Shown here: positions 1 through 43,391 of the stretch, piece after piece | How the letters are laid out: each line of letters opens with the position of its first letter | How positions within the stretch are numbered: position 1 is the first letter of the stretch | DNA from: Nitriliruptoraceae bacterium | GTDB lineage: Bacteria > Actinomycetota > Nitriliruptoria > Nitriliruptorales > Nitriliruptoraceae | DNA: 43,391 nucleotides | Assembly (NCBI GenBank): GCA_040903225.1 | Contig: JBBDVU010000031.1 | Coordinates: 1-43,391 of the forward strand | Reading direction: 5' to 3' | Notes under the pieces: model-generated | Seen by the model: the letters and a program-made list of their open reading frames with translations, nothing else | What the model was told of the DNA's origin: nothing | Databases searched by the model: none | Position numbers and translations under genes: made by a program

Positions 1-582
1 CGGCTCAAGCCGATCGAGCGCCGCACGTTTCTGCGGTACAGCCTGATCGGGGCGACCAGCGCCGGTCTCGGCGGCTTCGGGCTGTCCGCGCTGGGCTTCA
101 TGTGGCCCCGCCTGGGCGACGGCCTGTTCGGCGAAGTGCCGCTGGGAGACGCCACGTCGCTTGTCTCCGAGATCACCTCGATGCGCACGCCGATCCGAGT
201 GCCGGCCGGCGGAGTCTCGATCATTGTTTGGGATCCGTCGAGCAGCAGGGCGATGGCGGCGTACGGAGATGATCACCAGGCGATCATCAGCGATGACGTG
301 GCATTGATGGCGATCAACACCCAGTCGTGTCCACATCTGGGCTGTGCCGTGCCCTGGTGCCAGACCTCGCAGTGGTTCGAGTGTCCCTGCCATGGGTCGC
401 GCTACAACCGGTACGGCGAGTGGACCGATGGACCCGCGCCGCGCGGGTTGGACCGCTACTCGTCGTTCATCGACGATAGTGGCCAGTTTGTGGTCGACTT
501 AGGCAACGCCCTGACCGGTCCTGCGCGTACCGCCAACGTCCTCGAGCAATCGCCCGAGGGCCCGAACTGCGTCGACGCTTGA
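1..582 (+). CDS. qcrA: Rieske [2Fe-2S] subunit of a cytochrome bc-type menaquinol:cytochrome c reductase; 5' end lies upstream of the window
   Basis: Frame 1 is open from nt 1. The C-terminal part carries both Rieske cluster boxes (CPHLGC ... CPCHGS). A dihaem cytochrome c gene follows 4 nt downstream. Confidence 0.85.
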   Translation, partial: RLKPIERRTFLRYSLIGATSAGLGGFGLSALGFMWPRLGDGLFGEVPLGDATSLVSEITSMRTPIRVPAGGVSIIVWDPSSSRAMAAYGDDHQAIISDDVALMAINTQSCPHLGCAVPWCQTSQWFECPCHGSRYNRYGEWTDGPAPRGLDRYSSFIDDSGQFVVDLGNALTGPARTANVLEQSPEGPNCVDA

Positions 583-585
583 GCC

Positions 586-1602
586 TTGGAGCACCTGATG
601 CCTGACCTGTTCGTGCTAGTGGAGAGTGCCGGTAGCGGCTCGGCCGTGCCGATCATCATCCTTCTGGCGGCCCTCGTTGCGTTCGGAATCGCCTACTTCA
701 TCGTTGGTCCGGGTCGACGCTCGGGACCACGCCGTCGCGCCGACATCCCGTTGGGTATGCGGCCGGCGCATTCCGATGAGGAACTCGAAGGCCCGGCCAT
801 GGAACGCGCGATGGCGTGGGGCGTCGCCCTCGCTGTCTTCGCGTCGTTGTTCTTGCCGCTGTACTGGCTGATCGAGCCGGGCCGCATCGACAATGCGGTC
901 GAGACGCAGTACCAGCAGGACGTTGCCAACGGTCGGGCGGAATACCAGAACGCCTGCGCGGCATGTCACGGTGTCAACCTCGAAGGTGGATCGGCGCCGC
1001 ATCCTGATCCTGATATCGAGGCACCATGGCCCGCGCCAACACTTGACAATATCGTTGCGCGCTACCAGGACTCCGAGGTGGTCACCGACGTCCGTGAGTT
1101 CATTTGGCTGACACTCGTACACGGGCGGCCTGGCACTCCCATGCAGGGATTCAGCACGGCCAGCGGCGGCGTGTACAGCGACCATCAGCTCAATACGATC
1201 ATCGCCTACATCTTGTCGGTGCAGACCGGTGAAGTGCCCGAGATCGACGTTCAGGCGTTCGTCGGCCAGTCCGGCGACGACCTGTTCAGTGCGAATTGCG
1301 CGCGTTGTCACGGTGTCGACGCTCAGGGTTACGTCGGGCCGCAGCTGACGAACGTGTTCGAACGTTACGGCTGGACGCCCGGCGACGACGAGTCCGAGGC
1401 GCGCGCCCGTGCGGTGGTGCGGGGAGTCATCACGAATGGCCGGGGCATTCCTGGCAAGGCGCCGATGCCCGCGTTCGATCAGTCACTCCCATCTGGCGCG
1501 ATCGAGTCGATTGTTGACCACTTGGCGTCGCTACAAGAGACCGGTGGGCCCCGCTTCGGCCAGATCGGTGGGCCTCCGGCCGCCGCTCAGGAGGCATCGT
1601 GA
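586..1602 (+). CDS. qcrC: Membrane-anchored dihaem cytochrome c subunit of the bc complex
   Basis: Two CxxCH haem-c motifs (CAACH, CARCH). N-terminal hydrophobic helices. Position directly after the Rieske gene. Start is TTG 586 or ATG 598. Confidence 0.8.
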   Translation: MEHLMPDLFVLVESAGSGSAVPIIILLAALVAFGIAYFIVGPGRRSGPRRRADIPLGMRPAHSDEELEGPAMERAMAWGVALAVFASLFLPLYWLIEPGRIDNAVETQYQQDVANGRAEYQNACAACHGVNLEGGSAPHPDPDIEAPWPAPTLDNIVARYQDSEVVTDVREFIWLTLVHGRPGTPMQGFSTASGGVYSDHQLNTIIAYILSVQTGEVPEIDVQAFVGQSGDDLFSANCARCHGVDAQGYVGPQLTNVFERYGWTPGDDESEARARAVVRGVITNGRGIPGKAPMPAFDQSLPSGAIESIVDHLASLQETGGPRFGQIGGPPAAAQEAS

Positions 1603-2534
1603 TCATGGATGTTTTGTCCACGTTGAACGTGTTCGTCGCGGTTGAAGCGGCGATTCCGGCCGATCATCCTGCTGCGCGGCTTGCTGTGCCACTTGGCATC
1701 GTGTTTTTCGTCGGCTCGATCTATCTGCTGTTGTGGTCGAATTACGGTGCCAAGAAGTCCGCGGCAATTACCGGTGTCGCCTGGTTCGGCTTCTCATTCA
1801 TGATCGGTTTGTTCTGGTGGCTCGGGGCACCGGGTATTCCGGCTGGCTTGGGTATCTCGCATTTGCCAGGTCAAGGCAACGATCACTACAACCCGGGCTG
1901 GTACGCATTCGAAGCTGGTTCCGAACGCGCCGCGTACTTCCCAAGTATCAACAACATCGACGATTTCCGGCCAATCACGGAGTATCTGGGAGTTTCCGTG
2001 CAGGACGAAGACGAAACGTTCTCCGACCCCAAGTTCGCTGACCTGTCTGGTGCCGTCTCGCAAGCCAGCGACCGGATGCGCGACCTATTTCTGCCGATTG
2101 ACGCCAACGGGATCGCGCAGATCGGCTCGGAACGGCGGCAACAGTTCGAGGCCGATGCGGCTGCAAACCAGCCGGCTGAAGCCGTGCGGCGCGCGCAGCC
2201 GTTTTACACGGCACGGGCCGTTGGCGAGCCACGAATCATCGACGATGCGGCAACGGGGCTGCGAGTGGTTGTAAACGAGTTCCAGGCCTTCGCAACCTTC
2301 CTTGACGCCAATGCGGTTGCGCTGGAACCCGTGCCAGTGGGACCGAGTGAATCGCGGTTTGCGTTCTACGACCCAGGTCAGAACGCGTTTCCTTCTGCGC
2401 TCTGGACGGTAGTGTCACTGGTGTTGTTCCTCCTGAGCCTGTGGTGGCTCGACGCCAGCGAACAGCGCGAGAAGCGCATGGCGATGGATGCGGTTGAGGA
2501 ACCTGAGGACTTGGCGGTACCGATCGCCCAGTAG
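1599..2534 (+). CDS. Hypothetical integral membrane protein, translationally coupled to the cytochrome c gene
   Basis: GTGA start/stop overlap with the upstream gene. Three N-terminal and one C-terminal hydrophobic segments flank a roughly 170-aa soluble domain. I recognise no family motif. Confidence 0.6.
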   Translation: MIMDVLSTLNVFVAVEAAIPADHPAARLAVPLGIVFFVGSIYLLLWSNYGAKKSAAITGVAWFGFSFMIGLFWWLGAPGIPAGLGISHLPGQGNDHYNPGWYAFEAGSERAAYFPSINNIDDFRPITEYLGVSVQDEDETFSDPKFADLSGAVSQASDRMRDLFLPIDANGIAQIGSERRQQFEADAAANQPAEAVRRAQPFYTARAVGEPRIIDDAATGLRVVVNEFQAFATFLDANAVALEPVPVGPSESRFAFYDPGQNAFPSALWTVVSLVLFLLSLWWLDASEQREKRMAMDAVEEPEDLAVPIAQ

Positions 2535-2763
2535 GCCGTCCAGCGACATCAACGCGAACGAGTGCGGGTGGGCCTATGGCGGCGCAATCCGGTGCTTGGT
2601 TCTGCTTCGATTCGCGTCCGTTGGCGAGGTCAGGCACCATCGCAGCTGCCAGCTTGAGGTTGGTGCGTTGCCGCAGCGAATCCAGTGGTTGCGATCCAGC
2701 GTGAAGCTTCAGATGTGTCATGGTCGTACGGATCATGCTGATTCAGCTTTGACAGAGGATGCC

Positions 2764-3330
2764 GTGAGACGGCTAGCGCTCCTGCTCTCGCTCGTGTTCC
2801 TGGCTGCATGTGCCAGCGGCACCGGCAACGCGGCTGACTGTGACCGGATCGCCGGTGTCCGACCGGGTCTGTGCCCGATACCAGCAGACGAACGGCGTGT
2901 CGCACCCATCGACGAACTGGAGGCGCTGACCACCCAAGGATTGGGGGGTTCGCTGTCACTAGAAGACTTCCGTGGACGTGTCGTAGTCTTGAACTTCTGG
3001 GCATCGTGGTGCGGACCATGCCGGGTCGAACAGCCGGACCTCAACGATGCGCACGACATGTTGCCAGCTGATGCCGTTGCGTTCCTCGGCGTCAATATCG
3101 AAGATTCGGTCGCCAACGCCGCCGCTCACCTGCGGGAATACGGCGTTGAGTATCCGTCGGTTTACGACCCGGCGAACCGTTATGCATCCCGATTCGAAGG
3201 CGTCGGGCCGAGGACGATTCCCTCGACCATCTTCATTGACCGGCACGGACGCGTTGCTGCCCGGATCTTTGGCATCGTTTCGACCGGTGAGCTGGTGGGG
3301 ATGGCCGACGCAATCGCGAACGAGGCCTGA
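2764..3330 (+). CDS. resA: TlpA/ResA-type thiol:disulfide oxidoreductase lipoprotein (cytochrome c maturation)
   Basis: WASWCGPC thioredoxin active site. N-terminus VRRLALLLSLVFLAAC is a lipoprotein signal with lipobox. I chose GTG 2764 inside the longer track ORF 2488..3330; ATG 2713 is an alternative start. Confidence 0.8.
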   Translation: MRRLALLLSLVFLAACASGTGNAADCDRIAGVRPGLCPIPADERRVAPIDELEALTTQGLGGSLSLEDFRGRVVVLNFWASWCGPCRVEQPDLNDAHDMLPADAVAFLGVNIEDSVANAAAHLREYGVEYPSVYDPANRYASRFEGVGPRTIPSTIFIDRHGRVAARIFGIVSTGELVGMADAIANEA

Positions 3331-3332
3331 CG

Positions 3333-4085
3333 ATGGCCGAGACCATTCAGGCAGTCATCTTCGACGGAAACTTTCTGGTCGCAGCTGCGATTGCGTTCGC
3401 GGCAGGTTTCGTGTCGTTCGCATCACCGTGTGTGCTGCCGTTGGTGCCGGGCTATCTGTCGTACATGACCGGCTTATCGGGCCAGGACCTTGCGACCGGC
3501 GGGGTGCGTGCCACCGGGCGCGTACTGGCCGGTTCCGTGCTGTTTGTGATCGGATTCGCGATCCCGTTCGTGATGCTGGGATTCGCAGCTGGCCTCGTCA
3601 GCACGATGTTCTATTCCACGACGGTGCGAATCATCATGGGCTCGCTGGTTGCCGTGCTCGGCCTGCTACTCGCGTTTGGTCAGATGACCCGTGAATACCG
3701 TTTCGTCCGGCGTGCCCCGACCGGTGGTGTCGCGACCGCGCCGGTGCTCGGCTTCGTATTCGGTGTCGGTTGGACGCCATGCTTGGGCCCGGCAGCAGGC
3801 GCCATCCTGACACTGTCCGCTTCGGTTACCGGCGGCGTGTCGGGTCGGGGCGCTGCTCTAGGATTTGTCTATGCGATGGGTCTGGGGCTGCCCTTCATCG
3901 CGTTCGGGGTGATGTTCCGCCGTTTGTCTTCGTTGCTCGACGTCCTCAAACGCAACGCGTTGCTGCTGCAGCGGCTTGGCGGCGGGCTGCTCACTATCGT
4001 TGGCATCAGCATTGCTACCGGCTTGTGGGATCGCCTGATGTTCCTGCTGCGCCCGCTGATCCAGGGATTTGAGGTGCCGATCTGA
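3333..4085 (+). CDS. ccdA: Cytochrome c biogenesis thiol-reductant transporter CcdA (DsbD-like core)
   Basis: Six-TM protein with the CcdA-type motif SPCVLPLVPGYLSYM and a second conserved Cys (WTPCLGP). Lies between resA and resB. Confidence 0.85.
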   Translation: MAETIQAVIFDGNFLVAAAIAFAAGFVSFASPCVLPLVPGYLSYMTGLSGQDLATGGVRATGRVLAGSVLFVIGFAIPFVMLGFAAGLVSTMFYSTTVRIIMGSLVAVLGLLLAFGQMTREYRFVRRAPTGGVATAPVLGFVFGVGWTPCLGPAAGAILTLSASVTGGVSGRGAALGFVYAMGLGLPFIAFGVMFRRLSSLLDVLKRNALLLQRLGGGLLTIVGISIATGLWDRLMFLLRPLIQGFEVPI

Positions 4086-4213
4086 GTTCGCCGCCGACCG
4101 ATCCGGGGCATCTGCGTGATCGTTTCGACGAGTCCGCGCCTCCACCGCTCGCCAACCCTCGCATTCGTCGCACCCACACGCGGCCAGGGCTCGCGGGGTT
4201 TGTCGGCGATTCT

Positions 4214-5839
4214 GTGGCAATGGGTTGGCGCTGGCTGACACGCATGAAAACCGCGCTTGGCATGCTCGCCGTGCTGGCGCTCATGACCGCGGTCGCGACT
4301 GCGATCCCGCAGGCTCCAAACGTTCCCGGAACCGTCGACGCGTGGCTGGCAGGCGAGCAAGGTCCTGGGTCAGCTGTTGCCGCGGCCCTGCACGCGATTG
4401 GCGCGTTTGACGTCTATGGTTCGCCAGCGTTTCTGGCGTTGCTGCTTGCGCTGTTCCTGAGTTTGACCGCCTGCCTGATTCCGCGCATCAAGGCTTGGGT
4501 GATCCTTGTACGCCGCAGTCGGCCGCCGATCATGCGCGAATTGCCACATGACGCCGTCCGCATCCACACCCGACAAGACGCAGCCACAACCGCAAACGTG
4601 CTGCGTGACCTGCTTGGTACCCGGCGCTGGCGGTTGCGCGTCGATCAGTCCGGCCAGCCGACGCCTGCTGACGTGGCCTCACGGGTGGCGGGCGACACCG
4701 GTGTCTCGATCGAGGCGCGGAGCGACGCCCTGGTGGTGAATCTTGCGGGCGAGAAGGGGTTGTGGTCGCGAGAAGGCGGCAGCATTCTGTTCCACCTGAG
4801 CTTCTATGTGCTGCTGGCTGCCATCGTGTTTGGCCAACTCCTTACGTTCGAAGGCCAGCGTGGTGTCATCGAAGGCGAACCGGGGTTCGCTGACACCGAA
4901 GTCTCCTATTGGGCGTACCGTCCTGGCCGCTGGTTTAGCGGAGCCGATCATGCCGGCTGGCAGCTCGATCTCGATGCGTTCCACATCGACTGGATTCGCG
5001 ATCCGCATGCACCCGGTGCCGGCCAGCCAACCAAGTTTCGTTCGGATGTGACGATAACGATGCCCGACGGCGATATGTTCGTCGCGGATGTCGAAGGCAA
5101 TCGCCCACTGGTCATCGATGGGGTGAAGATCCATCAGCTGGACTGGGGATATGCGCCGTGGGTCGAGATTGAGGTCGACGGTGACCTTGTGTATGCGTCG
5201 TTTATCACTACGGTCGCCTCAGACGACGGTGCATTCCGTGGCGCAGCAAAAGCGCCTGCCGCTACGCCAGACGTCGGGCTCGAGCTGGAACTGTTCCCAT
5301 TTTCGCCGGACGGTGACGACGGGCTACCCCGGCTCACCGGTGCGCCGTGGGATGACGCACCGTTGCTGATTTTCCACCAGTGGCGGGGTGACTTGCAGCT
5401 GGGTCGGACGCAGCAGTTGATTACTGAACTGGACACCAACCTGCTGGAGCCAGAAGGCTTCGGGTTCATGCGGCCCGGCGACGAGGTTGAACTCAACGGC
5501 GTGGTCGTCCGATTCACGGAGCTTCGGCGATGGGTGGGCTTTCAGGTCAGCTATCGGCCGCAGATCCCATGGCTGCTGTTCGGCTCGGCATTGCTTATTG
5601 CCGGCCTCGTGACCGCTCTCTACGCGTACCGGCGACGTGTCTGGATGCGTGTCGAATCTGACCCGTCGACAGGGCGTACCATCGTTTCGGTGTATGGCCG
5701 GGCCTTTCAACGGCCCGAAAAGTTCGAGGTCGATTTCGGGGCACTGATCGATGAAATGTGCCAGACGGTCGACGGAGTCCGTAGCGATAGCGCGGCTGGC
5801 ATCACCGCCGCTGAGCGCGCGAAAGAAGGTGCGTCATGA
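4214..5839 (+). CDS. resB: System II cytochrome c biogenesis protein ResB/Ccs1
   Basis: N-terminus WRWLTRMKTAL...IPQ is typical of ResB. Large extracytoplasmic domain plus a C-terminal TM helix. ATGA overlap with the downstream ccsB. Confidence 0.8.
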   Translation: MAMGWRWLTRMKTALGMLAVLALMTAVATAIPQAPNVPGTVDAWLAGEQGPGSAVAAALHAIGAFDVYGSPAFLALLLALFLSLTACLIPRIKAWVILVRRSRPPIMRELPHDAVRIHTRQDAATTANVLRDLLGTRRWRLRVDQSGQPTPADVASRVAGDTGVSIEARSDALVVNLAGEKGLWSREGGSILFHLSFYVLLAAIVFGQLLTFEGQRGVIEGEPGFADTEVSYWAYRPGRWFSGADHAGWQLDLDAFHIDWIRDPHAPGAGQPTKFRSDVTITMPDGDMFVADVEGNRPLVIDGVKIHQLDWGYAPWVEIEVDGDLVYASFITTVASDDGAFRGAAKAPAATPDVGLELELFPFSPDGDDGLPRLTGAPWDDAPLLIFHQWRGDLQLGRTQQLITELDTNLLEPEGFGFMRPGDEVELNGVVVRFTELRRWVGFQVSYRPQIPWLLFGSALLIAGLVTALYAYRRRVWMRVESDPSTGRTIVSVYGRAFQRPEKFEVDFGALIDEMCQTVDGVRSDSAAGITAAERAKEGAS

Positions 5840-7050
5840 CGCAGATCCAGCTCGCTGAATGGTCGCGGGTCCTGTATTCACCGACGACGATTCTGTTGTA
5901 TTTCGCGGCAGCGTTTGTCTACCTGTATGCGTTGACGACCACGGTTGGTCGAGTCAAGGACCGCGTGCGGGGTCGCCGTGCGCAACAGGCAGCGGGTGTG
6001 GTGACGGTGCTTGGCCTGACCGCTCACATCGCGCACGAAATCTTTCGCGGCTTGGCACAAGATCGACTGCCACTGGGAAACATGTTCGAAGTCACGTCCT
6101 TGATGGCACTGGTCGGTGTCGGTGCAGGTGTCGGCTACCTGCAGTTTGTACGGAAACGCCCTGAACTCAACGGCTTCGTGTTGCTCGCTGGTGGCTTGCT
6201 GGTGGCGTTCGCAGGGCTGATGTATGCCGAGCCGGGGCCCTTGATGCCGATCTTGGACACGTGGTGGCGACCGTTCCATGTTTCGTTGCTCGTCGCTGCG
6301 ATGGGCATATTCGCGGCCGGGTTCGTCTTCCACGGGCTGTATCTGCTGAGTGAGCGGGCTGAGCAGGTTCGATTGGTGATGACGGAATCATCCGCCGGCG
6401 CCGCGACGACGACGGCCACGGCAACCGTGTCCGGCGCCATTGTTGCGCCACAAGTACGGATACCGCGCGATGCCGCGCGAGATGCGACGACAGCGGCTGG
6501 TACGCCAGGTGAGCCAGATGCGCCGACGATTGCTGACCCGAGCGTTCGGTCGGCGATGCGGCAAGCTACCTCGCCGTTCAAGCTGGGCATCGGCATGTTC
6601 CTGGGGACGGCCACCGTGTCCTGGGTCTTCATTGTCGCCGGCGATACGACCGCGGTGGGCGTCGGCCGGTTTCTCGGCATCAATATTGCGATGGTTGCGG
6701 CCGCGTTGATTGCCTGGTGGTTCACACCGTTTCTGCCGTCGGCACAGACACTCGACGGGCTGGCACACCGGACGATTGCGTTTGCGTTCGTCATGTGGAC
6801 CGTGGGCACAATCGCTGGAGCGATGTGGGCCGAACAGAGCTGGGGTCGATTCTGGGGGTGGGACCCCAAGGAGACCGGCGCGTTTCTGACCTGGGTCGTC
6901 TACGCCGGCTACCTGCATGGGCGCGCTACTCGCGGCGTCAGAGGTCGGCTGGCAGCCTGGATCGGCATCGGCGCGTTCGTCGTCCTGATGGGAACCTATC
7001 TGATCGCCAACTATGTCATCGTTGGGCTGCATTCCTACGCCGGCCTGTGA
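5836..7050 (+). CDS. ccsB: System II cytochrome c synthase CcsB/ResC (CcsA family)
   Basis: WWD-type haem-handling motif WGRFWGWDPKETGAFLTW with flanking conserved His. Polytopic. Contains a roughly 70-aa Ala/Thr-rich loop insertion. Confidence 0.85.
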   Translation: MTQIQLAEWSRVLYSPTTILLYFAAAFVYLYALTTTVGRVKDRVRGRRAQQAAGVVTVLGLTAHIAHEIFRGLAQDRLPLGNMFEVTSLMALVGVGAGVGYLQFVRKRPELNGFVLLAGGLLVAFAGLMYAEPGPLMPILDTWWRPFHVSLLVAAMGIFAAGFVFHGLYLLSERAEQVRLVMTESSAGAATTTATATVSGAIVAPQVRIPRDAARDATTAAGTPGEPDAPTIADPSVRSAMRQATSPFKLGIGMFLGTATVSWVFIVAGDTTAVGVGRFLGINIAMVAAALIAWWFTPFLPSAQTLDGLAHRTIAFAFVMWTVGTIAGAMWAEQSWGRFWGWDPKETGAFLTWVVYAGYLHGRATRGVRGRLAAWIGIGAFVVLMGTYLIANYVIVGLHSYAGL

Positions 7051-7058
7051 CTACTGGC

Positions 7059-8273
7059 TCAGTGTCTGCTGGTGGCCAGCGTTTCCAGCGCCTGGCGGTC
7101 AGGTTTCCCCAGTCCGGTTGTGGGAATGGCATCGACGAACAGCAATCGCTTTGGCGAATGCCCGCGAGGAAGTGCGGCGCGCACATGCGTCAAGAGGGCG
7201 TCCGGGTCGATCTCACGATTTGACACGACGAACGCAACGATGGCGTAGCCCCAGCGCCGGTCAGGGACACCGATCACGGCAGCGTCGGTGACGCCTGGAT
7301 AGGAACGCACCGCTTGTGCGATCGGCGACGCGGGAATGTTCTCACCGCCCGACACGATGATGTCGTCGGCACGTCCGTGTACGCGCAGCCGTCCTTGGTC
7401 GTCGAGCTCGCCGAGATCGTTGCTGGTGAACCAGCCGTTGCACGACCCGGGACTCGATCCCTGGCCGCTGTCAAGATAACCCGAGAACATCATCGGACCA
7501 GCAATAGCGATCCGGCCGTTACGTTCGATGCGTACCTTGGCCTGGCCGATGGGTACGCCGTCGTAGACGCACCCACCGCAGGTTTCGGTCATGCCATACG
7601 AGGTGACGACCCGGGGTCCGGCAGCATGCAAGCCAACAATCGTCTGGGCGCTGGCCGGGCCGCCACCCAGCAGGATTGTTGTCCATGGCAGCCATTCGGG
7701 TTGCCGCGCGAGGACCTGTTCCGCCTGGGTCGGCACGAGCGAAATGTGGGTCGCCTGCGATGCGGTGATGGCCGCCGGATCATCAGCAGGCAGGTATTCC
7801 GGTTCGGTGCCGCTCCGCCAGCTGCGTAGCAGCACCTGAATGCCGGCGACGTGGTGCAGGGGAAGGGCAAGAGCGAACCGGTCTCCGTGCGCTGCCGCTA
7901 GGTATTCGACGCTGGCGCGGGTGGATGCTGCAAGTGCCGCATGCGTCAACATCACCCCTTTCGGGGCTCCGGTGGAACCCGACGTTGTCACGACTAGCGC
8001 ACAGTCGGAAACCAGGCGCTTGTGGCTTGCTGGCCCGTCCGCATCCGGGCCGTCACCGTCGCGACAGAGATCGAGTACACCGGTCTCATCAACGAGGTCA
8101 TCGGGCCAAAGCGCCGACACCAAATCCTGCGCAGGTCGGGCTGCTGCAGGTATCTGACTGGATGACCAGGGCAAGGGAAGAACGGCATCACCTGTTTCCC
8201 AGACACGCCGCAGGTGGGCACCGAACGCCTCGTTTGGCACATGGAGTGCAACCAGGCGGCGGGTCATACGCAT
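7059..8273 (-). CDS. menE: o-Succinylbenzoate-CoA ligase (AMP-binding superfamily)
   Basis: AMP-binding box TSGSTGAPKGV and a GYGMTE-like motif (SYGMTETCG). Divergently adjacent to menB. Start trimmed to MRMTRRL (8273 or 8267), because the track ORF start (8417) would overlap menB. Confidence 0.75.
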   Translation of the reverse strand: MRMTRRLVALHVPNEAFGAHLRRVWETGDAVLPLPWSSSQIPAAARPAQDLVSALWPDDLVDETGVLDLCRDGDGPDADGPASHKRLVSDCALVVTTSGSTGAPKGVMLTHAALAASTRASVEYLAAAHGDRFALALPLHHVAGIQVLLRSWRSGTEPEYLPADDPAAITASQATHISLVPTQAEQVLARQPEWLPWTTILLGGGPASAQTIVGLHAAGPRVVTSYGMTETCGGCVYDGVPIGQAKVRIERNGRIAIAGPMMFSGYLDSGQGSSPGSCNGWFTSNDLGELDDQGRLRVHGRADDIIVSGGENIPASPIAQAVRSYPGVTDAAVIGVPDRRWGYAIVAFVVSNREIDPDALLTHVRAALPRGHSPKRLLFVDAIPTTGLGKPDRQALETLATSRH

Positions 8274-8389
8274 CCTCACTCGTGGTTGGTGCAGGTCTTG
8301 GCGGTAGCGTATGGCCGCAACGGGCGTGCCAGCATGCATCGCGCTGTCCGTCGCAAATACGCTGCCACTTGCGGCCAGGAGCCTGCACG

Positions 8390-9298
8390 ATGTCCCAACA
8401 GCCAGCGGTTTCTGCACTGTTCGAACGAGATCGATGGGAGCCGGTCGTTGGGTTCCACGACCTCAACGACATCACCTATCACCGCGCAGTCGATCAACCC
8501 ACAGTGCGAATTGCGTTCGATCGGCCGGAAGTTCGCAACGCGTTCCGGCCCCAGACGGTCGATGAGTTGTACCGGGCGCTCGACCACGCACGCATGACAC
8601 CCGACGTCGGGTGCGTACTGCTCACCGGCAACGGCCCTTCACCGCGTGACGGCGGTTGGGCGTTTTGCTCAGGCGGTGACCAGCGGATTCGTGGACGCGA
8701 CGGCTACCAGTACGACGACGGCGCCGATGCCTCGTCTGCGCAGCTTGGTCGGCTGCACATTCTCGAAGTGCAGCGGCTCATCCGATTTATGCCCAAAGTG
8801 GTCATCTGCGTCGTTCCAGGATGGGCTGCCGGCGGTGGCCACTCACTGCACGTCGTGTGCGATTTGACTATCGCAAGCCGCCAGCACGCCCGCTTCAAGC
8901 AGACAGACCTCGACGTGGCCTCGTTCGATGGAGGCTTCGGCTCCGCGTATCTTGCCAAGCAGGTCGGTCAGAAGTTCGCGCGGGAGATCTTCTTCCTCGG
9001 TGACGAATACACGGCAGATGACGCGTTCAGGATGGGCATGGTCAATGCGGTAGTTGACCACGACGATCTCGAGCACGTCGCGATCGAATGGGCGCGCAAG
9101 GTCAACGGGAAGTCGCCCACCGCAACCCGAATGCTGAAGTTTGCCATGAACGCGGTCGACGACGGTCTCGTCGGGCAGCAGGTGTTCGCCGGCGAAGCGA
9201 CACGCCTTGCGTACATGACCGATGAAGCAGTTGAGGGTCGAGACGCGTTCCTCCAGAAACGCAATCCCGATTGGTCATCGTTTCCTTACCACTTCTAG
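8390..9298 (+). CDS. menB: 1,4-Dihydroxy-2-naphthoyl-CoA synthase
   Basis: Crotonase-fold MenB strings (YHRAVDQPTVRIAFDRPEVRNAFRP, CSGGDQ, GGGHSLH). The start is the internal ATG (MSQQPAV) of track ORF 7925..9298. Confidence 0.9.
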   Translation: MSQQPAVSALFERDRWEPVVGFHDLNDITYHRAVDQPTVRIAFDRPEVRNAFRPQTVDELYRALDHARMTPDVGCVLLTGNGPSPRDGGWAFCSGGDQRIRGRDGYQYDDGADASSAQLGRLHILEVQRLIRFMPKVVICVVPGWAAGGGHSLHVVCDLTIASRQHARFKQTDLDVASFDGGFGSAYLAKQVGQKFAREIFFLGDEYTADDAFRMGMVNAVVDHDDLEHVAIEWARKVNGKSPTATRMLKFAMNAVDDGLVGQQVFAGEATRLAYMTDEAVEGRDAFLQKRNPDWSSFPYHF

Positions 9299-9358
9299 GC
9301 GATCGACGGCGGACAACCGGCCGAGACTTGGTCGGTCCAACTGCTGAGCGAGGCATGC

Positions 9359-10228
9359 ATGCACTGGGTGATCGAAGCGGCTAGGCCACGCACATTGCCG
9401 GCAGCGATTGCGCCAGTGGTCGTTGGAACGGCGGCGGCATACCGTCCGGTTGTTGACACCGACTGGATCCGCTGTGTGCTCGCCCTCGTCGTCGCACTCG
9501 GCTTGCAGATCGCTGTCAATTACGCCAACGATTTGTTCGACGGAGTAAAAGGGGTCGACACACCTGACCGGGTGGGGCCACGTCGGGCCGTCGCGGCGGG
9601 CTTGGCGTCGCCACGGGCAATGGCGGCCGCAACGATCGCGGCCATTCTCGCGAGCGCTTCAGCCGGTGTGGTGCTTGCCGTGCAGGTCGGTTGGGAGCTG
9701 CTGATCGTCGGTGCGCTGGCCATCGTGGCGGCACTTGGCTATTCAGGCGGTCGCCGGCCGTATGCATCGAAAGGCCTGGGCGAAGTCAGCGTTTTCGTCT
9801 TTTTCGGCCTGGTTGCGACCGTTGGTTCGCAGTACGTACAGGATGCACAGATACGCCCGCTGGCAGTTGTCGCGGCGGTACCGATCGGATTGCTCGCCGT
9901 AGCGCTGTTGCTGGTCAACAACATTCGCGACATCCCGACTGATGCTGTCGCGAGCAAACGGACGTTGGCGGTCAGGCTGGGTGACGGCCGGTCGCGACGA
10001 GTGTTTCAGGTGCTCATCTTGAGTTCGGTGGTCTGGCTGGCGCCGATCAGTGCCGCGACGGCGTCGCTGTGGCCGCTGCTTGGGCTAGCAGCGGCGCCGA
10101 TCGGCTGGCGTGCAGTGAGCATCGTTGGCGACGGTGCGGCGGGGAAAAACTTGATAGCAGCACTTGAAGCAACGGCGCGGTTCCAACTGCTGTACGCCTT
10201 GCTGCTGGCGATAGGAGTCGTGCTATAG
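9359..10228 (+). CDS. menA: 1,4-Dihydroxy-2-naphthoate polyprenyltransferase (UbiA family)
   Basis: Polytopic UbiA-family protein with the Asp-rich motif NYANDLFDGVKGVD and a second motif NNIRDIPTD. men cluster context. Confidence 0.85.
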   Translation: MHWVIEAARPRTLPAAIAPVVVGTAAAYRPVVDTDWIRCVLALVVALGLQIAVNYANDLFDGVKGVDTPDRVGPRRAVAAGLASPRAMAAATIAAILASASAGVVLAVQVGWELLIVGALAIVAALGYSGGRRPYASKGLGEVSVFVFFGLVATVGSQYVQDAQIRPLAVVAAVPIGLLAVALLLVNNIRDIPTDAVASKRTLAVRLGDGRSRRVFQVLILSSVVWLAPISAATASLWPLLGLAAAPIGWRAVSIVGDGAAGKNLIAALEATARFQLLYALLLAIGVVL

Positions 10229-10246
10229 CACGACAGTCAGGACACG

Positions 10247-11245
10247 ATGAGCGACAACTTCAGGTTCGCACTCGATGCCGACGCCATCACACGCGTGGTG
10301 CCGTTTGTGTTGCCACTGAAGCTGCGGTTTCGACAGGTCACCTCACGCGCAGGCGTGTTGGTGGAAGGCCCGGAAGGATGGGGCGAATTTTCGCCGTTCC
10401 CGGACTATGGACCGGGCTATGCCGCACGCTGGTATGCGGCTGCTGTCGATGCAGCCACGCGCCCGCTGCCCGCACCGTTGCGGGACTCGGTTCCGGTCAA
10501 CACCACCGTTCCCGCAGTCGATCCTGATGTGGCGTATGGCTTGGTGTTGCAGTCACAATGCCGGACGGCCAAGGTGAAGGTTGGTGAGCCGGGCCAGGAC
10601 CTGTCGCAAGATGTCGCCCGGGTACGCGCTGTACGTGCGGCGTTCGATGCGGCCGGTGTTGCCGATGCCCGCATCCGCGTCGACGCGAACGGCGCCTGGG
10701 ATGTCGAGACCGCGGTGATGGCAATCGCGCGACTGGTGCGAGCTGCGAGAGGGCTCGAGTACGTCGAACAACCGTGCGCATCGATTCCAGAACTCGCGCA
10801 GGTTCGACGTCGCAGCGCTGTGCCGATCGCGGCCGACGAGTCGATCCGCACCTCCGAGGATCCGGTGAAGGTCCGTGACGCCGAGGCGGCCGACATCATC
10901 GTCATCAAGGCGCAGCCGCTGTATGGGGTCAACGCCGCGCTGGAGATCATCGCCAGCGTTGGCCTGCCAGCCGTCATTTCTTCGGCCGTCGAATCGTCGG
11001 TTGGTCTCGCATTAGGTGTGGCGCTCGCCGCTGCCGTACCGGAGCTGCGGTATGACTGCGGGCTGGGTACCGCGTCGTTGCTTGCCCGCGACGTGACCAC
11101 GACGCCGCTGCTACCGGTGGATGGACACCTGCCGGTGGGTCGCGTCGTGCCGGATGGTGCGCTCGAAGAGGTCACGCCGCATGAGCCCGAAGCAACGCAA
11201 CTGCTTGAGCGGTTTTATGCTGCGCAGCGTGCATACTCGGGATGA
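10247..11245 (+). CDS. menC: o-Succinylbenzoate synthase (enolase superfamily)
   Basis: Enolase-superfamily catalytic strings KVKVG, RVDANGAW, YVEQP, ADES. Lies between menA and menD. Confidence 0.8.
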   Translation: MSDNFRFALDADAITRVVPFVLPLKLRFRQVTSRAGVLVEGPEGWGEFSPFPDYGPGYAARWYAAAVDAATRPLPAPLRDSVPVNTTVPAVDPDVAYGLVLQSQCRTAKVKVGEPGQDLSQDVARVRAVRAAFDAAGVADARIRVDANGAWDVETAVMAIARLVRAARGLEYVEQPCASIPELAQVRRRSAVPIAADESIRTSEDPVKVRDAEAADIIVIKAQPLYGVNAALEIIASVGLPAVISSAVESSVGLALGVALAAAVPELRYDCGLGTASLLARDVTTTPLLPVDGHLPVGRVVPDGALEEVTPHEPEATQLLERFYAAQRAYSG

Positions 11246-13065
11246 TGGGCGACCATGTGGCGGTGACTGCGGCGAATCCCTCTATTGCGTGTGCAATGGT
11301 CGTTGCCGATGAACTCACGCGCAACGGCGTGCGCGAGGTCATTGTTGCCCCCGGTTCGCGGTCGACGGCGCTGGCGATTGCTGTGCACGACAACGATGCA
11401 CTCAATGTGCATGTTCACCCCGATGAACGCTCCGCTGGATTCGTCGCACTGGGGATCGCCAGGCAGACTGGGCGGCCAGCAGCGGTTATCACGACCAGCG
11501 GTTCGGCTGTAGCCAACCTTCATCCGGCGGTCGTGGAAGCGGACAGCGGCCAGGTGCCGTTGTTGTTGCTGACTGCCGACCGCCCGCCTGAACTGCGTCA
11601 CACGGGCGCGAGTCAGACGATCGATCAGGCCGGTCTGTTCGGTAACGCGACGCGATGGGCCGTCGACATTGCGGTCGCTGAGAACCGCGTTGACGCGGTC
11701 GCGATGTGGCGTTCTACGCTCTGTCGCGCGCTGGCTGCTGCCAGCGGCGTGCACGGGTCACCCGGACCCGTTCAGGTCAACATCGGATTTCGTGAACCAA
11801 CCGTTCCGGTGACCGATGATGGGCGAAGTCCACCGGAATCATTCGACCAGCCGGTCGACGGGCGATCCGGCGGACGGCCATGGATCAGCGTCACATCAGG
11901 TCGCTGCCTGCCAGATGCCGAACGTGAGGCGGCTGCGCGGACGCTGGTGCAGCATGCCCGCGGCATCATTGTCGTTGGACAGCTTGCGGCCAGCGTCGCT
12001 GAAGCTCAGCGTTCGGCCGTCGCCATCGTGGAACTGGCAGAGGTTCTGCAGTGGCCGGTACTTGCCGAGCCGGGACCGGTGCGGGCACACCCCGCCGATC
12101 AGGTGACGATCGGCTTTGGACACCATCTGGCTGCCAGCCGCGCGTTGATGGCGGACCATCGACCCACGTTCGTGCTGCGCGTCGGCAGGATTGGTGTGTC
12201 GCCTGCCGTCGAGGCATTCCTGCAATCCGAATCGCTCGCGAACGTCGAGCAGCTGCTCGTCGATCCCTACGCGAGCTGGCACGATCCAAATCGGCAATTG
12301 ACCGGCGTGCTCGCTGGTGACGTTGCTGCCACCTGCCAGCGCCTGGCACAAGACATTGCGATCATGCCGGAACGGCGTCCCGAGCAAGGCTGGCTCCAGT
12401 GGTGGAAGACGGTCGATTCGCGGATCGAAGCGGCACTTGGCGAGCTGGTCGACGACGGCGATCTGACTGAACCCGCAGTCGCCAGAACGTGTTTCCGTGT
12501 GCTCGAATCCGGCGATGTCGTGGTCGCCGGTTCGTCGATGCCGATACGCGACATCGACCGGTACACACCGGCCGGCACAGGGGTGGATCTCGTTGCGAAC
12601 CGCGGCGCATCGGGCATTGACGGCACCGTGTCCACTGCGCTTGGTGTCGCGCTCACTCGAAAGCGAGGCCGCGTCGTCGCGCTTGCGGGCGACCTGACCA
12701 TGCTGCACGACATGAACGGCTGGCTGCTCTCACCCGCTGATCGCGCAGTGCCAGACATTACGTTTGTGGTGGTTGACAACAACGGTGGCGGCATTTTCTC
12801 GTTCTTGCCTCAGGCCAAGTTTGTAGGAGCGTTCGAACGCTTGTTTGGAACTCCGCATGGCCGAAGTTTCAAGCGATACGCCGAGTTTCATGACCTGGCG
12901 TATCACCCAGCAACTACTGTTGCTGAACTCGAAGCGGCGTTGCAGCGAACTCGCACGGGTCAGAATCTCATCCACGTGCAGACCGAGCGCACCGCCAACG
13001 TCGTCTGGCATCGCGAACTTGACCAGGCCGTCGCAGTCGTCATCGGAGAACTGGCGTCTGGTTAG
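11242..13065 (+). CDS. menD: SEPHCHC synthase (ThDP-dependent)
   Basis: N-terminal GSRSTALAIA and overall three-domain ThDP-enzyme layout, with a GDL...N ThDP motif near the C-terminus (GDLTMLHDMNG). ATGA overlap with menC. Confidence 0.85.
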   Translation: MMGDHVAVTAANPSIACAMVVADELTRNGVREVIVAPGSRSTALAIAVHDNDALNVHVHPDERSAGFVALGIARQTGRPAAVITTSGSAVANLHPAVVEADSGQVPLLLLTADRPPELRHTGASQTIDQAGLFGNATRWAVDIAVAENRVDAVAMWRSTLCRALAAASGVHGSPGPVQVNIGFREPTVPVTDDGRSPPESFDQPVDGRSGGRPWISVTSGRCLPDAEREAAARTLVQHARGIIVVGQLAASVAEAQRSAVAIVELAEVLQWPVLAEPGPVRAHPADQVTIGFGHHLAASRALMADHRPTFVLRVGRIGVSPAVEAFLQSESLANVEQLLVDPYASWHDPNRQLTGVLAGDVAATCQRLAQDIAIMPERRPEQGWLQWWKTVDSRIEAALGELVDDGDLTEPAVARTCFRVLESGDVVVAGSSMPIRDIDRYTPAGTGVDLVANRGASGIDGTVSTALGVALTRKRGRVVALAGDLTMLHDMNGWLLSPADRAVPDITFVVVDNNGGGIFSFLPQAKFVGAFERLFGTPHGRSFKRYAEFHDLAYHPATTVAELEAALQRTRTGQNLIHVQTERTANVVWHRELDQAVAVVIGELASG

Positions 13066-13146
13066 GGCTCCTGCACCATGTAGCTCGCATTCACGTCAGG
13101 CGATGGGTGCGTCGCTGCTGCATCGCTGGGGTTCGGTGTCGCTTAC

Positions 13147-15126
13147 GTGCGTTTCGGCGCACGATGTGGTTGCGTATCCGCACTCATGGACACCGCTGCC
13201 GTCAATCCACCGACCGACGGTCGCCGTTGGAGTGCTGCTCTCCTGGTTGTTGGATTGCCGCTGGCGATTGTCGCTGCCAACCTGTCCGAGGTTCCTGGCC
13301 TGCGACTGCGGTTCTTGCTCGTCTCTGCAGGAATCGTGGCGGTCATCGTCGGCATGCGGGTCAATCGCCCGGCCAACACCCGCCCGTGGATATTGCTGGT
13401 GTCAGGGATGTCAGCAAGTGCGATGGGCGACCTCGTCGTATTGGCTGTTTCGGGTACTGGGTCGGTGGCAGGCAACGTTCCGTTGGACGCCTGGCTGACG
13501 TCGGTCGGTGGGGTGTTGCTGCTCGCCGGCATGTTCGACGCGACCCGGGCGGTACGCGGCAGCGAACTTGGCACCACACTTGATGCGATCGTGCTCGCGC
13601 TCGCGGCTGGAACCATGCTGTGGCATTTCGGCGTGGTCCGGCAGGCAACCCCTGGTTGGACCGGCAGTGGAACTGAAGTAGCTGGCTCGCTGCAAGTGTT
13701 GTTCCTCGTCGGGATCTTTGGACTCCTGGCGCGAACGATTTGGGTCTTGCCGCTGCGCCAGCGCACGTCCGCCGTCCTGCTGACCTTAGGACTCATCGGT
13801 GCTCTCGGAGCGTTCCTCACGGGCGCCGTACGCGAAGCTGTGGGCGATGTCACCGCGCACTATGCCGGTTTGCGCGCTGGTCTGGGCGCGGCTGCGAATC
13901 TGGCGGCGGGCGCTGCGGCGCTGCATCCGTCGATGCGATCATTGACACAAGGGCAGCGGACCTCGCCGGACCGGTTCTCGGTGGGACGAACGGTGGGACT
14001 TGGTGTCGGCCTGCTGGTCCCACCGGCAATCATGGTCTGGTCCATGGCTGTCGACACCGCGGCGAGTGCCGTCACGCTGGTCGCAGCGTGGGCACTGCTC
14101 GTGCCAACGGTGCTCGCGCGTCTCCATCTGCTGGCGCGATCTCGTGATGTCGCCCAACTTGAAGCTGGGGCGATTGAACAGCGGATGTCGTCGCTCATGG
14201 AGCATGCTGGCGATGCGCTGTTGCTACTGCACCAGACTGGCGATGACAACGAACGCGAGTGGATTATTACCTACGCAAGCAAAGCATCCGCCAGCCAGCT
14301 TGGCCGTCACCCCGAATCACTGGTAGACCAGGTCGCCGCGTCGATCTTCATCGACGAAGACCGGCCGGCCTTCTCGGAACTCGTCGCCGAAGCCTCGATG
14401 TTCGATCGCGACCAGCTACCTCGCACGAACGACCTGCGTGTGCACCGCAACGCCAAGCGTGCAATCTCAAGTATGCGCGACGCAGGGTCCAACGACGCGG
14501 GCGTGGCGTGGGTCGAAGTTGTCGTTGATGCGGTCGATCTCGACCGTGAGGGCGCGCTCGTCGTTGCCATTCGCGACGTTGATGAGCGCAAGCGCGGCGA
14601 ACTTGCCTGGGTGGAACAAGCGCGGACGGATCCGCTCACCGGCCTGTTGAATCGTCGCGGGATCGACGAGTACATCGAAGAGGCGCTCGCCGACGTCACC
14701 AACGATTCCAGCGTTCTCGGCGTTGTTGTTTCAGACCTCGACGGGTTCAAAGAGATCAACGATGCGTACGGTCATGCGGCTGGTGACATCGTCCTCGAAG
14801 TGGTCGCGCAACGGCTTCGCAATGCGGTGCGCGAATCGGATGTTGTCGGCCGGCTTGGTGGCGACGAATTCATCGTGGTGTGCAGCAAGGTGTGGTCGGT
14901 CGAAGAACTTGACCAGCTTGCGCGCAGACTGCCAGAGATCGTCTCGAAGCCGATCGTCGTCGATGGAGCCGACCCGCACGTGGGCATCAGCATCGGCGTC
15001 GCGCTTGCGCGGCCAGGAGTGGATTCGGCTAGCCGGATCATTCGCCGCGCCGATGTGGCGCTGTACCGGGCAAAATCCGAAGGTTCCGGCCTGGTTCGCT
15101 GGGCCGAAGGTTTGAGCGAAACCTAG
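13147..15126 (+). CDS. Membrane-bound diguanylate cyclase (polytopic N-domain, PAS-like linker, GGDEF)
   Basis: About 330 aa of hydrophobic helices, then a GGDEF domain with an intact active site (RLGGDEF). An RxxD I-site (RESD) lies 5 residues upstream of it. ATG 13186 is an alternative start. Confidence 0.85.
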   Translation: MRFGARCGCVSALMDTAAVNPPTDGRRWSAALLVVGLPLAIVAANLSEVPGLRLRFLLVSAGIVAVIVGMRVNRPANTRPWILLVSGMSASAMGDLVVLAVSGTGSVAGNVPLDAWLTSVGGVLLLAGMFDATRAVRGSELGTTLDAIVLALAAGTMLWHFGVVRQATPGWTGSGTEVAGSLQVLFLVGIFGLLARTIWVLPLRQRTSAVLLTLGLIGALGAFLTGAVREAVGDVTAHYAGLRAGLGAAANLAAGAAALHPSMRSLTQGQRTSPDRFSVGRTVGLGVGLLVPPAIMVWSMAVDTAASAVTLVAAWALLVPTVLARLHLLARSRDVAQLEAGAIEQRMSSLMEHAGDALLLLHQTGDDNEREWIITYASKASASQLGRHPESLVDQVAASIFIDEDRPAFSELVAEASMFDRDQLPRTNDLRVHRNAKRAISSMRDAGSNDAGVAWVEVVVDAVDLDREGALVVAIRDVDERKRGELAWVEQARTDPLTGLLNRRGIDEYIEEALADVTNDSSVLGVVVSDLDGFKEINDAYGHAAGDIVLEVVAQRLRNAVRESDVVGRLGGDEFIVVCSKVWSVEELDQLARRLPEIVSKPIVVDGADPHVGISIGVALARPGVDSASRIIRRADVALYRAKSEGSGLVRWAEGLSET

Positions 15127-15199
15127 GCTCGATGGGGTCTGACGTGAATGGCGTGCCGGCGGCCAGGCGCAATTTGTATCTCACCCTATTCCTGACGGA

Positions 15200-15547
15200 G
15201 TGAGCCGGGATGGCATCCGGCCGCTGCTCGACTGGCTCCATGCGAACCTCGATGAGCCGCTGACGGTTGACGATGTAGCACGGCTCGCCGCCATGAGCCC
15301 CCGGACGCTCGCGCGACGGTTTCGTGACACCACCGGCACGACGCCGATGCGCTGGTTGACGCACCAACGAGTGACACGAGCGCAACAGCTGCTCGAAACG
15401 ACCGACCTGCCTGTCGAGGCCATCGCGCGTCGGGTCGGTCTTGGAACCGCCACCAACCTGCGGACGCATTTCCGTGCTGAAACGTCAATGTCGCCGGCCG
15501 AATATCGCCGTTCCCATCGGGACAGGACACGCCGCTTGGCGAGCTGA
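15200..15547 (+). CDS. AraC/GlxA-type HTH domain only (115 aa); N-terminal sensor domain missing, so a possible gene remnant
   Basis: The entire ORF corresponds to the C-terminal double-HTH of AraC-family regulators (LTVDDVARLAAMSPRTLARRFR...GTATNLRTHFRAETSMSPAEYRR). An in-frame stop lies about 60 nt upstream of the GTG, and only about 70 nt separate it from the preceding gene. Confidence 0.6.
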   Translation: MSRDGIRPLLDWLHANLDEPLTVDDVARLAAMSPRTLARRFRDTTGTTPMRWLTHQRVTRAQQLLETTDLPVEAIARRVGLGTATNLRTHFRAETSMSPAEYRRSHRDRTRRLAS

Positions 15548-15724
15548 TCATCGTTTGGTGTCGGTGGGCGCCCAGCGTCATCTGTTGGGTTGCTGTCGTT
15601 GCACTTTGCGCAGGCTGTGTCTGAGAAACCGTGTTCGATGGAACGACACGTGTATAGTCGTTGTGCCCAAGGAGTCGCTGGTGATGGGGCGGTTACCGTA
15701 CTGCGGCGTCTGTGTGCCCACCGG

Positions 15725-17341
15725 ATGGGTTTGATGCAAGTTCAGGCAGAGTGGCCCCAGGCGCGGATCTTCATCCTTGATGATGAGCCAGCTATCCGTG
15801 ACACGCTGACCCGCATGCTGATGGCGACCGGCTACGAAGCGGTCGAGGTGTTTGCCGCCGCTGACGCTCTGCTCGATGCCTATGGGGTGCAAGCCCCCGA
15901 TTTGTTGCTACTCGACCTGCAGATGCCTGAGGTCGACGGCATCGAAGTACTCCGTGAGATTGGATCGTTGCCGCACGACGCGCGATCGCCAAGCATCGTC
16001 ATGACAAGCGCTCGCCGAGCCGAGGACGTTCATCGGACACTCGAACTCGGAGCGGCGGACTTTCTGCATAAGCCGGTCGAAGCTATCGAACTACTCCTGC
16101 GGGTCCGCCACCAGTTGCGGGAACGTCGCCTCCGCAAAGACCTGGCTGACCACAACCGCCGACTTGAAGAACTTGCTGTGCAACGTGCCGGCGAGCTCGC
16201 GCTGCTGTCACAGGTCCTTGACGACATTCCTGTTGCTGCTGCGGTCCTCGAAGACGATCTGCGACTTCGCTATGCCAATCGGCGGGCACGCGAGCTGTTC
16301 GTCGGCAATCAATTTGATCTGGCGGGTTCGCTGCAGCCGCTCGCCACCAGCAGTGAGCATGTCGCTACCAATGCCGGGACCACCGATTCGAATCTGGCGC
16401 TACCACCTGGCGAGCGCATCGGTGCCTTCCTCGCTGGTGCAATCTCTGTATCACCACGGACGATGGTCTGCCGGTTGACACGGCAAGGTCTGCCAGATAG
16501 GCGGGTCGAGCTAGAAGCTCAGCGTGTTCACGAGGATTTCATTGCTGTCCTAATCCATGACGTCGAGCTTCAGCAGCGAGCACAAGAAGCGCTCCGGCGG
16601 GCACTGGAAGTCGAACAACATGCGAACGACGAGTTACGTTCCGTTGAATCGCTTCGCACCAGCTTCCTGACCGCGGTGTCGCATGAGCTGCGGACACCGC
16701 TGACGGTCGTGTTGGGACTTGCGGAGTCGCTGGAAACGCACGCCAACAAGCTTGATGGCGGTCAGCGCGCCAGCCTTGTCACTCGCCTGCACCAGAACGC
16801 TCGTCGGCTCGCCCGTCTGCTCGATGACTTGCTCGATCTCAACCGCATGGTGGTGGGGCGGCTGGAAGTTGCGTCGACTCGGTGCGACCTGCGTGACCTT
16901 GTCGATGGCGCACTGCGCGACATGGATATCGAGCGTCACGAGCTGACGTTCGACGTGCCGTCTGTCGAGGTGGACGTTGCGGCCGGCCAAATTCGGCGTG
17001 TCGTCAGCAACCTGGTGCGCAACGCCACCGTTCACACCCCGGCAGGCACACCTATTCGGGTGACGGCGAGTGTGCATGGCACGATGGCGCAGCTGCGGGT
17101 CATTGACGAGGGACCCGGCATCGACGACAGTCTGAAAGCGCGCATATTCGAGCCATTCGAACAAGGACCGTCGGCGCCCAGCCATCAGCCAGGAACCGGC
17201 ATCGGATTGAGTCTGGTTCGCGAATTCGTGCAGTTGCATGGCGGCCGCAGCTGGGTCGAAGATACGCCGGGCGGCGGTGCAACGTTCGTTGTGGAGCTAC
17301 CTCGGTTCGACAGGGATCCGGATACGCAGGCGAATGGTTGA
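15725..17341 (+). CDS. Hybrid sensor: N-terminal receiver (REC) domain, PAS-like region, HisKA, HATPase_c
   Basis: REC strings RIFILDDEP...LLLLDLQMPEVDG...KP. H-box SFLTAVSHELRTPLT. N/G boxes (VSNLVRNA, IDEGPGI, GTGIGLS). Start is ATG 15725 or 15734, inside track ORF 15590..17341. Confidence 0.8.
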   Translation: MGLMQVQAEWPQARIFILDDEPAIRDTLTRMLMATGYEAVEVFAAADALLDAYGVQAPDLLLLDLQMPEVDGIEVLREIGSLPHDARSPSIVMTSARRAEDVHRTLELGAADFLHKPVEAIELLLRVRHQLRERRLRKDLADHNRRLEELAVQRAGELALLSQVLDDIPVAAAVLEDDLRLRYANRRARELFVGNQFDLAGSLQPLATSSEHVATNAGTTDSNLALPPGERIGAFLAGAISVSPRTMVCRLTRQGLPDRRVELEAQRVHEDFIAVLIHDVELQQRAQEALRRALEVEQHANDELRSVESLRTSFLTAVSHELRTPLTVVLGLAESLETHANKLDGGQRASLVTRLHQNARRLARLLDDLLDLNRMVVGRLEVASTRCDLRDLVDGALRDMDIERHELTFDVPSVEVDVAAGQIRRVVSNLVRNATVHTPAGTPIRVTASVHGTMAQLRVIDEGPGIDDSLKARIFEPFEQGPSAPSHQPGTGIGLSLVREFVQLHGGRSWVEDTPGGGATFVVELPRFDRDPDTQANG

Positions 17342-17433
17342 TGTCGGCCCGTTGCGGCTCCGTGGGATTCTGACGGCATTCGTGGTGCCGATGGTTACCT
17401 TGGTGGGAGCAACTATCGCGCGACGGAGACGAC

Positions 17434-18570
17434 ATGCGCGACATTTTGGACACCGTTCGAGCTTGGCGGCAGCATGACGACGCGGTCGGGCTGGCAACCG
17501 TTGTCGATGTGCGGAGAAGTGCGCCCCGTCAGCCGGGTGCGGCAATGGCGGTCAGCGCAGCTGGTGAGGTTATCGGCAGCGTGTCGGGTGGGTGCGTCGA
17601 AGGCGCAGTCTTCGACGTTGCGCAACAGGTCATGGCGTCACACCAACCTCAGCTGGTGACCTACGGCATCAGTGACGATGAAGCCATGGCGGTCGGGTTG
17701 ACGTGCGGCGGTGAGATCGAATTGTTCATCGAGCGGCTTGATAGTCGCAGTCGAGCGCAGATCGATGCAGTCGCCGATGCGATTGCGGCGGAAGCGCCGT
17801 TAGCACTTGCAACCGTCATCGCAGGACCGGCCGATATCGCCGCCAAGCTTGCGGTCACTGAAACAGATGTTGTTGGCACGCTCGGCGACGAGGGCTTGGA
17901 TGCCGCCGTCGGCGACGATGCACGCGGCATGCTTGAACAGGGAGCTACTGCCCAGCGACGATATGGCCGCCATGGTGAGCGGCGTCGCGACGAGGTGACC
18001 GTGTTCATCGAGTCGTTCGCGCCACGGCCCCGCATGTACGTGTTCGGTGCCATCGATTTCGCCGCCGCGGTTGCGCGCATCGGCAGCTACCTCGGCTATC
18101 ACGTCACTGTCTGTGATGCACGCGCCGTGTTCGCTACGCGTAAACGTTTTCCGGAAGCCGATGACGTCGTCGTCGAGTGGCCTCATCGGTTCCTGGCTTC
18201 CGCGCCAGTCGACCGGCGAACCACTATTTGTGTGCTCACGCACGACCCCAAGTTCGACGTGCCGGTACTCGAGATCGCGCTGCGTTCTGACGCCAGCTAC
18301 GTCGGCGCGATGGGTTCACGGCGCACCCACGAAGATCGCATGCAGCGCCTGCGCGAGCAAGGGCTGACAGATCGTGAACTGGCCCGGCTGCACTCACCTA
18401 TCGGACTCGATCTTGGCGCCCGTACACCAGAAGAGACGGCGGTTTCGATCGCAGCCGAGATCATCCAGAGCCGCTGGGGCGGGCCGGGTCTTCCCCTGCG
18501 TGCTACGTCAGGCGCCATCCATCGGCATGCCGATCGCGTTCGGTCAGCCGGCGGCGTTCTATCCGCCTGA
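17434..18570 (+). CDS. XdhC/CoxI-family cofactor-insertion accessory protein
   Basis: N-terminal XdhC_CoxI motif (ATVVDVRRSAPRQPGAAMAV...GSVSGGCVEG) and a C-terminal Rossmann-like XdhC_C domain (MYVFGAIDFA...). No xdhAB or cox structural genes are nearby. Confidence 0.8.
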   Translation: MRDILDTVRAWRQHDDAVGLATVVDVRRSAPRQPGAAMAVSAAGEVIGSVSGGCVEGAVFDVAQQVMASHQPQLVTYGISDDEAMAVGLTCGGEIELFIERLDSRSRAQIDAVADAIAAEAPLALATVIAGPADIAAKLAVTETDVVGTLGDEGLDAAVGDDARGMLEQGATAQRRYGRHGERRRDEVTVFIESFAPRPRMYVFGAIDFAAAVARIGSYLGYHVTVCDARAVFATRKRFPEADDVVVEWPHRFLASAPVDRRTTICVLTHDPKFDVPVLEIALRSDASYVGAMGSRRTHEDRMQRLREQGLTDRELARLHSPIGLDLGARTPEETAVSIAAEIIQSRWGGPGLPLRATSGAIHRHADRVRSAGGVLSA

Positions 18571-18610
18571 GCTGCAGCGAGAATCAACGTTAACTGCTAG
18601 ACTAACAGTC

Positions 18611-19090
18611 ATGCGACTTGAACTTGGCAAGCGAGCCGACTACGCGATTCGGGCGGCGGTTGATCTCGCGCGTCATCATGCCGATGGGCGTCGCAAAGCC
18701 CGGGCAATTGCCGACGAAATGAGCATCCCGACGAGCTATGTGCCGCAGATTCTGGCGGAACTTGTTAGGGCTGGCATTGCGCGATCCGTGGCCGGCCCCG
18801 ATGGCGGCTATTCGCTGTCGCAACCACCGGTTGACGTGTCGCTGCTCGACGTCCTCCACGCGGTCGATGGCGACGTCGTATCGACGGACTGTGTCCTGCG
18901 AGGTGGGCCTTGTCGCTGGGAAGGTGTGTGCGCGGTGCATGTGCCGTGGTCCCGCGCGCAGCATGCGTTGCTGGACGTGCTCGCCTCGACCAGCCTTGCC
19001 GACATCGTCAATATTGATCGCCAATTGGACGACGGTTCGTTCGAGCTTCCGCCCGACATCGCGATGCCGTTGAACCCTCCACCGGTGTAA
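18611..19090 (+). CDS. Rrf2-family transcriptional regulator with a three-Cys putative Fe-S site
   Basis: N-terminal winged HTH typical of Rrf2 (MRLELGKRADYAIRAAVDLA...). Cys cluster C-x6-C-x5-C (CVLRGGPCRWEGVC). The start is the internal ATG of track ORF 18374..19090. Confidence 0.8.
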   Translation: MRLELGKRADYAIRAAVDLARHHADGRRKARAIADEMSIPTSYVPQILAELVRAGIARSVAGPDGGYSLSQPPVDVSLLDVLHAVDGDVVSTDCVLRGGPCRWEGVCAVHVPWSRAQHALLDVLASTSLADIVNIDRQLDDGSFELPPDIAMPLNPPPV

Positions 19091-19136
19091 CGCAGGCGTC
19101 CGTACTTGCGCTACGCGGTGGTGTGGGCGTGTCAGC

Positions 19137-20282
19137 TCAGACACGTTCGGCTGCCAGCACACACGCAGGATCGTCGGCGAACACGTCGCCAGTCAACGCG
19201 AACGCGCGCGACCGAGAGCCGCCGCAGACATCGGCGAAGCCACAGGATCCGCAGGCACCGTGGAGTCGCTTCGGATCGCGCAGCATTCGCATCAGCGGTG
19301 CATTCCGGTAGATGTCGAGCAGCGGCTGGCTGCGGACAGACCCTGCAGCGACGGGCAGGAATCCACTTGGATAGACGATGCCGAGGTGGTCGATGAAGAC
19401 GAAGCCGCGTCCGGCATTGATGTCGAGTGGCGGCCGTGCGGCTGGTCGCGCCGCAACCTCGGAGGTATCGGTCAGCGCTCGTAGTTCGGCGTACAGATGG
19501 TGCAGCCGCGATATTGGAGGTCGCGCAATCGCCGACGAGCGCCTGCGGGTCCGTTCGACGGCTATGCGTCGGTAGTGCGGCGCTTCGGTGGTCTTGATGG
19601 CGATGCGGCCAGAGACGTCATGCAGCCAGTGCAGAATCGCTTCGGTCTCGTCGGGGTCGGGCGCATCAATGTTGGCGCCGCGTCCGGTCGGTACCAAGAA
19701 GAACACACTCCACAGCCACGCCTGTGCGTGTTCGACAAGCTGCAGGATTGCTGGCAGTTCGCGTGCGTTGCTTCGCGTGACGGTCGTGTTGATCTGCAGC
19801 CGCAGTCCCGCCTGCCTGACGTCGCGCGCAGCGGTGATTGTGGCGTCGAACACACCGGCGATACCCCGGAACATGTCGTGGGTGGCAGCGACGGCGCCGT
19901 CGAGTGACAGGGAAACCGCACGGGCGCCTGCGGCCTTCGCCTGTGCGATCGATTCGGGCGTGAGACGCGCTGTCACCGACGGTGACTGCGCCATGCTCAA
20001 ACCCCGCTGTGCGCCGTGCGCAAGTAATTCGAAAAGGTCATCGCGTTCGAACGGGTCGCCGCCGGTGAGGACGACCAGCGGCGGGGGTGCGCCGAGGTCA
20101 GCGAGTTCGTCGAGCATCGCCATCCCGTCGGCAGTCGAAAGTTCCCGCGGGTGGCGTTGGTCAACGGCGTCGGCCCGACAATGCTGGCACACGAGCTGGC
20201 ACGCCTTGGTTACCTCCCAGATCACCAGAAATGGTCGTTCGTTGACGTCGTAGCGAACATGCCGGACCGGGATGTCACGCAT
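19137..20282 (-). CDS. Radical SAM enzyme with C-terminal SPASM-like Cys cluster (AhbD/NirJ-like)
   Basis: CxxxCxxC motif (CQLVCQHC) about 30 aa from the N-terminus. C-terminal Cys-rich region (CGSCGFADVCGG...DPAC). Start MRDIPV at 20282 overlaps the upstream stop (ATGCGTGA). Confidence 0.8.
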   Translation of the reverse strand: MRDIPVRHVRYDVNERPFLVIWEVTKACQLVCQHCRADAVDQRHPRELSTADGMAMLDELADLGAPPPLVVLTGGDPFERDDLFELLAHGAQRGLSMAQSPSVTARLTPESIAQAKAAGARAVSLSLDGAVAATHDMFRGIAGVFDATITAARDVRQAGLRLQINTTVTRSNARELPAILQLVEHAQAWLWSVFFLVPTGRGANIDAPDPDETEAILHWLHDVSGRIAIKTTEAPHYRRIAVERTRRRSSAIARPPISRLHHLYAELRALTDTSEVAARPAARPPLDINAGRGFVFIDHLGIVYPSGFLPVAAGSVRSQPLLDIYRNAPLMRMLRDPKRLHGACGSCGFADVCGGSRSRAFALTGDVFADDPACVLAAERV

Positions 20283-21804
20283 GCGGGGTCCGATCGCCGA
20301 GGTGGTCGATGACCTGAAGCACGGCGCGTTCGGCGCTGCGGAGGCAATTCGCCAGCCCAGGGCCGTCGAACGCTGCCCCGGCGAGAACGACCCCTGGCCG
20401 GTGTACGCCGAGGCTGTTGCGAGCTGCCTGGATTCGCTGGCTGTGGCCAATCTCGTTGACGGGAAGGGTGTGGGTCCAGCGGTGCACCGCAACTTGTTCT
20501 GGTGTGGCGCGCAGACCGGTGATGGCGGACAACTCGCCATGGAGCCGGTCGGTCACCTCCGCATCGGAAAGATCGTTGGCTCGGGTGTCACCGAACCGAC
20601 CAGTCGACATCCGAACCAGGAACTGCGGCGGCAGATCGAGGTGCGGCCACTTGGCGCTGAGAAATGTGGCCGACTTCAGCATGCCGCCAAAGTTCGACGG
20701 AAGCATGATCCCGGAGGCGTCGAAGGCCGACAGAGATTCGACTGCTGCCTGCGGGTACGCAACGACCACGCACGTGACCGACGACGTCGGACAGCGACCG
20801 AGTGTGGTTGGGATGTCGGTGACGTCGGCAAGCATTCGTGCTGCCGATGCCGCGCCTGTTGCGATGACGACGGCGGCGAACGTCTCGGTTGCCGAATGCG
20901 GAGTCGACGTCGGGGCACCCGTCGGGCCAACGATCTGGTAGCTGCCACCGGCCGTCTTGACGATTGCCTGTACGGGCTGGCCCAAACGGACGTCAGTGCC
21001 ACCCGCCAGTTGCTCGATCACCCGTTGCAGACCGGACACTGCCGTGGCGAAACCCGGCACGTCGGCTGCGCTGCCCGGATGCACCGGCGATGGTCGCCGC
21101 CGCGATCGCCGCAACGTTGCGGCGAGGACGGACCGGTTCGCTGTGAGCTGATCGACCAACTGGGGTGCGCAGCTGCGTGCCTCCAAACGGAAAATGTCGG
21201 CGCCGTGGAGATTGCCCAGCAAGGGATCGACAATGCGCTGTGCCAACTGCCGACCGAACCGTTCGGTAACAAGCTGGCCGACCGACGTTTGATCGGTGAT
21301 GTGGCTGCGTGTGCGTACGAGTTCGGTCGCCGCCCTGAGCAGGCCCGTGGGCGACAGGATCCGGGATGATGCGACCGGCAGCAGCCGGGTCGGTCCGGCC
21401 GGCGTGACGCCATGGGGAAGCCGCCGCAGCGTGACCGCCGGTTGTCCGGCGATTTCGCCAGGAGGTATCCAACCGCTGCTGCCGGTCCCGGTGGGCACGC
21501 CGATCCAGGTGCGCAACCGCCGAGCCCGAACGATGTCGTTGGAACACGCGGTGAAAAGTTGCGGCATGCCGGCAGCGGCAAATATGGCTTCGGCCCCGAG
21601 TTCGACGGCAACGCCAGCCGTGACGTTGACACTTCGCACCTGGCCACCGATGCGGCCAGATGCCTCGAACACCACCGGGGTGTAGCCGCGATCGGCAAGC
21701 AGGGCTGCAGTTGCAATACCGGTGACGCCGGCGCCAATGACCGCGATGCGATGGTCAGGCGCCAGTCCTGGCGTGGATGAACGTTGGTCTACTTGTCCTG
21801 GCAC
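20275..21804 (-). CDS. HemY-type FAD-dependent (copro/proto)porphyrinogen oxidase-like protein
   Basis: N-terminal dinucleotide fold IAVIGAGVTGIATA...FEASGRIGG. Mid-protein VGQLVTERFGRQLAQRIVDPLLGNLHGAD and a C-terminal LAGAAFDGPGLANC, all typical of HemY/CgoX. Confidence 0.7.
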   Translation of the reverse strand: MPGQVDQRSSTPGLAPDHRIAVIGAGVTGIATAALLADRGYTPVVFEASGRIGGQVRSVNVTAGVAVELGAEAIFAAAGMPQLFTACSNDIVRARRLRTWIGVPTGTGSSGWIPPGEIAGQPAVTLRRLPHGVTPAGPTRLLPVASSRILSPTGLLRAATELVRTRSHITDQTSVGQLVTERFGRQLAQRIVDPLLGNLHGADIFRLEARSCAPQLVDQLTANRSVLAATLRRSRRRPSPVHPGSAADVPGFATAVSGLQRVIEQLAGGTDVRLGQPVQAIVKTAGGSYQIVGPTGAPTSTPHSATETFAAVVIATGAASAARMLADVTDIPTTLGRCPTSSVTCVVVAYPQAAVESLSAFDASGIMLPSNFGGMLKSATFLSAKWPHLDLPPQFLVRMSTGRFGDTRANDLSDAEVTDRLHGELSAITGLRATPEQVAVHRWTHTLPVNEIGHSQRIQAARNSLGVHRPGVVLAGAAFDGPGLANCLRSAERAVLQVIDHLGDRTPHA

Positions 21805-21813
21805 GACAGCGGT

Positions 21814-22209
21814 CTATGACGCTGGGACGAATACGAGTTCCATGCCGGCATCTCGATGTCCTGGCACCGAGCACCAGCCGATCACCGGTTCGCTGATGGG
21901 GCCGATGGTTATCGTCGCGGCCCGGCCGGGACGGATCATGCCGCTGTCGACGCTGTCGGTCACCAGGTCGTGCACGATGCCGCCCTCGTTGACCAGTTGC
22001 AGCGTCGTCGGCTGAGTCGCCGAGATCGCGACCTCGTCAGGTTCGAACCGGATGTCATCGAGAATGATGACGACGGCGTCATCGGGTGCCTTGCTAGCAT
22101 CGGGTTCGAGATCGGGTGCGCAGGCGATGATCGCGATACTGAAGGTGGATGCCACGGCCACCTGGGCCGCCGAGCGAAAGCGGAACGATGCCGGGGTTGC
22201 CATGTTCAT
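21814..22209 (-). CDS. Lipoprotein cupredoxin (type 1 blue copper protein)
   Basis: Signal peptide with lipobox (SIAIIAC). Type 1 Cu ligand pattern: His (IVHDL) ... C-x2-GH-x4-M (CSVPGHRDAGM). ATG 22209 is preceded by GAGG at 7 nt; TTG 22233 is an alternative start. Confidence 0.75.
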   Translation of the reverse strand: MNMATPASFRFRSAAQVAVASTFSIAIIACAPDLEPDASKAPDDAVVIILDDIRFEPDEVAISATQPTTLQLVNEGGIVHDLVTDSVDSGMIRPGRAATITIGPISEPVIGWCSVPGHRDAGMELVFVPAS

Positions 22210-22287
22210 GTTCCTGCCTCGTAGGCGCCTCAAGGTTCGTTGCAGCCGGTCCGGCTTGCCAAGCGTGAATCGAATGTGTAGTGTACC

Positions 22288-22320
22288 ACTAACATTTAGT
22301 CCAATGACAAACGTTTATTA
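22288..22320. promoter_or_regulatory. AT-rich quasi-palindromic operator candidate (site 1) in the divergent cupredoxin/ctaA intergenic region
   Basis: ACTAACATTTAGTCCAATGACAAACGTTTATTA. It shares TAACATTnAGT and ACAAACGTT blocks, at the same (or +1) spacing, with 28134-28166. Half-sites TAACATT and AACGTT(A) are inverted repeats. Confidence 0.55.
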
Positions 22321-22349
22321 ATTGCACCACCCGCATGATCGGCTGTTAG

Positions 22350-23483
22350 ATGCCAACTCATCAGCGACACGGTCGGCGCGTGACGTTCGTCCGCCGTCTC
22401 GCGGTAGCGACGTCGATCGGGACGCTGGTGCTGATCGCTATGGGTGGTGGGGTCAGGGCAACCGATTCCGGGCTTGCCTGCCCCGACTGGCCGGCCTGCT
22501 ACGGCATGTGGATTCCGCCAGCGGACTTCAATATGTGGATGGAGCACAGTCATCGGCTGTGGGCGGGTGTGATCGGGATTGCGGTAGCGTTGCTGATGGC
22601 GTTGACTTTTGTTGATCGCAAGGCGGCACCCGCGCCATGGCGACTCAGTGCGCTCGCGGGCCTGCTGGTCATCGTACAAGCAGGACTCGGTGCAGTGGTC
22701 GTGCTCCTGCATCTGCGTGCCGGCCTGGTGACGTCGCACCTGGGTATGTCGCTTGTCATCGTCGGTGCGCTCATCGCGGTTGCCGTTCGGGCGGGCACCA
22801 CTACCCCGGATGCAGGCGCCCAATTTGTGGGCACAGCATGGAATGCGCGTACCGTGCGGTTCGGATCGATTGCGGCGGCAGCGGTATTCGTGCAAGCCCT
22901 GCTCGGTGGTCAAGCCACCGGCCGTGGCGCTGCCTATGTCTTCAACGCTGTGCCGATCTGGTTGGCGACCGATGCCTGGTCGGGTCACATCCGAGAGATC
23001 CTGCACGTGACCCACCGGGCGGGTGGCTATCTGGTCGCTGCCGCCGTCGTCGCATTCGCGGTGCATGCCGCGCGACGCAGTCGCCGTCTGGCGGAGGTTG
23101 CCGACGCCTCGGCCAACCGCGCGATCAGCCCGGCGAGTTCGGACAGCATGAGCCTAAAGCGTGCTGCGCGCATCGCCCGGAACACCAGATTCTGGGCAAT
23201 CATCGCCGCCGGTCTCGTGGTGGTCCAGGTGGGATTAGGGCTTGCCAACGTGTTGACACAGGCTATGGTTCCGGTGGCCGTCGGACACTTGTCAGTCGCA
23301 AGCTGGCTGTGGGCAGTGCTGGTGCTGATCGTCGTCCGGGAGCGACACGCGCGGGATCTCGAATATGCATGGGGCGGGATTGAGCTCGGTCCGAACATTG
23401 CAGTTCACGGCGGATCTGGTCGTGCCCCGGTTTTGGCATCGTCGTCGGCATCCGAGCCATCGACTTCGGAGGTGACCGTATGA
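22350..23483 (+). CDS. ctaA: Haem A synthase (COX15/CtaA)
   Basis: GGGVRATDSGLACPDWPACYG motif plus conserved His in TM helices (EHSHR). Polytopic. Confidence 0.85.
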   Translation: MPTHQRHGRRVTFVRRLAVATSIGTLVLIAMGGGVRATDSGLACPDWPACYGMWIPPADFNMWMEHSHRLWAGVIGIAVALLMALTFVDRKAAPAPWRLSALAGLLVIVQAGLGAVVVLLHLRAGLVTSHLGMSLVIVGALIAVAVRAGTTTPDAGAQFVGTAWNARTVRFGSIAAAAVFVQALLGGQATGRGAAYVFNAVPIWLATDAWSGHIREILHVTHRAGGYLVAAAVVAFAVHAARRSRRLAEVADASANRAISPASSDSMSLKRAARIARNTRFWAIIAAGLVVVQVGLGLANVLTQAMVPVAVGHLSVASWLWAVLVLIVVRERHARDLEYAWGGIELGPNIAVHGGSGRAPVLASSSASEPSTSEVTV

Positions 23484-23632
23484 GTGATGTGAACGAACGT
23501 CATCCGTGGCAGCAGCGCGCGCTCGACAACATCTGGTTGCTGCTGGCAATCAGTGTCGTCGTGCCGGGTTTGCTGTACCTCGGGTGGGGACTGTGGGAAC
23601 TAGCTGAGCTTCCAGTGTGGGGCGGAAGGTAG
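23480..23632 (+). CDS. Unannotated 50-codon single-TM ORF; candidate small oxidase subunit (ba3 subunit IIa analogue)
   Basis: Below the track's size cut-off. ATGA overlap with the ctaA stop. Translation: MSDVNERHPWQQRALDNIWLLLAISVVVPGLLYLGWGLWELAELPVWGGR. Its stop lies within the GGAG Shine-Dalgarno sequence of the subunit II gene. Confidence 0.55.
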   Translation: MSDVNERHPWQQRALDNIWLLLAISVVVPGLLYLGWGLWELAELPVWGGR

Positions 23633-23641
23633 GAGACCGAC

Positions 23642-24217
23642 GTGGACACCGATCACACCACGCACGACGAATCCGCGCACAGCAAGGCGCAGTCGACGTT
23701 GCTGCCTCCGCCAGACCGATGGTGGCAACGTCTCGGGCCCGATGAGAGACGCTGGCTCACGATCGCCTTTGTCTGGTGCTTGATCTTGTTCAGTGGCATG
23801 TACATCTGGCTCGGTATCGGCGATCAACAGACGCCGATCGAGTCGTATCGTGTGGATCCGGTTGTTTTTGCGGCGGAAGTCCAGGATTTCATCGAAGAGC
23901 ATCAGGTTGATGAAATCAGCGGTGCGGCGATCGTCGCACCGCCACCCGGTAGTGATGTCTATCTTCAGGCCAACCAGTTCGCGTTCCGGCCGGTGTTGCA
24001 ACTGCAGCGCGGCGAAACCTATCGATTGCTCGTTTCGTCAACCGACGTGCAGCACGGTTTGTCGCTCCAGCCGGTCAACCTCAATTTCCAAGTCCTGCCC
24101 GGGTATCTGTACGTGATTCGCATCACGCCCACAGAAACCGGGGAATTTCCGATCATCTGCAACGAGTTCTGCGGCCTTGGTCATCACGTGATGACCGGGT
24201 TGATCGTCGTCGACTAG
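23642..24217 (+). CDS. Haem-copper oxidase subunit II, ba3 (B-family) type, with intact CuA site
   Basis: One TM helix plus a cupredoxin domain with CuA ligands: H (DVQHG), CNEFCGLGHHVM. The length (191 aa) and the string EFPIICNEFCGLGH closely resemble Thermus ba3 subunit II (YRIICNQYCGLGH). Confidence 0.85.
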   Translation: MDTDHTTHDESAHSKAQSTLLPPPDRWWQRLGPDERRWLTIAFVWCLILFSGMYIWLGIGDQQTPIESYRVDPVVFAAEVQDFIEEHQVDEISGAAIVAPPPGSDVYLQANQFAFRPVLQLQRGETYRLLVSSTDVQHGLSLQPVNLNFQVLPGYLYVIRITPTETGEFPIICNEFCGLGHHVMTGLIVVD

Positions 24218-24259
24218 ACCGCGCAGGCGTATCGACGCCGGATATAGGGAGGCAAACAC

Positions 24260-26011
24260 GTGACCGCCATCGCGGAGCCAACGGCATTCCGGACATGTAA
24301 TGTCACCGGATTTCGGATCCACAAGGACGGCCAGCGCCATGCGCTCGTCAACGCTGTCGCGGCCGTGGTGCTGCTGGCGATCGGCGGCACATGGGCCATA
24401 TTGATCGCACTGCAGCGCCAGGGCCTACCAATCAGTGAGGACTGGTGGTACCGGCTGCTTGCCAGCCACGGCGCGACCATGCTGCTGTTCTGGATCTTGT
24501 TCTTCGAAGTCGCAGCCTTGTACTGGGGCTCGACGATGCTGCTCAATGCGCGAATGCTCGCGTCGAAGCTCGCCTGGGCCAACTTTGCGATGATGGCCCT
24601 TGGTGTTGCGCTCGCGCAATGGGCGATGTTGACCGGCCGGGCCACCGTCATGTTCACGGCCTATCCGCCATTGACGGCGCACCCGCTCTACTACGCCGGC
24701 ATCCTCATGTTCGCGGTTGGTGTGCTGATCGCCTGCTGCATCTTTTTTGCCAACATCATCGTTGCCAAGCGCGAGAAGACCTATGAAGGGTCGCTGCCGC
24801 TGGTGGTGTACGGGCTGGTCGCTGCTGCGGTCATCGCGGTGTATGCGCTCGGGACCGGAGCGGTGGCCTATGGGATGCTGTTCCTCGACTCCGTCGGGTT
24901 GATGGACGGTGTCGACCCGGCGTTGTACCGACTGTTTTTCTGGGGTATCGGCCATGGCGCGCAGCAAGTGAACCTGGCCGCGATGGTGGCCGTCTGGTAC
25001 GCGCTGATCGCGTTGACGCTGGGTGGACGGCCGGTCAACGAAGGACTGAGCCGATTCGCGTTCCTGCTCTACATCGCGTTCATTCACCTTGGCGCCGTGC
25101 ACCACCTGCTCGTTGACCCGGGCCTTGGCACCAGCCACCGCATCATGAACACGAGCTATTTCCTGTACCTCGCGGTGCTGGCGAGTCTCATCCATGCGTT
25201 CTCGGTTCCTGCGGCAATGGAAGTTGCCCAACGTGAACGCGGAATCGGCCACGGAATGTTCGGCTGGCTCAAGAAGGCGCCGTGGCGCGAACCAGGATTT
25301 TCGGCGCTGGTGCTCTCGGTGGTGTACTTCGGGTTCATTGCGGGCGTGACCGGGGTGCTCATGGGCACGATGCAGCTCAACATGATCATCCACAACACGC
25401 TGTTCGTGGTCGGTCACTTCCACGCCACCGTAGTTTCCGGGACGACGCTCGCGTTCATGGGCATCTCGTACTACATCGTGCCGCTGTTGAGCCAGCGCAA
25501 GTTGTCATCCCCGCGGATGGCGCAACTGCAGACGTATGTATTCGCTGGAGGCTTGGCGATACTGACCCTGGGGATGTTGGTCGCTGGTCAGCGCGGTGTG
25601 CCGCGTCGGGTGGCGGACCTGGAATACACCGGATCGCCGCTCAGTGTTGAGCTGTTCGGTGCGACGACACCGACGCCAATGCTCATGGGGATCATCTCGG
25701 TTGGTGCCGTGCTCGCGGTCGTCGGTGGCGTCATGTTTGTCTGGAACATGGTGGCGACACTGTTCTGGGGCGAGCGGACCGAACGTGGCGACGAAGGGCT
25801 CGCTATCGCCTACTCCAACATTGCTGGTCGTGACAGTCGCGGCATTGCGGTGCAGACGCACCCCGACCTGGTGGCGCAAGGCATCAAGGGTCGATGGGCG
25901 CAATTCGAAGCGCCGGGTACGTACCTGATCGTGCTGATTTTCTTGGCCTGGTTCGTGGTGATGTATGTCGCCGCCCATCTCAATCTGTCGCGCGCCTGGC
26001 CGGTCGGATAG
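24260..26011 (+). CDS. Haem-copper oxidase superfamily subunit I, ba3-like (B-family related), lacking the canonical cross-linked Tyr
   Basis: Alignable by eye along its length with Thermus ba3 subunit I. Ligand His present: H70, H232, H281/H282, H386/H388. Motif GHGAQQV replaces GHPIVYF. Confidence 0.85.
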   Translation: MTAIAEPTAFRTCNVTGFRIHKDGQRHALVNAVAAVVLLAIGGTWAILIALQRQGLPISEDWWYRLLASHGATMLLFWILFFEVAALYWGSTMLLNARMLASKLAWANFAMMALGVALAQWAMLTGRATVMFTAYPPLTAHPLYYAGILMFAVGVLIACCIFFANIIVAKREKTYEGSLPLVVYGLVAAAVIAVYALGTGAVAYGMLFLDSVGLMDGVDPALYRLFFWGIGHGAQQVNLAAMVAVWYALIALTLGGRPVNEGLSRFAFLLYIAFIHLGAVHHLLVDPGLGTSHRIMNTSYFLYLAVLASLIHAFSVPAAMEVAQRERGIGHGMFGWLKKAPWREPGFSALVLSVVYFGFIAGVTGVLMGTMQLNMIIHNTLFVVGHFHATVVSGTTLAFMGISYYIVPLLSQRKLSSPRMAQLQTYVFAGGLAILTLGMLVAGQRGVPRRVADLEYTGSPLSVELFGATTPTPMLMGIISVGAVLAVVGGVMFVWNMVATLFWGERTERGDEGLAIAYSNIAGRDSRGIAVQTHPDLVAQGIKGRWAQFEAPGTYLIVLIFLAWFVVMYVAAHLNLSRAWPVG

Positions 26012-26014
26012 GTC

Positions 26015-26950
26015 ATGGCAATGTCTTCGGCAGCGGCAGAGACGGCGGTTGTCACCAGCAGTGCAGCCTCGGCTGCAACGTGGCGCGACGCGGTCGCCGA
26101 CTATACGAGCCTGACCAAGCCGCGGATCATCGAGCTGCTGCTGGTGACGACGGTGCCAGCGATGTTCGTCGCCGCTCGCGGTTGGCCCGGGACCGGGCTG
26201 CTGGTCGCAACACTCGCGGGTGGCGCGCTCGTGTCGGGTTCGGCGCATGCGTTCAACATGGTTATCGACCGCGACATCGACGGCATGATGGCGCGGACCC
26301 GCAACCGCCCGATGCCATCGGGCAGGATCTCGGTACAGTCGGCGCTGCAGTTTGCGACGGTGCTGCTTGTGCTGGGCACGACAATACTTGCGGCATTCGC
26401 GGGCATGCTGGCCACGGCGCTCACCGTTGTCGCCTGGGCCTGGTATGTCGTCATCTACACGCTCCTGCTGAAGCGAAGAACACCGCAGAACATCGTGATC
26501 GGGGGTGTCGCCGGCGCGCTCCCGCCAATGATCGGCTGGGCCGCCGTGACCGGATCGATCGCCATGCCGGCCGTCATCATGTTCGCTGTTGTGGTGTTGT
26601 GGACCCCCACACACTTTTGGGCGCTTGCGATCGGCACCGGGCAGGACTACGCAAATGCCAACGTGCCGATGCTGCCGGTACTCCGGGGAGCGCATGCCGC
26701 CGGGAGGCAGGCGGCGGTCTACGCCGCGCTGACGGTGGCGGCGTCGTTCACCTTGTTAGCCGCTGGCTTGTCTAGCCCGATTTTCGCTGTGTTGCTGGTG
26801 TTGTTCGGCACGGTCTTTGTTGGTTATGCCCTGTTGTTTGCCAGGTCGATTTCGTGCAAGCGCGCCTGGGTGCTGTTCCACCTGTCCAACGGCTACCTGG
26901 CGCTGGTATTTGCCGCGATCGCGGCGGTCGGTCTGCTCCACGAATGGTGA
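26015..26950 (+). CDS. ctaB: Protohaem IX farnesyltransferase (haem O synthase)
   Basis: UbiA-family with CtaB strings (GSAHAFNMVIDRDIDGMMARTRNRP; TPQNIVIGG; LWTPTHFWALA). Confidence 0.9.
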   Translation: MAMSSAAAETAVVTSSAASAATWRDAVADYTSLTKPRIIELLLVTTVPAMFVAARGWPGTGLLVATLAGGALVSGSAHAFNMVIDRDIDGMMARTRNRPMPSGRISVQSALQFATVLLVLGTTILAAFAGMLATALTVVAWAWYVVIYTLLLKRRTPQNIVIGGVAGALPPMIGWAAVTGSIAMPAVIMFAVVVLWTPTHFWALAIGTGQDYANANVPMLPVLRGAHAAGRQAAVYAALTVAASFTLLAAGLSSPIFAVLLVLFGTVFVGYALLFARSISCKRAWVLFHLSNGYLALVFAAIAAVGLLHEW

Positions 26951-26954
26951 CATC

Positions 26955-28163
26955 GTGAACGGGCGTCGCGTCAGCTTGGCGCTGACGATCGGTATCGCGG
27001 TTGTGCTCGTCAACGGATTGGCAGCCACGCCGGCGCACGCGCACACGCGGACCGCGGAAACGACCAATCTTGCCAGTGTCGTCACCAACGCGCCTGAACT
27101 CGAGGGTGTCACCTTCACGGTCTATACCGGGGGCTTTCTTATTGGGCTCACGAACGCGACGGATCGCGACATCATCGTGGCCGGATACGACGGTGAGCCG
27201 TACCTGCGCATCGGGCCCGACGGTGCGTTCGAGAACCGGCACTCGGCCGCGACCTATCTCAACCGGGAGCGTTACGGTGATGTGGCGGTCCCACCGCGTG
27301 TCGACCCTGCGAGCGACCCAGACTGGATCCGGGTCAGTGCACAACCATCGTGGGTGTGGCACGACCACCGCACCCATTGGATGTCACCGCAGCCACCGCG
27401 TTTCGTTGAAGCGTCGGTGGTGACCCGCCTGCTGATGCGTGCACGGCTCGTGGGGCCGATCGGATCGGGCGGAGAGCAACAGGGTGCGTTTCAGGAGTGG
27501 CAGATCCCGTTCGAGCACGATCAACATGCCTATGTCATTAGCGGCGAGTTGCGCTGGATCGACGCGCCACCAGTATGGCCGTGGTACCTGCTGGCAGCAG
27601 CGTTTGTTGCGATGATGTTGGGTGTGAACCGTGCGGTGTCCCGCCATGAGATGATCGGGCCCCAGCGATGGTTGAACCCGCTCGCCAACCTCGTCGTGGC
27701 GGTGGCTGTCGTAAACGCCATTCACCTAGTTGATGATCTGGCAGCATGGCCTGGCGACCTGCTCGACGAACTATTTGGCCTGCTGCACACGCTGCTGTTT
27801 CTCACCGCTGGCCTGGTCGGCGCGTTCTGGGCCCGTTATGCCCGTGACGGGCGGGTTTTGGCACTCGGCATCGCCTCTGGTGCCCTGGTGTATCACCAGG
27901 GTCTGGTGCACCTGCCGATGCTGTACGCATCACAGTTTCCAACACTGTGGCCACCCGAGCTCGTTCGATTCAGTGTTGCACTGGGACTCATGCAAGCCGT
28001 GCCTGTGGCATGGTTTGTCATTGGCCACCTGCGCAGCCACCGTTCCGATGCCAACAACGGCCTGCAGGCAGATGTGAGCCAGCCGACGGTGCCGGTGGCG
28101 TCGAAAGCGGACCAGCCGCACATCAACTTGGATAGTAACATTAAGTATGGTACAAAACGTTAG
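26955..28163 (+). CDS. Exported His-rich domain fused to a polytopic membrane domain; function unknown (candidate copper-handling or assembly factor)
   Basis: GTG 26955 lies 4 nt after the ctaB stop. Signal peptide ends ...ATPAHA, followed by HTRT. Motif WVWHDHRTHWM (nt 27357-27383). Five or six C-terminal TM helices. Confidence 0.6.
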   Translation: MNGRRVSLALTIGIAVVLVNGLAATPAHAHTRTAETTNLASVVTNAPELEGVTFTVYTGGFLIGLTNATDRDIIVAGYDGEPYLRIGPDGAFENRHSAATYLNRERYGDVAVPPRVDPASDPDWIRVSAQPSWVWHDHRTHWMSPQPPRFVEASVVTRLLMRARLVGPIGSGGEQQGAFQEWQIPFEHDQHAYVISGELRWIDAPPVWPWYLLAAAFVAMMLGVNRAVSRHEMIGPQRWLNPLANLVVAVAVVNAIHLVDDLAAWPGDLLDELFGLLHTLLFLTAGLVGAFWARYARDGRVLALGIASGALVYHQGLVHLPMLYASQFPTLWPPELVRFSVALGLMQAVPVAWFVIGHLRSHRSDANNGLQADVSQPTVPVASKADQPHINLDSNIKYGTKR

Positions 28164-28166
28164 TAT
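28134..28166. promoter_or_regulatory. AT-rich quasi-palindromic operator candidate (site 2), upstream of the second cupredoxin gene
   Basis: AGTAACATTAAGTATGGTACAAAACGTTAGTAT. Inverted half-sites are TAACATT (28136-28142) and AACGTTA (28156-28162), with an inner GTAnnnTAC. Overlaps the last codons of the upstream gene and lies about 70-95 nt before ATG 28231. Confidence 0.55.
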
Positions 28167-28230
28167 CAGCGCTACAACGCCATCACATCAGGTGGTGATC
28201 AGCGCCACGGATTCGCAAAGGAGAATATTC

Positions 28231-28596
28231 ATGCGCACGTCCAGAGTCCTCGTGATCGCGATCGCCGCTGTGGTGATCGCCGCGTGTGGAGGGGGTGACG
28301 ATGCGCCCGCCGCAGCCCCTGCGAGCGGCGCCATCAGTGTCGAAGCCGGCGACTTGTACTACGAACCGACGAGCCTGACTGCTGCGGCAGGTGAGATTCA
28401 GATCACCATCGAGAACACCGGCGCGGTCGAACACGATGTCGTCATCGAAGAAGCGGGTGACGTAGAGGTCGTCCATGCAGAGGCCGGAGAAACCGTAACT
28501 GGCACCGTCACGCTCGAAGCAGGCACCTACACGTTCTACTGCGCGATTCCAGGCCACCGTGCTGCCGGCATGGAGGGGACGCTCACCGTCCAATGA
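28231..28596 (+). CDS. Lipoprotein cupredoxin (type 1 blue copper protein), paralogue of 21814..22209
   Basis: AAGGAG Shine-Dalgarno sequence upstream of the ATG. Signal plus lipobox (VVIAAC). Cu ligands: H (VEHDV) ... CAIPGHRAAGM. Confidence 0.8.
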   Translation: MRTSRVLVIAIAAVVIAACGGGDDAPAAAPASGAISVEAGDLYYEPTSLTAAAGEIQITIENTGAVEHDVVIEEAGDVEVVHAEAGETVTGTVTLEAGTYTFYCAIPGHRAAGMEGTLTVQ

Positions 28597-28663
28597 TGGC
28601 GGCTAACACTTGAACCGTCACACCGGGTCGGTGACCAGCACCGGCCCGGATGAGGGGCCCAAC

Positions 28664-29407
28664 ATGACTACCACGGTGAACACGCGTTCGGCTCCCAGCC
28701 CCGCGACGGTCCATCGCGCGCTCGCAAGCCCCGTGCGTGGACGCATCATCGACACGCTCGTCGACTCGTCACCGTGCGACATTCAGGAGTTGGCGGCAGC
28801 GATGGGCTTGCACCCCAACACCATTCGTAGTCACCTGGTAATTCTGGAAGAAGCCGCGTTGGTCGACTACACGCACGCTGCACCGGCCGGTAGAGGCCGC
28901 CCACGCCGCCTCTACCGCGCGATGGCTGCCCGTTGGACCGAGGATGGCGCCTTCGGCTACGAACTGCTCGCGTCGATCCTCGCTGGTGTCGTGGCATCCG
29001 AGTCGAGCGATCCAAGCCGGCCGACCGAACAACGTGCGGCCGAGTGGGGCCGTCGCCTCGTTCAAGAACACCGGATCACGCCTGGCCCGCCCGCTTCTAC
29101 GGCGCGTGCGCTCGATCACGTCACCGTGATGCTGGATCGACTGGGTTTCGAACCAGAGGTCGACCTTGCCGCGCACGGCGGCCCAACACTGCGTCTGTAT
29201 CAGTGCCCATTCCGGACCGTCGCTCGCGACAACCCCAGAGTCGCCTGTGCGGTCCACCTCGGGTTGACGCGAGGTGCGCTCGAAGCTCTTGGCGGGGGGT
29301 TGCAGATCCGTCGCTTTGAACCGCACCTTGGCGCCGGCCCATGCGTGACCATGTTCGGTACCCGAAGGTCCGCGCCAAGTAACGGTGTGGCCGGCGAGGC
29401 GCGCTGA
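28664..29407 (+). CDS. ArsR-type winged-HTH regulator with extended C-terminal Cys/His-containing domain
   Basis: HRALASPVRGRIIDTL...IQELAAAMGLHPNTIRSHLVILEEAALV is an ArsR/SmtB-type HTH. The C-terminal domain carries CPF...ACAVHLG...GPC. An earlier start (28610) is possible. Confidence 0.75.
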   Translation: MTTTVNTRSAPSPATVHRALASPVRGRIIDTLVDSSPCDIQELAAAMGLHPNTIRSHLVILEEAALVDYTHAAPAGRGRPRRLYRAMAARWTEDGAFGYELLASILAGVVASESSDPSRPTEQRAAEWGRRLVQEHRITPGPPASTARALDHVTVMLDRLGFEPEVDLAAHGGPTLRLYQCPFRTVARDNPRVACAVHLGLTRGALEALGGGLQIRRFEPHLGAGPCVTMFGTRRSAPSNGVAGEAR

Positions 29408-29408
29408 C

Positions 29409-30686
29409 ATGCCGGACCGCTCTTCGCGGGTGCCGCTTGGGGCTTCACCGTTCGGGCACGCCGCCCCGTCGATCATTCTGGCAGTCCTGTTTATGGCGGC
29501 AACGATCGTCTGGGCGGTCGTTGACGTCCTGCCAGGCGGCAGGTGGTTCGCGGTTCACCTGTTCACTCTGGGGGTATTGACCAACGCCGTACTCACGTTC
29601 AGTGATCATTTTTCCCGCACACTCACCCGTTGGCCCGGCGAACGGGCATGGTGGTGGCCGCTACCGATTAACGGTGCCATTGTGACGATGCTCGTCGGGA
29701 TGCAACTCGCCGGGCGGTGGGTGTTCGCCATCGGCGCGACCGGGGTGCTCACTGTCGTGTTGATGTCGTACTGGCGCATCAGGACGATGCGAAAGCGCGC
29801 ACTCGGCCCCCGGTTCGGTTGGGTCGTGCGGATGTATGAACGCGCTCATGGCGCGTTTGTCCACGGTGCACTGCTTGGCATCCTGTTGGGCATCGGTGTG
29901 GTTGCTGGTCCGTGGTATGGGACCGCCCGGCTGGCGCATCTGCACATCAACATCTTCGGCTGGGGCGGTTTGACGCTGCTGGCAACGCTCGTCTTCTTCG
30001 GGCCGTCGATGGCACGTACGCGCATCGAACCCGGCGCTGACGCCCGGGCTGCCAAGGCGCTTCGCATTGGCGCTACGGCATTGACGGTTGCCGTCGTCGC
30101 ACTGTTATTGTCAGCATTCGCAGGAACAGCTGGTGTCGTATTCCGGCTGCTGGCCGCACTGATGTTCGCCGGCTTCGGCTGGGCCGTACTTGTCGTCTGC
30201 ATACCGCTGGTACGAGCGGTATGCAGCGCACGGCGGAGCGCACAGCAGCCACTGATCGTGGCAGTGGCATTCTGGTTCGGTGGCGCCGCGATCGCCGACG
30301 TCGTCGTGATAGCCACGGCGCAGTGGGCGTGGCTCGATGCGATCGGTGCCATGATGCTCGCCGGTGTACTTGCTCAGGCGATTCTTGCCACCCTCATCTA
30401 TCTCACCCCGATGCTGCGCGGGCGCACCGCGCAGGCACGCGACATCATGCGTGACCGACTCGACCGGGCTGCCCTGGTGCGGGCGGTCGCGTTCAATGCT
30501 GGGGTCGTCGCACTCGTGCTGGCAGCGGTTCCCAACGGCGTTGCCGCCGCCACCGTGGCAGGATGGCTGCTGGTGGCCACAACGATCACCACCACCGGGG
30601 CGATCGCGCTCAGCCCGCTCAAGGCGGTCGACCGCCCGGTAGATGCGCCTGCAGCCGACCACCAGCCGTCGCGTCAGGACGCGTAA
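29409..30686 (+). CDS. Polytopic (about 10-12 TM) membrane protein with conserved-looking intramembrane His residues; function unknown
   Basis: ATG lies 1 nt after the ArsR stop (TGAcATG). Hydrophobic throughout. Motifs FAVHLFTLG and LAHLHINIFGWGG. Confidence 0.6.
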   Translation: MPDRSSRVPLGASPFGHAAPSIILAVLFMAATIVWAVVDVLPGGRWFAVHLFTLGVLTNAVLTFSDHFSRTLTRWPGERAWWWPLPINGAIVTMLVGMQLAGRWVFAIGATGVLTVVLMSYWRIRTMRKRALGPRFGWVVRMYERAHGAFVHGALLGILLGIGVVAGPWYGTARLAHLHINIFGWGGLTLLATLVFFGPSMARTRIEPGADARAAKALRIGATALTVAVVALLLSAFAGTAGVVFRLLAALMFAGFGWAVLVVCIPLVRAVCSARRSAQQPLIVAVAFWFGGAAIADVVVIATAQWAWLDAIGAMMLAGVLAQAILATLIYLTPMLRGRTAQARDIMRDRLDRAALVRAVAFNAGVVALVLAAVPNGVAAATVAGWLLVATTITTTGAIALSPLKAVDRPVDAPAADHQPSRQDA

Positions 30687-30833
30687 CCCCGGCCGCCTCC
30701 CGGCTGACATACCAATCTCGCTCTGCCAACGGGGCACGGCGAACGCAGGTGTCCATGCTGCCATTGCACGTACGCTGTTTGCGCCTTTCAATGACTATTT
30801 GCAGCGCTATCTGACGGGGGCAAGGCAGAATCC

Positions 30834-32555
30834 GTGTCGACGCAAGCCAATCAGCTCCGGCCACCTGTTGGCAAGCCGGCTATACCGACGACTCCTGGCG
30901 GTGCTGTGCACCGCAGGTCGCGCCGACTTGCCGCAGCAGCGATCAGCGCGGTTGTTCCCGGATCGGGTCATCTGCTCATTGGCAAATGGAAGAGCGGTGC
31001 GGCATACATCACGGTGACGTTGGGCGTGACTGCGATGGCCTACTGGCTGTTGCTGCGTTCACCGGCCACGGTGGTGGGGTGGCTGGTCCAGCCGATGGTC
31101 ATCGCGGGATTGATCGTTGCCAACGTTGTCGTACTGGTAGCTCGACTGGGTATCGCCATCGATGCCTATCGCCGACCTGCTGACACGCGATCACGACAGC
31201 TGGCGACGGCCGCTACAACCGCACCGACGGCAGGTGATCTTGCGGTTTGGGACCGGATTCGACGCGCGATCGTGTCGGTAGCCGTCGGTCTCACTCTTGC
31301 CGTGATTTTGGCGGCTGTTGCCGCTCCACATGTTGGTGCCGGCTACTACCTCGCGCGCACCCAGTCGATGATCGCATCGGTGTTCGTCAACGAACCCGCA
31401 GGAAGCAGTGCGCAGTTTCGTGTTGCGGCACTACTCGGCATCGGTGAGCCTGACCGCGTCGGACGCACGGTGGCGGGCGGACCACTGCCAAAAGTGATCG
31501 ATGATGATGAACAGGACCACGATGCCGGCGAATCGTCAGACACCACCGACGGTGATGGCGACGGAGACAGCGAAGCTGGCGAATCAACTGATGAGGAACT
31601 CGAGGCGCTCAACGACTATCTGGCAGGCGCCGTCGATCTGCCGGTCAACCCGTGGGTTGATTCAGGACGCCTAACTGTTGCAGTCATCGGTGTCGATGCG
31701 GGACCGGGCAGATTTAGCGCCCGATCCGACGCGATGCTGATCATCTCGGTCGATGCGCGGACCGGGGATGCCGCCGTCTTTTCCATCGATCGGTACATGC
31801 GGCATTTTCCCGTACCCGACCGGTGGCAATCGTTGCACGAGGAAACCTGCGAGACCGGCGGGTCGTGGGACTATCTCAACGCCGTCTACACGTGCGCTAC
31901 ACGACGGGCGCCAGACGAGTTCGCCGAGCTGTATCCGGGTACTGCCGATCCGGCAGCCGCCGCAGTCACCGAAGTGTTAGCGCTGATGACGGGAGTGGAC
32001 ATTCCGCACTACGCGCTGGTTGACATGGAGGGTTTTGTCCGCGTCGTCGACGCGCTCGGAGGGGTTGACGTTAATGTTGCGACCGACATTACGGTGAGAA
32101 TTTCGCCTGCGCATGACGGAACGGATTGGCGAACGTTCCACATTCCCGCCGGAGTGCAGCGCCTCGACGGCGAGACTGCCCTCGCGTACGTCCGTATGCG
32201 TGATCCGGGCGACGCCGGTCGCATGCGTCGACAGCGGTGCCTCGTTTCCAGCCTTGCGCAACGGGCCGATTTGCCGACTGTGCTGGCGCGATTCGGTGCA
32301 CTGACCACCGCCGTCGAACAACACGTCACCACCAACATTGCCGTTTCAGCGCTACCGGACCTGTTGCAGGTACTCGCCCGCGTCGAACCGGATCGGCTGG
32401 TAGGTGTCGGTTTCGGCCCGCCGACCTACCGCGGCGCGCGACACGCTCCAGAGATTGACCTGATTCACGCGCGTGTACGCCAGGTCCTTGACGATCCCGC
32501 TGCCGCAATCGAAGCTGGCAGTACCACCGAAGCCGCCGACCAGATTTGTCGGTGA
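30834..32555 (+). CDS. LytR-CpsA-Psr (LCP) family cell-envelope phosphotransferase with N-terminal TM region and acidic linker
   Basis: LCP core strings: VIGVDAGPGRFSARSDAMLIISVD, YALVDMEGFVRVVDALGGVDVNV, LDGETALAYVRMRD. Acidic low-complexity tract: DDDEQDHDAGESSDTTDGDGDGDSEAGESTDEE. Confidence 0.85.
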   Translation: MSTQANQLRPPVGKPAIPTTPGGAVHRRSRRLAAAAISAVVPGSGHLLIGKWKSGAAYITVTLGVTAMAYWLLLRSPATVVGWLVQPMVIAGLIVANVVVLVARLGIAIDAYRRPADTRSRQLATAATTAPTAGDLAVWDRIRRAIVSVAVGLTLAVILAAVAAPHVGAGYYLARTQSMIASVFVNEPAGSSAQFRVAALLGIGEPDRVGRTVAGGPLPKVIDDDEQDHDAGESSDTTDGDGDGDSEAGESTDEELEALNDYLAGAVDLPVNPWVDSGRLTVAVIGVDAGPGRFSARSDAMLIISVDARTGDAAVFSIDRYMRHFPVPDRWQSLHEETCETGGSWDYLNAVYTCATRRAPDEFAELYPGTADPAAAAVTEVLALMTGVDIPHYALVDMEGFVRVVDALGGVDVNVATDITVRISPAHDGTDWRTFHIPAGVQRLDGETALAYVRMRDPGDAGRMRRQRCLVSSLAQRADLPTVLARFGALTTAVEQHVTTNIAVSALPDLLQVLARVEPDRLVGVGFGPPTYRGARHAPEIDLIHARVRQVLDDPAAAIEAGSTTEAADQICR

Positions 32556-32583
32556 TCAGCGCGGTACGGCAATTTTCGGCCGC

Positions 32584-33438
32584 ATGCGGCGGGTGCCAAC
32601 CGTCCACCAACCATCCCACCTACAGGACGCGCTTGTGAGCGGGCCGATCGCTTCATTTGACGAAAAATGCGAAAACGACACGTTCGTTCGTGCGGAAGCA
32701 CGCGAAGGGCGTCGAGCTGAAGTTGGCGGGCTGCCGGTGGCGCGGGTCTTGCCGACGAAAGGGCGCCGGACGGTTGGCGCCTGGTGCTTTGTCGACCTGG
32801 CAGGTCCTGCTGACGCCGAAGAACCGGACCCGTTGGAAGTGGGACCGCATCCGCACATCGGGCTCGCGACCGTCACCTGGTTACTAGAAGGCGAAGCGTT
32901 GCACTCGGATTCGCTCGGCACCGAACAGGTCATCCGGCCAGGCCAGCTCAATCTGATGGCGGCCGGGCACGGGATCGCACACGCTGAGCTTGCCGCCCAA
33001 CCCCCGTTCCGCGCAGTGCAGATGTGGATCGCACAGCCACAAGAGACCCGCCATGGGGATTCGTGGTTCGAACACCACGGCGAGCTACCGCAGTTTGACC
33101 TGCCGAACGGGTCCGGCATGGTGCTTGTCGGTTCCGCCGGTGGCGTGTCGTCACCGGCAACTACTGACACGCCGCTGGTTGGTATCGACCTGCAGTTGCG
33201 GCGCGGTGTCGCAGAAGTCGACGCCACCGCGTCGTTCGAGTACGCCGTTGTGCCCCTCGACGGAACAATCAAGGTGGGGGACGACATCGTCGAGCCAGGT
33301 TGGATCGGGCTGATTCCGTGTGGCTACCAGTCACTGCCGATCGAGGCGGCGAGCGCATCGAAGCGCCACGGCCACCGTGGATGCCTGCCGAGTAGACGCC
33401 GCAGCATGCAAAACTGCCCGCGCATCACAATCATCTGA
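32584..33438 (+). CDS. Pirin-family bicupin protein
   Basis: Pirin N-cupin metal site GPHPHIGLATVTWLLEGE ... AAGHGIAHAE. Start is uncertain (ATG 32584 or GTG 32635). The track ORF's 5' extension overlaps the LCP gene. Confidence 0.8.
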   Translation: MRRVPTVHQPSHLQDALVSGPIASFDEKCENDTFVRAEAREGRRAEVGGLPVARVLPTKGRRTVGAWCFVDLAGPADAEEPDPLEVGPHPHIGLATVTWLLEGEALHSDSLGTEQVIRPGQLNLMAAGHGIAHAELAAQPPFRAVQMWIAQPQETRHGDSWFEHHGELPQFDLPNGSGMVLVGSAGGVSSPATTDTPLVGIDLQLRRGVAEVDATASFEYAVVPLDGTIKVGDDIVEPGWIGLIPCGYQSLPIEAASASKRHGHRGCLPSRRRSMQNCPRITII

Positions 33439-33449
33439 TGCGCGGGCAG
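33414..33449. terminator. Perfect 14-bp stem / 8-nt loop hairpin between convergent genes (bidirectional terminator candidate)
   Basis: CTGCCCGCGCATCA-caatcatc-TGATGCGCGGGCAG. The pirin stop codon (33436-33438) lies at the start of the 3' arm. No clear U-tract, as is common in high-GC actinobacteria. Confidence 0.6.
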
Positions 33450-33498
33450 TTGGCTTCTCGACGGCCGGACACCCAGTTAGTGACCCGGCCGTCGTCGA

Positions 33499-34965
33499 TC
33501 AGTGCTCGTGCTGTGCGTCGGACGGCGACTGCGGCATCTGGAACTCTGGCCGCGGGCGCGGGTCACGCGCCGGCAACTGTGCGTCGGCCAGCAGTTCGCA
33601 CACCTGTTCCACGTAGCCTTCCGCGCGCTGGACAGGCTCGCCAAACCGGCCCACCACTTGGTCCATCGTCTGTGCCACACTGTGGAACGACGCACTGAAC
33701 TCTTGGCGCAGCGCCGTGATCGCTTCGACTGTCCGCTGGAGCTCTTCGCGTTGCGAAGCGAGTTCCTTACGGAGCTTCGTGCGGTGCTGCTCGATGGCGG
33801 CTCGCAACTGCTCGTAACGGCGTTCGGCATCGCCGACGACCGTCTCGAAGTGCTGATTCGCCGCGTCGACCGTGTGACGCGCTTCGGCTTCAGCCTGTTC
33901 ACGTTCGGCCGTAGCGGCGGCTCGAGCCTCGGCACGCGTCGCCTGGGCCTCTTCGTTCGCTGCGGCGATCGTAGAGTTGGCCTGATCGTCCGCCTGGCGG
34001 ATCATGCGGTCAGCACGCTCTTCAGCGTCGGCCACCAGTGAAGTCGCCTTGGCGTCGGCATCCGACACCAGGCTCGTCGCCTTGGCTTCGGCGTCCGCAA
34101 CCAGCGTGGTCGCTTTGGCTTCGGCGTCCGCTACCGTCGACTGGGCACGCTCGTCGGCGTCCGATACCAGGCTCGTCGCCTTGGCTTCGGCATCCGAGAC
34201 GAGGGTGTCGGCGTTGGCCTGCGCATCGGTGACCAGGCGGTCTGCCGTAGCTTCGGCTTCGGCGACCTTGGCCTCGGCTTCCGAGATCAGCGTGTCTGCC
34301 TTGGCCTGGGCATCAGTCAGCAGCGTGTCGGATTTGGCCTGGGCATCAGACGTCAGCCGGTCGGCTTCTTCCTGGGCATCGTCGATCAGCTTGCGGGCGA
34401 CTTCCTGGGCGTCAGTCTTGAGGTTGTGCGCGCGCTCCTTGGCATCCTGGAGCGCCTGCTGAGCTTCGTCGCGCAACCGCTGGCCGGCCGCCTGCCCTTC
34501 ACGCCGGTAGGTCTCAGCCTCGGCCCGAATACCGTCGGCCTCTTTAGCGGCCGCATCCTTGACGGCTCCTGCACGTGCCTTGGCAGCGCGCAGCAGGTGC
34601 ATGGTCTCTTCTGAGGCAACTTCAAGCAGATCGGCGTCGTCGAGTTCGTGCAGCGCCGGGCGCTTGCTGACTTCAGCAAGCTGCTCTTGCAGCGTTTCGA
34701 CGGTCACTTCCAGTTCGTCGATCTGGGTCTCAACCTGTTCGACGTAGCTGTCCACGTCGGCGCGGCGATAACCCCGAACGGCGACGCGGAACAGTTCTCC
34801 TTCGCCCGACATGTCGGCGTGCTCTGCCGCGGTGCTCGGCCCTTCGGCGCTCGTCACCGCTTCGTCGGCAACCTGCGACGAGGAGTCGTCCACATGCTGG
34901 CTGACGTTGAGGTGTTCGTGCTCGGTGGATTCTTCCGGGCGTGTGTCACTCCCAGCTTTGCTCAT
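33499..34965 (-). CDS. DivIVA-domain protein with long hendecad-repeat coiled-coil/amphipathic region (paralogue 1)
   Basis: DivIVA N-domain (FRVAVRGYRRADVDSYVEQVETQIDELE). About 13 tandem 11-aa repeats (LVSDAEAKATS type). Conserved C-terminal domain is shared with 35876..37030. AGGGAG Shine-Dalgarno sequence 9 nt before ATG 34965; GTG 34974 is an alternative start. Confidence 0.8.
   Translation of the reverse strand: MSKAGSDTRPEESTEHEHLNVSQHVDDSSSQVADEAVTSAEGPSTAAEHADMSGEGELFRVAVRGYRRADVDSYVEQVETQIDELEVTVETLQEQLAEVSKRPALHELDDADLLEVASEETMHLLRAAKARAGAVKDAAAKEADGIRAEAETYRREGQAAGQRLRDEAQQALQDAKERAHNLKTDAQEVARKLIDDAQEEADRLTSDAQAKSDTLLTDAQAKADTLISEAEAKVAEAEATADRLVTDAQANADTLVSDAEAKATSLVSDADERAQSTVADAEAKATTLVADAEAKATSLVSDADAKATSLVADAEERADRMIRQADDQANSTIAAANEEAQATRAEARAAATAEREQAEAEARHTVDAANQHFETVVGDAERRYEQLRAAIEQHRTKLRKELASQREELQRTVEAITALRQEFSASFHSVAQTMDQVVGRFGEPVQRAEGYVEQVCELLADAQLPARDPRPRPEFQMPQSPSDAQHEH
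33955..34419 (-). repeat. In-frame 33-bp tandem repeat array (about 13 units) encoding 11-residue repeats
   Basis: Units such as gtcgccttggcttcggcgtccgcaaccagcgtg recur with 33-nt periodicity on the + strand. One 21-nt irregular unit is present. Confidence 0.8.
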
Positions 34966-35201
34966 TACGTCCACTCCCTAATCTGGCGTTTCTCGGTGTC
35001 TCGCACGATGGTCGGGCGAACGGTTGCCGGGAACGACTGAAAACCCTGCAACTCTGTCTGACTTGGGGCGCCGATATCGTCGCGGCCCCCGCACTTGCGG
35101 CATTCTGTCGCAACGCGGCGATCGGTACCTGGAAAGAATAGCCGTAACGGCACGCGAACGCAGCCACAATCTTGTGAACGGCGCGCACACGCGGTTGTTT
35201 G

Positions 35202-35870
35202 TCACAAACCGCTGATGCGCACACCCGAATGGGCTTTGTGTCGCCTATTGATGGCGATTAACACCGCGGTGAATGCCTCAAGTTCGCGGGCATAGGCCAG
35301 CGGCCCAACGTGCAGTCCGCCAATGGTGGACACGGCGTTGGCGAGCGCCAGCGTTGTGTCCACAGCATCGTTGTCATCGCCGGCCACCAGGACCGTCTGG
35401 TTGTTGACTTCCGCGTCGCTGCGCGTCGTGATCAGATGCGACGCTGATACATGGTGGAACGACGCTGCCACCTTGCGAGCACCGGTGACGGCGGCCACTT
35501 GTTCGGCGGCGCTGCCCTCCGCGACCGCCAGTGGTCGCGGACCGCTCGGACCGAATGTCAGCGGGTTGGCGCAACTGATCACGATCTTGTCACTGATGTC
35601 AGGGAGGTCGGCCAACGTCGAGGCCTGACCGTCGAACGGGACGGCGACAACGACCACCGCGGCCTGCTCGACCGCCTGCGCATTGACTGCGCCGCGTACT
35701 GCCGAGCCTTGAGGTAACTGTGCGGTCAGTTCTGCCGCGATTTGCTGGGCGCGTTCAGGGTCGCGTGAGCCGATGGTCACGTCGTGGTGGTGCAGGGCGA
35801 ACCGAAACGCCAGGCCCTTGCCTTGCGGTCCGGTGCCGCCCACGATGGCAATGGGCGATGCGATCGTCAC
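35202..35870 (-). CDS. NADPH-dependent F420 reductase (NpdG/Fno family)
   Basis: N-terminal Rossmann motif IAIVGGTGPQGKGLAFRFA...IGSRDPERAQ and a length of about 220 aa, typical of the family. Lies 5 nt downstream of the DivIVA paralogue 2 stop. Confidence 0.7.
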   Translation of the reverse strand: MTIASPIAIVGGTGPQGKGLAFRFALHHHDVTIGSRDPERAQQIAAELTAQLPQGSAVRGAVNAQAVEQAAVVVVAVPFDGQASTLADLPDISDKIVISCANPLTFGPSGPRPLAVAEGSAAEQVAAVTGARKVAASFHHVSASHLITTRSDAEVNNQTVLVAGDDNDAVDTTLALANAVSTIGGLHVGPLAYARELEAFTAVLIAINRRHKAHSGVRISGL

Positions 35871-35875
35871 AGGTA

Positions 35876-37030
35876 TTACTCGAAGGTTGCGCGGCGTGGT
35901 TTGGGCTTTGCGTCGGGCCCTGGCCCCTCGGGCACGTTTTCGGCGCGTGACTCAGCCTGCTGGCTCTCGGTGTCATCGTGACCGGCGGGCCTGTCGTCAG
36001 CGTCGGCGTTCGGGTGACGTGGGGGCAGGCTAGCTTCTCCGAGCTGTTCGAAGACACGCTCGACGAATCCTTCGGCGCGCTGGACCGGTTCGCCGAACCG
36101 CCACAGCATTCCGGACAGGTTGCGCACCTGGTCCATCGTTTCGCTGACCTGCTGGAACGATGTGCTGAATTCCTGGCGGAGAACGCGCAGCGAATCGACG
36201 ATCTGCTGGAGTTCTTCGCGCTGGCTGTCGAGTTCTTCGCGCAATTGCTTGCGGTGCTCGGCAATCGTTTGCCGGATCTGTTCGTAACGTTCCTCGGCCG
36301 CTTTCAGAATGGTCTTGGCCTGTTTGTCCGCATCAGCCACGATTGTGTCGGCCTGGCGCTGTGCATCGGTGACCAGTGTCTCAGCCCGCCGCTGGGAGTC
36401 GGCCATCAGCGCGTCCGAACGTTCGTTGGCATCGGTCAAGATGATCTTGGCCCTGCGTTCGGATTCGTCGACGGTGGTCGATGCGCGCTGGTTCGCGTCG
36501 TCAACTAGATTCTCGGCTTTCTCCTTGGCCTCGTCCAGCGCCTGCTTTGCGGAACCAAGCAGTTCGTCACGTTCTTGCTGAACGGCTTGACGCACGGCGG
36601 CGGCATTGGCTGCCGCGGCCTCTTCGACTGCGGCAGCTCGGGCTTTGGCTGCCCGTACCAGATGACTGGTTTCGTCGGAGGCAAGGACGAGCAGTTCGGC
36701 TTCATCGAGTTCGTGGAGCATTGGCCGCTTCATCGCATTGATCAGTCGCTCTTGCTGATCAGCGACCGTCTGCTCGAGGTCCTGAATACGTTGGTTCGCG
36801 GTGCGAATCGCCGCGTCGACTTCATCACGGTCATAGCCGCGCCGCCCGACATTGAAGTCTGCCCGGATCGCGCCACCCGCTGCCGAGCTCGGCGCTGTGT
36901 CAGCGGCTGGCGCATCGGGCGCGGATGCGGCGTCAGACGCAGTCTCCCGTGCGCGTTCGTCAACAGCGGTTGCAGTATGCGTGCCGCCGGATTCGGCCGA
37001 CACCGGTTGCTGATCGTCGGATGCCATCAT
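35876..37030 (-). CDS. DivIVA-domain protein with shorter hendecad-repeat region (paralogue 2)
   Basis: DivIVA N-domain (FNVGRRGYDRDEVDAAIRTANQRIQDLE). About 6-7 11-aa repeats (LVTDAQRQADT type). The C-terminal strings RYEQ, SQREELQ, LRQEFS, TMDQV and RFGEPVQRAEG are shared with paralogue 1. GGAG Shine-Dalgarno sequence before ATGATG at 37030. Confidence 0.8.
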   Translation of the reverse strand: MMASDDQQPVSAESGGTHTATAVDERARETASDAASAPDAPAADTAPSSAAGGAIRADFNVGRRGYDRDEVDAAIRTANQRIQDLEQTVADQQERLINAMKRPMLHELDEAELLVLASDETSHLVRAAKARAAAVEEAAAANAAAVRQAVQQERDELLGSAKQALDEAKEKAENLVDDANQRASTTVDESERRAKIILTDANERSDALMADSQRRAETLVTDAQRQADTIVADADKQAKTILKAAEERYEQIRQTIAEHRKQLREELDSQREELQQIVDSLRVLRQEFSTSFQQVSETMDQVRNLSGMLWRFGEPVQRAEGFVERVFEQLGEASLPPRHPNADADDRPAGHDDTESQQAESRAENVPEGPGPDAKPKPRRATFE

Positions 37031-37345
37031 TGTCTCCTGCCGCCCACTCGGATCCATCGCTAGAAATCGACCGTGCGCTGCCGCATATTGCCGGACAGAA
37101 CCGGGTGTCAGCGTGCTGCAACGCACACCGAACAGCGTTCGTGGACGGCGTGTCGCCGCTCCCAGAACCACCCAGCACCCACCATCGGTCGATGGTTGGG
37201 GTCAGACTCAATTGGTAGCAATGCGACAACGTAACATCCGAACAACCAAAACTGAATCGCGAATTTGGTTGGCAGGGTCGAAATCAGCCGTTCTGACAGC
37301 GCTACCATCGCTGGCGCCGTCCGGGTTGTGCCGCTGGGAGATGCC

Positions 37346-37612
37346 ATGCCGCGAGTCGCTGTCGATGTCCTGTTGAAGCGGGAAATTCTGGATCCGCAGG
37401 GGCGTGCGGTCGAGCGGGCGCTGCCGGGCCTGGACTTTCACGGCGTTTCAGAGGTGCGCGTGGGCAAGCATCTCGAGTTGGAAGTCGATGCCTCAGACAC
37501 TGATCTCGCCGCTGTTGTCGAGCGGATGTGCCACGAGTTCCTGACGAACCCCGTCATCGAGTCATATCGGTGGCGGGTCATCTCTGAGGATGAGCGTGCC
37601 GATCAGCGGTAG
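37346..37612 (+). CDS. purS: FGAM synthase subunit PurS
   Basis: MPRVAVDVLLKREILDPQGRAVERAL...VRVGKHLELEV is canonical PurS (about 88 aa). The start is the internal ATG of track ORF 37265..37612. Confidence 0.9.
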   Translation: MPRVAVDVLLKREILDPQGRAVERALPGLDFHGVSEVRVGKHLELEVDASDTDLAAVVERMCHEFLTNPVIESYRWRVISEDERADQR

Positions 37613-37625
37613 GCCGCGGCAGCGT

Positions 37626-38345
37626 ATGTCGAATCTTCCGACGCTCGCTACGGGCGAGCCGATCCTTCACCGGTGGTTCGTGATTGCCATGCTCGTGCTT
37701 GCGCCGATTGCAGTTGGCGTCACGATCTGGGCCCTGCTTTCGATCCCCGATGGCACCATTCCCCCTGCTGCGCGCCGCCCTCCTGGTGACGGCATGGTGA
37801 CCATCGAACGCGGCGACGCGCAGCTGGCCGAAACGACGGACACCGAACCTGGCCGGGGTTGCGGCGAGAACATCATGCTGGTCGGCGACTCCGGGTCGCG
37901 AGCAGCCGCCCGACGCGCCTTGGGCGCTGCCTGTCAGCTGGTTGCGACCGGCGCGTTTCCGCAGGCGGCCACCGGGCTGCAGGAGTGGATCGCTGCAAAT
38001 GGCCAGCTGCGCATGGCAACGTTTGAGCGGTCTGGGGTTGACAGTTCAGCGCGAATGGAGTCCGGCACGATTGTGGTCGAACTGAACGCAAAGTTTCTGT
38101 TCGAAGATGCGACCCGGGCCGCTCCAACACTGCTGCACCAGTTGGTCCTCATCTCCGACGACCGTTGGCCGGGCGAGGTTGTCGGTGCCACGACCGAACT
38201 TGGCGCCGCGCGAGTCCAGCTGGAGGCGTGCGAGCGACTCACGTTTGTCGATAGTCCACCCCGCGGGTGTGGCGATGTGGCCGAACTGCTGGCACTGGAT
38301 GACCCACGACAACAGTTGATCGCGGCTGGTTTTCGTGGCGATTGA
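37626..38345 (+). CDS. Hypothetical single-pass membrane-anchored protein inserted between purS and purQ
   Basis: N-terminal TM helix (WFVIAMLVLAPIAVGVTIWALL) followed by a roughly 190-aa domain with four Cys. No motif I recognise. GTG 37590 is an alternative start. Confidence 0.55.
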   Translation: MSNLPTLATGEPILHRWFVIAMLVLAPIAVGVTIWALLSIPDGTIPPAARRPPGDGMVTIERGDAQLAETTDTEPGRGCGENIMLVGDSGSRAAARRALGAACQLVATGAFPQAATGLQEWIAANGQLRMATFERSGVDSSARMESGTIVVELNAKFLFEDATRAAPTLLHQLVLISDDRWPGEVVGATTELGAARVQLEACERLTFVDSPPRGCGDVAELLALDDPRQQLIAAGFRGD

Positions 38346-38421
38346 CGCCGTCCGCTACCCAACTGCGCATTCGATGCGCTGTGGTGACGCGCCGGTGAGA
38401 CCCGAAGTGAGGAATTGACTG

Positions 38422-39105
38422 ATGGCGAAACGCGTGGGGATTGTGCAGTTTCCCGGCACGCTGGACGACCATGACGCCAGCGCTGCCGTCGAACATTGCG
38501 GCGGCGCAGCCGAGACGCTGTGGCACGACCGGGCAACCATCGGCAGTGTTGACGCGGTAATTCTGCCGGGCGGCTTCAGCTACGGCGACTATCTGCGATG
38601 CGGCGCTATCGCCCATCATTCGCCGATTATGGCGGCGATCAGGGCGTTCGCGCGCGACGGCGGGCCGGTGCTTGGAATCTGCAACGGTTTCCAAGTGTTG
38701 TGCGAGTCGGGCATGCTCCCAGGAGCGCTGCTGGAGAACGATCAGCTGCGGTTTGTGTGCCGTTCGGTGCCGATGAGCGTCGAGCGGGTCGACACCCCGT
38801 GGACGTCCAGCTACGCGCAAGGCCAGCAGATCACCGTCCCGGTCAAGCACGGTCAGGGACGCTATTTCGCGCCCGAGGACACGCTTGACCAATTGGAAGC
38901 CGACGGGCGGATCGTCGTGCGCTACGCGCAGGGCCACAATCCGAATGGATCGAGCAGAGACATCGCCGGTGTGTGTTCAAGAGAAGGCAACGTTGTCGGC
39001 CTCATGCCGCATCCAGAACATGCGGTCGACGGCACGCTCGTCGGTGGCGAAGACGGACGCGGGTTCTTCGAGTCACTGCTCGCTGTCGGCGTGCGCGCGG
39101 TGTGA
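38422..39105 (+). CDS. purQ: FGAM synthase glutamine amidotransferase subunit PurQ
   Basis: Class I GATase triad context: GGFSYGDYLR, ICNGFQVL (nucleophile Cys), MPHPEH. Confidence 0.9.
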   Translation: MAKRVGIVQFPGTLDDHDASAAVEHCGGAAETLWHDRATIGSVDAVILPGGFSYGDYLRCGAIAHHSPIMAAIRAFARDGGPVLGICNGFQVLCESGMLPGALLENDQLRFVCRSVPMSVERVDTPWTSSYAQGQQITVPVKHGQGRYFAPEDTLDQLEADGRIVVRYAQGHNPNGSSRDIAGVCSREGNVVGLMPHPEHAVDGTLVGGEDGRGFFESLLAVGVRAV

Positions 39106-39109
39106 TGCG

Positions 39110-39286
39110 TCAGTGCGAACGCTGCGCCTTGCGCTGATTGCGTTGGTGGACGAACAGGCTCAGATGGGCGGCGATACCGAGGCCGAGAACGGCAGCAGGC
39201 ACCCACATCCCCTGTGTTGCCAGGATTAACGCGGCGACAAGTGCGCACAGCACCAGGACGGCGCGTAGTGCGTTGAGGGCGTCCAC
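39110..39286 (-). CDS. Unannotated 58-codon two-TM ORF, antisense-oriented between purQ and purL
   Basis: GTG start preceded by GGAG at 6 nt and by an in-frame TGA. Translation: MDALNALRAVLVLCALVAALILATQGMWVPAAVLGLGIAAHLSLFVHQRNQRKAQRSH, with a basic C-terminal tail. Below the track's size cut-off. Confidence 0.45.
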   Translation of the reverse strand: MDALNALRAVLVLCALVAALILATQGMWVPAAVLGLGIAAHLSLFVHQRNQRKAQRSH

Positions 39287-39475
39287 ACATCACTCCGATG
39301 GGTCGGGTGTGACCTAAGCAGCTGGCACCACGCCGGCAAATTGCTGGATTGGCACGGCCGAAGCCGCCTGTCGGGAGGGTAACAACAGTTGGACGGCCAC
39401 CGAACGCGGATTGGCCGGTGGCTTGACCGCGAGAAGTAGGATTGCCGCGAACGCGACGCGACTGGAGCAACCGCC

Positions 39476-41791
39476 ATTTCCACTGACCTACGGTTTCCCG
39501 CAAACGAGGAACTCGAGCCGGCACGCGCCCGTGCGCTCGGCACGGAGCTCGGGCTGACCTCGGAAGAATTCGACCGGATTGTCGAAACGCTCGGACGTAT
39601 CCCGACGCTGTCCGAGCTTGGGATGTACTCGGTCATGTGGTCCGAACACTGCTCGTACAAGTCGTCGAAAATCCATTTGCGCCAGCTGTCGTCAAGCGCA
39701 CCGTGGGTCATAGCGGGGCCCGGTGAGAACGCCGGTGTGGTCGATGTTGGTGGCGGTTTTGCCGTTGCTTTCAAGATCGAATCACACAACCACCCGAGTT
39801 TTGTTGAGCCGTACCAAGGTGCAGCGACCGGGGTGGGTGGGATTCTGCGCGACATCTTCACCATGGGTGCCCGGCCGATTGCCGTCATGGATCCGCTGCG
39901 GTTCGGTGACCCTGGCGGGTGGATCGACGGAACTGGCAAGGCGCGTCCGGTTGACACGTTGCAGCGGCGATTGCTCGATGGGGTGGTCCGTGGTGTGGGT
40001 GGTTACGGCAACTGCGTGGGTGTGCCCAATATTGGTGGTGAGCTTGTATTCGACGACACCTATGCGGGAAATCCGCTCGTAAACGTGCTGGCGATCGGTG
40101 TCATGCGCAAAGAACGGCTGCAGCTTGCCAGGGCGCAGGCTGCGGGTGACGTGGCCGTCTTGCTCGGTAGCGCCACGGGACGCGATGGCATCGGCGGGGC
40201 GTCGGTGCTGGCCAGCCAAGAGTTCGATGAAGGACTTGACGACAAACGGCCCAACGTGCAGGTCGGGGATCCGTTCGCCGAGAAACAGTTGATCGAATGC
40301 TGCCTCGAACTATACGAACGTGAATTGATCTCAGGCATCCAAGACATGGGTGCCGCGGGCATCGCTTGTTCGACCTCCGAACTGGCGGCCGCAGCCGACA
40401 TGGGTATGCGGGTGGACCTCGATCGCGTGCAGTTGCGTGAGCCGACGATGGAATCGTGGGAAATTCTGTGTTCGGAGTCCCAGGAGCGCATGCTCGCGCT
40501 GGTTGCCAAGGACAAGCTCGACGAGGTGCTGGAGATCGCCCAGCGGTGGGGTGTTCCCGCCGTGATGATCGGTGAAGTGACCGACGGCGACCGGCTTGAA
40601 TTGTTCCGAGGCGGGCAACAAGTCGCCGATGTACCTGCCCGGTCCCTCGCTGACGAAGGACCGGTCTATGACCGGCCAACCAAGCGCCCCGCATGGCTCG
40701 ACGACTATCGACGAATCGACGCTGAATCACTCGATGCCGTGACGCTGGCGTCCGCGCATCATCCAACCGGTGGTGCTGCGCTCAACACCCTGGTGTTGCG
40801 GTTCTTGGCATCGCCCAACATCACCTCAGCACGCTGGGCAACCAGCCAATATGACCAGTTCGTTCGCTCGGGAACCGTGCTGGCGCCGCTGATGGCGGAC
40901 GCTGGAGTCGTCCGCATCGCAGGCACCCGCCGGGCCGTGGCGTGCTCTACAGACGGCAACGGCCGCTGGTGCGAGCTTGACCCCGACGAAGGCACCCGTC
41001 GTATCGTCGCCGAAGCGTTCCGCAACGTCGCCTGTGTCGGGGCGCGACCCGTTGCCACCACCAACTGCCTGAACTTCGGCAATCCTGAGCGTCCCGAGAT
41101 CATGTGGCAGCTGGCGACGTCGATCACTGCACTCGATGAAGCGACACGTGCGCTCGGCATTCCGGTCACGGGCGGCAATGTGTCCCTGTACAACGAGACC
41201 AGTGGTCGCGCGATCTACCCGACGCCGGTTGTTGGCGTGCTTGGCGTCATCGACGACGTCGACGATGTGATCGACATGGGATTCGAAGACGACGGCGACG
41301 TGTTGTTTCTGCTTGGTTCGCCGACAGTTGCCGGCCTGGCCGGCAGCGAATTCCAGCGTTTTGTCGACGCACCGTTAGGCGGTGAGCTGGCACCGGTGGA
41401 TCTCGAAATTGAAGCTGCGATCGGCGAGGTTCTGAGCATGGCGGCCCAGCAGCGGCTGCTGCACTCCGCGCACGACATCTCGGTGGGTGGCCTGCTAGCG
41501 GCAATCGCAGACAGTTGTGTCGCTGGAGACATTGGTGTCGAGGTGCAACTGGACGATTCATTGCCAGTGACGCAACACCTGTTCAGCGAATCGCCGGGCC
41601 GGGTGCTCGTCAGCGTTGCGCCGAGCGACGTACGGGCATTCGCGCAATTGTGTGGCGATGCCGAACTACCCGTACGCGATATCGGAACGGTCACAGGAAC
41701 GCGACTGATCATTGCCGACGTTGTTGATCTGCCGGTGGACGACGTCATCGAAGCGCTCGACCACGGCTTGGCGCACCTCATCGACGGCTGA
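39476..41791 (+). CDS. purL: FGAM synthase large subunit PurL; 5' end uncertain (no canonical start upstream of the conserved N-terminal region)
   Basis: The track ORF starts at MYSVMWSEHCSYKSSK (39623). The in-frame upstream sequence encodes the conserved PurL N-terminus (LGLTSEEFDRIVETLGRIPTLSELG). ATT at 39476 follows GGAG at 8 nt. The end at 41791 is firm. Confidence 0.85.
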   Translation: MSTDLRFPANEELEPARARALGTELGLTSEEFDRIVETLGRIPTLSELGMYSVMWSEHCSYKSSKIHLRQLSSSAPWVIAGPGENAGVVDVGGGFAVAFKIESHNHPSFVEPYQGAATGVGGILRDIFTMGARPIAVMDPLRFGDPGGWIDGTGKARPVDTLQRRLLDGVVRGVGGYGNCVGVPNIGGELVFDDTYAGNPLVNVLAIGVMRKERLQLARAQAAGDVAVLLGSATGRDGIGGASVLASQEFDEGLDDKRPNVQVGDPFAEKQLIECCLELYERELISGIQDMGAAGIACSTSELAAAADMGMRVDLDRVQLREPTMESWEILCSESQERMLALVAKDKLDEVLEIAQRWGVPAVMIGEVTDGDRLELFRGGQQVADVPARSLADEGPVYDRPTKRPAWLDDYRRIDAESLDAVTLASAHHPTGGAALNTLVLRFLASPNITSARWATSQYDQFVRSGTVLAPLMADAGVVRIAGTRRAVACSTDGNGRWCELDPDEGTRRIVAEAFRNVACVGARPVATTNCLNFGNPERPEIMWQLATSITALDEATRALGIPVTGGNVSLYNETSGRAIYPTPVVGVLGVIDDVDDVIDMGFEDDGDVLFLLGSPTVAGLAGSEFQRFVDAPLGGELAPVDLEIEAAIGEVLSMAAQQRLLHSAHDISVGGLLAAIADSCVAGDIGVEVQLDDSLPVTQHLFSESPGRVLVSVAPSDVRAFAQLCGDAELPVRDIGTVTGTRLIIADVVDLPVDDVIEALDHGLAHLIDG

Positions 41792-41841
41792 CGTGTCTGG
41801 CGGCAGTACAGTGCACCTACCGGCAAGCAAGGACACCGACG

Positions 41842-43302
41842 GTGAACCAGGCACGACCGACGGTCTCGTATTTCGACACGCTCGACGACCAGCCTCGTGA
41901 AGAATGCGGTGTCTTCGGGGTGTTCGCCCCAGGCGAAGACGTCGCCACGTTGACGTATTTCGGGTTGTACGCGCTCCAACATCGCGGCCAGGAGTCGGCT
42001 GGCATTGCCGTATCCGATGGCCGCCGGATCGTCGTGCACAAAGACATGGGCCTCGTCAACCAGGTGTTCACCGAAACTTCGCTGGCGGCACTACAGGGCA
42101 GTCTGGCGATCGGCCATTGCCGGTATTCGACGACCGGGTCTTCATCGTGGCAGCACGCACAGCCGCAGTACCAGGAAACCCCAACCGGCGGGGGCATTGC
42201 GCTTGGCCATAACGGCAACTTGGTCAACACGGCCGAACTGGCCCGCAGCATCGACAAGCCGCCAACCAACGATTCTGCACTGATGGCGATGCTGGTGGCC
42301 CAGCAGGTCGATGTGAGCCTCGACGAGTCGATCGTGCGCGCGGCCCAACGATTCTCGGGCGCCTACTCGGTAGTGTTGATGGATGAGTCGCGTATCTACG
42401 CGTTCCGTGACCCCAACGGCTTCCGTCCTTTGCAGATCGGCCGGTTGCCAGCGGGCGGCTGGCTGGTGGCGTCCGAAAGCGCGGCGATCGACATTGTCGG
42501 CGGCGTGCTGGTCCGCGATGTCGAGCCGGGCGAACTGGTGATTATTGACGAAGACGGCCTGCATAGCCGCAAGTTCGCCGAGCCAACGACGTCATTCTGT
42601 CTGTTCGAATGGGTGTATCTGGCCCGGCCGGACCACCGCCAGGACGGCGGCAGCGTGCTGTACGCCCGTCGGCAAATGGGCCGCCAGCTGGCCCGCGAGG
42701 CGCCAGCCGATGCCGATGTCGTCATACCTGTCCCCGAGGCGGGGCGGGATGCGGCCGCGGGATACGCCGCCGAATCAGGGATCGAATTCGCGGACGGTTT
42801 GGTCAAGAACCGGTACGTCGGACGGACGTTTATCCAGCCCACCCAATCGTTGCGTCAGATGGGCATTCGACTGAAGCTCTCGCCCGTGCGCGAAATTGTC
42901 GAAGGCCGCCGTCTGGTCGTCGTCGATGATTCGATCGTCCGTGGCAACACCGCGCGACAGCTCGTGGCGATGCTTCGCGCCGCAGGCGCCGCCGAAGTCC
43001 ATCTGCGGATCACCTCACCGCCAATTGCGCACCCGTGTTACTTCGGCATCGACATGGCGTCCCGGGCGGAACTCATCGGGGCCGATCTTGACGTCGACGC
43101 CATCTGCGCATTCATCGAGGCCGATTCTTTGCACTACATCTCGCTCGACGGACTGGTCGACTCAGTGCCTACGGCCGCGCCGGCGCTATGCACCGCGTGC
43201 TTCACCGGGGACTATCCCATTGACGTTCCACGCGAACACGAACAGCTTGCCCAGGTCAAGTTTGACTTCGAGGCGCTGTCCACCGGTCGCGACCGTGCTT
43301 GA
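41842..43302 (+). CDS. purF: Amidophosphoribosyltransferase
   Basis: Ntn-type catalytic Cys after a short propeptide (PREECGVFGV). PRTase motif (LVVVDDSIVRGNT). C-terminal Cys residues of the Fe-S type (CYFGIDM, CTACFTGDYP). Confidence 0.9.
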   Translation: MNQARPTVSYFDTLDDQPREECGVFGVFAPGEDVATLTYFGLYALQHRGQESAGIAVSDGRRIVVHKDMGLVNQVFTETSLAALQGSLAIGHCRYSTTGSSSWQHAQPQYQETPTGGGIALGHNGNLVNTAELARSIDKPPTNDSALMAMLVAQQVDVSLDESIVRAAQRFSGAYSVVLMDESRIYAFRDPNGFRPLQIGRLPAGGWLVASESAAIDIVGGVLVRDVEPGELVIIDEDGLHSRKFAEPTTSFCLFEWVYLARPDHRQDGGSVLYARRQMGRQLAREAPADADVVIPVPEAGRDAAAGYAAESGIEFADGLVKNRYVGRTFIQPTQSLRQMGIRLKLSPVREIVEGRRLVVVDDSIVRGNTARQLVAMLRAAGAAEVHLRITSPPIAHPCYFGIDMASRAELIGADLDVDAICAFIEADSLHYISLDGLVDSVPTAAPALCTACFTGDYPIDVPREHEQLAQVKFDFEALSTGRDRA

Positions 43303-43391
43303 CGGCTGCAGTGCTTGACGTATGCCGCGGATCGAACGTTGGGTCCTAGCGCTGCGTTGTTGCGACACCGGTGCGCTGGGTAGACACCGGC

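What the first reader, a model, noticed from the sequence alone, without database searches (positions are those of the whole stretch)
19137..22209. Cupredoxin, HemY-like oxidase and AhbD/NirJ-like radical SAM/SPASM enzyme in one tightly coupled operon next to ctaA
Three minus-strand genes are separated by 9 nt and by an 8-nt overlap (ATGCGTGA).

HemY/CgoX makes coproporphyrin or protoporphyrin using O2. The radical SAM protein has the CxxxCxxC motif plus a C-terminal Cys cluster, as in AhbD (the O2-independent decarboxylase that converts Fe-coproporphyrin to haem) and NirJ (haem d1 synthesis).

Actinobacteria normally complete the coproporphyrin-dependent pathway with ChdC/HemQ. Pairing an O2-dependent HemY-like enzyme with an AhbD-like radical SAM enzyme and a blue copper protein is therefore unusual. 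The operon is also divergent from the haem A synthase and shares the candidate operator with it.

Two explanations seem possible. One is a hybrid, low-oxygen haem-maturation branch. The other is a tetrapyrrole modification that serves the adjacent oxidase.
Basis: partly seen in the sequence, partly recalled or inferred. Interest (0 to 1): 0.6.

Follow-up and report, generated by a model that had tools for sequence, protein, structure and literature searches.

The report
Low-oxygen haem-finishing operon beside NO reductase
The three genes form a real operon whose radical SAM enzyme is an AhbD-type, oxygen-free finisher of haem synthesis, paired with its own copy of the preceding oxidase; the idea is already published, but the dedicated oxidase copy and the link to a nitric-oxide reductase gene set add detail.

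Summary
A lipoprotein cupredoxin (21814-22209), a HemY-type FAD oxidase (20275-21804) and a radical SAM enzyme (19137-20282) lie on the minus strand, separated by a 9-nt gap and an 8-nt overlap.

- **Radical SAM enzyme.** It belongs to NCBIfam TIGR04053 and falls below the cut-off of TIGR04545, the model for methanogen and sulfate-reducer AhbD. It has the Cys pattern of the "AuxII-only" AhbD subgroup. The Haloferax ahbD, whose deletion causes anaerobic haem auxotrophy, and the Thermus "NirJ" also fall in TIGR04053, and both sit in denitrification clusters.
- **HemY-like protein.** It belongs to a distinct paralogue clade that lies directly upstream of this enzyme in 38 of 80 actinobacterial loci. 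Canonical hemY sits beside hemE, hemQ or hemH.
- **Cupredoxin.** It is exported, so it cannot serve a cytoplasmic HemY. It more likely serves the neighbouring ctaA-oxidase-ctaB set, which an earlier follow-up called an eNOR nitric oxide reductase.

Most likely this is a peroxide-independent haem b supply branch switched on together with that reductase. AhbD-like enzymes in coproporphyrin-route bacteria are already predicted in the literature, and this scan has met them at least eight times on other DNA. Only the HemY paralogue pairing looks undescribed. Interest is moderate to low.

The parts
19137..20282 (-). Radical SAM enzyme of family TIGR04053: an AuxII-only, AhbD-type candidate for oxygen-independent coproheme decarboxylase (haem b synthase)
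   Evidence: TIGR04053 scores 479 bits (cut-off 395) and TIGR04545 scores 300 (cut-off 500). It has CX3CX2C (C28, C32, C35) and CX2CX5CX20C (C344, C347, C353, C374). E233, S306 and S356 sit where TIGR04545-type proteins have Cys (subgroup defined in PMC10452713).
20275..21804 (-). HemY2: a paralogue of coproporphyrinogen oxidase (HemY/CgoX) that is co-inherited with the radical SAM gene
   Evidence: TIGR00562 scores 136 bits (cut-off 97.85). The best PDB match is B. subtilis HemY 3I6D, E 5e-43, over the full length. It falls in a clade of 30 HemYs with SH-aLRT support of 100, all directly upstream of TIGR04053 genes and separate from the hemE/hemQ/hemH-linked HemYs.
21814..22209 (-). Exported lipoprotein with a type-1 copper (cupredoxin) site
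   Evidence: It has a signal peptide with lipobox IIAC and the ligand pattern IVHD...C-x4-H-x4-M. Orthologues in L038, L040, L043 and L044 keep the lipobox Cys. Cupredoxin_1 scores 26.9 bits.
22290..22315 (.). AT-rich dyad TAACATT-N13-AACGTT in the ctaA/cupredoxin spacer; a candidate operator
Evidence: A second copy lies at 28136-28161, ahead of the second cupredoxin gene. These are the only two strict matches in the window, and the whole assembly has one further match of doubtful relevance.
22350..23483 (+). ctaA (haem A synthase), divergent from the operon
   Evidence: COX15-CtaA scores 125.6 bits.
23642..26011 (+). Haem-copper enzyme subunits II (23642-24217) and I (24260-26011); a probable eNOR-type NO reductase
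   Evidence: COX2 and COX1 Pfam hits. Subunit I scores far below every oxygen-reductase cut-off in NCBIfam. It has GHGAQQ where ba3 has the catalytic Tyr. The eNOR call is from earlier notes e1-4256937 and e1-4256938.
26015..26950 (+). ctaB (haem O synthase)
   Evidence: UbiA scores 206.5 bits.
18611..19090 (+). Rrf2-family regulator, convergent on the radical SAM gene
   Evidence: Rrf2 Pfam scores 112.5 bits and TIGR00738 scores 109 bits. The same convergent position is seen in L038, L043, L044, L048 and L091, and in Rhodococcus yananensis L093.
28228..28596 (+). Second lipoprotein cupredoxin, preceded by the second copy of the dyad
   Evidence: ORF 28147-28596, with an internal ATG giving MRTSRVLV...AACGG and a C-terminal CAIPGHRAAGM. 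It gives weak plastocyanin and halocyanin matches. The start coordinate is inferred.

Best explanation
The operon encodes an alternative ending for the coproporphyrin-dependent haem pathway.

**Proposed steps**
- HemY2 oxidises coproporphyrinogen III to coproporphyrin III.
- The stand-alone ferrochelatase found elsewhere in the genome inserts iron.
- The radical SAM enzyme, an AuxII-only AhbD-type haem synthase, turns the two propionates of coproheme into vinyl groups using S-adenosylmethionine. It does not need the hydrogen peroxide that ChdC/HemQ requires.

**Role in this lineage**
- In this Nitriliruptoraceae lineage the module shares a divergent promoter region with ctaA, a tyrosine-less haem-copper enzyme (probably an eNOR nitric oxide reductase) and ctaB.
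- It therefore most likely supplies haem b, and through it haem O and haem A, to that enzyme under microoxic, NO-generating conditions.
- The neighbouring Rrf2 regulator probably controls this.
- The cupredoxin is an exported lipoprotein. It most likely carries electrons to the CuA subunit of that enzyme rather than serving HemY2.

**Shown**
- Gene order and coupling.
- Family memberships.
- The Cys/Glu/Ser signature.
- The HemY2 clade and its linkage to the radical SAM gene.
- Lipoprotein topology.

**Inferred**
- The substrates.
- Co-regulation.
- The cupredoxin's partner.
For: **Family of the radical SAM enzyme**
- It passes TIGR04053, and its nearest other family is AhbD (TIGR04545, 300 bits), ahead of NirJ2 (194), NirJ (189) and AhbC (177).
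- It carries exactly the signature that Fix et al. (PMC10452713) describe for AhbDs of non-methanogenic archaea. That signature is CX3CX2C, CX2CX5CX20C, and Glu/Ser/Ser in place of three AuxI cysteines.

**Function of the family**
- Haloferax volcanii holds a TIGR04053 member over the cut-off.
- The Haloferax larsenii gene scores 501.6 on TIGR04053. It has the neighbours reported for ahbD HVO_2144: halocyanin, norB and a multicopper oxidase.
- Deleting HVO_2144 abolishes growth by denitrification or DMSO respiration, and protohaem rescues it (PMC5746218).

**Tetrapyrrole context**
- A HemY gene lies directly upstream on the same strand in 38 of 80 actinobacterial loci.
- These HemYs form one clade, apart from the canonical HemYs.
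- Three genomes hold both hemY-hemQ and hemY2-radical SAM.
- In L053 the order is hemY2, radical SAM, ferrochelatase.
- The best solved relative of HemY2 is B. subtilis HemY.

**Own genome**
- hemE, a canonical hemY and a ferrochelatase are present.
- No AhbA/B was found, and the only other SPASM-like radical SAM gene is MoaA.
- No ChdC was found in the 73%-complete assembly.

**Link to nitrogen-oxide respiration**
- The same radical SAM family sits with NO reductase genes in Thermus, together with an Rrf2 regulator (norCBH-nirS-'nirJ'). There it is induced by NsrR and DnrS/T under denitrification (PMC5748679).
- It also sits with NO reductase genes in Haloferax.
- It does so in seven Nitriliruptorales loci including the window.
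- eNOR uses haem As in both haem sites and needs microoxic conditions (PMC11214002).
Against: - No enzyme of TIGR04053 has been assayed in vitro. The Haloferax evidence is genetic, and that organism makes coproheme from sirohaem, not coproporphyrin.
- HemY-type oxidases need O2, so the branch is not fully anaerobic as written.
- ChdC is present in every relative tested that carries the module, so the module is an addition, not a replacement. The absence of ChdC in this genome may reflect the missing 27% of the assembly.
- In an evenly drawn sample of 401 Actinomycetota genomes, only 4 of the 27 that carry TIGR04053 (not counting this genome) showed an adjacent HemY2 at my threshold. Only three candidates per genome were scored there, so this is a lower bound.
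- Co-regulation rests on a shared dyad motif found in this genome. My strict pattern did not recover it in most relatives.
- The eNOR identity was only partly checked here.
Confidence: 0.62

Rival explanations
1. The radical SAM enzyme is a NirJ-like maturase. It would make haem d1 or another modified tetrapyrrole needed specifically by nitrogen-oxide reductases, not haem b.
For: - The Thermus orthologue is named NirJ and sits between nirS and nirM (PMC5748679).
- The family is linked to N-oxide reductase genes in three phyla.
- eNOR carries an unusual haem (PMC11214002).
Against: - NirJ models score only 189-194 bits, against 300 for AhbD.
- No NirDLGH/AhbAB was found in this genome, and no second NirJ/AhbC-like radical SAM gene.
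- Haloferax uses a copper nitrite reductase, and its mutant is rescued by plain protohaem (PMC5746218).
- The HemY2-radical SAM pair occurs in many Actinomycetota with no cta or NO reductase genes nearby.
Confidence: 0.1
2. The two enzymes form a protoporphyrin-type branch. The radical SAM enzyme would decarboxylate coproporphyrinogen (a CgdH analogue) and HemY2 would oxidise protoporphyrinogen IX.
For: - A decarboxylase and a porphyrinogen oxidase are translationally coupled.
- A ferrochelatase follows them in L053.
- HemY-type enzymes include true protoporphyrinogen oxidases.
Against: - All characterised relatives of the radical SAM enzyme (AhbD, AhbC, NirJ) act on iron tetrapyrroles (PMC10114771, PMC10452713).
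- HemY2 is closest to the coproporphyrin-route B. subtilis enzyme (151 bits), ahead of Myxococcus PPO (77 bits).
- The host lineage otherwise has coproporphyrin-route genes.
Confidence: 0.08
3. The radical SAM/SPASM protein is a peptide or other non-tetrapyrrole maturase, and its proximity to haem genes is incidental.
For: The SPASM-type C-terminal domain is shared with many peptide maturases, and weak hits to such families appear.
Against: - Peptide-maturase models score 58-114 bits, far below their cut-offs.
- No precursor-like small ORF is conserved next to the gene. The only recurrent neighbour is HemY2.
- There is genetic evidence for a haem function in the same family (PMC5746218).
Confidence: 0.02

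Closest known systems
AuxII-only AhbD of non-methanogenic archaea (subgroup of Fix et al. 2023, PMC10452713), for example Haloferax volcanii HVO_2144 (PMC5746218)
   Same: - Same NCBIfam family, TIGR04053.
- 45-50% identity to haloarchaeal members.
- Same CX3CX2C and CX2CX5CX20C motifs, with Glu/Ser/Ser replacing the AuxI cysteines.
- Also placed beside a blue copper protein and an NO reductase, with a palindromic operator.
   Different: - The host makes coproheme by the coproporphyrin route (hemE, hemY and hemH are present), not from sirohaem.
- The gene is coupled to a HemY paralogue, which Haloferax lacks.
AhbD (haem b synthase, TIGR04545) of Methanosarcina barkeri and Desulfovibrio vulgaris
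   Same: It is the nearest biochemically characterised family (300 bits). The predicted reaction is the same: SAM-dependent oxidative decarboxylation of coproheme.
   Different: - The window protein falls below that family's cut-off of 500.
- It lacks the four AuxI cysteines, so it would hold one auxiliary cluster, not two.
- True TIGR04545 members in Actinomycetota sit in hemB-ahbD-hemL operons instead.
Thermus thermophilus 'NirJ' of the nic cluster (PMC5748679)
   Same: It belongs to the same family (482.8 bits). It lies in an NO reductase / nitrite reductase cluster with an Rrf2 (NsrR-type) regulator and is induced under denitrification.
   Different: - In Thermus it is assumed to mature cd1 nitrite reductase, and no HemY gene is adjacent.
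- Here there is no nirS.
- The reductase is of the cNOR type in Thermus and of the ba3-derived type here.
HemY/CgoX-ChdC(HemQ) pair of Actinobacteria and Firmicutes
   Same: Both pair a porphyrinogen oxidase gene with the gene for the terminal coproheme decarboxylase, and both have the same overall pathway logic.
   Different: The decarboxylase here is a radical SAM enzyme instead of the peroxide-dependent ChdC. The oxidase belongs to a separate paralogue clade.
hemN/hemF switching under Anr/Dnr in Pseudomonas aeruginosa (from my own knowledge, not checked here)
   Same: An oxygen-independent radical SAM haem enzyme is induced together with denitrification genes.
   Different: The pathway step, enzyme family and regulator family all differ.

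Membership tests
NCBIfam TIGR04053 radical SAM/SPASM family | Whole-protein score above the curated cut-off of 395 bits | tested here: met
   479.3 bits, covering profile positions 2-363 of 366. The genome search gives the same result.
AhbD sensu stricto (NCBIfam TIGR04545, haem b synthase) | Whole-protein score above the curated cut-off of 500 bits | tested here: not met
   299.9 bits. Actinobacterial proteins in hemB-ahbD-hemL operons score 511-542.
AhbD sensu stricto (NCBIfam TIGR04545, haem b synthase) | Full SPASM motif with eight C-terminal cysteines (AuxI and AuxII clusters) | tested here: not met
   The C-terminal half has only four cysteines. E233, S306 and S356 replace three AuxI ligands.
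AuxII-only AhbD subgroup (Fix et al. 2023) | CX3CX2C radical SAM motif | tested here: met
   C28-x3-C32-x2-C35, invariant in alignments A1 and A3.
AuxII-only AhbD subgroup (Fix et al. 2023) | C-terminal CX2CX5CX20-38C motif | tested here: met
   C344-x2-C347-x5-C353-x20-C374, invariant in alignments A1 and A3.
AuxII-only AhbD subgroup (Fix et al. 2023) | Conserved Glu and two Ser in place of three AuxI cysteines | tested here: met
   Alignment A3 shows KTTEAPHY versus K(P/A)TCAPHY (KPTDAPHY in two of the four TIGR04545-type rows), YPSGF versus QPCGY, and CGGSRSRA versus CGGCRARA.
AuxII-only AhbD subgroup (Fix et al. 2023) | Conversion of coproheme to haem b with SAM | not testable with these tools
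   There is only genetic evidence, for the Haloferax member (PMC5746218).
HemY-type porphyrinogen oxidase (TIGR00562; CgoX/PgoX) | Score above the cut-off of 97.85 bits, with an N-terminal FAD-binding GxGxxG | tested here: met
   136 bits. The sequence has VIGAGVTG at residues 22-29. The full-length best PDB match is 3I6D.
HemY-type porphyrinogen oxidase (TIGR00562; CgoX/PgoX) | Substrate is coproporphyrinogen III (CgoX) rather than protoporphyrinogen IX | not testable with these tools
   Inferred only from the closer match to B. subtilis HemY and from the coproporphyrin-route context.
Type-1 copper cupredoxin | His, Cys, His and Met ligands in a cupredoxin fold | tested here: inconclusive
   The ligand pattern IVHD...C-x4-H-x4-M is present, but Pfam Cupredoxin_1 scores 26.9, just under its cut-off of 27. 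No structure was predicted.
eNOR nitric oxide reductase (neighbouring genes) | ba3-related subunit I that lacks the cross-linked tyrosine | tested here: inconclusive
   GHGAQQ is present at the expected place and an HH pair is retained. All oxygen-reductase models score far below their cut-offs. No comparison with the Rhodothermus enzyme was made here; the eNOR call comes from notes e1-4256937 and e1-4256938.

The most novel reading that the evidence does not exclude
HemY2 and the AhbD-type enzyme work as a redox-coupled pair. The flavin of HemY2 would pass the electrons from porphyrinogen oxidation to the iron-sulfur enzyme or to the respiratory chain instead of to O2. Both terminal steps would then be oxygen-independent, giving Actinomycetota a fully anaerobic ending of the coproporphyrin route. 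That would be the actinobacterial counterpart of CgoN plus AhbD.
Probability: 0.12. Interest if true: 0.65.

Novelty: new variant of a known kind. Interest (0 to 1): 0.38.

Why it matters
Reviews of haem biosynthesis still list the anaerobic ending of the coproporphyrin route in Gram-positive bacteria as inferred, not demonstrated.

- **Testable candidates.** This locus and its relatives offer a concrete candidate pair: a dedicated HemY paralogue plus an AuxII-only AhbD. Several carriers can be grown in culture (Nocardioides, Rhodococcus, Intrasporangium, Cryobacterium).
- **Thermus annotation.** The results suggest that the 'NirJ' of Thermus denitrification clusters is a haem b synthase rather than a haem d1 enzyme.
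- **Haem supply and NO reductases.** They also suggest that haem supply is co-regulated with NO reductases in bacteria and archaea alike.

The central idea is already published, so the gain is refinement, not discovery.

Tried and rejected
I took genomic context from the search for related loci, the genome search and the plasmid collection instead.
- **No phylogeny against reference enzymes.** I could not obtain reference sequences of M. barkeri or D. vulgaris AhbD, NirJ or AhbC by reference.
- **Literature.** A search for TIGR04053 found nothing. Searches for AhbD with CgoX, HemY or Actinobacteria found no description of a HemY paralogue paired with AhbD.
- **Cupredoxin as HemY acceptor.** Rejected on topology, because the lipobox is conserved in orthologues.
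- **ChdC replacement.** Rejected as a general claim, because ChdC is found in 36 of 41 relatives and in 5 of 5 carriers tested. It stays open for this genome alone.
- **Operator in relatives.** A strict operator pattern recovered nothing in relatives except the Rrf2 promoter of the closest syntenic genome. The pattern was probably too narrow.
- **NirK.** None was found in this genome.
- **Unpublished genomes.** The tallies include unpublished genomes G025, G028, G032 and G033. Two canonical-HemY rows of the tree (L136, L138) come from such genomes. No conclusion depends on them.
Full report
**Observation.**
The window has 63% G+C. It comes from a 1.04-Mb assembly that is 73% complete. Shared contigs place it in Nitriliruptoraceae.

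- The cupredoxin runs from 22209 to 21814.
- Nine nucleotides further on, a GTG at 21804 opens a 509-residue FAD protein.
- Its TGA stop overlaps the ATG of a 381-residue radical SAM protein within ATGCGTGA.
- ctaA is divergent. It is followed by haem-copper subunits II and I and by ctaB. An Rrf2 regulator converges on the radical SAM gene.

**The radical SAM enzyme.**
It passes NCBIfam TIGR04053 (479 bits, cut-off 395). Its next-best families are:
- AhbD, TIGR04545: 300 bits, below the cut-off of 500;
- NirJ2: 194 bits;
- NirJ: 189 bits;
- AhbC: 177 bits.

Peptide-maturase models score far lower. JGI names homologues "AdoMet-dependent heme synthase", and NCBI names them only by family.

It has C28-x3-C32-x2-C35 and C344-x2-C347-x5-C353-x20-C374, and no other C-terminal cysteines. 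I aligned it with four actinobacterial proteins that do pass TIGR04545 (511-542 bits, in hemB-ahbD-hemL operons). In that alignment it shows Glu233, Ser306 and Ser356 where those proteins have cysteines (Asp at the first position in two of the four); a fourth, non-conserved position also lacks the cysteine. This is the pattern that Fix et al. report for AhbDs of non-methanogenic archaea, which lack the AuxI cluster (PMC10452713).

**What the family does.**
- Haloferax volcanii has a TIGR04053 member above the cut-off, whereas Methanosarcina matches TIGR04545.
- On a Haloferax larsenii megaplasmid the family member scores 501.6 bits. It is followed by a halocyanin and lies near norB and a multicopper oxidase. 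These are the neighbours reported for ahbD HVO_2144.
- Deleting HVO_2144 abolishes growth by denitrification or DMSO respiration, and protohaem restores it (PMC5746218). That HVO_2144 itself is the TIGR04053 hit is inferred from this synteny.
- In Thermus thermophilus JL-18 the family member is the gene called nirJ, in the order Rrf2 / norC-norB-norH-nirS-nirJ-cytochrome c. Its promoter depends on the Rrf2 protein NsrR and on DnrS/T under denitrification (PMC5748679).

**The HemY-like protein.**
- It passes TIGR00562. Its best solved relative is B. subtilis HemY (3I6D, E 5e-43, full length).
- The genome also has a canonical hemE-hemY pair on another contig and a stand-alone ferrochelatase.
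- Among the 80 actinobacterial loci that encode the closest TIGR04053 relatives, a HemY gene lies directly upstream on the same strand in 38. It is the only neighbour that recurs across lineages.
- In a tree of 68 HemYs, the 30 upstream-of-radical-SAM proteins form one clade (SH-aLRT 100). The clade spans Acidimicrobiia, Nitriliruptoria and Actinomycetes.
- The Microbacteriaceae HemYs form the sister group (support 94). In most Cryobacterium loci they lie just downstream of the radical SAM gene.
- HemYs beside hemE, hemQ or hemH fall outside both groups.
- Nocardioides malaquae, Rhodococcus yananensis and an Intrasporangium genome each hold both a hemY-hemQ pair and a hemY2-radical SAM pair.
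- In one Nitriliruptorales genome the order is hemY2, radical SAM, ferrochelatase, and no other HemY was found.
- In an evenly drawn sample of 401 Actinomycetota genomes, 28 (this one included) hold TIGR04053 above the cut-off. The four best HemY2 matches are all adjacent to it. That is a lower bound, because few candidates per genome were scored.

**ChdC and the other Ahb genes.**
- ChdC was found in 36 of 41 relatives, including the four Nitriliruptoraceae relatives that carry TIGR04053. It was also found in all five carriers tested by handle.
- It was not found in this genome. The gene after the canonical hemY is unrelated.
- With 27% of the genome missing, this absence is not established.
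- AhbA/B was not found, and the only other SPASM-like radical SAM gene is MoaA. The sirohaem route is therefore not indicated.

**The cupredoxin and the neighbours.**
- The cupredoxin has a signal peptide ending in the lipobox IIAC and the ligand pattern His...Cys-x4-His-x4-Met. Orthologues keep the lipobox cysteine. It is therefore extracytoplasmic and cannot take electrons from a cytoplasmic flavoprotein.
- Its linkage, and the linkage to ctaA-oxidase-ctaB, is confined to Nitriliruptorales loci. Within these the content varies: cupredoxin plus radical SAM without HemY2 (L038, L040, L043), radical SAM alone (L091), or all three (window, L044).
- Subunit I has GHGAQQ where ba3 oxidases carry the catalytic tyrosine, and it scores far below every oxygen-reductase model. 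Earlier follow-ups of this scan read it as eNOR. I checked only these two points.
- eNOR binds haem As in both sites, is often encoded with CtaA, and was expressed only under microoxic conditions (PMC11214002).
- A dyad, TAACATT-N13-AACGTT, lies in the ctaA/cupredoxin spacer and again before a second lipoprotein cupredoxin at 28.1 kb. These are the only two strict copies in the window.

**Reading.**
- The operon most likely gives a peroxide-independent way to finish haem b.
- It is probably switched on together with a haem-A-dependent NO reductase when oxygen is scarce.
- An O2-using HemY paralogue is not contradictory in that setting, because CtaA also needs O2.
- Whether HemY2 has a different acceptor or oxygen affinity is unknown, and that is the only part with real novelty potential.

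**Known or new.**
Reviews already state that AhbD occurs in Gram-positive bacteria with the coproporphyrin route, and that an AhbD-like enzyme may replace ChdC anaerobically (PMC13564367, PMC10114771). This scan has reached the same conclusion at least eight times on other genomes. I found no description of the HemY paralogue clade tied to this enzyme, nor of the actinobacterial link to eNOR genes. I therefore rate the finding a new variant of a known kind, of moderate to low interest.

**Limits.**
- No reference AhbD or NirJ sequences could be brought into a tree.
- The tallies, and two tree rows, include unpublished genomes (G025, G028, G032, G033). No conclusion depends on them.

Noticed in passing
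L119 (Thermus thermophilus JL-18 plasmid pTTJL1801) 8016-9143: The gene called nirJ in the Thermus nic cluster is a TIGR04053 member (482.8 bits) with AhbD as its next-best family. Thermus has coproporphyrin-route genes, so its assumed role in cd1 nitrite reductase maturation may be a misassignment.
   Followed up: partly
G002 contigs C15, C19, C26 (L033, L034, L035): The closest syntenic relative carries three copies of the TIGR04053 gene. Two have their own HemY2. It also has a third, weakly scoring HemY beside ChdC.
   Followed up: partly
L161, L162, L164, L165: Small-genome Actinomycetota hold true TIGR04545 AhbD. In three of them a hemB gene lies directly upstream, and in L162 the order is hemB-ahbD-hemL. 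The phylum therefore contains both AhbD subgroups, in different operon contexts.
   Followed up: partly
L050, L064, L069, L080 (Cryobacterium): In Cryobacterium the linked HemY lies downstream of the radical SAM gene, not upstream. It forms the sister clade of HemY2, and some species have it 5 kb away.
   Followed up: no
L043 1804-2115: One cupredoxin orthologue has Pro where the C-terminal copper-ligand His should be (CAVPGPRDAGM). This is either a sequencing error or a copper-site loss.
   Followed up: no
G037:C243:65754-67891 and G039:C93:757-2903 (L014, L015): Two adjacent radical SAM/SPASM genes. One matches TIGR04053 in two pieces within a 701-residue open frame, which may be a fused or tandem AhbC/AhbD-like pair.
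   Followed up: no
L121 (Deinococcus ficus plasmid pDFI2) 7953-9122: A TIGR04053 gene lies next to a cytochrome P450, a CbiX/SirB chelatase, cobA and a sirohaem-type nitrite/sulfite reductase.
   Followed up: no
plasmid collection: Thirty-one Bacillus plasmids carry a homologue of the radical SAM protein (E at most 1e-40). Their context was not examined.
   Followed up: no
window 17434-18570: An XdhC/CoxI-type accessory gene lies upstream of the Rrf2 regulator. An XdhC homologue also lies next to the Rrf2 gene in L091.
   Followed up: no

Follow-up and report, generated by a model that had tools for sequence, protein, structure and literature searches.

The question raised by this locus is whether two AT-rich islands, which lie in front of two cupredoxin genes in an otherwise GC-rich stretch of DNA (the window, the whole 43,391 nt analyzed here; 63% GC), are copies of a shared operator and, if so, which protein reads them. 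The islands are found at 22288–22320 (site 1, ACTAACATTTAGTCCAATGACAAACGTTTATTA) and at 28134–28166 (site 2, AGTAACATTAAGTATGGTACAAAACGTTAGTAT), with the same coordinates and letters as in an earlier sequence-only reading, which had proposed them as a common operator for a dimeric regulator. The two 33-mers are identical at 20 of 33 positions in register, as had been claimed. The probability of this identity was determined to be 2.8e-4 from a composition-matched binomial expectation and 1.2e-4 from 200,000 shuffles. The reported inverted half-sites, with their 5′ ends 20 nt apart, are exact at both sites, and the pattern TAACATT-N13-AACGTT occurs nowhere else in the window. When up to two mismatches were allowed, three matches were obtained versus 0.21 expected, the third being the reverse strand of site 2. 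The lowest-GC 33-mers of the whole window are the two sites and an element upstream of a gene for an Rrf2-family regulator (24%, 27%, and 36% GC). Between AT-rich sequences, chance alone produces more matching positions (an identity of 30% is expected in this case), which would favor a fortuitous likeness of two intergenic islands. This explanation is already refuted by the P values of about 1e-4 to 3e-4, by the recovery of the sites with matrices from other genomes, and by their conservation at orthologous positions.

The two islands are genuine copies of a conserved 27-bp dyad, a putative protein-binding site. The order-wide consensus is TAACGTTTAGT-N5-ACTAAACGTTA, in which two 11-nt arms are separated by 5 nt (11-5-11). 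The TAACATT/AACGTTA arms that had been taken as the unit are exact, but the unit itself is larger. The conserved columns are mirrored, AAC being paired with GTT and TTAGT with ACTAA, and the flanks outside the dyad are not conserved. The inner TTAGT/ACTAA blocks are one helical turn apart, and the outer AAC/GTT blocks are ∼22 bp apart. An alternative anatomy of two 13-bp palindromes (ACTAA-N3-TTAGT) at a spacing of 19 bp was rejected because the bases it requires beyond TAAC and GTTA are not conserved (matrix positions 1–3 and 30–31). The IdeR/DtxR iron box contains TTAG/CTAA words, and a resemblance to it was also rejected; a hand alignment, centre to centre, matched at 6 of 19 positions. A search of positions 18000–31000 with the Rfam covariance models (E up to 1) found no family over the sites and returned just two sub-threshold matches, both away from them.

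The window was scanned with a matrix built from the sites of 6 relatives and with a symmetrized matrix built from the sites of 24 relatives, the window being excluded from training. The training relatives are at 50–56% protein identity. An iterated matrix, which took in the sites of the window itself and became looser with each round, was used for the description of the columns and not for significance. The symmetric matrix found four dyads in the window and nothing else (Table 1). Site 2, site 1b (the original site 1), site 3 at the Rrf2 promoter, and site 1a were scored at 33.2, 25.0, 22.0, and 18.0 bits, respectively, and the next best position at only 6.7 bits. In 200 shuffles the null maximum was 17.8 bits and the 95th percentile was 11.7 bits. 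With the 6-site matrix, site 2, site 1, and site 3 (on the minus strand) were scored at 39.9, 20.4, and 17.8 bits, respectively, all above the null maximum of 12.2 bits. Site 3 bears out the weaker related element that had been noticed at 18586–18610, and it ends on the first base of the Rrf2 start codon, the A of ATG. Site 1a, a fourth dyad absent from the sequence-only reading, is offset by 18 bp from site 1b and shares with it the palindrome ACTAACATTTAGT. From the window alone the support for site 1a is marginal, its score lying just above the null maximum.

Table 1. Dyads, putative promoter elements, and genes of the predicted regulon (window coordinates).
Feature	Position	Strand	Details
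Dyad, site 3 (Rrf2 promoter)	18585–18611		CAACGTTAACT-GCTAG-ACTAACAGTCA
Dyad, site 1a	22272–22298		GAATGTGTAGT-GTACC-ACTAACATTTA
Dyad, site 1b	22290–22316		TAACATTTAGT-CCAAT-GACAAACGTTT
Dyad, site 2	28136–28162		TAACATTAAGT-ATGGT-ACAAAACGTTA
Rrf2 gene −10, putative	18598–18603	+	TAGACT, 7 nt before ATG at 18611
Cupredoxin 1 operon promoter, putative	22280–22310	−	−10 TACACT, 22285 to 22280; −35 TTGTCA, 22310 to 22305
Cupredoxin 2 operon promoter, putative	28128–28156	+	−35 TTGGAT, 28128–28133; 17-nt spacer; −10-like TACAAA, 28151–28156
Rrf2-family regulator	18611–19090	+	159 aa; PF02082, E = 2e-32
Predicted target operon 1	19137–22212	−	Cupredoxin 1, flavoprotein, radical SAM/SPASM
TIGR04053 radical SAM/SPASM protein	19137–20540 (ORF)	−	Operon 1
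Protoporphyrinogen-oxidase-family flavoprotein	20275–21804	−	Operon 1
Cupredoxin 1	21814–22212	−	Operon 1
Predicted target operon 2	22350–28163	+	ctaA to P380; synteny in relatives
ctaA	22350–23483	+	Operon 2
50-aa membrane ORF	23480–23632	+	Operon 2
COX2	23642–24217	+	Operon 2
COX1, ba3-type	24260–26011	+	Operon 2
ctaB, heme O synthase	26015–26950	+	Operon 2
His-rich P380 protein	about 26955–28163	+	Operon 2
Predicted target operon 3	28231–30686	+	Cupredoxin 2, ArsR-like, membrane protein; synteny in relatives
Cupredoxin 2	28231–28596	+	Operon 3; lipoprotein-like N-terminus
Two-domain ArsR-like regulator	28664–29407	+	Operon 3
Membrane protein (M433)	29385–30686	+	Operon 3; 433 aa

The motif is not scattered over unrelated loci, as determined by scans of the 43-kb window, of ∼489 kb of Nitriliruptorales loci, and of 929 kb of control loci from other actinobacteria. 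The genomes were examined as partial loci of 5–43 kb each. In the Nitriliruptorales loci, all matches of at least 12 bits fall into three classes: the divergent region between cupredoxin 1 and ctaA, the region upstream of the cupredoxin 2/ArsR-like/membrane protein operon, and the Rrf2 promoter. The control loci gave one match of at least 18 bits, which is borderline. A metagenome scan with AACNNTWAGTNNNNNACWAANNGTT says nothing on the breadth of the regulon; among its at least 120 matches, 110 of the 120 listed are in DNA of <50% GC, and the five high-GC matches among those listed are unrelated, three of these being copies of one sequence beside a transposase-like ORF.

Footprinting showed that orthologous genes are preceded by conserved sites in the closest relative and in loci across the Nitriliruptorales. 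The dyads are identical to those of the closest relative at 23/27, 35/45, and 23/27 positions, and the noncoding flanks at 36–64%. Site 2 matches locus L001 at 23 of 27 positions, with the mismatches confined to the N5 spacer or the outermost base, and site 3 matches L091 to the same extent. The ortholog of site 1b is found at 3126–3151 of L004, where the site 1a block is conserved as well. Paired sites 16–21 bp apart recur in the divergent region of many relatives when the looser iterated model, and only that model, is used. At the Rrf2 start, a site in the same register as in the window is present in L015 and L018 (21–23 bits) and in L091, and is weaker in L019, L010, L092, and L093. The Rrf2 promoters of L007, L014, L016, and L027 score weakly or not at all, and in the first three of these the matrix scan found no site. 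Locus L092, which was retrieved via its Rrf2 protein rather than via the cox cluster, carries sites at the same three places. The idea that a motif-less clade (L005, L017, and L028) is without Rrf2 was dropped, since the L005 organism does encode an Rrf2 protein, 65% identical and with an identical recognition helix, at a distance of ∼100 kb. The promoter of that gene contains a GC-shifted palindrome, CCTTGAG-N7-CTCAGGG, and no recognizable motif was found at the cox cluster of this organism. Given this case, the co-occurrence of Rrf2 and the motif is imperfect.

The gene context is as had been described, with a minus-strand cupredoxin operon divergent from ctaA and a second unit that encodes a cupredoxin, an ArsR-like regulator, and a membrane protein. 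The two overlapping dyads in the divergent region would serve the ctaA/oxidase operon as much as cupredoxin 1. Site 2 had been placed over the last codons of the gene for the His-rich protein. In the window, the ORF 26817–28163 does end inside site 2 with a TAG stop at 28161–28163, but the overlap is not conserved; the corresponding gene of the closest relative terminates 38 nt short of the site, and the tail over site 2 is therefore regarded as read-through.

The dyads also coincide with putative core promoters. The dyad of site 2 covers the spacer, the −10 element, and the expected start site of the proposed cupredoxin 2 promoter, and a TTGnnn box lies exactly 17 nt 5′ of TACAAA in 8 of the 9 site-2-type sites. 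The proposed hexamers of the cupredoxin 1 promoter are separated by a 19-nt spacer, and both the hexamers and their spacing are identical in L004. Ahead of the ATG of most Rrf2 orthologs, TAnnnT is found at a distance of 6–7 nt; a −10 element so close to the start codon in the window would imply a leaderless transcript. The TTTAC/TTGAC sequence within AACGTTKAC was rejected as the −35 element of the Rrf2 gene, being merely 3 nt from the −10. The hexamers are noncanonical. A simple sigma-70 scanner, which requires a T at −10 position 6, returned nothing at the cupredoxin 2 operon, and none of the three regions gave a canonical promoter, so the proposed hexamers derive solely from cross-species conservation. 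The overlap of the sites with these putative elements points to an operator, most likely one for repression.

A promoter-only reading of the conserved blocks, such as an ECF-type promoter (AAC-N18-CGTT) without a separate operator, is very unlikely. AAC followed by CGTT ∼18 nt on does resemble the −35 and −10 words of ECF promoters, and all site-2-type sites face the downstream gene. However, the motif is dyad-symmetric, and the bases that separate its arms (TWAGT, GTAC) are conserved to the same degree as the arms. In the divergent regions it can face either way relative to the gene that follows, at the Rrf2 promoter its direction is the opposite, and the separate TTGnnn box is at a fixed distance from TACAAA. 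The ECF-type promoter was rejected on the basis of the spacer blocks, the symmetry, and the variable orientation. The matrix scans and the conservation support the earlier proposal of a shared, putative operator for a dimeric regulator.

For the identity of this regulator, the sequence-only reading had named both the ArsR-type protein and the nearby Rrf2 protein. Both remain candidates, and the evidence favors the Rrf2 protein, which we consider the probable reader of the dyads. Its gene carries a copy of the operator on its own promoter, as expected for autoregulation, and is syntenic with the cupredoxin 1/ctaA region in most loci, adjoining the proposed target. Between the window and the closest relative, the Rrf2 protein is conserved at 93% identity, compared with 71% for CtaA, 69% for P380, and 67% for the ArsR-like protein. 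An 11-3-11 inverted repeat has been described as characteristic of the Rrf2 family (PMC5015018), and the operator found here, an inverted repeat of ∼23–27 bp with 11-nt arms, agrees with that expectation. The persistence of sites in loci with no ArsR-like gene nearby (see below) argues in the same direction. The Rrf2 protein contains the motif C-X6-C-X5-C-X2-H, and an alignment showed C94, C101, C107, and H110 to be invariant among 10 orthologs; these residues presumably bind an iron–sulfur cluster. The protein passes the TIGR00738 model (109.3 bits, cut-off 73.3) and falls under the curated cut-offs of the IscR, NsrR, RirA, and CymR models.

It is unlikely, by comparison, that the reader is the two-domain ArsR-like protein, which would then control the Rrf2 gene and the ctaA region in addition to its own operon. 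ArsR-like operons do follow directly on the strongest and best-conserved sites, and autoregulation by the ArsR-like protein would account for these sites equally well. The sites of 44–60 bits (6-site matrix) all abut an operon that contains this gene; such an operon follows the top sites of the window, L001, L010, L011, L012, L013, L018, L019, and L027, and likewise a 37.3-bit site (symmetric matrix) in L092. At the top-scoring site of L015, the contig ends before an ArsR-like gene could show. The protein combines an HTH_20/HTH_5 domain with a Cys-containing C-terminal domain of weak SufR resemblance, and ArsR-type operators are also dyads of roughly 26 bp. However, dyads are present in six loci with no such gene within 17–21 kb (L007, L009, L016, L024, L026, and L093). 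L025 has a cupredoxin 2/ArsR-like operon without a site and a cupredoxin 1 region with one, and three loci (L005, L017, and L034) carry the gene without any site of at least 12 bits. In these partial genomes the gene and the motif are co-located in 11 of the 14 gene-bearing loci. The ArsR-like protein is just 33–48% identical among loci with a near-identical operator, and it was scored at 36.9 bits against the ArsR/SmtB metalloregulator model NF033788 (cut-off 55). The distant homologs in L002 and L003 (41–42% identity) have a different upstream element, TATTCAC...CGTATAAT, and were set aside as uninformative.

If the reader were encoded elsewhere, or if the dyads were shared or contested by two regulators, the local Rrf2 and ArsR-like genes would be targets only. 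The examination covered 5–43 kb per genome, and both local regulator genes are downstream of sites, as targets would be. We nevertheless consider this arrangement quite unlikely, since the Rrf2 gene is very strongly conserved and tightly linked to a target region in most loci, an 11-5-11 arrangement fits the usual Rrf2 operator, and no further gene for a DNA-binding protein recurs consistently among the loci.

With the Rrf2 protein as the reader, we propose that a dimer of this 3-Cys(+His) protein would bind the four dyads on three promoter regions. The copy on the promoter of its own gene would bring about self-repression, the two overlapping copies would act between the cupredoxin 1/heme-synthesis operon and the ctaA/ba3-oxidase/ctaB operon, and one copy would act on the promoter of the cupredoxin 2/ArsR-like/membrane protein operon. 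Because the dyads cover the putative −35 to +1 regions, the bound dimer is proposed to block RNA polymerase. The repressed module would be an alternative terminal oxidase, with heme O/heme A synthesis, the ba3-type subunits, extra heme-synthesis enzymes, and two cupredoxin carriers. Repression would be released by a change of state of the presumed iron–sulfur cluster, with O2, redox state, NO, or Fe–S supply as the possible signals. More tentatively, an alternative respiratory module of the Nitriliruptoria might form a self-contained unit under the master control of an uncharacterized Rrf2 subfamily with an IscR-like Cys3-His pattern, a possibility that we regard as doubtful; that module would comprise heme O/A synthesis, the extra heme enzymes, the ba3-type oxidase, the cupredoxins, and a second-tier ArsR/SufR-like regulator.

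When bacteria build alternative terminal oxidases is known for only a few model organisms. For an uncharacterized Rrf2 regulator from a poorly studied actinobacterial class of saline and alkaline habitats, the analysis provides the putative operator in concrete letters, the positions of four sites, and a predicted regulon that is small and coherent. In this prediction, a probable iron–sulfur sensor governs the cupredoxin carriers, heme A synthesis, and an oxidase of the B family (ba3-type), which extends a well-known regulatory principle rather than introducing a new one. A variant of the same arrangement is found in Nitriliruptoraceae bacterium ZYF776 (GCA_009720505.1); the name suggests a cultured strain, and experiments may therefore be feasible.

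Several known systems can be compared with this one. The ArsR-like protein has the layout of SufR, with an N-terminal HTH_20/HTH_5 domain and a Cys-bearing C-terminal domain; it was scored at 24.1 bits against the SufR model (cut-off 178.8), no suf genes are nearby, and in the partial loci examined the motif and its gene do not always occur together. NsrR of Streptomyces coelicolor and Escherichia coli is an Rrf2-family protein with three Cys ligands, as here, and has a small regulon that includes its own gene and dyad operators. The match of the Rrf2 protein to NsrR is poor (PDB 5N07, E = 1.4e-5 only; 31.9 bits versus a cut-off of 182), and unlike for NsrR, no hmp-type NO-detoxification gene was seen among the targets.

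The best sequence match in the PDB is IscR of Thermincola potens (4CIC, E = 5.5e-16). IscR, also known from E. coli, uses C92, C98, C104, and H107 as ligands. IscR and the Rrf2 protein thus have a similar Cys3-His pattern, with one extra residue between the first two cysteines here, and both are autoregulatory, putatively so in the present case. The type 1 operator of IscR is ∼25 bp with ACTA/TAGT words (GACTA-www-TAGTC), whereas the TTAGT/ACTAA blocks here face the opposite way about the dyad center. The Rrf2 protein was scored at 79.8 and 61.2 bits against the IscR models (cut-offs 207.55 and 275, respectively), and neither the window nor the loci yielded any isc or suf gene.

RsrR of Streptomyces venezuelae is an Rrf2-family [2Fe-2S] redox sensor (PDB 6HSD, E = 5e-12 with the Rrf2 protein). 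Its cluster is ligated by a non-standard residue set, unlike the C-X6-C-X5-C-X2-H pattern here. The targets of RsrR are in NAD(P)H and glutamine metabolism, compared with an oxidase module here. The class 1 operators of RsrR are long inverted repeats (11-3-11, compared with 11-5-11 here), two adjacent full sites lie in a divergent promoter region by the regulator gene in both systems, and autoregulation with repression by occlusion of RNA polymerase is likely in both (PMC5015018). The recognition sequences of Rrf2 proteins differ between members (PMC5015018), and the spacer is 3 nt in the RsrR operators and 5 nt here.

The gene context resembles that of CtaR from Acidithiobacillus ferrooxidans (AFE_3141), an Rrf2-family gene that forms a cluster with ctaA and ctaB next to an operon for a cupredoxin (rusticyanin) and a heme-copper oxidase (PMC2754497). 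CtaR was hypothesized to regulate oxidase biogenesis, and its label "iron responsive" comes from annotation alone; that report describes no operator, regulon, or binding data for it (PMC2754497). The likeness is one of gene context, between a proteobacterium with an aa3-type oxidase and an actinobacterium with a ba3-type oxidase. If the more tentative master-control reading is true, the CtaR idea, hitherto hypothesized only in Acidithiobacillus, would for the first time have a defined operator and regulon, and in both phyla Rrf2 sensors would have been enlisted to tie heme-copper oxidase biogenesis to a redox, O2, NO, or Fe–S signal.

The two AT-rich 33-mers that the sequence-only reading had placed in front of the cupredoxin genes (sites 1 and 2) were found where it located them, with 20 of 33 positions identical in register. 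The identity expected from composition is 30% (P = 2.8e-4 by the binomial and 1.2e-4 by shuffling). Exact matches to TAACATT-N13-AACGTT occur in the window only at these two sites, and with ≤2 mismatches there are three matches versus 0.21 expected, the third being site 2 on the reverse strand. The window is 63% GC, and the three most AT-rich 33-mers in its 43 kb are sites 1 and 2 and the element at the start of the Rrf2 gene. No Rfam family overlaps the sites.

A 31-nt matrix was constructed from six sites upstream of cupredoxin 2 or the ArsR-like gene in related loci (L010, L011, L012, L018, L019, and L027), with the window and its closest relative left out. Site 2, site 1, and positions 18584-18614 (minus strand) scored 39.9, 20.4, and 17.8 bits, respectively, whereas the highest score in 100 Markov shuffles was 12.2. 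A second matrix (27 nt, symmetrised), derived from the 24 sites that the first pass had given in relatives, identified four dyads (table), and the next best score in the window was 6.7 bits. The null maxima from 200 shuffles had a mean of 7.1, a 95th percentile of 11.7, and a highest value of 17.8. Because its score barely exceeds this last value, support for the fourth dyad is marginal within the window itself. The proposal of a shared operator is upheld, and the finding is real. The present analysis adds a complete model of the dyad, two more sites, order-wide conservation, overlap with putative promoters, and a ba3-type oxidase module as the target. It also leads to a preference for Rrf2 as regulator that is reasoned but unproven.

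Features of the window and of related loci (window positions unless a locus is named)
Feature	Position	Strand	Remark
Site 1	22288-22320		33-mer
Site 2	28134-28166		33-mer
Dyad at site 2	28136-28162		33.2 bits, symmetrised matrix
Dyad at site 1	22290-22316		25.0 bits, symmetrised matrix
Dyad at Rrf2 start	18585-18611		22.0 bits, symmetrised matrix
Fourth dyad, divergent region	22272-22298		18.0 bits, symmetrised matrix
TACACT, divergent region	22285 to 22280	minus	conserved in L004
TTGTCA, divergent region	22310 to 22305	minus	conserved in L004
TAGACT, Rrf2 gene	18598-18603		7 nt before ATG
GTATCAGCGCTACAACGCCA	28163-28182		directly 3' of site 2 dyad
GGDEF and histidine kinase genes	13147-17341		
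XdhC/CoxI-family gene	17434-18570; L091 1113-2249		directly upstream of Rrf2
Rrf2 gene	18611-19090		convergent with radical SAM gene
TIGR04053 radical SAM/SPASM protein	19137-20540	minus	ORF
Protoporphyrinogen-oxidase-family flavoprotein	20275-21804	minus	
Cupredoxin 1	21814-22212	minus	
Oxidase	23480-26011		
P380	26955-28163		
GnTGnTGTnAGAACyCCCACC word	L005 ~1530-1560; L017 ~6370-6400; L028 ~6290-6320	minus	
Promoter of distant ArsR-like homologs	L002 and L003, 5950-6000 each		
Molybdenum hydroxylase cluster	L007 1-8400		beside Rrf2, other strand
P0347	L089 10001-10624		Rrf2 homolog, 207 aa

The consensus of the dyad is TAACGTTTAGT-N5-ACTAAACGTTA. Since the conserved columns mirror one another (AAC with GTT, TTAGT with ACTAA) and those beyond TAAC and GTTA carry zero information, a single 27-bp dyad is a better reading than two 13-bp palindromes. 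Center to center, ~10 bp separate the inner blocks and ~22 bp the outer blocks, a spacing that a winged-helix dimer could cover. More distant relatives retain chiefly the inner core, as TTAGTGCAAGACTAA and TTAGCGAACCGCTAA in L007 and as ACCCTTAG-N7-CTAAGGGT in L093 (the ZYF776 genome). The two dyads of the divergent region are offset by 18 bp and have the palindrome ACTAACATTTAGT in common; paired matches 16-21 bp apart were found there in many relatives with a looser iterated model only.

Homologs of CtaA and Rrf2 that bear names belong to Nitriliruptoraceae, Egicoccus, and Egibacteraceae. One sample (SRR21836767) represents the closest relative and contributed three short contigs: L001 (COX1 to M433, a 433-aa membrane protein), L004 (radical SAM to COX1), and L091 (XdhC and Rrf2). 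Identities to the window are 71% for CtaA, 69% for P380 (the His-rich protein after ctaB), 67% for the ArsR-like protein, and 93% for Rrf2. A scan with a P380 alignment, one genome per species, gave 511 matches, the top locus being 58% identical, so that the source genome is not represented; the best 80 were kept, 28 from Nitriliruptorales and Euzebyales (L009-L036) and 52 from other actinobacterial lineages.

The motif is conserved upstream of orthologous genes in the closest relative and across the order. At the orthologous spot upstream of cupredoxin 2, L001 carries AGTAACATTAAGTCAGATACAAAACGTTTG, whose arms are those of site 2 and whose central bases differ; L004 holds the site 1 ortholog and L091 that of the Rrf2 promoter. 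The site 2 dyad is identical at 23/27 positions, with every mismatch in the spacer or outermost base, versus 16/45 for its upstream flank. The two dyads at site 1 are identical at 35/45 positions (flanks 52-59%) and the Rrf2-site dyad at 23/27. Upstream of cupredoxin 2 or the ArsR-like gene, the element cTTGnnT-N3/4-TAACnATWAGTnnnGTACAAAACGTT is strikingly conserved across the order. Over ~489 kb of Nitriliruptorales loci, read on both strands, all 31-nt matrix matches of ≥12 bits fall in the divergent region between cupredoxin 1 and ctaA, ahead of the cupredoxin 2/ArsR-like/M433 genes, or at a fixed 12-nt offset from the Rrf2 alignment start. Control loci of other actinobacteria, 929 kb in all, contained one match of ≥18 bits to the symmetrised matrix.

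Two other conserved words lie near cupredoxin 2. The 20-nt block GTATCAGCGCTACAACGCCA matches L001 at 19/20 positions, better than the dyad, with partial dyad symmetry about AGCGCT (GT-N3-AGCGCT-N3-AC); it is not conserved in relatives beyond L001. It could be a second operator, e.g., for the ArsR-like protein, or an element of the transcript 5' end. A 72-75% GC clade without the dyad has instead a word of roughly GnTGnTGTnAGAACyCCCACC upstream of cupredoxin 2, which suggests a different control element.

In 8/9 sites of the site 2 type, TTGnnn stands exactly 17 nt upstream of an invariant TACAAA, so the dyad would cover the cupredoxin 2 operon promoter from the spacer through the -10 to the start site. 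The divergent-region dyads overlie TACACT and TTGTCA. The A of the Rrf2 ATG is the dyad end, and the position of TAGACT implies that the mRNA may be leaderless. Because a simple scanner found no canonical sigma-70 promoter in any of the three regions, these promoter assignments are putative. The orientation of the motif relative to the downstream gene differs between promoters, and this speaks for an operator over a promoter consensus.

The gene content is as previously described. Divergent from the cupredoxin 1 genes, the plus strand encodes ctaA, a 50-aa membrane ORF, COX2, COX1, ctaB, and P380 (402 aa), followed by site 2, cupredoxin 2, the two-domain ArsR-like protein (247 aa), and M433. 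By tblastn, the order Rrf2, (radical SAM, oxidase-like), cupredoxin 1 <> ctaA, small ORF, COX2, COX1, ctaB, P380, cupredoxin 2, (ArsR-like), M433 recurs with locus-to-locus variations. COX1 is nearest to the Thermus thermophilus ba3-type oxidase (1EHK, E = 1e-46; caa3 2YEV, 4e-11) and scores far under the A-family model cut-offs; the oxidase is of the B-family ba3 type, not the usual actinobacterial aa3. COX2 is short (191 aa) with a CuA-type motif, and a single-helix ORF precedes it, an arrangement like that of ba3 subunit IIa. CtaB is clearly a heme O synthase (343 bits, cut-off 246), and CtaA is a COX15/CtaA protein. The controlled genes therefore constitute a module for an alternative terminal oxidase, with cofactor synthesis, subunits, two cupredoxins (possible electron donors), P380, M433, and a second regulator.

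P380, a membrane protein with WHDHRTHW and YHQGLVHL motifs, matches no Pfam or NCBIfam family. Its best 80 of 511 matching stretches in species-representative genomes are all from Actinomycetota, and carriers among these (L037-L088) include Geodermatophilaceae, Frankia, Micromonospora-type genera, and Acidimicrobiales. It appears to represent a widespread family that has yet to be named, and it may help to insert a cofactor into the oxidase. The longest radical SAM and oxidase-like ORFs overlap by 266 nt; the true radical SAM start is probably near 20250, since the TIGR04053 match begins at residue 98. TIGR04053 is a relative of the heme b synthase AhbD, and its position beside a protoporphyrinogen-oxidase-family gene suggests a heme-synthesis side branch in the regulon.

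We consider Rrf2 the probable reader of the dyads. Its promoter bears the dyad at a constant register in the window, L091, L015, and L018, and weaker copies at that register occur in L019, L010, L092, and L093. The gene adjoins the target region in most loci, and the same three places carry sites in L092, a locus found via the Rrf2 protein and not the cox cluster. L093 carries variant dyads and a multicopper oxidase gene divergent from Rrf2, cupredoxin 2, and M433. The Rrf2 sequence is much better conserved than those of its neighbors, and its HTH and Cys/His positions are invariant. It matches the superfamily model only, falling below cut-off for IscR, NsrR, RirA, CymR, and the Xanthomonas-type suf regulator; its Cys/His pattern, C-X6-C-X5-C-X2-H, is similar to the ligand set of IscR. 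By family precedent, the signal may be O2 or redox state, NO, or Fe-S or iron status. Counted against Rrf2, several of its promoters score poorly, and the L005 organism keeps a similar Rrf2 with no recognizable motif at the cox cluster.

The ArsR-like protein is an unlikely reader: the strongest sites precede operons with its gene, and the comparison with Rrf2 draws on partial genomes only, but dyads occur with no ArsR-like gene within 17-21 kb in L007, L009, L016, L024, and L026 or within 20 kb in L093. An unlinked or shared regulator is slightly less probable still. Distant ArsR-like homologs in L002 and L003 (41-42% identity) have a common promoter, TATTCAC...CGTATAATTC, whose -10 precedes the start codon by ~10 nt, an apparently leaderless layout. 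The next gene encodes a ~217-aa protein with a faint hemerythrin match in L002 only, and GAF-histidine kinases and universal stress proteins lie nearby; these surroundings hint at an O2/NO-related role for the family.

Around Rrf2 itself, an XdhC/CoxI-family gene is directly upstream in the window and the closest relative, and L007 has an entire CO-dehydrogenase-like molybdenum hydroxylase cluster; no dyad was found there. Upstream of the XdhC-Rrf2 pair are a GGDEF diguanylate cyclase (659 aa) and a receiver-bearing hybrid histidine kinase (583 aa), with no link to the regulon seen. The gene call of P0347 is ~40 codons too long, a conserved MELSLGRRADY start and a TACGCT -10 lying inside the annotated coding region.

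A search of the literature linking Rrf2 to ctaA, aa3 oxidases, heme A synthase, or CtaR found nothing that defines such an operator or regulon, most subscription journals being outside the coverage. In Acidithiobacillus ferrooxidans, the Rrf2 gene ctaR adjoins ctaA, ctaB, and an operon for a cupredoxin and an oxidase; its regulatory role is put forward there as a hypothesis, and the paper describes no operator (PMC2754497). According to the RsrR paper, full-length Rrf2 sites are characterized by an 11-3-11 inverted repeat, and the divergent rsrR promoter region has two adjacent sites, with autoregulation likely (PMC5015018). The principle of a dimeric Fe-S Rrf2 protein that binds a long dyad and regulates its own gene is well established from IscR, NsrR, and RsrR.

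Follow-up and report, generated by a model that had tools for sequence, protein, structure and literature searches.

Among the haem-copper enzymes, the nitric oxide reductases called eNOR (Hemp & Gennis 2008; Murali et al. 2024, PMC11214002) form a family that derives from B-family oxidases and has both a CuA subunit and a K-channel resembling that of the B family, S309 included (PMC11214002); its diagnostic feature is a glutamine at the position of the cross-linked active-site tyrosine (PMC8756737, section 2.7.1, Table A4). The characterised enzyme from Rhodothermus marinus DSM 4252 reduced NO with a low turnover of 0.68 per s, N2O formed from NO being directly measured, and was unable to reduce O2 when various donors were offered; both of its haem sites contain haem As, a modified haem A, and no migrated tyrosine is reported for these families (PMC11214002). 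Many eNOR operons include ctaA (PMC11214002) and the neighbourhood in M. magneticum contains both ctaA and ctaB (bioRxiv 10.1101/2021.10.15.464467), thus the combination of an eNOR-type enzyme with these genes is already described. Other NO reductases originating from B-family oxidases are bNOR (qCuANOR, Bacillus azotoformans), sNOR, gNOR and nNOR, with bNOR and sNOR having retained the CuA subunit and the proton path (PMC11214002).

In the window analysed here, the whole stretch of 43,391 nt, the ORF list contains nine plus-strand ORFs at 22350-30686, and from their sequences we consider it very probable that they specify an eNOR-type NO reductase whose ancestry lies in B-family (ba3-like) oxidases, plus proteins for its cofactor supply and helpers particular to the lineage. 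These genes and the other features discussed are:

100-582, Rieske-like ORF
586-1602, dihaem cytochrome c
18374-19090, plus strand, Rrf2-family regulator 3 kb upstream (PF02082, E 2e-32)
21814-22233, minus strand, second lipoprotein cupredoxin, divergent from ctaA (PF13473, E 5e-6, just below the cut-off)
22273-22296, no strand, AT-rich near-palindrome AATGTGTAGTG-TAC-CACTAACATT in the 116-bp divergent intergenic region
22350-23483, plus strand, ctaA, haem A synthase (PF02628, E 3e-36)
23480-23632, plus strand, small single-helix subunit of 50 aa (tblastn conservation)
23642-24217, plus strand, subunit II, a single TM helix plus a CuA cupredoxin domain (PF00116)
24260-26011, plus strand, catalytic subunit I, very probably of eNOR type (PF00115, E 4e-65)
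26015-26950, plus strand, ctaB, haem O synthase (NF003349, 343 bits against a cut-off of 246; TIGR01473, 290 bits)
26955-28163 (open from 26817), plus strand, orphan exported/membrane protein of 402 aa with a signal peptide
28231-28596 (ORF from 28147), plus strand, lipoprotein cupredoxin with type-1 copper (PF00127, E 2e-13; PF13473, E 6e-12)
28610/28664-29407, plus strand, ArsR-type winged-helix regulator (PF12840, PF01022)
29385/29409-30686, plus strand, polytopic membrane protein with 12 predicted helices (AF2, Foldseek)

The gaps between the nine genes are, in order, -4, 9, 42, 3, 4, 67 (or -17), 13-67 and 1 (or -23) nt, the first being the 4-nt overlap of ctaA with the 50-aa ORF. A sequence-only reading of this DNA had described nine same-strand genes with gaps of -4 to about 70 nt, not forming a textbook cta or cba operon, and the coordinates bear out both statements; the gene identities that it gave also agree with the Pfam and NCBIfam matches, with the 50-aa ORF, the exported protein and the polytopic protein having no match in either collection. 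Terminator-like sites are no more common across the region than in shuffled sequences (8 versus 10.5 expected), and therefore the sequence itself is neutral on whether there is a single transcript.

The closest solved structures to subunits I and II are those of the Thermus thermophilus ba3 oxidase (cbaDBA; PDB 1EHK; E 4e-47 for subunit I and 2e-16 for subunit II), which likewise combines a subunit II having one TM helix with a single K-type proton path. Subunit I retains all six ba3-type histidines (H70, H232, H281, H282, H386 and H388) as ligands of the low-spin haem, the high-spin haem and the CuB/FeB metal, and possesses the K-channel-like residues Y247, S309 and H312. In the HMMER alignment ba3 H233-P-I-V-Y237 pairs with H232-G-A-Q-Q236, confirming the missing tyrosine that had been noticed before and placing Q236 at the site of the cross-linked Tyr. 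We fetched 84 related loci from many phyla as a comparison set (L numbers below), and in all 84 the six His ligands, S309 and the motif H-x-x-Q-Q-x-N are present, as is each of the exchanges Y237 to Gln, V236 to Gln and W239 to Asn; GH-x-x-QQ-x-N also occurs in all of the best 240 database homologues. The members share 43-81% identity with each other versus 25-32% with ba3. The locus further differs from ba3 in T312, which is His here, in its overall identity of about 30% and in having haem A synthesis genes in the operon, and by its family the enzyme would not be an O2 reductase. Tyr271, ten residues before the HH pair, is invariant in the family and might conceivably reach the active site, although migrated tyrosines are not reported for these families (PMC11214002). 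In subunit II the CuA motif CNEFCGLGHHVM forms a complete site, and H...C-x-x-x-C-x-x-x-H-x-x-M aligns with the Thermus protein.

With eNOR the locus shares the B-family-derived subunit I, the six histidines, the Gln at the Tyr site, the CuA subunit II, the K-channel-like residues including the S309 equivalent, His/His ligation of the low-spin haem and the nearby ctaA and ctaB. Its family occurs in Rhodothermales, Betaproteobacteria, Chloroflexi and Nitrospirae, the taxa reported for eNOR. Membership was assigned by the published diagnostic residue, these shared features and the taxon distribution and not by a tree with a characterised reference (R. marinus Rmar_0161, M. magnetotacticum). The fetched members from Rhodothermales and Betaproteobacteria are about 45-48% identical to this enzyme, and since no Rhodothermales homologue comes closer than 48%, the NO-reducing activity is extrapolated. 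At the Tyr site, where this locus has Gln, sNOR carries Asn (PMC8756737, Table A4), and the active site of bNOR is the same as that of sNOR (PMC11214002). gNOR has a CuB His exchanged for Asp and no CuA, in contrast to the full set of His ligands and the CuA site in this locus, and nNOR has a cNOR-like site with a Met haem ligand instead of His/His ligation. As the active-site motif is unlike that of cNOR, qNOR, sNOR and gNOR (PMC8756737, Table A4) and the R. marinus turnover with NO is low, one could also think of another small-molecule substrate (N2O, nitrite or a sulfur species), Gln236 and Q-Q-x-N then representing an undescribed chemistry. The direct measurement of N2O from NO in R. marinus and nirK genes adjacent to the core make this highly improbable. 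In L044, L055 and L072 a nirK gene is found no more than about 6.5 kb upstream of the core, in L055 directly upstream of it, and L056 has one nearby; a cupredoxin-MCO gene is close to the core in the Nitriliruptoraceae locus L003.

The sequence-only reading had taken the enzyme for an oxidase. In that case it would be a genuine O2-reducing terminal oxidase working without the His-Tyr cofactor, aa3-like, of high affinity and fed by a blue copper protein. Cultured Nitriliruptoria are described as aerobes, dedicated haem A synthesis requires O2, and the B-family fold, the intact CuA, the six His ligands and the K-channel-like path would all suit such an enzyme; in addition, no nirK, nirS, nar or nos gene was found within the 43,391-nt window. 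However, all of the family members examined, more than 300, have another residue in place of the tyrosine, the sole characterised member reduces NO and not O2 (PMC11214002), and several family loci have the adjacent nirK described above, so we regard an oxidase as very unlikely. With Gln being diagnostic of eNOR (PMC8756737), haem As present in R. marinus and ctaA and ctaB found in eNOR operons, the core rather appears to be of a known kind that was mislabelled.

For this eNOR-type enzyme, the family suggests the reaction 2 NO + 2 e- + 2 H+ -> N2O + H2O, with protons being taken up from the cytoplasm via the K-channel-like path (Y247, S309, H312), from which we propose an electrogenic turnover. 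The A-type haem predicted earlier is plausible, since ctaA and ctaB bracket the structural genes and R. marinus has haem As in both sites (PMC11214002); CtaB and CtaA would supply both haem sites here as well, and the O2 requirement of CtaA makes synthesis of the enzyme under microoxic conditions probable. The cupredoxin at 28231-28596 (lipobox IAAC, type-1 Cu ligands present) has orthologues in Nitriliruptoria loci and is the probable electron donor to CuA, as had been suggested. The intact CuA, the fusion of the small subunit to a cupredoxin in four Trueperaceae loci (L011, L014, L020, L022) and the cupredoxin genes adjoining the core in two Chloroflexi-type loci support such a blue-copper donor. 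The second cupredoxin (21814-22233; lipobox IIAC, ligands H...CSVPGHRDAGM) has orthologues located divergently upstream of ctaA in L001, L004, L005, L006 and L081. From the gene context, electrons might pass from menaquinol via a Rieske/dihaem-c complex to the membrane-tethered cupredoxin 28231-28596, possibly also 21814-22233, and then through CuA and the low-spin haem to the active site. Of the bc complex claimed upstream, the Rieske-like ORF and the dihaem cytochrome c were found, and the window showed no identifiable cytochrome b.

How far the gene order is conserved differs between the parts of the cluster, and its description as a self-contained nine-gene module overstated this. The set travelling together in many phyla consists of the 50-codon ORF, subunit II and subunit I, usually with ctaB, which adjoins the core in 62 of the 84 loci. 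ctaA is near the core in 23/84, mostly in divergent orientation, differing from its co-oriented position at the operon head here. The exported protein, the cupredoxins, the ArsR-like regulator and the polytopic protein were seen as module parts in Nitriliruptoria only, and the order of genes 6-9 is rearranged even there. In 71/84 loci from many phyla tblastn detected the 50-codon ORF just ahead of the subunit II gene and on its strand; the family motif is P-x-x-Q-x-x-L-D-N-x-F/W-L-L-L...P...Y..WG..E. The ORF is a real gene, and its product is a conserved third subunit, which is a new observation. A tiny single-helix protein upstream of subunit II is also a feature of the ba3 system, compared here by gene position only; in Thermus it is the product of cbaD (subunit IIa), which immediately precedes the subunit II gene. 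Compared to eNOR as described, the cluster additionally carries two lipoprotein cupredoxins, an exported protein with an N-terminal His, an ArsR-like regulator and a putative ligand-poor protein of oxidase fold. It thus has several helper genes that are undescribed and confined to one actinobacterial lineage; neither these nor the third small subunit appear in the main text of PMC11214002.

The exported protein has no Pfam, NCBIfam or PDB sequence match, and its 362 homologues are all hypothetical. The mature form is predicted to begin with an invariant His (H30-T-R-T-x-E-T-T-N), followed by a beta-rich periplasmic domain with W-H-D-H-R-x-H-W-M and five C-terminal helices with conserved H257, D260, H278 and H314. 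The AF2 model (pLDDT 88, pTM 0.80) gave no fold match to the PDB. Its gene lies directly 3' of ctaB in every sampled context with an identifiable upstream gene (in L085 the contig ends within the preceding gene), a context suggesting a metal-handling, probably copper, assembly factor.

The AF2 model of the polytopic protein (pLDDT 93.8, pTM 0.91) matched CcoN, NorB, ba3 and aa3 subunit I in Foldseek (TM 0.56-0.68, prob 1.00), so that a haem-copper oxidase subunit I fold with most ligands missing is confidently predicted, again a new observation. Only two histidines are invariant in its family, H50 and H177 of the 425-aa form (H58/H185 of the ORF), and 4 of 44 members match COX1 (PF00115) below threshold (up to E 2e-5). 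Homologues in other Actinobacteria are fused to a cupredoxin and NirK, one such fusion being located 5.6 kb from NarG. NnrS (PF05940), a 12-helix membrane protein often encoded beside nirK/nor, resembles it in being polytopic with about 400 aa, few conserved His and a genetic link to nitrite/NO, but there is no significant match (1 of 44 family members against PF05940, E 0.03) and the polytopic protein matches oxidase subunit I by fold. The protein may be an oxidase-fold paralogue cooperating with a NirK-type nitrite reductase, possibly as a membrane anchor or adaptor that holds NO production near NO reduction. Therefore the earlier statement that four products have no assignable function holds only in part, as two of them can be placed, the 50-aa protein as a conserved subunit and the polytopic one by this predicted fold and its link to NirK.

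The lineage-specific genes also bear on whether the enzyme merely detoxifies NO outside respiratory denitrification, genes 6-9 being unrelated neighbours in separate units (ctaA to cupredoxin; ArsR plus polytopic gene). Such a role would agree with the lack of nir, nar and nos in the window, with an ArsR-like gene that is missing in L001 and L081, the two closest relatives examined, and inverted in L082 and L086, with cupredoxin and polytopic genes located elsewhere in L004 and with an Rrf2 gene, of the family including the NO sensor NsrR, adjoining the cluster in L081. Yet gene 6 follows ctaB in all sampled contexts where its upstream neighbour could be identified, the polytopic domain is physically fused to NirK elsewhere, the conserved proton path and the dedicated donor suggest an energy-conserving role, and gaps of 1-67 nt without terminator excess are compatible with co-transcription, which leaves detoxification alone an unlikely explanation.

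Within the eNOR-type cluster the ArsR-like protein would act as local regulator. It shows a weak match to SufR, and alignment with the L007, L082 and L086 orthologues revealed invariant C181, C195, H198 and C227 in its C-terminal domain, a possible metal or Fe-S sensor site. Whether the Rrf2-family regulator belongs to the module is uncertain; in L081, a relative with 80% identity, an Rrf2 gene immediately precedes the cluster. The near-palindrome at 22273-22296, unreported by the repeat search because its arms differ by one indel, is a candidate operator and is partly conserved in the intergenic regions of L001 and L005.

All nine open reading frames that the sequence-only reading had placed on the + strand within 22350-30686 were found, and profile searches confirmed the identities of six of them. 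With the most plausible start codons taken, the junctions are -4, 9, 42, 3, 4, 67, 13-67 and 1 nt. The 50-aa ORF, gene 6 (402 aa) and gene 9 (425-433 aa) did not match any Pfam or NCBIfam family. The host belongs to the Nitriliruptoria (Actinomycetota), and the closest homologues, 72-80% identical, come from Nitriliruptoraceae and Egicoccus assemblies.

Genes of the cluster and its divergent neighbour (window coordinates, strand, product)
21814-22233, -, second lipoprotein cupredoxin, divergent, upstream of ctaA
22350-23483, +, CtaA (PF02628)
23480-23632, +, 50-aa protein
23642-24217, +, subunit II of the CuA type (PF00116), CuA motif CNEFCGLGHHVM
24260-26011, +, haem-copper subunit I (PF00115)
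26015-26950, +, ctaB, haem O synthase (NF003349, score over its cut-off)
26955-28163, +, gene 6, exported/membrane protein
28231-28596, +, lipoprotein cupredoxin (PF00127)
28610-29407, +, ArsR-type HTH protein (profile match)
29385-30686, +, gene 9, polytopic membrane protein

The main result of our analysis is a correction of the earlier view of subunit I as an oxidase lacking the active-site tyrosine. Among solved structures, the corresponding subunits of the Thermus ba3 oxidase are closest to subunits I and II (E 4e-47 and 2e-16), and the CuA ligands H, C, C, H and M of subunit II align with those of ba3 subunit II. In ba3-type oxygen reductases a cross-linked His-Tyr cofactor involves a tyrosine four residues past the first CuB histidine, whereas no member of the subunit I family has a tyrosine there: H233-P-I-V-Y237 of ba3 aligns with H232-G-A-Q-Q236. 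When the 84 related loci were aligned with ba3, the replacements Y237 to Q, V236 to Q and W239 to N (ba3 numbering) were each present in all 84, and the motif GH-x-x-QQ-x-N was found in 240/240 of the best database homologues. The ligands H70, H232, H281, H282, H386 and H388 are conserved in 83-84 of the 84 loci, and the K-path residues S309, Y247 (Y248 in ba3) and H312 (T312 in ba3) in every one. Identity to ba3 is 25-32% across the family, compared to 43-81% internally; subunit I itself is 43-58% identical to Gln-bearing homologues from Rhodothermales, Betaproteobacteria, Chloroflexi and Nitrospirae and 30% to ba3. Y271 (~25070-25072), which is Phe in ba3, is likewise invariant in the family and stands ten residues ahead of the helix VII HH pair.

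The residue at the tyrosine site is a published diagnostic, being Gln in eNOR, Asn in sNOR, Glu in cNOR and qNOR and Tyr in oxidases (PMC8756737, section 2.7.1, Table A4). The eNOR family of haem-copper NO reductases originated in the B-family oxidases, comprises a CuA subunit and possesses a K-channel of the B type with S309 as one of its residues; its purified member from Rhodothermus marinus carries haem As at both haem sites and converts NO to N2O, and with a range of donors it did not reduce O2 (PMC11214002). The same traits recur here, namely Gln at the cross-linked tyrosine site (Q236), a B-family-related subunit I with six His ligands, a CuA cupredoxin as subunit II and the residues of a K-channel-like path including the S309 equivalent, for which proton conduction is predicted. 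Modified haem A (haem As) at both sites would be plausible here from context, with ctaA and ctaB in the operon and ctaB next to the core in 62 of the 84 loci. The subunit I family was found in Rhodothermales, many Betaproteobacteria, Chloroflexi, Nitrospirae, Trueperaceae and Thermaerobacter, matching the reported distribution of eNOR. On the strength of the Gln diagnostic, the shared traits and the fitting taxa, rather than of a tree with the characterised enzymes of R. marinus and M. magnetotacticum, we assign subunit I to eNOR; R. marinus was absent among the best 120 matches of a search started from a Rhodothermales homologue.

The sNOR, bNOR, gNOR, cNOR and qNOR families do not fit. [quoted passage not shown] In cNOR and qNOR, which lack CuA, NorB is related to the C family and either pairs with a cytochrome c subunit or has an N-terminal domain fused to it (PMC11214002); the subunit II of the cluster is a CuA cupredoxin, and ccoN-type models score far lower on subunit I than B- and A-type models.

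The core, meaning the 50-aa protein and subunits II and I, usually with ctaB, is a new eNOR of the ordinary kind. From the sequence-only reading the gene content, the A-type haem and the copper donor can be kept, and the enzyme family has to be replaced by a known NO reductase. It had also overlooked that the pairing of ctaA and ctaB with such an enzyme was already published: ctaA occurs in many eNOR operons (PMC11214002), and both genes are found in the Magnetospirillum neighbourhood (preprint of PMC11214002, bioRxiv 10.1101/2021.10.15.464467). With the change of family these actinobacteria should be regarded as potential sources of N2O under microoxia.

Genes of the nir, nar and nos types are absent from the window. 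Among the relatives, a nirK gene is located upstream of the core in L044 (2137-2943), L055 (8018-9025, directly upstream and itself preceded by a sensor kinase and a response regulator) and L072 (3528-4337), and near the core in L056 (18222-19022), all four being loci of the Thermodesulfovibrionia/Nitrospirae (Nitrospirota-type). This context supports the prediction that the window enzyme would convert NO to N2O without reducing O2. Closer to the host, a Nitriliruptoraceae MAG (L003) carries a single gene for a cupredoxin plus two-domain multicopper oxidase near the core (3433-4833, -).

To what extent the cluster is conserved was determined by tblastn of the window proteins against the 84 loci. 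Neighbours were read from targeted tblastn and called-gene tables, and automatic ORF clustering was dropped because of spurious antisense ORFs in the high-GC DNA. Subunit II was matched in 83 loci and the 50-aa protein in 71, always directly upstream of subunit II on the same strand, while ctaB was matched in 63 (62 of them within 3 kb). Matches to ctaA were found in 23 loci, on the same strand in only 6, and to the cupredoxin in 10. Gene 6 was matched in 8 loci and is limited to Nitriliruptoria, gene 9 was matched in 5 and the ArsR-like gene in 2. L001 and L081, the genomes nearest to that of the host, show the order of the window minus the ArsR-like gene; in L004 the cupredoxin and gene 9 are placed upstream, and in L082, L086 and L087 the ArsR-like gene is inverted and follows gene 6. 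Gene 6 was part of an eNOR-type cluster in every context sampled, including those of distant members of its family, directly 3' of ctaB in all cases with an identifiable upstream gene and never beside an ordinary aa3 oxidase. These counts and gene orders do not refute the sequence-only reading for the core and gene 6, and in part they do so for ctaA, the ArsR-like gene and gene 9. To describe the nine genes as one unit was therefore an overstatement. Scans for sigma-70 promoters and terminators gave counts at or below the shuffle expectation and are uninformative on transcription. The attached genes specific to Nitriliruptoria make the cluster a variant that merits modest follow-up, gene 9 foremost.

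For the poorly known eNOR enzymes this comparison offers testable leads, the first being the 50-aa protein as a conserved third subunit. Its family shares the motif P-x-x-Q-x-x-L-D-N-x-F/W-L-L-L...P...Y..WG..E. In the ba3 oxidase subunit IIa provides a second helix. Subunit II of the cluster has one TM helix and the order 50-aa protein, subunit II, subunit I mirrors cbaD-cbaB-cbaA, so that the 50-aa protein may be analogous to ba3 subunit IIa. A second lead is the blue copper donor. In four Trueperaceae loci (L011:1071-1655, L014:4503-5042, L020:437-1096, L022:2472-3113) the 50-aa-type subunit is fused C-terminally to a plastocyanin-type domain with type-1 copper ligands (PF00127, E 1e-10 to 5e-14), and two Chloroflexi-type loci have an ORF for a cupredoxin directly upstream of subunit II. 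The fusion of a structural subunit with a cupredoxin is good genetic evidence for electron delivery from a blue copper protein to CuA in the subunit I family, and it supports the earlier suggestion of a donor role for the lipoprotein cupredoxins here.

Further leads are the two orphan membrane protein families, genes 6 and 9, which are tied to the enzyme. In nine orthologues the signal peptide of gene 6 ends in A-x-A or a variant of it, which gives a predicted mature start of H-T-R-T-x-E-T-T-N with an invariant N-terminal His. The orthologues also conserve W-H-D-H-R-x-H-W-M as well as His/Asp in the membrane helices. The family comprises 362 members, all hypothetical, whose lineage and habitats appear to be the same. 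Profile searches of Pfam, NCBIfam and the PDB returned nothing usable for gene 6, and matches suggesting a beta-trefoil were noise (E > 0.06). Its AlphaFold model is confident (pLDDT 88, pTM 0.80); it has a beta-rich periplasmic domain atop a five-helix bundle and did not match any PDB fold (best E 0.35, TM 0.15-0.2). The idea of a CopC/YcnI-like protein, based on the N-terminal His, is thus structurally unsupported. As the N-terminal His and the His/Met residues are reminiscent of copper 'histidine brace' proteins, we propose with low confidence that gene 6 could be an assembly protein handling copper or another metal.

For gene 9, searches of Pfam, NCBIfam and PDB profiles were equally without usable result, and a phmmer search against 1.84 billion representatives returned 423 clusters. 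Among these are several distant homologues of 750-910 aa in which the gene 9 domain is N-terminal and leads into a cupredoxin and then a copper nitrite reductase of the NirK type. The latter part scores 95-171 bits with TIGR02376, and three of four tested match over the full length. The fusions (P0458, P0481, P0495 and P0499; loci L088 and L089) come from Homoserinimonas, Cryobacterium, Nonomuraea and Phytoactinopolyspora, and one of the genes is 5.6 kb from narG. Gene 9 and a fusion are 29% identical over 384 residues (E 1e-21). Gene 9 is linked to NirK by fusion and to eNOR by operon context.

The AlphaFold model of gene 9, built with 44 family members, is highly confident (pLDDT 93.8, pTM 0.91), and its top 49 Foldseek matches are all haem-copper oxidoreductase subunits I (probability 0.99-1.00), including cbb3 CcoN (TM up to 0.68), cNOR NorB, ba3, aa3, qNOR and bo3. 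The 12-helix fold of these subunits is predicted for gene 9 as well. Haem-copper subunits I have six conserved His (helix II; VI; HH in VII; H-x-H in X), whereas only two are invariant across the 44 gene 9 members, one each in the predicted second and sixth helices. His is absent from predicted helices 7 and 10, whose counterparts in real oxidases, equated by order and not by residue-level structural alignment, bear four of the six ligands. Gene 9 therefore appears to be a ligand-poor relative of the oxidase fold. Profile-profile comparison with eNOR subunit I gave no signal, local or global, and the kinship with oxidases is visible only at fold level, plus sub-threshold COX1 matches in four family members.

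A literature search found neither an N-terminal membrane domain of NirK nor an eNOR in Nitriliruptoria described, an absence from the literature searched that is not proof of novelty. It is conceivable, if rather unlikely, that gene 9 represents an undescribed, ligand-depleted branch of haem-copper subunit I working physically with NirK, a membrane adaptor which would unite NirK, the tethered cupredoxin and eNOR into a nitrite-to-N2O unit, and that the cluster, with gene 6 dedicated to metal insertion, would form a new actinobacterial denitrification architecture. In that case toxic NO would be passed on without escape. The oxidase fold of gene 9 and its fusion to NirK elsewhere could bear on how NO release between the two steps is avoided.

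A family-less membrane protein of 350-443 aa, without a Pfam match and absent from the window, directly precedes gene 9 in L004 (44-1168) and L007 (6444-7493) and the gene 9-NirK fusion in Homoserinimonas (L089:6673-8004); the copies of L004 and L089 share 43% identity, and the protein also occurs in L028, L035 and L076, which are eNOR loci of other phyla.

Candidate regulators were found as well. The ArsR-like protein has a C-terminal domain of ~170 aa with invariant C181, C195, H198 and C227 and a weak SufR-type match, which suggests a putative metal or Fe-S sensor. An Rrf2-family regulator (18374-19090, +) is encoded 3 kb upstream in the window and directly upstream of the cluster in L081. 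Between the divergent cupredoxin gene and ctaA lies an AT-rich near-palindrome (22273-22296, AATGTGTAGTG-TAC-CACTAACATT), partly conserved in two relatives. In a distant relative (L083:5636-9071) the eNOR core is divergent from an adjoining Crp/Fnr-family regulator gene and cbb3-type oxidase-like genes.

At 100-13065 of the window, genes running in one direction encode a Rieske-like protein, a dihaem cytochrome c, a family-less membrane protein of 311 aa, a ResA/CcdA/ResB/CcsA-type system II for cytochrome c biogenesis and MenB/MenA/MenC/MenD-like menaquinone proteins. The window yielded no recognisable cytochrome b; the Rieske-like, dihaem c, cytochrome c biogenesis and Men genes are consistent with an electron route from menaquinol to the periplasm. 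Next after the Rrf2-family gene, on the opposite strand, an AhbD/NirJ-like radical SAM/SPASM protein (19137-20540, -; TIGR04053, 478 bits, cut-off 395) and a flavoprotein similar to protoporphyrinogen/coproporphyrinogen oxidases (20275-21804, -) may form an oxygen-independent haem-synthesis pair beside a haem-hungry enzyme.

What the first reader, a model, noticed from the sequence alone, without database searches (positions are those of the whole stretch)
24260..26011. ba3-like haem-copper oxidase subunit I with the catalytic cross-linked tyrosine replaced by glutamine (GHGAQQ where ba3 has GHPIVY)
The 583-aa product aligns by eye over its whole length with Thermus thermophilus ba3 subunit I. 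Shared blocks include TVxxTxYPPLxxH, GLxxGVDP, FGWxxxxPWxxPxF, HNTxxVxGHFH and VPRR.

All six metal-ligand histidines are kept: H70, H232, H281-H282, H386 and H388 in ORF numbering. The exception is the residue four positions after the first CuB histidine. In A- and B-family oxidases this is the His-cross-linked redox-active Tyr (ba3 H233/Y237). Here it is Gln (H232-G-A-Q235-Q236, nt 24953-24967). The position of the ba3 K-path-analogue Tyr244 is Val.

In cNOR NorB the same H+4 position holds the FeB-ligating Glu (HLWVE). The site therefore looks NOR-like rather than oxidase-like, even though subunit II keeps a full CuA centre (as in the Bacillus CuA-NOR).

B-family-derived clades lacking the Tyr have been proposed, as I recall under the names eNOR, bNOR, sNOR, gNOR and nNOR. 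At least one of them is reported to be an NO reductase. This gene may belong to one of those clades or to an undescribed one. I cannot place it without a phylogeny.
Basis: partly seen in the sequence, partly recalled or inferred. Interest (0 to 1): 0.85.

Follow-up and report, generated by a model that had tools for sequence, protein, structure and literature searches.

The report
eNOR-type nitric oxide reductase operon
This gene encodes the catalytic subunit of an eNOR-type nitric oxide reductase, a known offshoot of ba3-type oxidases in which glutamine replaces the catalytic tyrosine, so it is a correctly spotted but ordinary new member of a described family.

Summary
ORF 24260-26011 (+) encodes a 583-aa haem-copper oxidoreductase subunit I. 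Its best solved relative is Thermus ba3 subunit I (E about 1e-47). All six metal-ligand histidines are kept. The residue aligned with the cross-linked Tyr237 of ba3 is Gln236 (CAA, 24965-24967).

This is a family trait, not an error. GH-x-x-Q-Q-x-N is invariant in all 237 full-length homologues examined.

Published work names Gln at this site as the diagnostic of the eNOR family. That family derives from B-type oxidases. Its Rhodothermus marinus member reduces NO, does not reduce O2, and carries haem A-type cofactors.

The window meets the other eNOR traits:
- an adjacent subunit II with a complete CuA site;
- a K-channel-like residue set that includes S309;
- ctaA and ctaB flanking the structural genes in one tight operon;
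- a conserved 50-aa third gene.

An NJ tree gives the Gln clade 84% bootstrap support. An HMM built only from eNORs outside the window's own clade scores 661 bits, against 333 for a B-family HMM.

Relatives lie beside nirS in a Thermus plasmid and a proteobacterial contig. No nir or nos gene lies in this 43-kb window.

Verdict: a new member of a known kind, from a Nitriliruptoraceae-like actinobacterium. Activity is inferred, not shown.

The parts
24260..26011 (+). eNOR subunit I (583 aa), a haem-copper oxidoreductase catalytic subunit. Ligands are H70 and H388 (low-spin haem), H386 (high-spin haem) and H232/H281/H282 (non-haem metal).
24953..24973 (+). Active-site motif H232-G-A-Q235-Q236-V-N238 (CAT GGC GCG CAG CAA GTG AAC). 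Q236 takes the place of the cross-linked Tyr237 of ba3.
   Evidence: The motif is invariant in 237/237 homologues.
25085..25087 (+). H276 on helix VII, five residues before H281. This position is always H, Q or N in the Gln clade, and is hydrophobic or Thr in the B family and the Tyr-keeping sister group.
24998..25204 (+). K-channel-analogue residues Y247 (ba3 Y248), S309 (S309), H312 (T312) and S315 (T315).
   Evidence: S309 is named as conserved in eNOR in PMC11214002.
23642..24217 (+). eNOR subunit II (191 aa): an N-terminal membrane anchor plus a cupredoxin domain with a full CuA site (H138; C173-x3-C-x3-H-x2-M at 24158-24193).
23480..23632 (+). Conserved 50-aa single-helix protein, probably a third small subunit comparable to ba3 subunit IIa. 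Its start overlaps the ctaA stop (ATGA).
   Evidence: It is conserved upstream of subunit II in loci from Nitriliruptoria, Trueperaceae, Bacillota, Limnochordia, Thermomicrobium, Alphaproteobacteria and a haloarchaeon. No Pfam or NCBIfam hit.
22350..23483 (+). ctaA (haem A synthase, COX15-CtaA family).
   Evidence: E = 3e-36. Synteny.
26015..26950 (+). ctaB (haem O synthase). It starts 3 nt after the subunit I stop.
   Evidence: NF003349, 343 bits, above its cut-off of 246.
26955..28163 (+). Conserved protein of unknown function, with a signal peptide and a C-terminal multi-helix membrane domain. It always follows ctaB in Nitriliruptoria loci. The start at GTG 26955 is inferred.
   Evidence: No family hit.
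28147..28596 (+). Lipoprotein-type blue-copper protein (plastocyanin/azurin family). It is a candidate electron donor to CuA.
   Evidence: The donor role is inferred.
28610..29407 (+). ArsR-type HTH regulator within the same gene string.
29385..30686 (+). 433-aa polytopic membrane protein of unknown function, syntenic in Nitriliruptoria.
21814..22233 (-). Second cupredoxin-like lipoprotein, divergent from ctaA.
18374..19087 (+). Rrf2-family regulator with a C-x7-C-x5-C motif. The Rrf2 domain starts at about residue 84 of the listed ORF. It is syntenic upstream of the cluster and is a possible Fe-S or NO sensor.
   Evidence: The sensor role is inferred.
19137..20540 (-). TIGR04053-family radical SAM/SPASM protein, a relative of AhbD and NirJ, lying next to a HemY-like oxidase (20275-21804, -).
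   Evidence: 478 bits, above its cut-off of 395. The same family sits beside nirS near the Thermus eNOR homologue. Synteny.

Best explanation
The gene encodes subunit I of an eNOR-type nitric oxide reductase. It sits in an operon ordered ctaA, 50-aa subunit, CuA subunit II, subunit I, ctaB, in a Nitriliruptoraceae-like actinobacterium.

Proposed mechanism, inferred by homology to the characterised Rhodothermus marinus enzyme:
1. Electrons enter at the binuclear CuA centre of subunit II. The donor is periplasmic; here it is plausibly one of the two neighbouring blue-copper lipoproteins.
2. Electrons pass to a low-spin haem held by H70 and H388.
3. They then reach a high-spin haem (H386) paired with a non-haem metal held by H232, H281 and H282.
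4. At that site two NO are reduced to N2O in a two-electron reaction, which needs no His-Tyr radical cofactor.

The tyrosine site is filled by Gln236. Gln235, Asn238 and the polar residue 276 (His here) surround it. The haems are expected to be A-type and made by the co-encoded CtaB and CtaA, so maturation needs some O2. That fits micro-oxic or aerobic NO reduction, or NO detoxification. Protons probably arrive from the cytoplasm through a retained K-channel-like path (Y247, S309, H312, S315), which would make the reaction electrogenic.

Shown here: the sequence features, the family placement and the operon. Inferred: the activity, the metal identity, the haem type, the electron donor and the proton uptake.
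For: - Fold and ligands: COX1 family; best solved relative is ba3; all six His are kept.
- Tyr replaced by Gln at H+4, with QQxN invariant in 237/237 homologues. Gln at this site is the stated diagnostic of eNOR (PMC8756737).
- The R. marinus eNOR reduces NO, cannot reduce O2, and carries haem As in both sites. Many eNOR operons contain ctaA, and the Magnetospirillum neighbourhood has ctaA and ctaB (PMC11214002 and its preprint). The window has both genes tightly linked.
- Subunit II has a complete CuA site.
- S309 and other K-channel-analogue residues are conserved.
- Tree: the Gln clade has 84% bootstrap support and contains the window together with Thermomicrobium, Thermus, Defluviimonas and a haloarchaeon. 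It is separate from the B family.
- The Thermus member has GHFK, the His/Lys low-spin ligation reported for some eNORs.
- Profile test: 661 bits for an eNOR HMM built without the window's own clade, 520 for the Tyr-keeping sister group, 333 for the B family.
- Denitrification context in relatives: nirS lies 3.5 kb from the Thermus homologue. NnrS, nirS and a haem d1 gene lie beside a proteobacterial homologue. That homologue's operon (haem O synthase, SCO1, cytochrome b/Fe-S protein) matches the published Ferrigenium straubiae eNOR operon (10.64898/2026.01.22.701106).
- eNOR is reported as common in hypersaline settings. The closest relatives are Nitriliruptoraceae MAGs.
Against: - No nitrite reductase, nitrate reductase or N2O reductase gene was found among the ORFs of the 43-kb window scanned with Pfam.
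- I could not retrieve the R. marinus Rmar_0161 sequence, so the link to the characterised enzyme rests on published family criteria, named co-members and operon structure, not a direct alignment.
- The window's clade is only about 42-50% identical to the named eNOR-bearing lineages.
- The window's clade carries His at position 276, where other eNORs have Gln or Asn. The metal site could therefore differ.
- Two eNOR-specific invariant tyrosines, Y300 and Y303 at the top of helix VIII, could not be placed relative to the metal site. No model coordinates were available.
- The non-haem metal of eNOR (Fe or Cu) is not established by anything tested here.
Confidence: 0.82

Rival explanations
1. It is a functional O2 reductase: a divergent B-type oxidase that reduces O2 without the canonical helix VI tyrosine. 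It would use another conserved residue, such as Y300 or Y303, or a different mechanism.
For: - Haem A biosynthesis genes flank it, and CtaA needs O2.
- No denitrification genes lie in the window.
- Y300 and Y303 are eNOR-specific and at least 97% conserved, and their position relative to the metal site is unresolved.
- The closest sister group, GHxxQYxN, keeps the Tyr.
Against: - The characterised eNOR could not reduce O2 with any donor tested. The authors also found no evidence of tyrosine migration in models of these families (PMC11214002).
- The helix VII position used by cbb3 oxidases (six residues before the His pair; numbering from my own knowledge) is an invariant Ile or Leu.
- Homologues sit beside nirS and NnrS.
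Confidence: 0.06
2. It is an eNOR-family enzyme used mainly for NO detoxification or signalling in an aerobe, not for respiratory denitrification.
For: - No nir, nar or nos genes in 43 kb.
- A Cys-containing Rrf2 regulator lies in synteny.
- Haem A needs O2.
- A detoxifying role is discussed for eNOR in 10.64898/2026.01.22.701106.
Against: This is a physiological variant of the main explanation and not a different molecule. The rest of the genome was not visible, so nirK or nirS may lie elsewhere. The retained proton-channel residues suggest energy coupling.
Confidence: 0.3
3. The Nitriliruptoria subclade, with His276 adding a fourth imidazole near the non-haem metal, has diverged to another substrate or chemistry, for example N2O, nitrite or peroxide.
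For: His276 occurs in 97 of 117 members of the window's clade set, against Gln or Asn in all other eNORs. The subclade also has its own conserved unknown neighbours at 26955-28163 and 29385-30686.
Against: Every other active-site and channel residue is identical to other eNORs. H, Q and N are conservative alternatives as hydrogen-bonding side chains. No direct evidence supports a new substrate.
Confidence: 0.05
4. The Gln is a sequencing or assembly artefact, or the gene is a decaying pseudogene of a ba3 oxidase.
For: None found.
Against: - The ORF is intact.
- 112 positions are at least 97% conserved across 237 homologues, including QQxN.
- Two nucleotide changes would be needed to reach a Tyr codon.
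- The operon is conserved across phyla.
Confidence: 0.01

Closest known systems
eNOR family of haem-copper nitric oxide reductases (Hemp & Gennis 2008; Rhodothermus marinus enzyme characterised in Murali et al. 2024, PMC11214002)
   Same: - B-family-derived subunit I with all six His ligands.
- Gln in place of the cross-linked Tyr.
- A CuA subunit II.
- K-channel-like residues including S309.
- ctaA and ctaB in the operon.
- Occurrence in saline habitats.
- Same clade as the Thermus (His/Lys variant), Thermomicrobium, proteobacterial and haloarchaeal Gln-type enzymes.
   Different: - It comes from a Nitriliruptoraceae-like actinobacterium.
- It has His at position 276 where other eNORs have Gln or Asn.
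- The operon lacks the SCO1 and cytochrome b/Fe-S genes of proteobacterial eNOR operons. Instead it carries two cupredoxins and two unknown membrane proteins.
- No nir gene lies nearby.
- It was not compared directly with the R. marinus sequence.
Thermus thermophilus cytochrome ba3 oxidase (B family; PDB 1EHK and 1XME)
   Same: It is the best solved relative (E about 1e-47 for subunit I, about 3e-16 for subunit II). It has the same ligand set, the same CuA site and a small third subunit. Y248 and S309 of the K-path are kept.
   Different: Y237 becomes Q236, V236 becomes Q235, W239 becomes N238, Y244 becomes V243, T312 becomes H312, and T277-P278 becomes H276-L277. The eNOR profile outscores the B-family profile by 328 bits.
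Tyr-retaining sister group with motif GHxxQYxN (Hodarchaeales and Thermoproteota archaea). This is probably the 'K family' of O2 reductases, which is said to cluster with eNOR in preprint 10.1101/592808.
   Same: About 42-45% identity to the window for three of the four full-length members. It shares Q235, N238, E83, Y247, S309 and H312.
   Different: It keeps Tyr at H+4, has Val at 276 followed by Pro, and lacks Y300 and Y303. The window scores 141 bits lower on its profile than on the eNOR profile. Equating this group with the K family is my inference.
cNOR/qNOR (NorB)
   Same: No active-site Tyr. A carboxamide or carboxylate side chain sits at H+4: Gln here, and the FeB-ligating Glu in NorB (my own knowledge, plus PMC11214002 Fig. 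1 legend).
   Different: cNOR and qNOR are relatives of the C family. They have a cytochrome c or quinol entry and no CuA, and they lack conserved cytoplasmic proton channels.
bNOR (Bacillus azotoformans qCuANOR), sNOR, gNOR and nNOR
   Same: They are derived from B-family oxidases. All but gNOR keep the CuA ligands in subunit II. All lack the Tyr.
   Different: - sNOR has Asn at the Tyr site, and bNOR is stated to share its active-site structure (Table A4).
- gNOR replaces a metal-ligand His with Asp and lacks the CuA ligands.
- nNOR has the cNOR-like residue set with a His/Met low-spin haem.
- The window has Gln, all three metal His ligands, His/His haem ligation and a full CuA site.

Membership tests
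eNOR | Haem-copper oxidoreductase subunit I, related to the B family, with the six canonical His ligands | tested here: met
   Pfam COX1 at 4e-65. ba3 is the best PDB relative. H70, H232, H281, H282, H386 and H388 align to ba3 H72, H233, H282, H283, H384 and H386.
eNOR | Gln in place of the cross-linked active-site Tyr, the diagnostic used in PMC8756737 | tested here: met
   Q236 aligns with ba3 Y237. It is invariant in 237/237 homologues.
eNOR | No conserved Tyr elsewhere that could re-form a His-Tyr cofactor | tested here: inconclusive
   The helix VII position six residues before the His pair (the cbb3 Tyr site, from my own knowledge) is an invariant Ile or Leu. Y271 is Leu in 40 of 117 relatives. 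The eNOR-specific Y300 and Y303 could not be placed in 3D, because no coordinates were available and the model was lost. The literature reports no migration.
eNOR | Adjacent subunit II that binds CuA | tested here: met
   H138 and C173-x3-C-x3-H-x2-M align to the ba3 subunit II CuA ligands.
eNOR | Conserved K-channel-like polar residues, including the Ser equivalent to ba3 S309 | tested here: met
   Y247, S309 and H312 are invariant, and position 315 is S, T or C. The criterion comes from PMC11214002.
eNOR | Groups with eNOR sequences and not with B-family oxidases or other NOR clades | tested here: met
   NJ tree with 84% bootstrap for the Gln clade. HMM scores of 661 (eNOR, own clade excluded), 520 and 333 bits. 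The references were assigned to eNOR by published criteria and operon structure, not taken from the authors' curated alignment. Rmar_0161 was not available.
eNOR | Haem A-type cofactors, with ctaA/ctaB frequently in the operon (typical, not strictly defining) | tested here: met
   ctaA overlaps the start of the small ORF, and ctaB starts 3 nt after subunit I. The haem content itself cannot be tested here.
eNOR | NO reductase activity and no O2 reductase activity | not testable with these tools
   This needs purified enzyme or membranes and NO/O2 electrode assays.
B-family O2 reductase (ba3 type) | Redox-active Tyr four residues after the first CuB His, for the His-Tyr cross-link | tested here: not met
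   Gln236 occupies this position.
cNOR/qNOR and nNOR | Glu at H+4 as the fourth FeB ligand. In addition, cNOR has a cytochrome c subunit and nNOR has a His/Met low-spin haem. | tested here: not met
   Gln and not Glu at H+4. A CuA subunit II is present. The low-spin haem has His/His ligands.
sNOR/bNOR | Asn at the Tyr position (Table A4 of PMC8756737; bNOR is stated to share the sNOR active site) | tested here: not met
   Position 236 is Gln.
gNOR | One metal-ligand His replaced by Asp, and a subunit II lacking the CuA ligands | tested here: not met
   All three His ligands and a full CuA motif are present.

The most novel reading that the evidence does not exclude
The Nitriliruptoria and allied subclade of eNOR puts a histidine (H276) where all other eNORs have Gln or Asn. 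The position is on helix VII and, from helix geometry only, is expected to lie near the Gln that replaced the tyrosine. If H276 ligates or tunes the non-haem metal, this subclade would have a four-imidazole site unlike any characterised haem-copper enzyme. It might then differ in metal (Cu or Fe), in substrate preference or in proton coupling. The two conserved unknown membrane proteins and two cupredoxins in its operon could form a distinct electron-entry and assembly module.
Probability: 0.08. Interest if true: 0.55.

Novelty: new member of a known kind. Interest (0 to 1): 0.27.

Why it matters
The gene adds a haloalkaliphile-type actinobacterial lineage (Nitriliruptoraceae) to the organisms that probably reduce NO to N2O with an energy-conserving, haem A-containing eNOR. 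This matters for N2O budgets in soda-lake and saline sediments.

It also illustrates a lasting annotation problem. Public records call these proteins 'cbb3-type' or 'ba3-type cytochrome c oxidase subunit I'. NCBIfam has no model that captures them. Genome surveys therefore miss this NOR.

A simple rule separates them from true B-family oxidases: GHxxQQxN plus a polar residue five positions before the His pair. The family and its chemistry are already described, so this instance opens no new question.

Tried and rejected
- Retrieving the characterised R. marinus eNOR (Rmar_0161) or the Magnetospirillum enzyme for a direct alignment. A profile search with four distant eNORs returned 120 mostly unnamed proteobacterial sequences. 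Cluster look-ups gave no organism names for the two hits on complete-genome-sized contigs. The paper's supplementary alignment is not held.
- Measuring Tyr-to-H232 distances. The AlphaFold model (pLDDT 80.7, pTM 0.86) is not exposed as coordinates. The first fold search was lost, and by the second attempt the model had gone.
- Finding denitrification genes in the window. None was found.
- Testing the 433-aa membrane protein as a distant NnrS, and assigning the 402-aa protein and the 50-aa ORF to families. No hits appeared even at E up to 10.
- One literature search was wasted because the term 'enor' matched 'enormous'.
- A sequencing error or pseudogene was rejected on conservation.
- Y271 as a migrated tyrosine was rejected because it is not conserved.
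Full report
**Observation**

It is a COX1-family protein (Pfam E = 4e-65). Its best relative among solved structures is subunit I of Thermus thermophilus cytochrome ba3, with E about 1e-47 over residues 53-525.

I rebuilt a ba3 fragment and checked it against the known ba3 numbering (H72, Y133, H233, Y237, Y244, Y248, S261, H282/H283, S309, T312, T315, H384/H386, R449/R450). With that fragment the window maps as follows:

| ba3 | window |
|---|---|
| H72 | H70 |
| H233 | H232 |
| V236 | Q235 |
| Y237 | Q236 |
| W239 | N238 |
| Y244 | V243 |
| Y248 | Y247 |
| T277 | H276 |
| H282/H283 | H281/H282 |
| S309 | S309 |
| T312 | H312 |
| T315 | S315 |
| H384/H386 | H386/H388 |

The DNA at 24953-24967 reads CAT GGC GCG CAG CAA. 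Reaching a Tyr codon at 24965-24967 would need two substitutions.

**Not chance and not error**

All 120 best homologues (52-80% identical) carry GH-G-[ASL]-Q-Q-[VIML]-N. A further 120 sequences came from a profile of four distant members and are about 42-47% identical to the window. All of them carry GH-x-x-Q-Q-x-N. Across the 237 full-length sequences, 112 positions are at least 97% conserved. These include Q235, Q236, N238, all six His ligands, Y247, S309, H312 and R449/R450.

**What the literature says**

- Schwartz et al. 2022 (PMC8756737) identify eNOR subunit I by a conserved Gln at the position where oxygen reductases have the cross-linking Tyr. Their Table A4 lists Y for oxygen reductases, E for cNOR and qNOR, N for sNOR and Q for eNOR.
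- Murali et al. 2024 (PMC11214002) make several points:
  - The R. marinus eNOR reduces NO, cannot reduce O2, and carries haem As in both haem sites.
  - Many eNOR operons contain ctaA, and the Magnetospirillum neighbourhood has ctaA and ctaB.
  - Some eNORs ligate the low-spin haem with His/Lys.
  - eNOR keeps K-channel-like residues, including the Ser equivalent to ba3 S309.
  - eNOR is common in hypersaline environments.

**Testing those features here**

*Subunit II.* The gene at 23642-24217 aligns to the ba3 CuA domain (E about 3e-16). It keeps H138 and C173-NEF-C-GLG-H-HV-M, which is the complete CuA ligand set.

*Proton path.* The K-channel analogue is retained apart from Y244, which is Val here.

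*Operon.*
- ctaA (22350-23483) overlaps the start of a 50-aa ORF (23480-23632).
- Subunit II follows after 9 nt, and subunit I after 42 nt.
- ctaB (26015-26950; haem O synthase, 343 bits, above its cut-off) follows after 3 nt.
- The string small ORF, subunit II, subunit I, ctaB recurs in Nitriliruptoria, Trueperaceae, Bacillota, Thermomicrobium roseum (a CtaA-CtaB fusion) and Alphaproteobacteria. In the haloarchaeal and Thermaerobacter loci the UbiA-type gene lies upstream instead, and the Limnochordia locus lacks it.
- The 50-aa protein has a conserved motif (PW-QR-LD, one helix, LY-WGL-EL-P) across these phyla. It is a real gene, probably a small third subunit comparable to ba3 subunit IIa. 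That comparison is an inference.

**Placement**

Representatives of the whole similarity neighbourhood fall into distinct groups by motif:

| Group | Motif | Members seen |
|---|---|---|
| Gln type | GHxxQQxN | window, T. roseum, Thermus plasmid, Defluviimonas, Natrarchaeobius |
| Tyr-keeping sister | GHxxQYxN | Hodarchaeales, Thermoproteota |
| Classical B family | GHPxVYFW | ba3, Deinococcus, Geobacillus, Natrialba |
| Stranger groups | various | distant hits only |

- In an NJ tree on 508 trimmed columns the Gln-type sequences form a clade with 84% bootstrap support. It lies apart from the B family. The Tyr-keeping group is its closest neighbour. The window sits in a subclade with Nitriliruptoria, Bacillota, Limnochordia and T. 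roseum (90% support).
- The Thermus member has GHFK, the His/Lys ligation reported for some eNORs.
- The Tyr-keeping neighbour fits the remark in preprint 10.1101/592808 that a 'K family' of O2 reductases clusters with eNOR. That equation is my inference.
- An HMM built only from eNOR-type sequences outside the window's own clade scores the window at 661 bits. The Tyr-keeping group scores 520 bits and the B family 333 bits.
- NCBIfam has no matching model. Every oxidase equivalog falls far below its cut-off.

**Functional context in relatives**

- On Thermus thermophilus megaplasmids the homologue (42% identity) lies 3.5 kb from nirS. A TIGR04053 radical SAM gene and an Rrf2 regulator lie nearby, and both gene families also occur in the window.
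- On a 4.9-Mb proteobacterial contig the homologue is followed by haem O synthase, SCO1, a cytochrome b/Fe-S fusion and hemerythrin. NnrS, nirS and a haem d1 biosynthesis gene come next.
- The first part of that operon matches the published eNOR operon of Ferrigenium straubiae (10.64898/2026.01.22.701106).
- In the window itself I found no nir, nar or nos gene. Upstream lie the following:
  - Rieske and dihaem cytochrome c genes;
  - cytochrome c maturation genes;
  - menaquinone genes;
  - signalling proteins and XdhC;
  - an Rrf2 regulator;
  - the radical SAM gene and HemY.
- Downstream of ctaB lie a conserved unknown protein, a blue-copper lipoprotein, an ArsR regulator and a 433-aa membrane protein. 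All are syntenic within Nitriliruptoria.

**Mechanism**

By homology, electrons enter at CuA. The neighbouring cupredoxins are plausible donors in an actinobacterium, but that is an inference. Electrons then pass through the low-spin haem to the high-spin haem and the three-His non-haem metal, where two NO are reduced to N2O. The reaction needs only two electrons, so the His-Tyr cofactor is dispensable.

[quoted passage not shown] The co-encoded CtaA and CtaB suggest A-type haems and therefore a need for some O2 during maturation. Activity, metal identity and haem type are all inferred and not shown.

**Differences worth recording**

- Residue 276 lies five positions before the His pair. It is always H, Q or N in the Gln clade. 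It is His in 97 of 117 members of the window's clade set, and Gln or Asn elsewhere. In the B family and the Tyr-keeping group it is Thr or hydrophobic and is followed by Pro.
- Y300 and Y303 flank a one-residue insertion at the top of helix VIII. They are eNOR-specific and at least 97% conserved.
- I could not place these residues in space. The AlphaFold model (pLDDT 80.7, pTM 0.86) gives no coordinates, has low confidence at 287-301, and was later lost.

**Limits**

- I could not obtain the R. marinus sequence. Membership therefore rests on published diagnostic criteria, named co-members and operon structure.
- The tree is NJ and not maximum likelihood.
- Only 43 kb of the genome is visible.

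**Verdict**

The gene is a member of the known eNOR family and not an undescribed clade. It is a new member of a known kind, of modest interest. Its main practical value is that it flags a recurrent misannotation.

Noticed in passing
window 25085-25087 (H276); homologues: A second family-specific site. The residue five positions before the H281/H282 pair is always H, Q or N in Gln-type (eNOR) sequences, and the following Pro of B-family enzymes is lost. The window's clade has His, and other eNORs have Gln or Asn.
   Followed up: partly
window 25148-25168 (N297-T-S-Y300 ... Y303): An eNOR-specific 'NTSY' segment with a one-residue insertion and two tyrosines that are at least 97% conserved, at the top of helix VIII. 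They are absent from the B family and from the Tyr-keeping sister group. Their distance to the metal site could not be measured.
   Followed up: partly
proteins P0122, P0124, P0126, P0143: A group of archaeal haem-copper enzymes (Hodarchaeales, Thermoproteota) with motif GHxxQYxN. It is the closest neighbour of eNOR but keeps the tyrosine. It is probably the unpublished 'K family' of O2 reductases.
   Followed up: partly
proteins P0173, P0174, P0217, P0233, P0240; P0190, P0229, P0253, P0254, P0259; P0175, P0198, P0206: Distant hits include haem-copper homologues with unusual ligand sets:
- FHxxHY with Tyr in place of one CuB His and of the high-spin haem His (one member is from Dehalococcoidia);
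- GHxLQ[YF] with the His pair replaced by x-Y;
- sequences with Gln or Asn in place of the first CuB His.
None was examined further.
   Followed up: no
window 23480-23632: A 50-aa single-helix ORF with no family assignment is conserved upstream of subunit II in eNOR operons of at least six phyla. It is probably an unannotated small subunit.
   Followed up: partly
window 26955-28163 and 29385-30686: Two conserved proteins without any Pfam or NCBIfam match travel with the operon in Nitriliruptoria only. One is a secreted domain with a membrane domain; the other is a 433-aa polytopic membrane protein.
   Followed up: partly
window 19137-20540 (-) and 20275-21804 (-); L036 1587-2714: A TIGR04053 radical SAM/SPASM protein, related to AhbD and NirJ, sits next to a HemY-like oxidase here. 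The same family sits next to nirS on Thermus megaplasmids. Its role in haem or haem d1 chemistry is unknown.
   Followed up: no
window 18374-19087; L036 9718-10140: An Rrf2 regulator with C-x7-C-x5-C is syntenic upstream of the operon in Nitriliruptoria. Thermus has an Rrf2 gene directly after its eNOR homologue. It may be an NO- or Fe-S-responsive regulator.
   Followed up: partly
window 100-2534: A Rieske protein, a dihaem cytochrome c and a 311-aa membrane protein without family assignment lie at the window start. ResA, CcdA, ResB and CcsA follow, and then a menaquinone gene set (MenE, B, A, C, D). No cytochrome b gene was seen next to the Rieske and cytochrome c pair.
   Followed up: no
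L045 5636-8293 and 8430-9071: In a Limnochordia MAG the eNOR operon is divergent from a Crp/Fnr-type regulator and a cbb3-like CcoN/CcoO pair.
   Followed up: no
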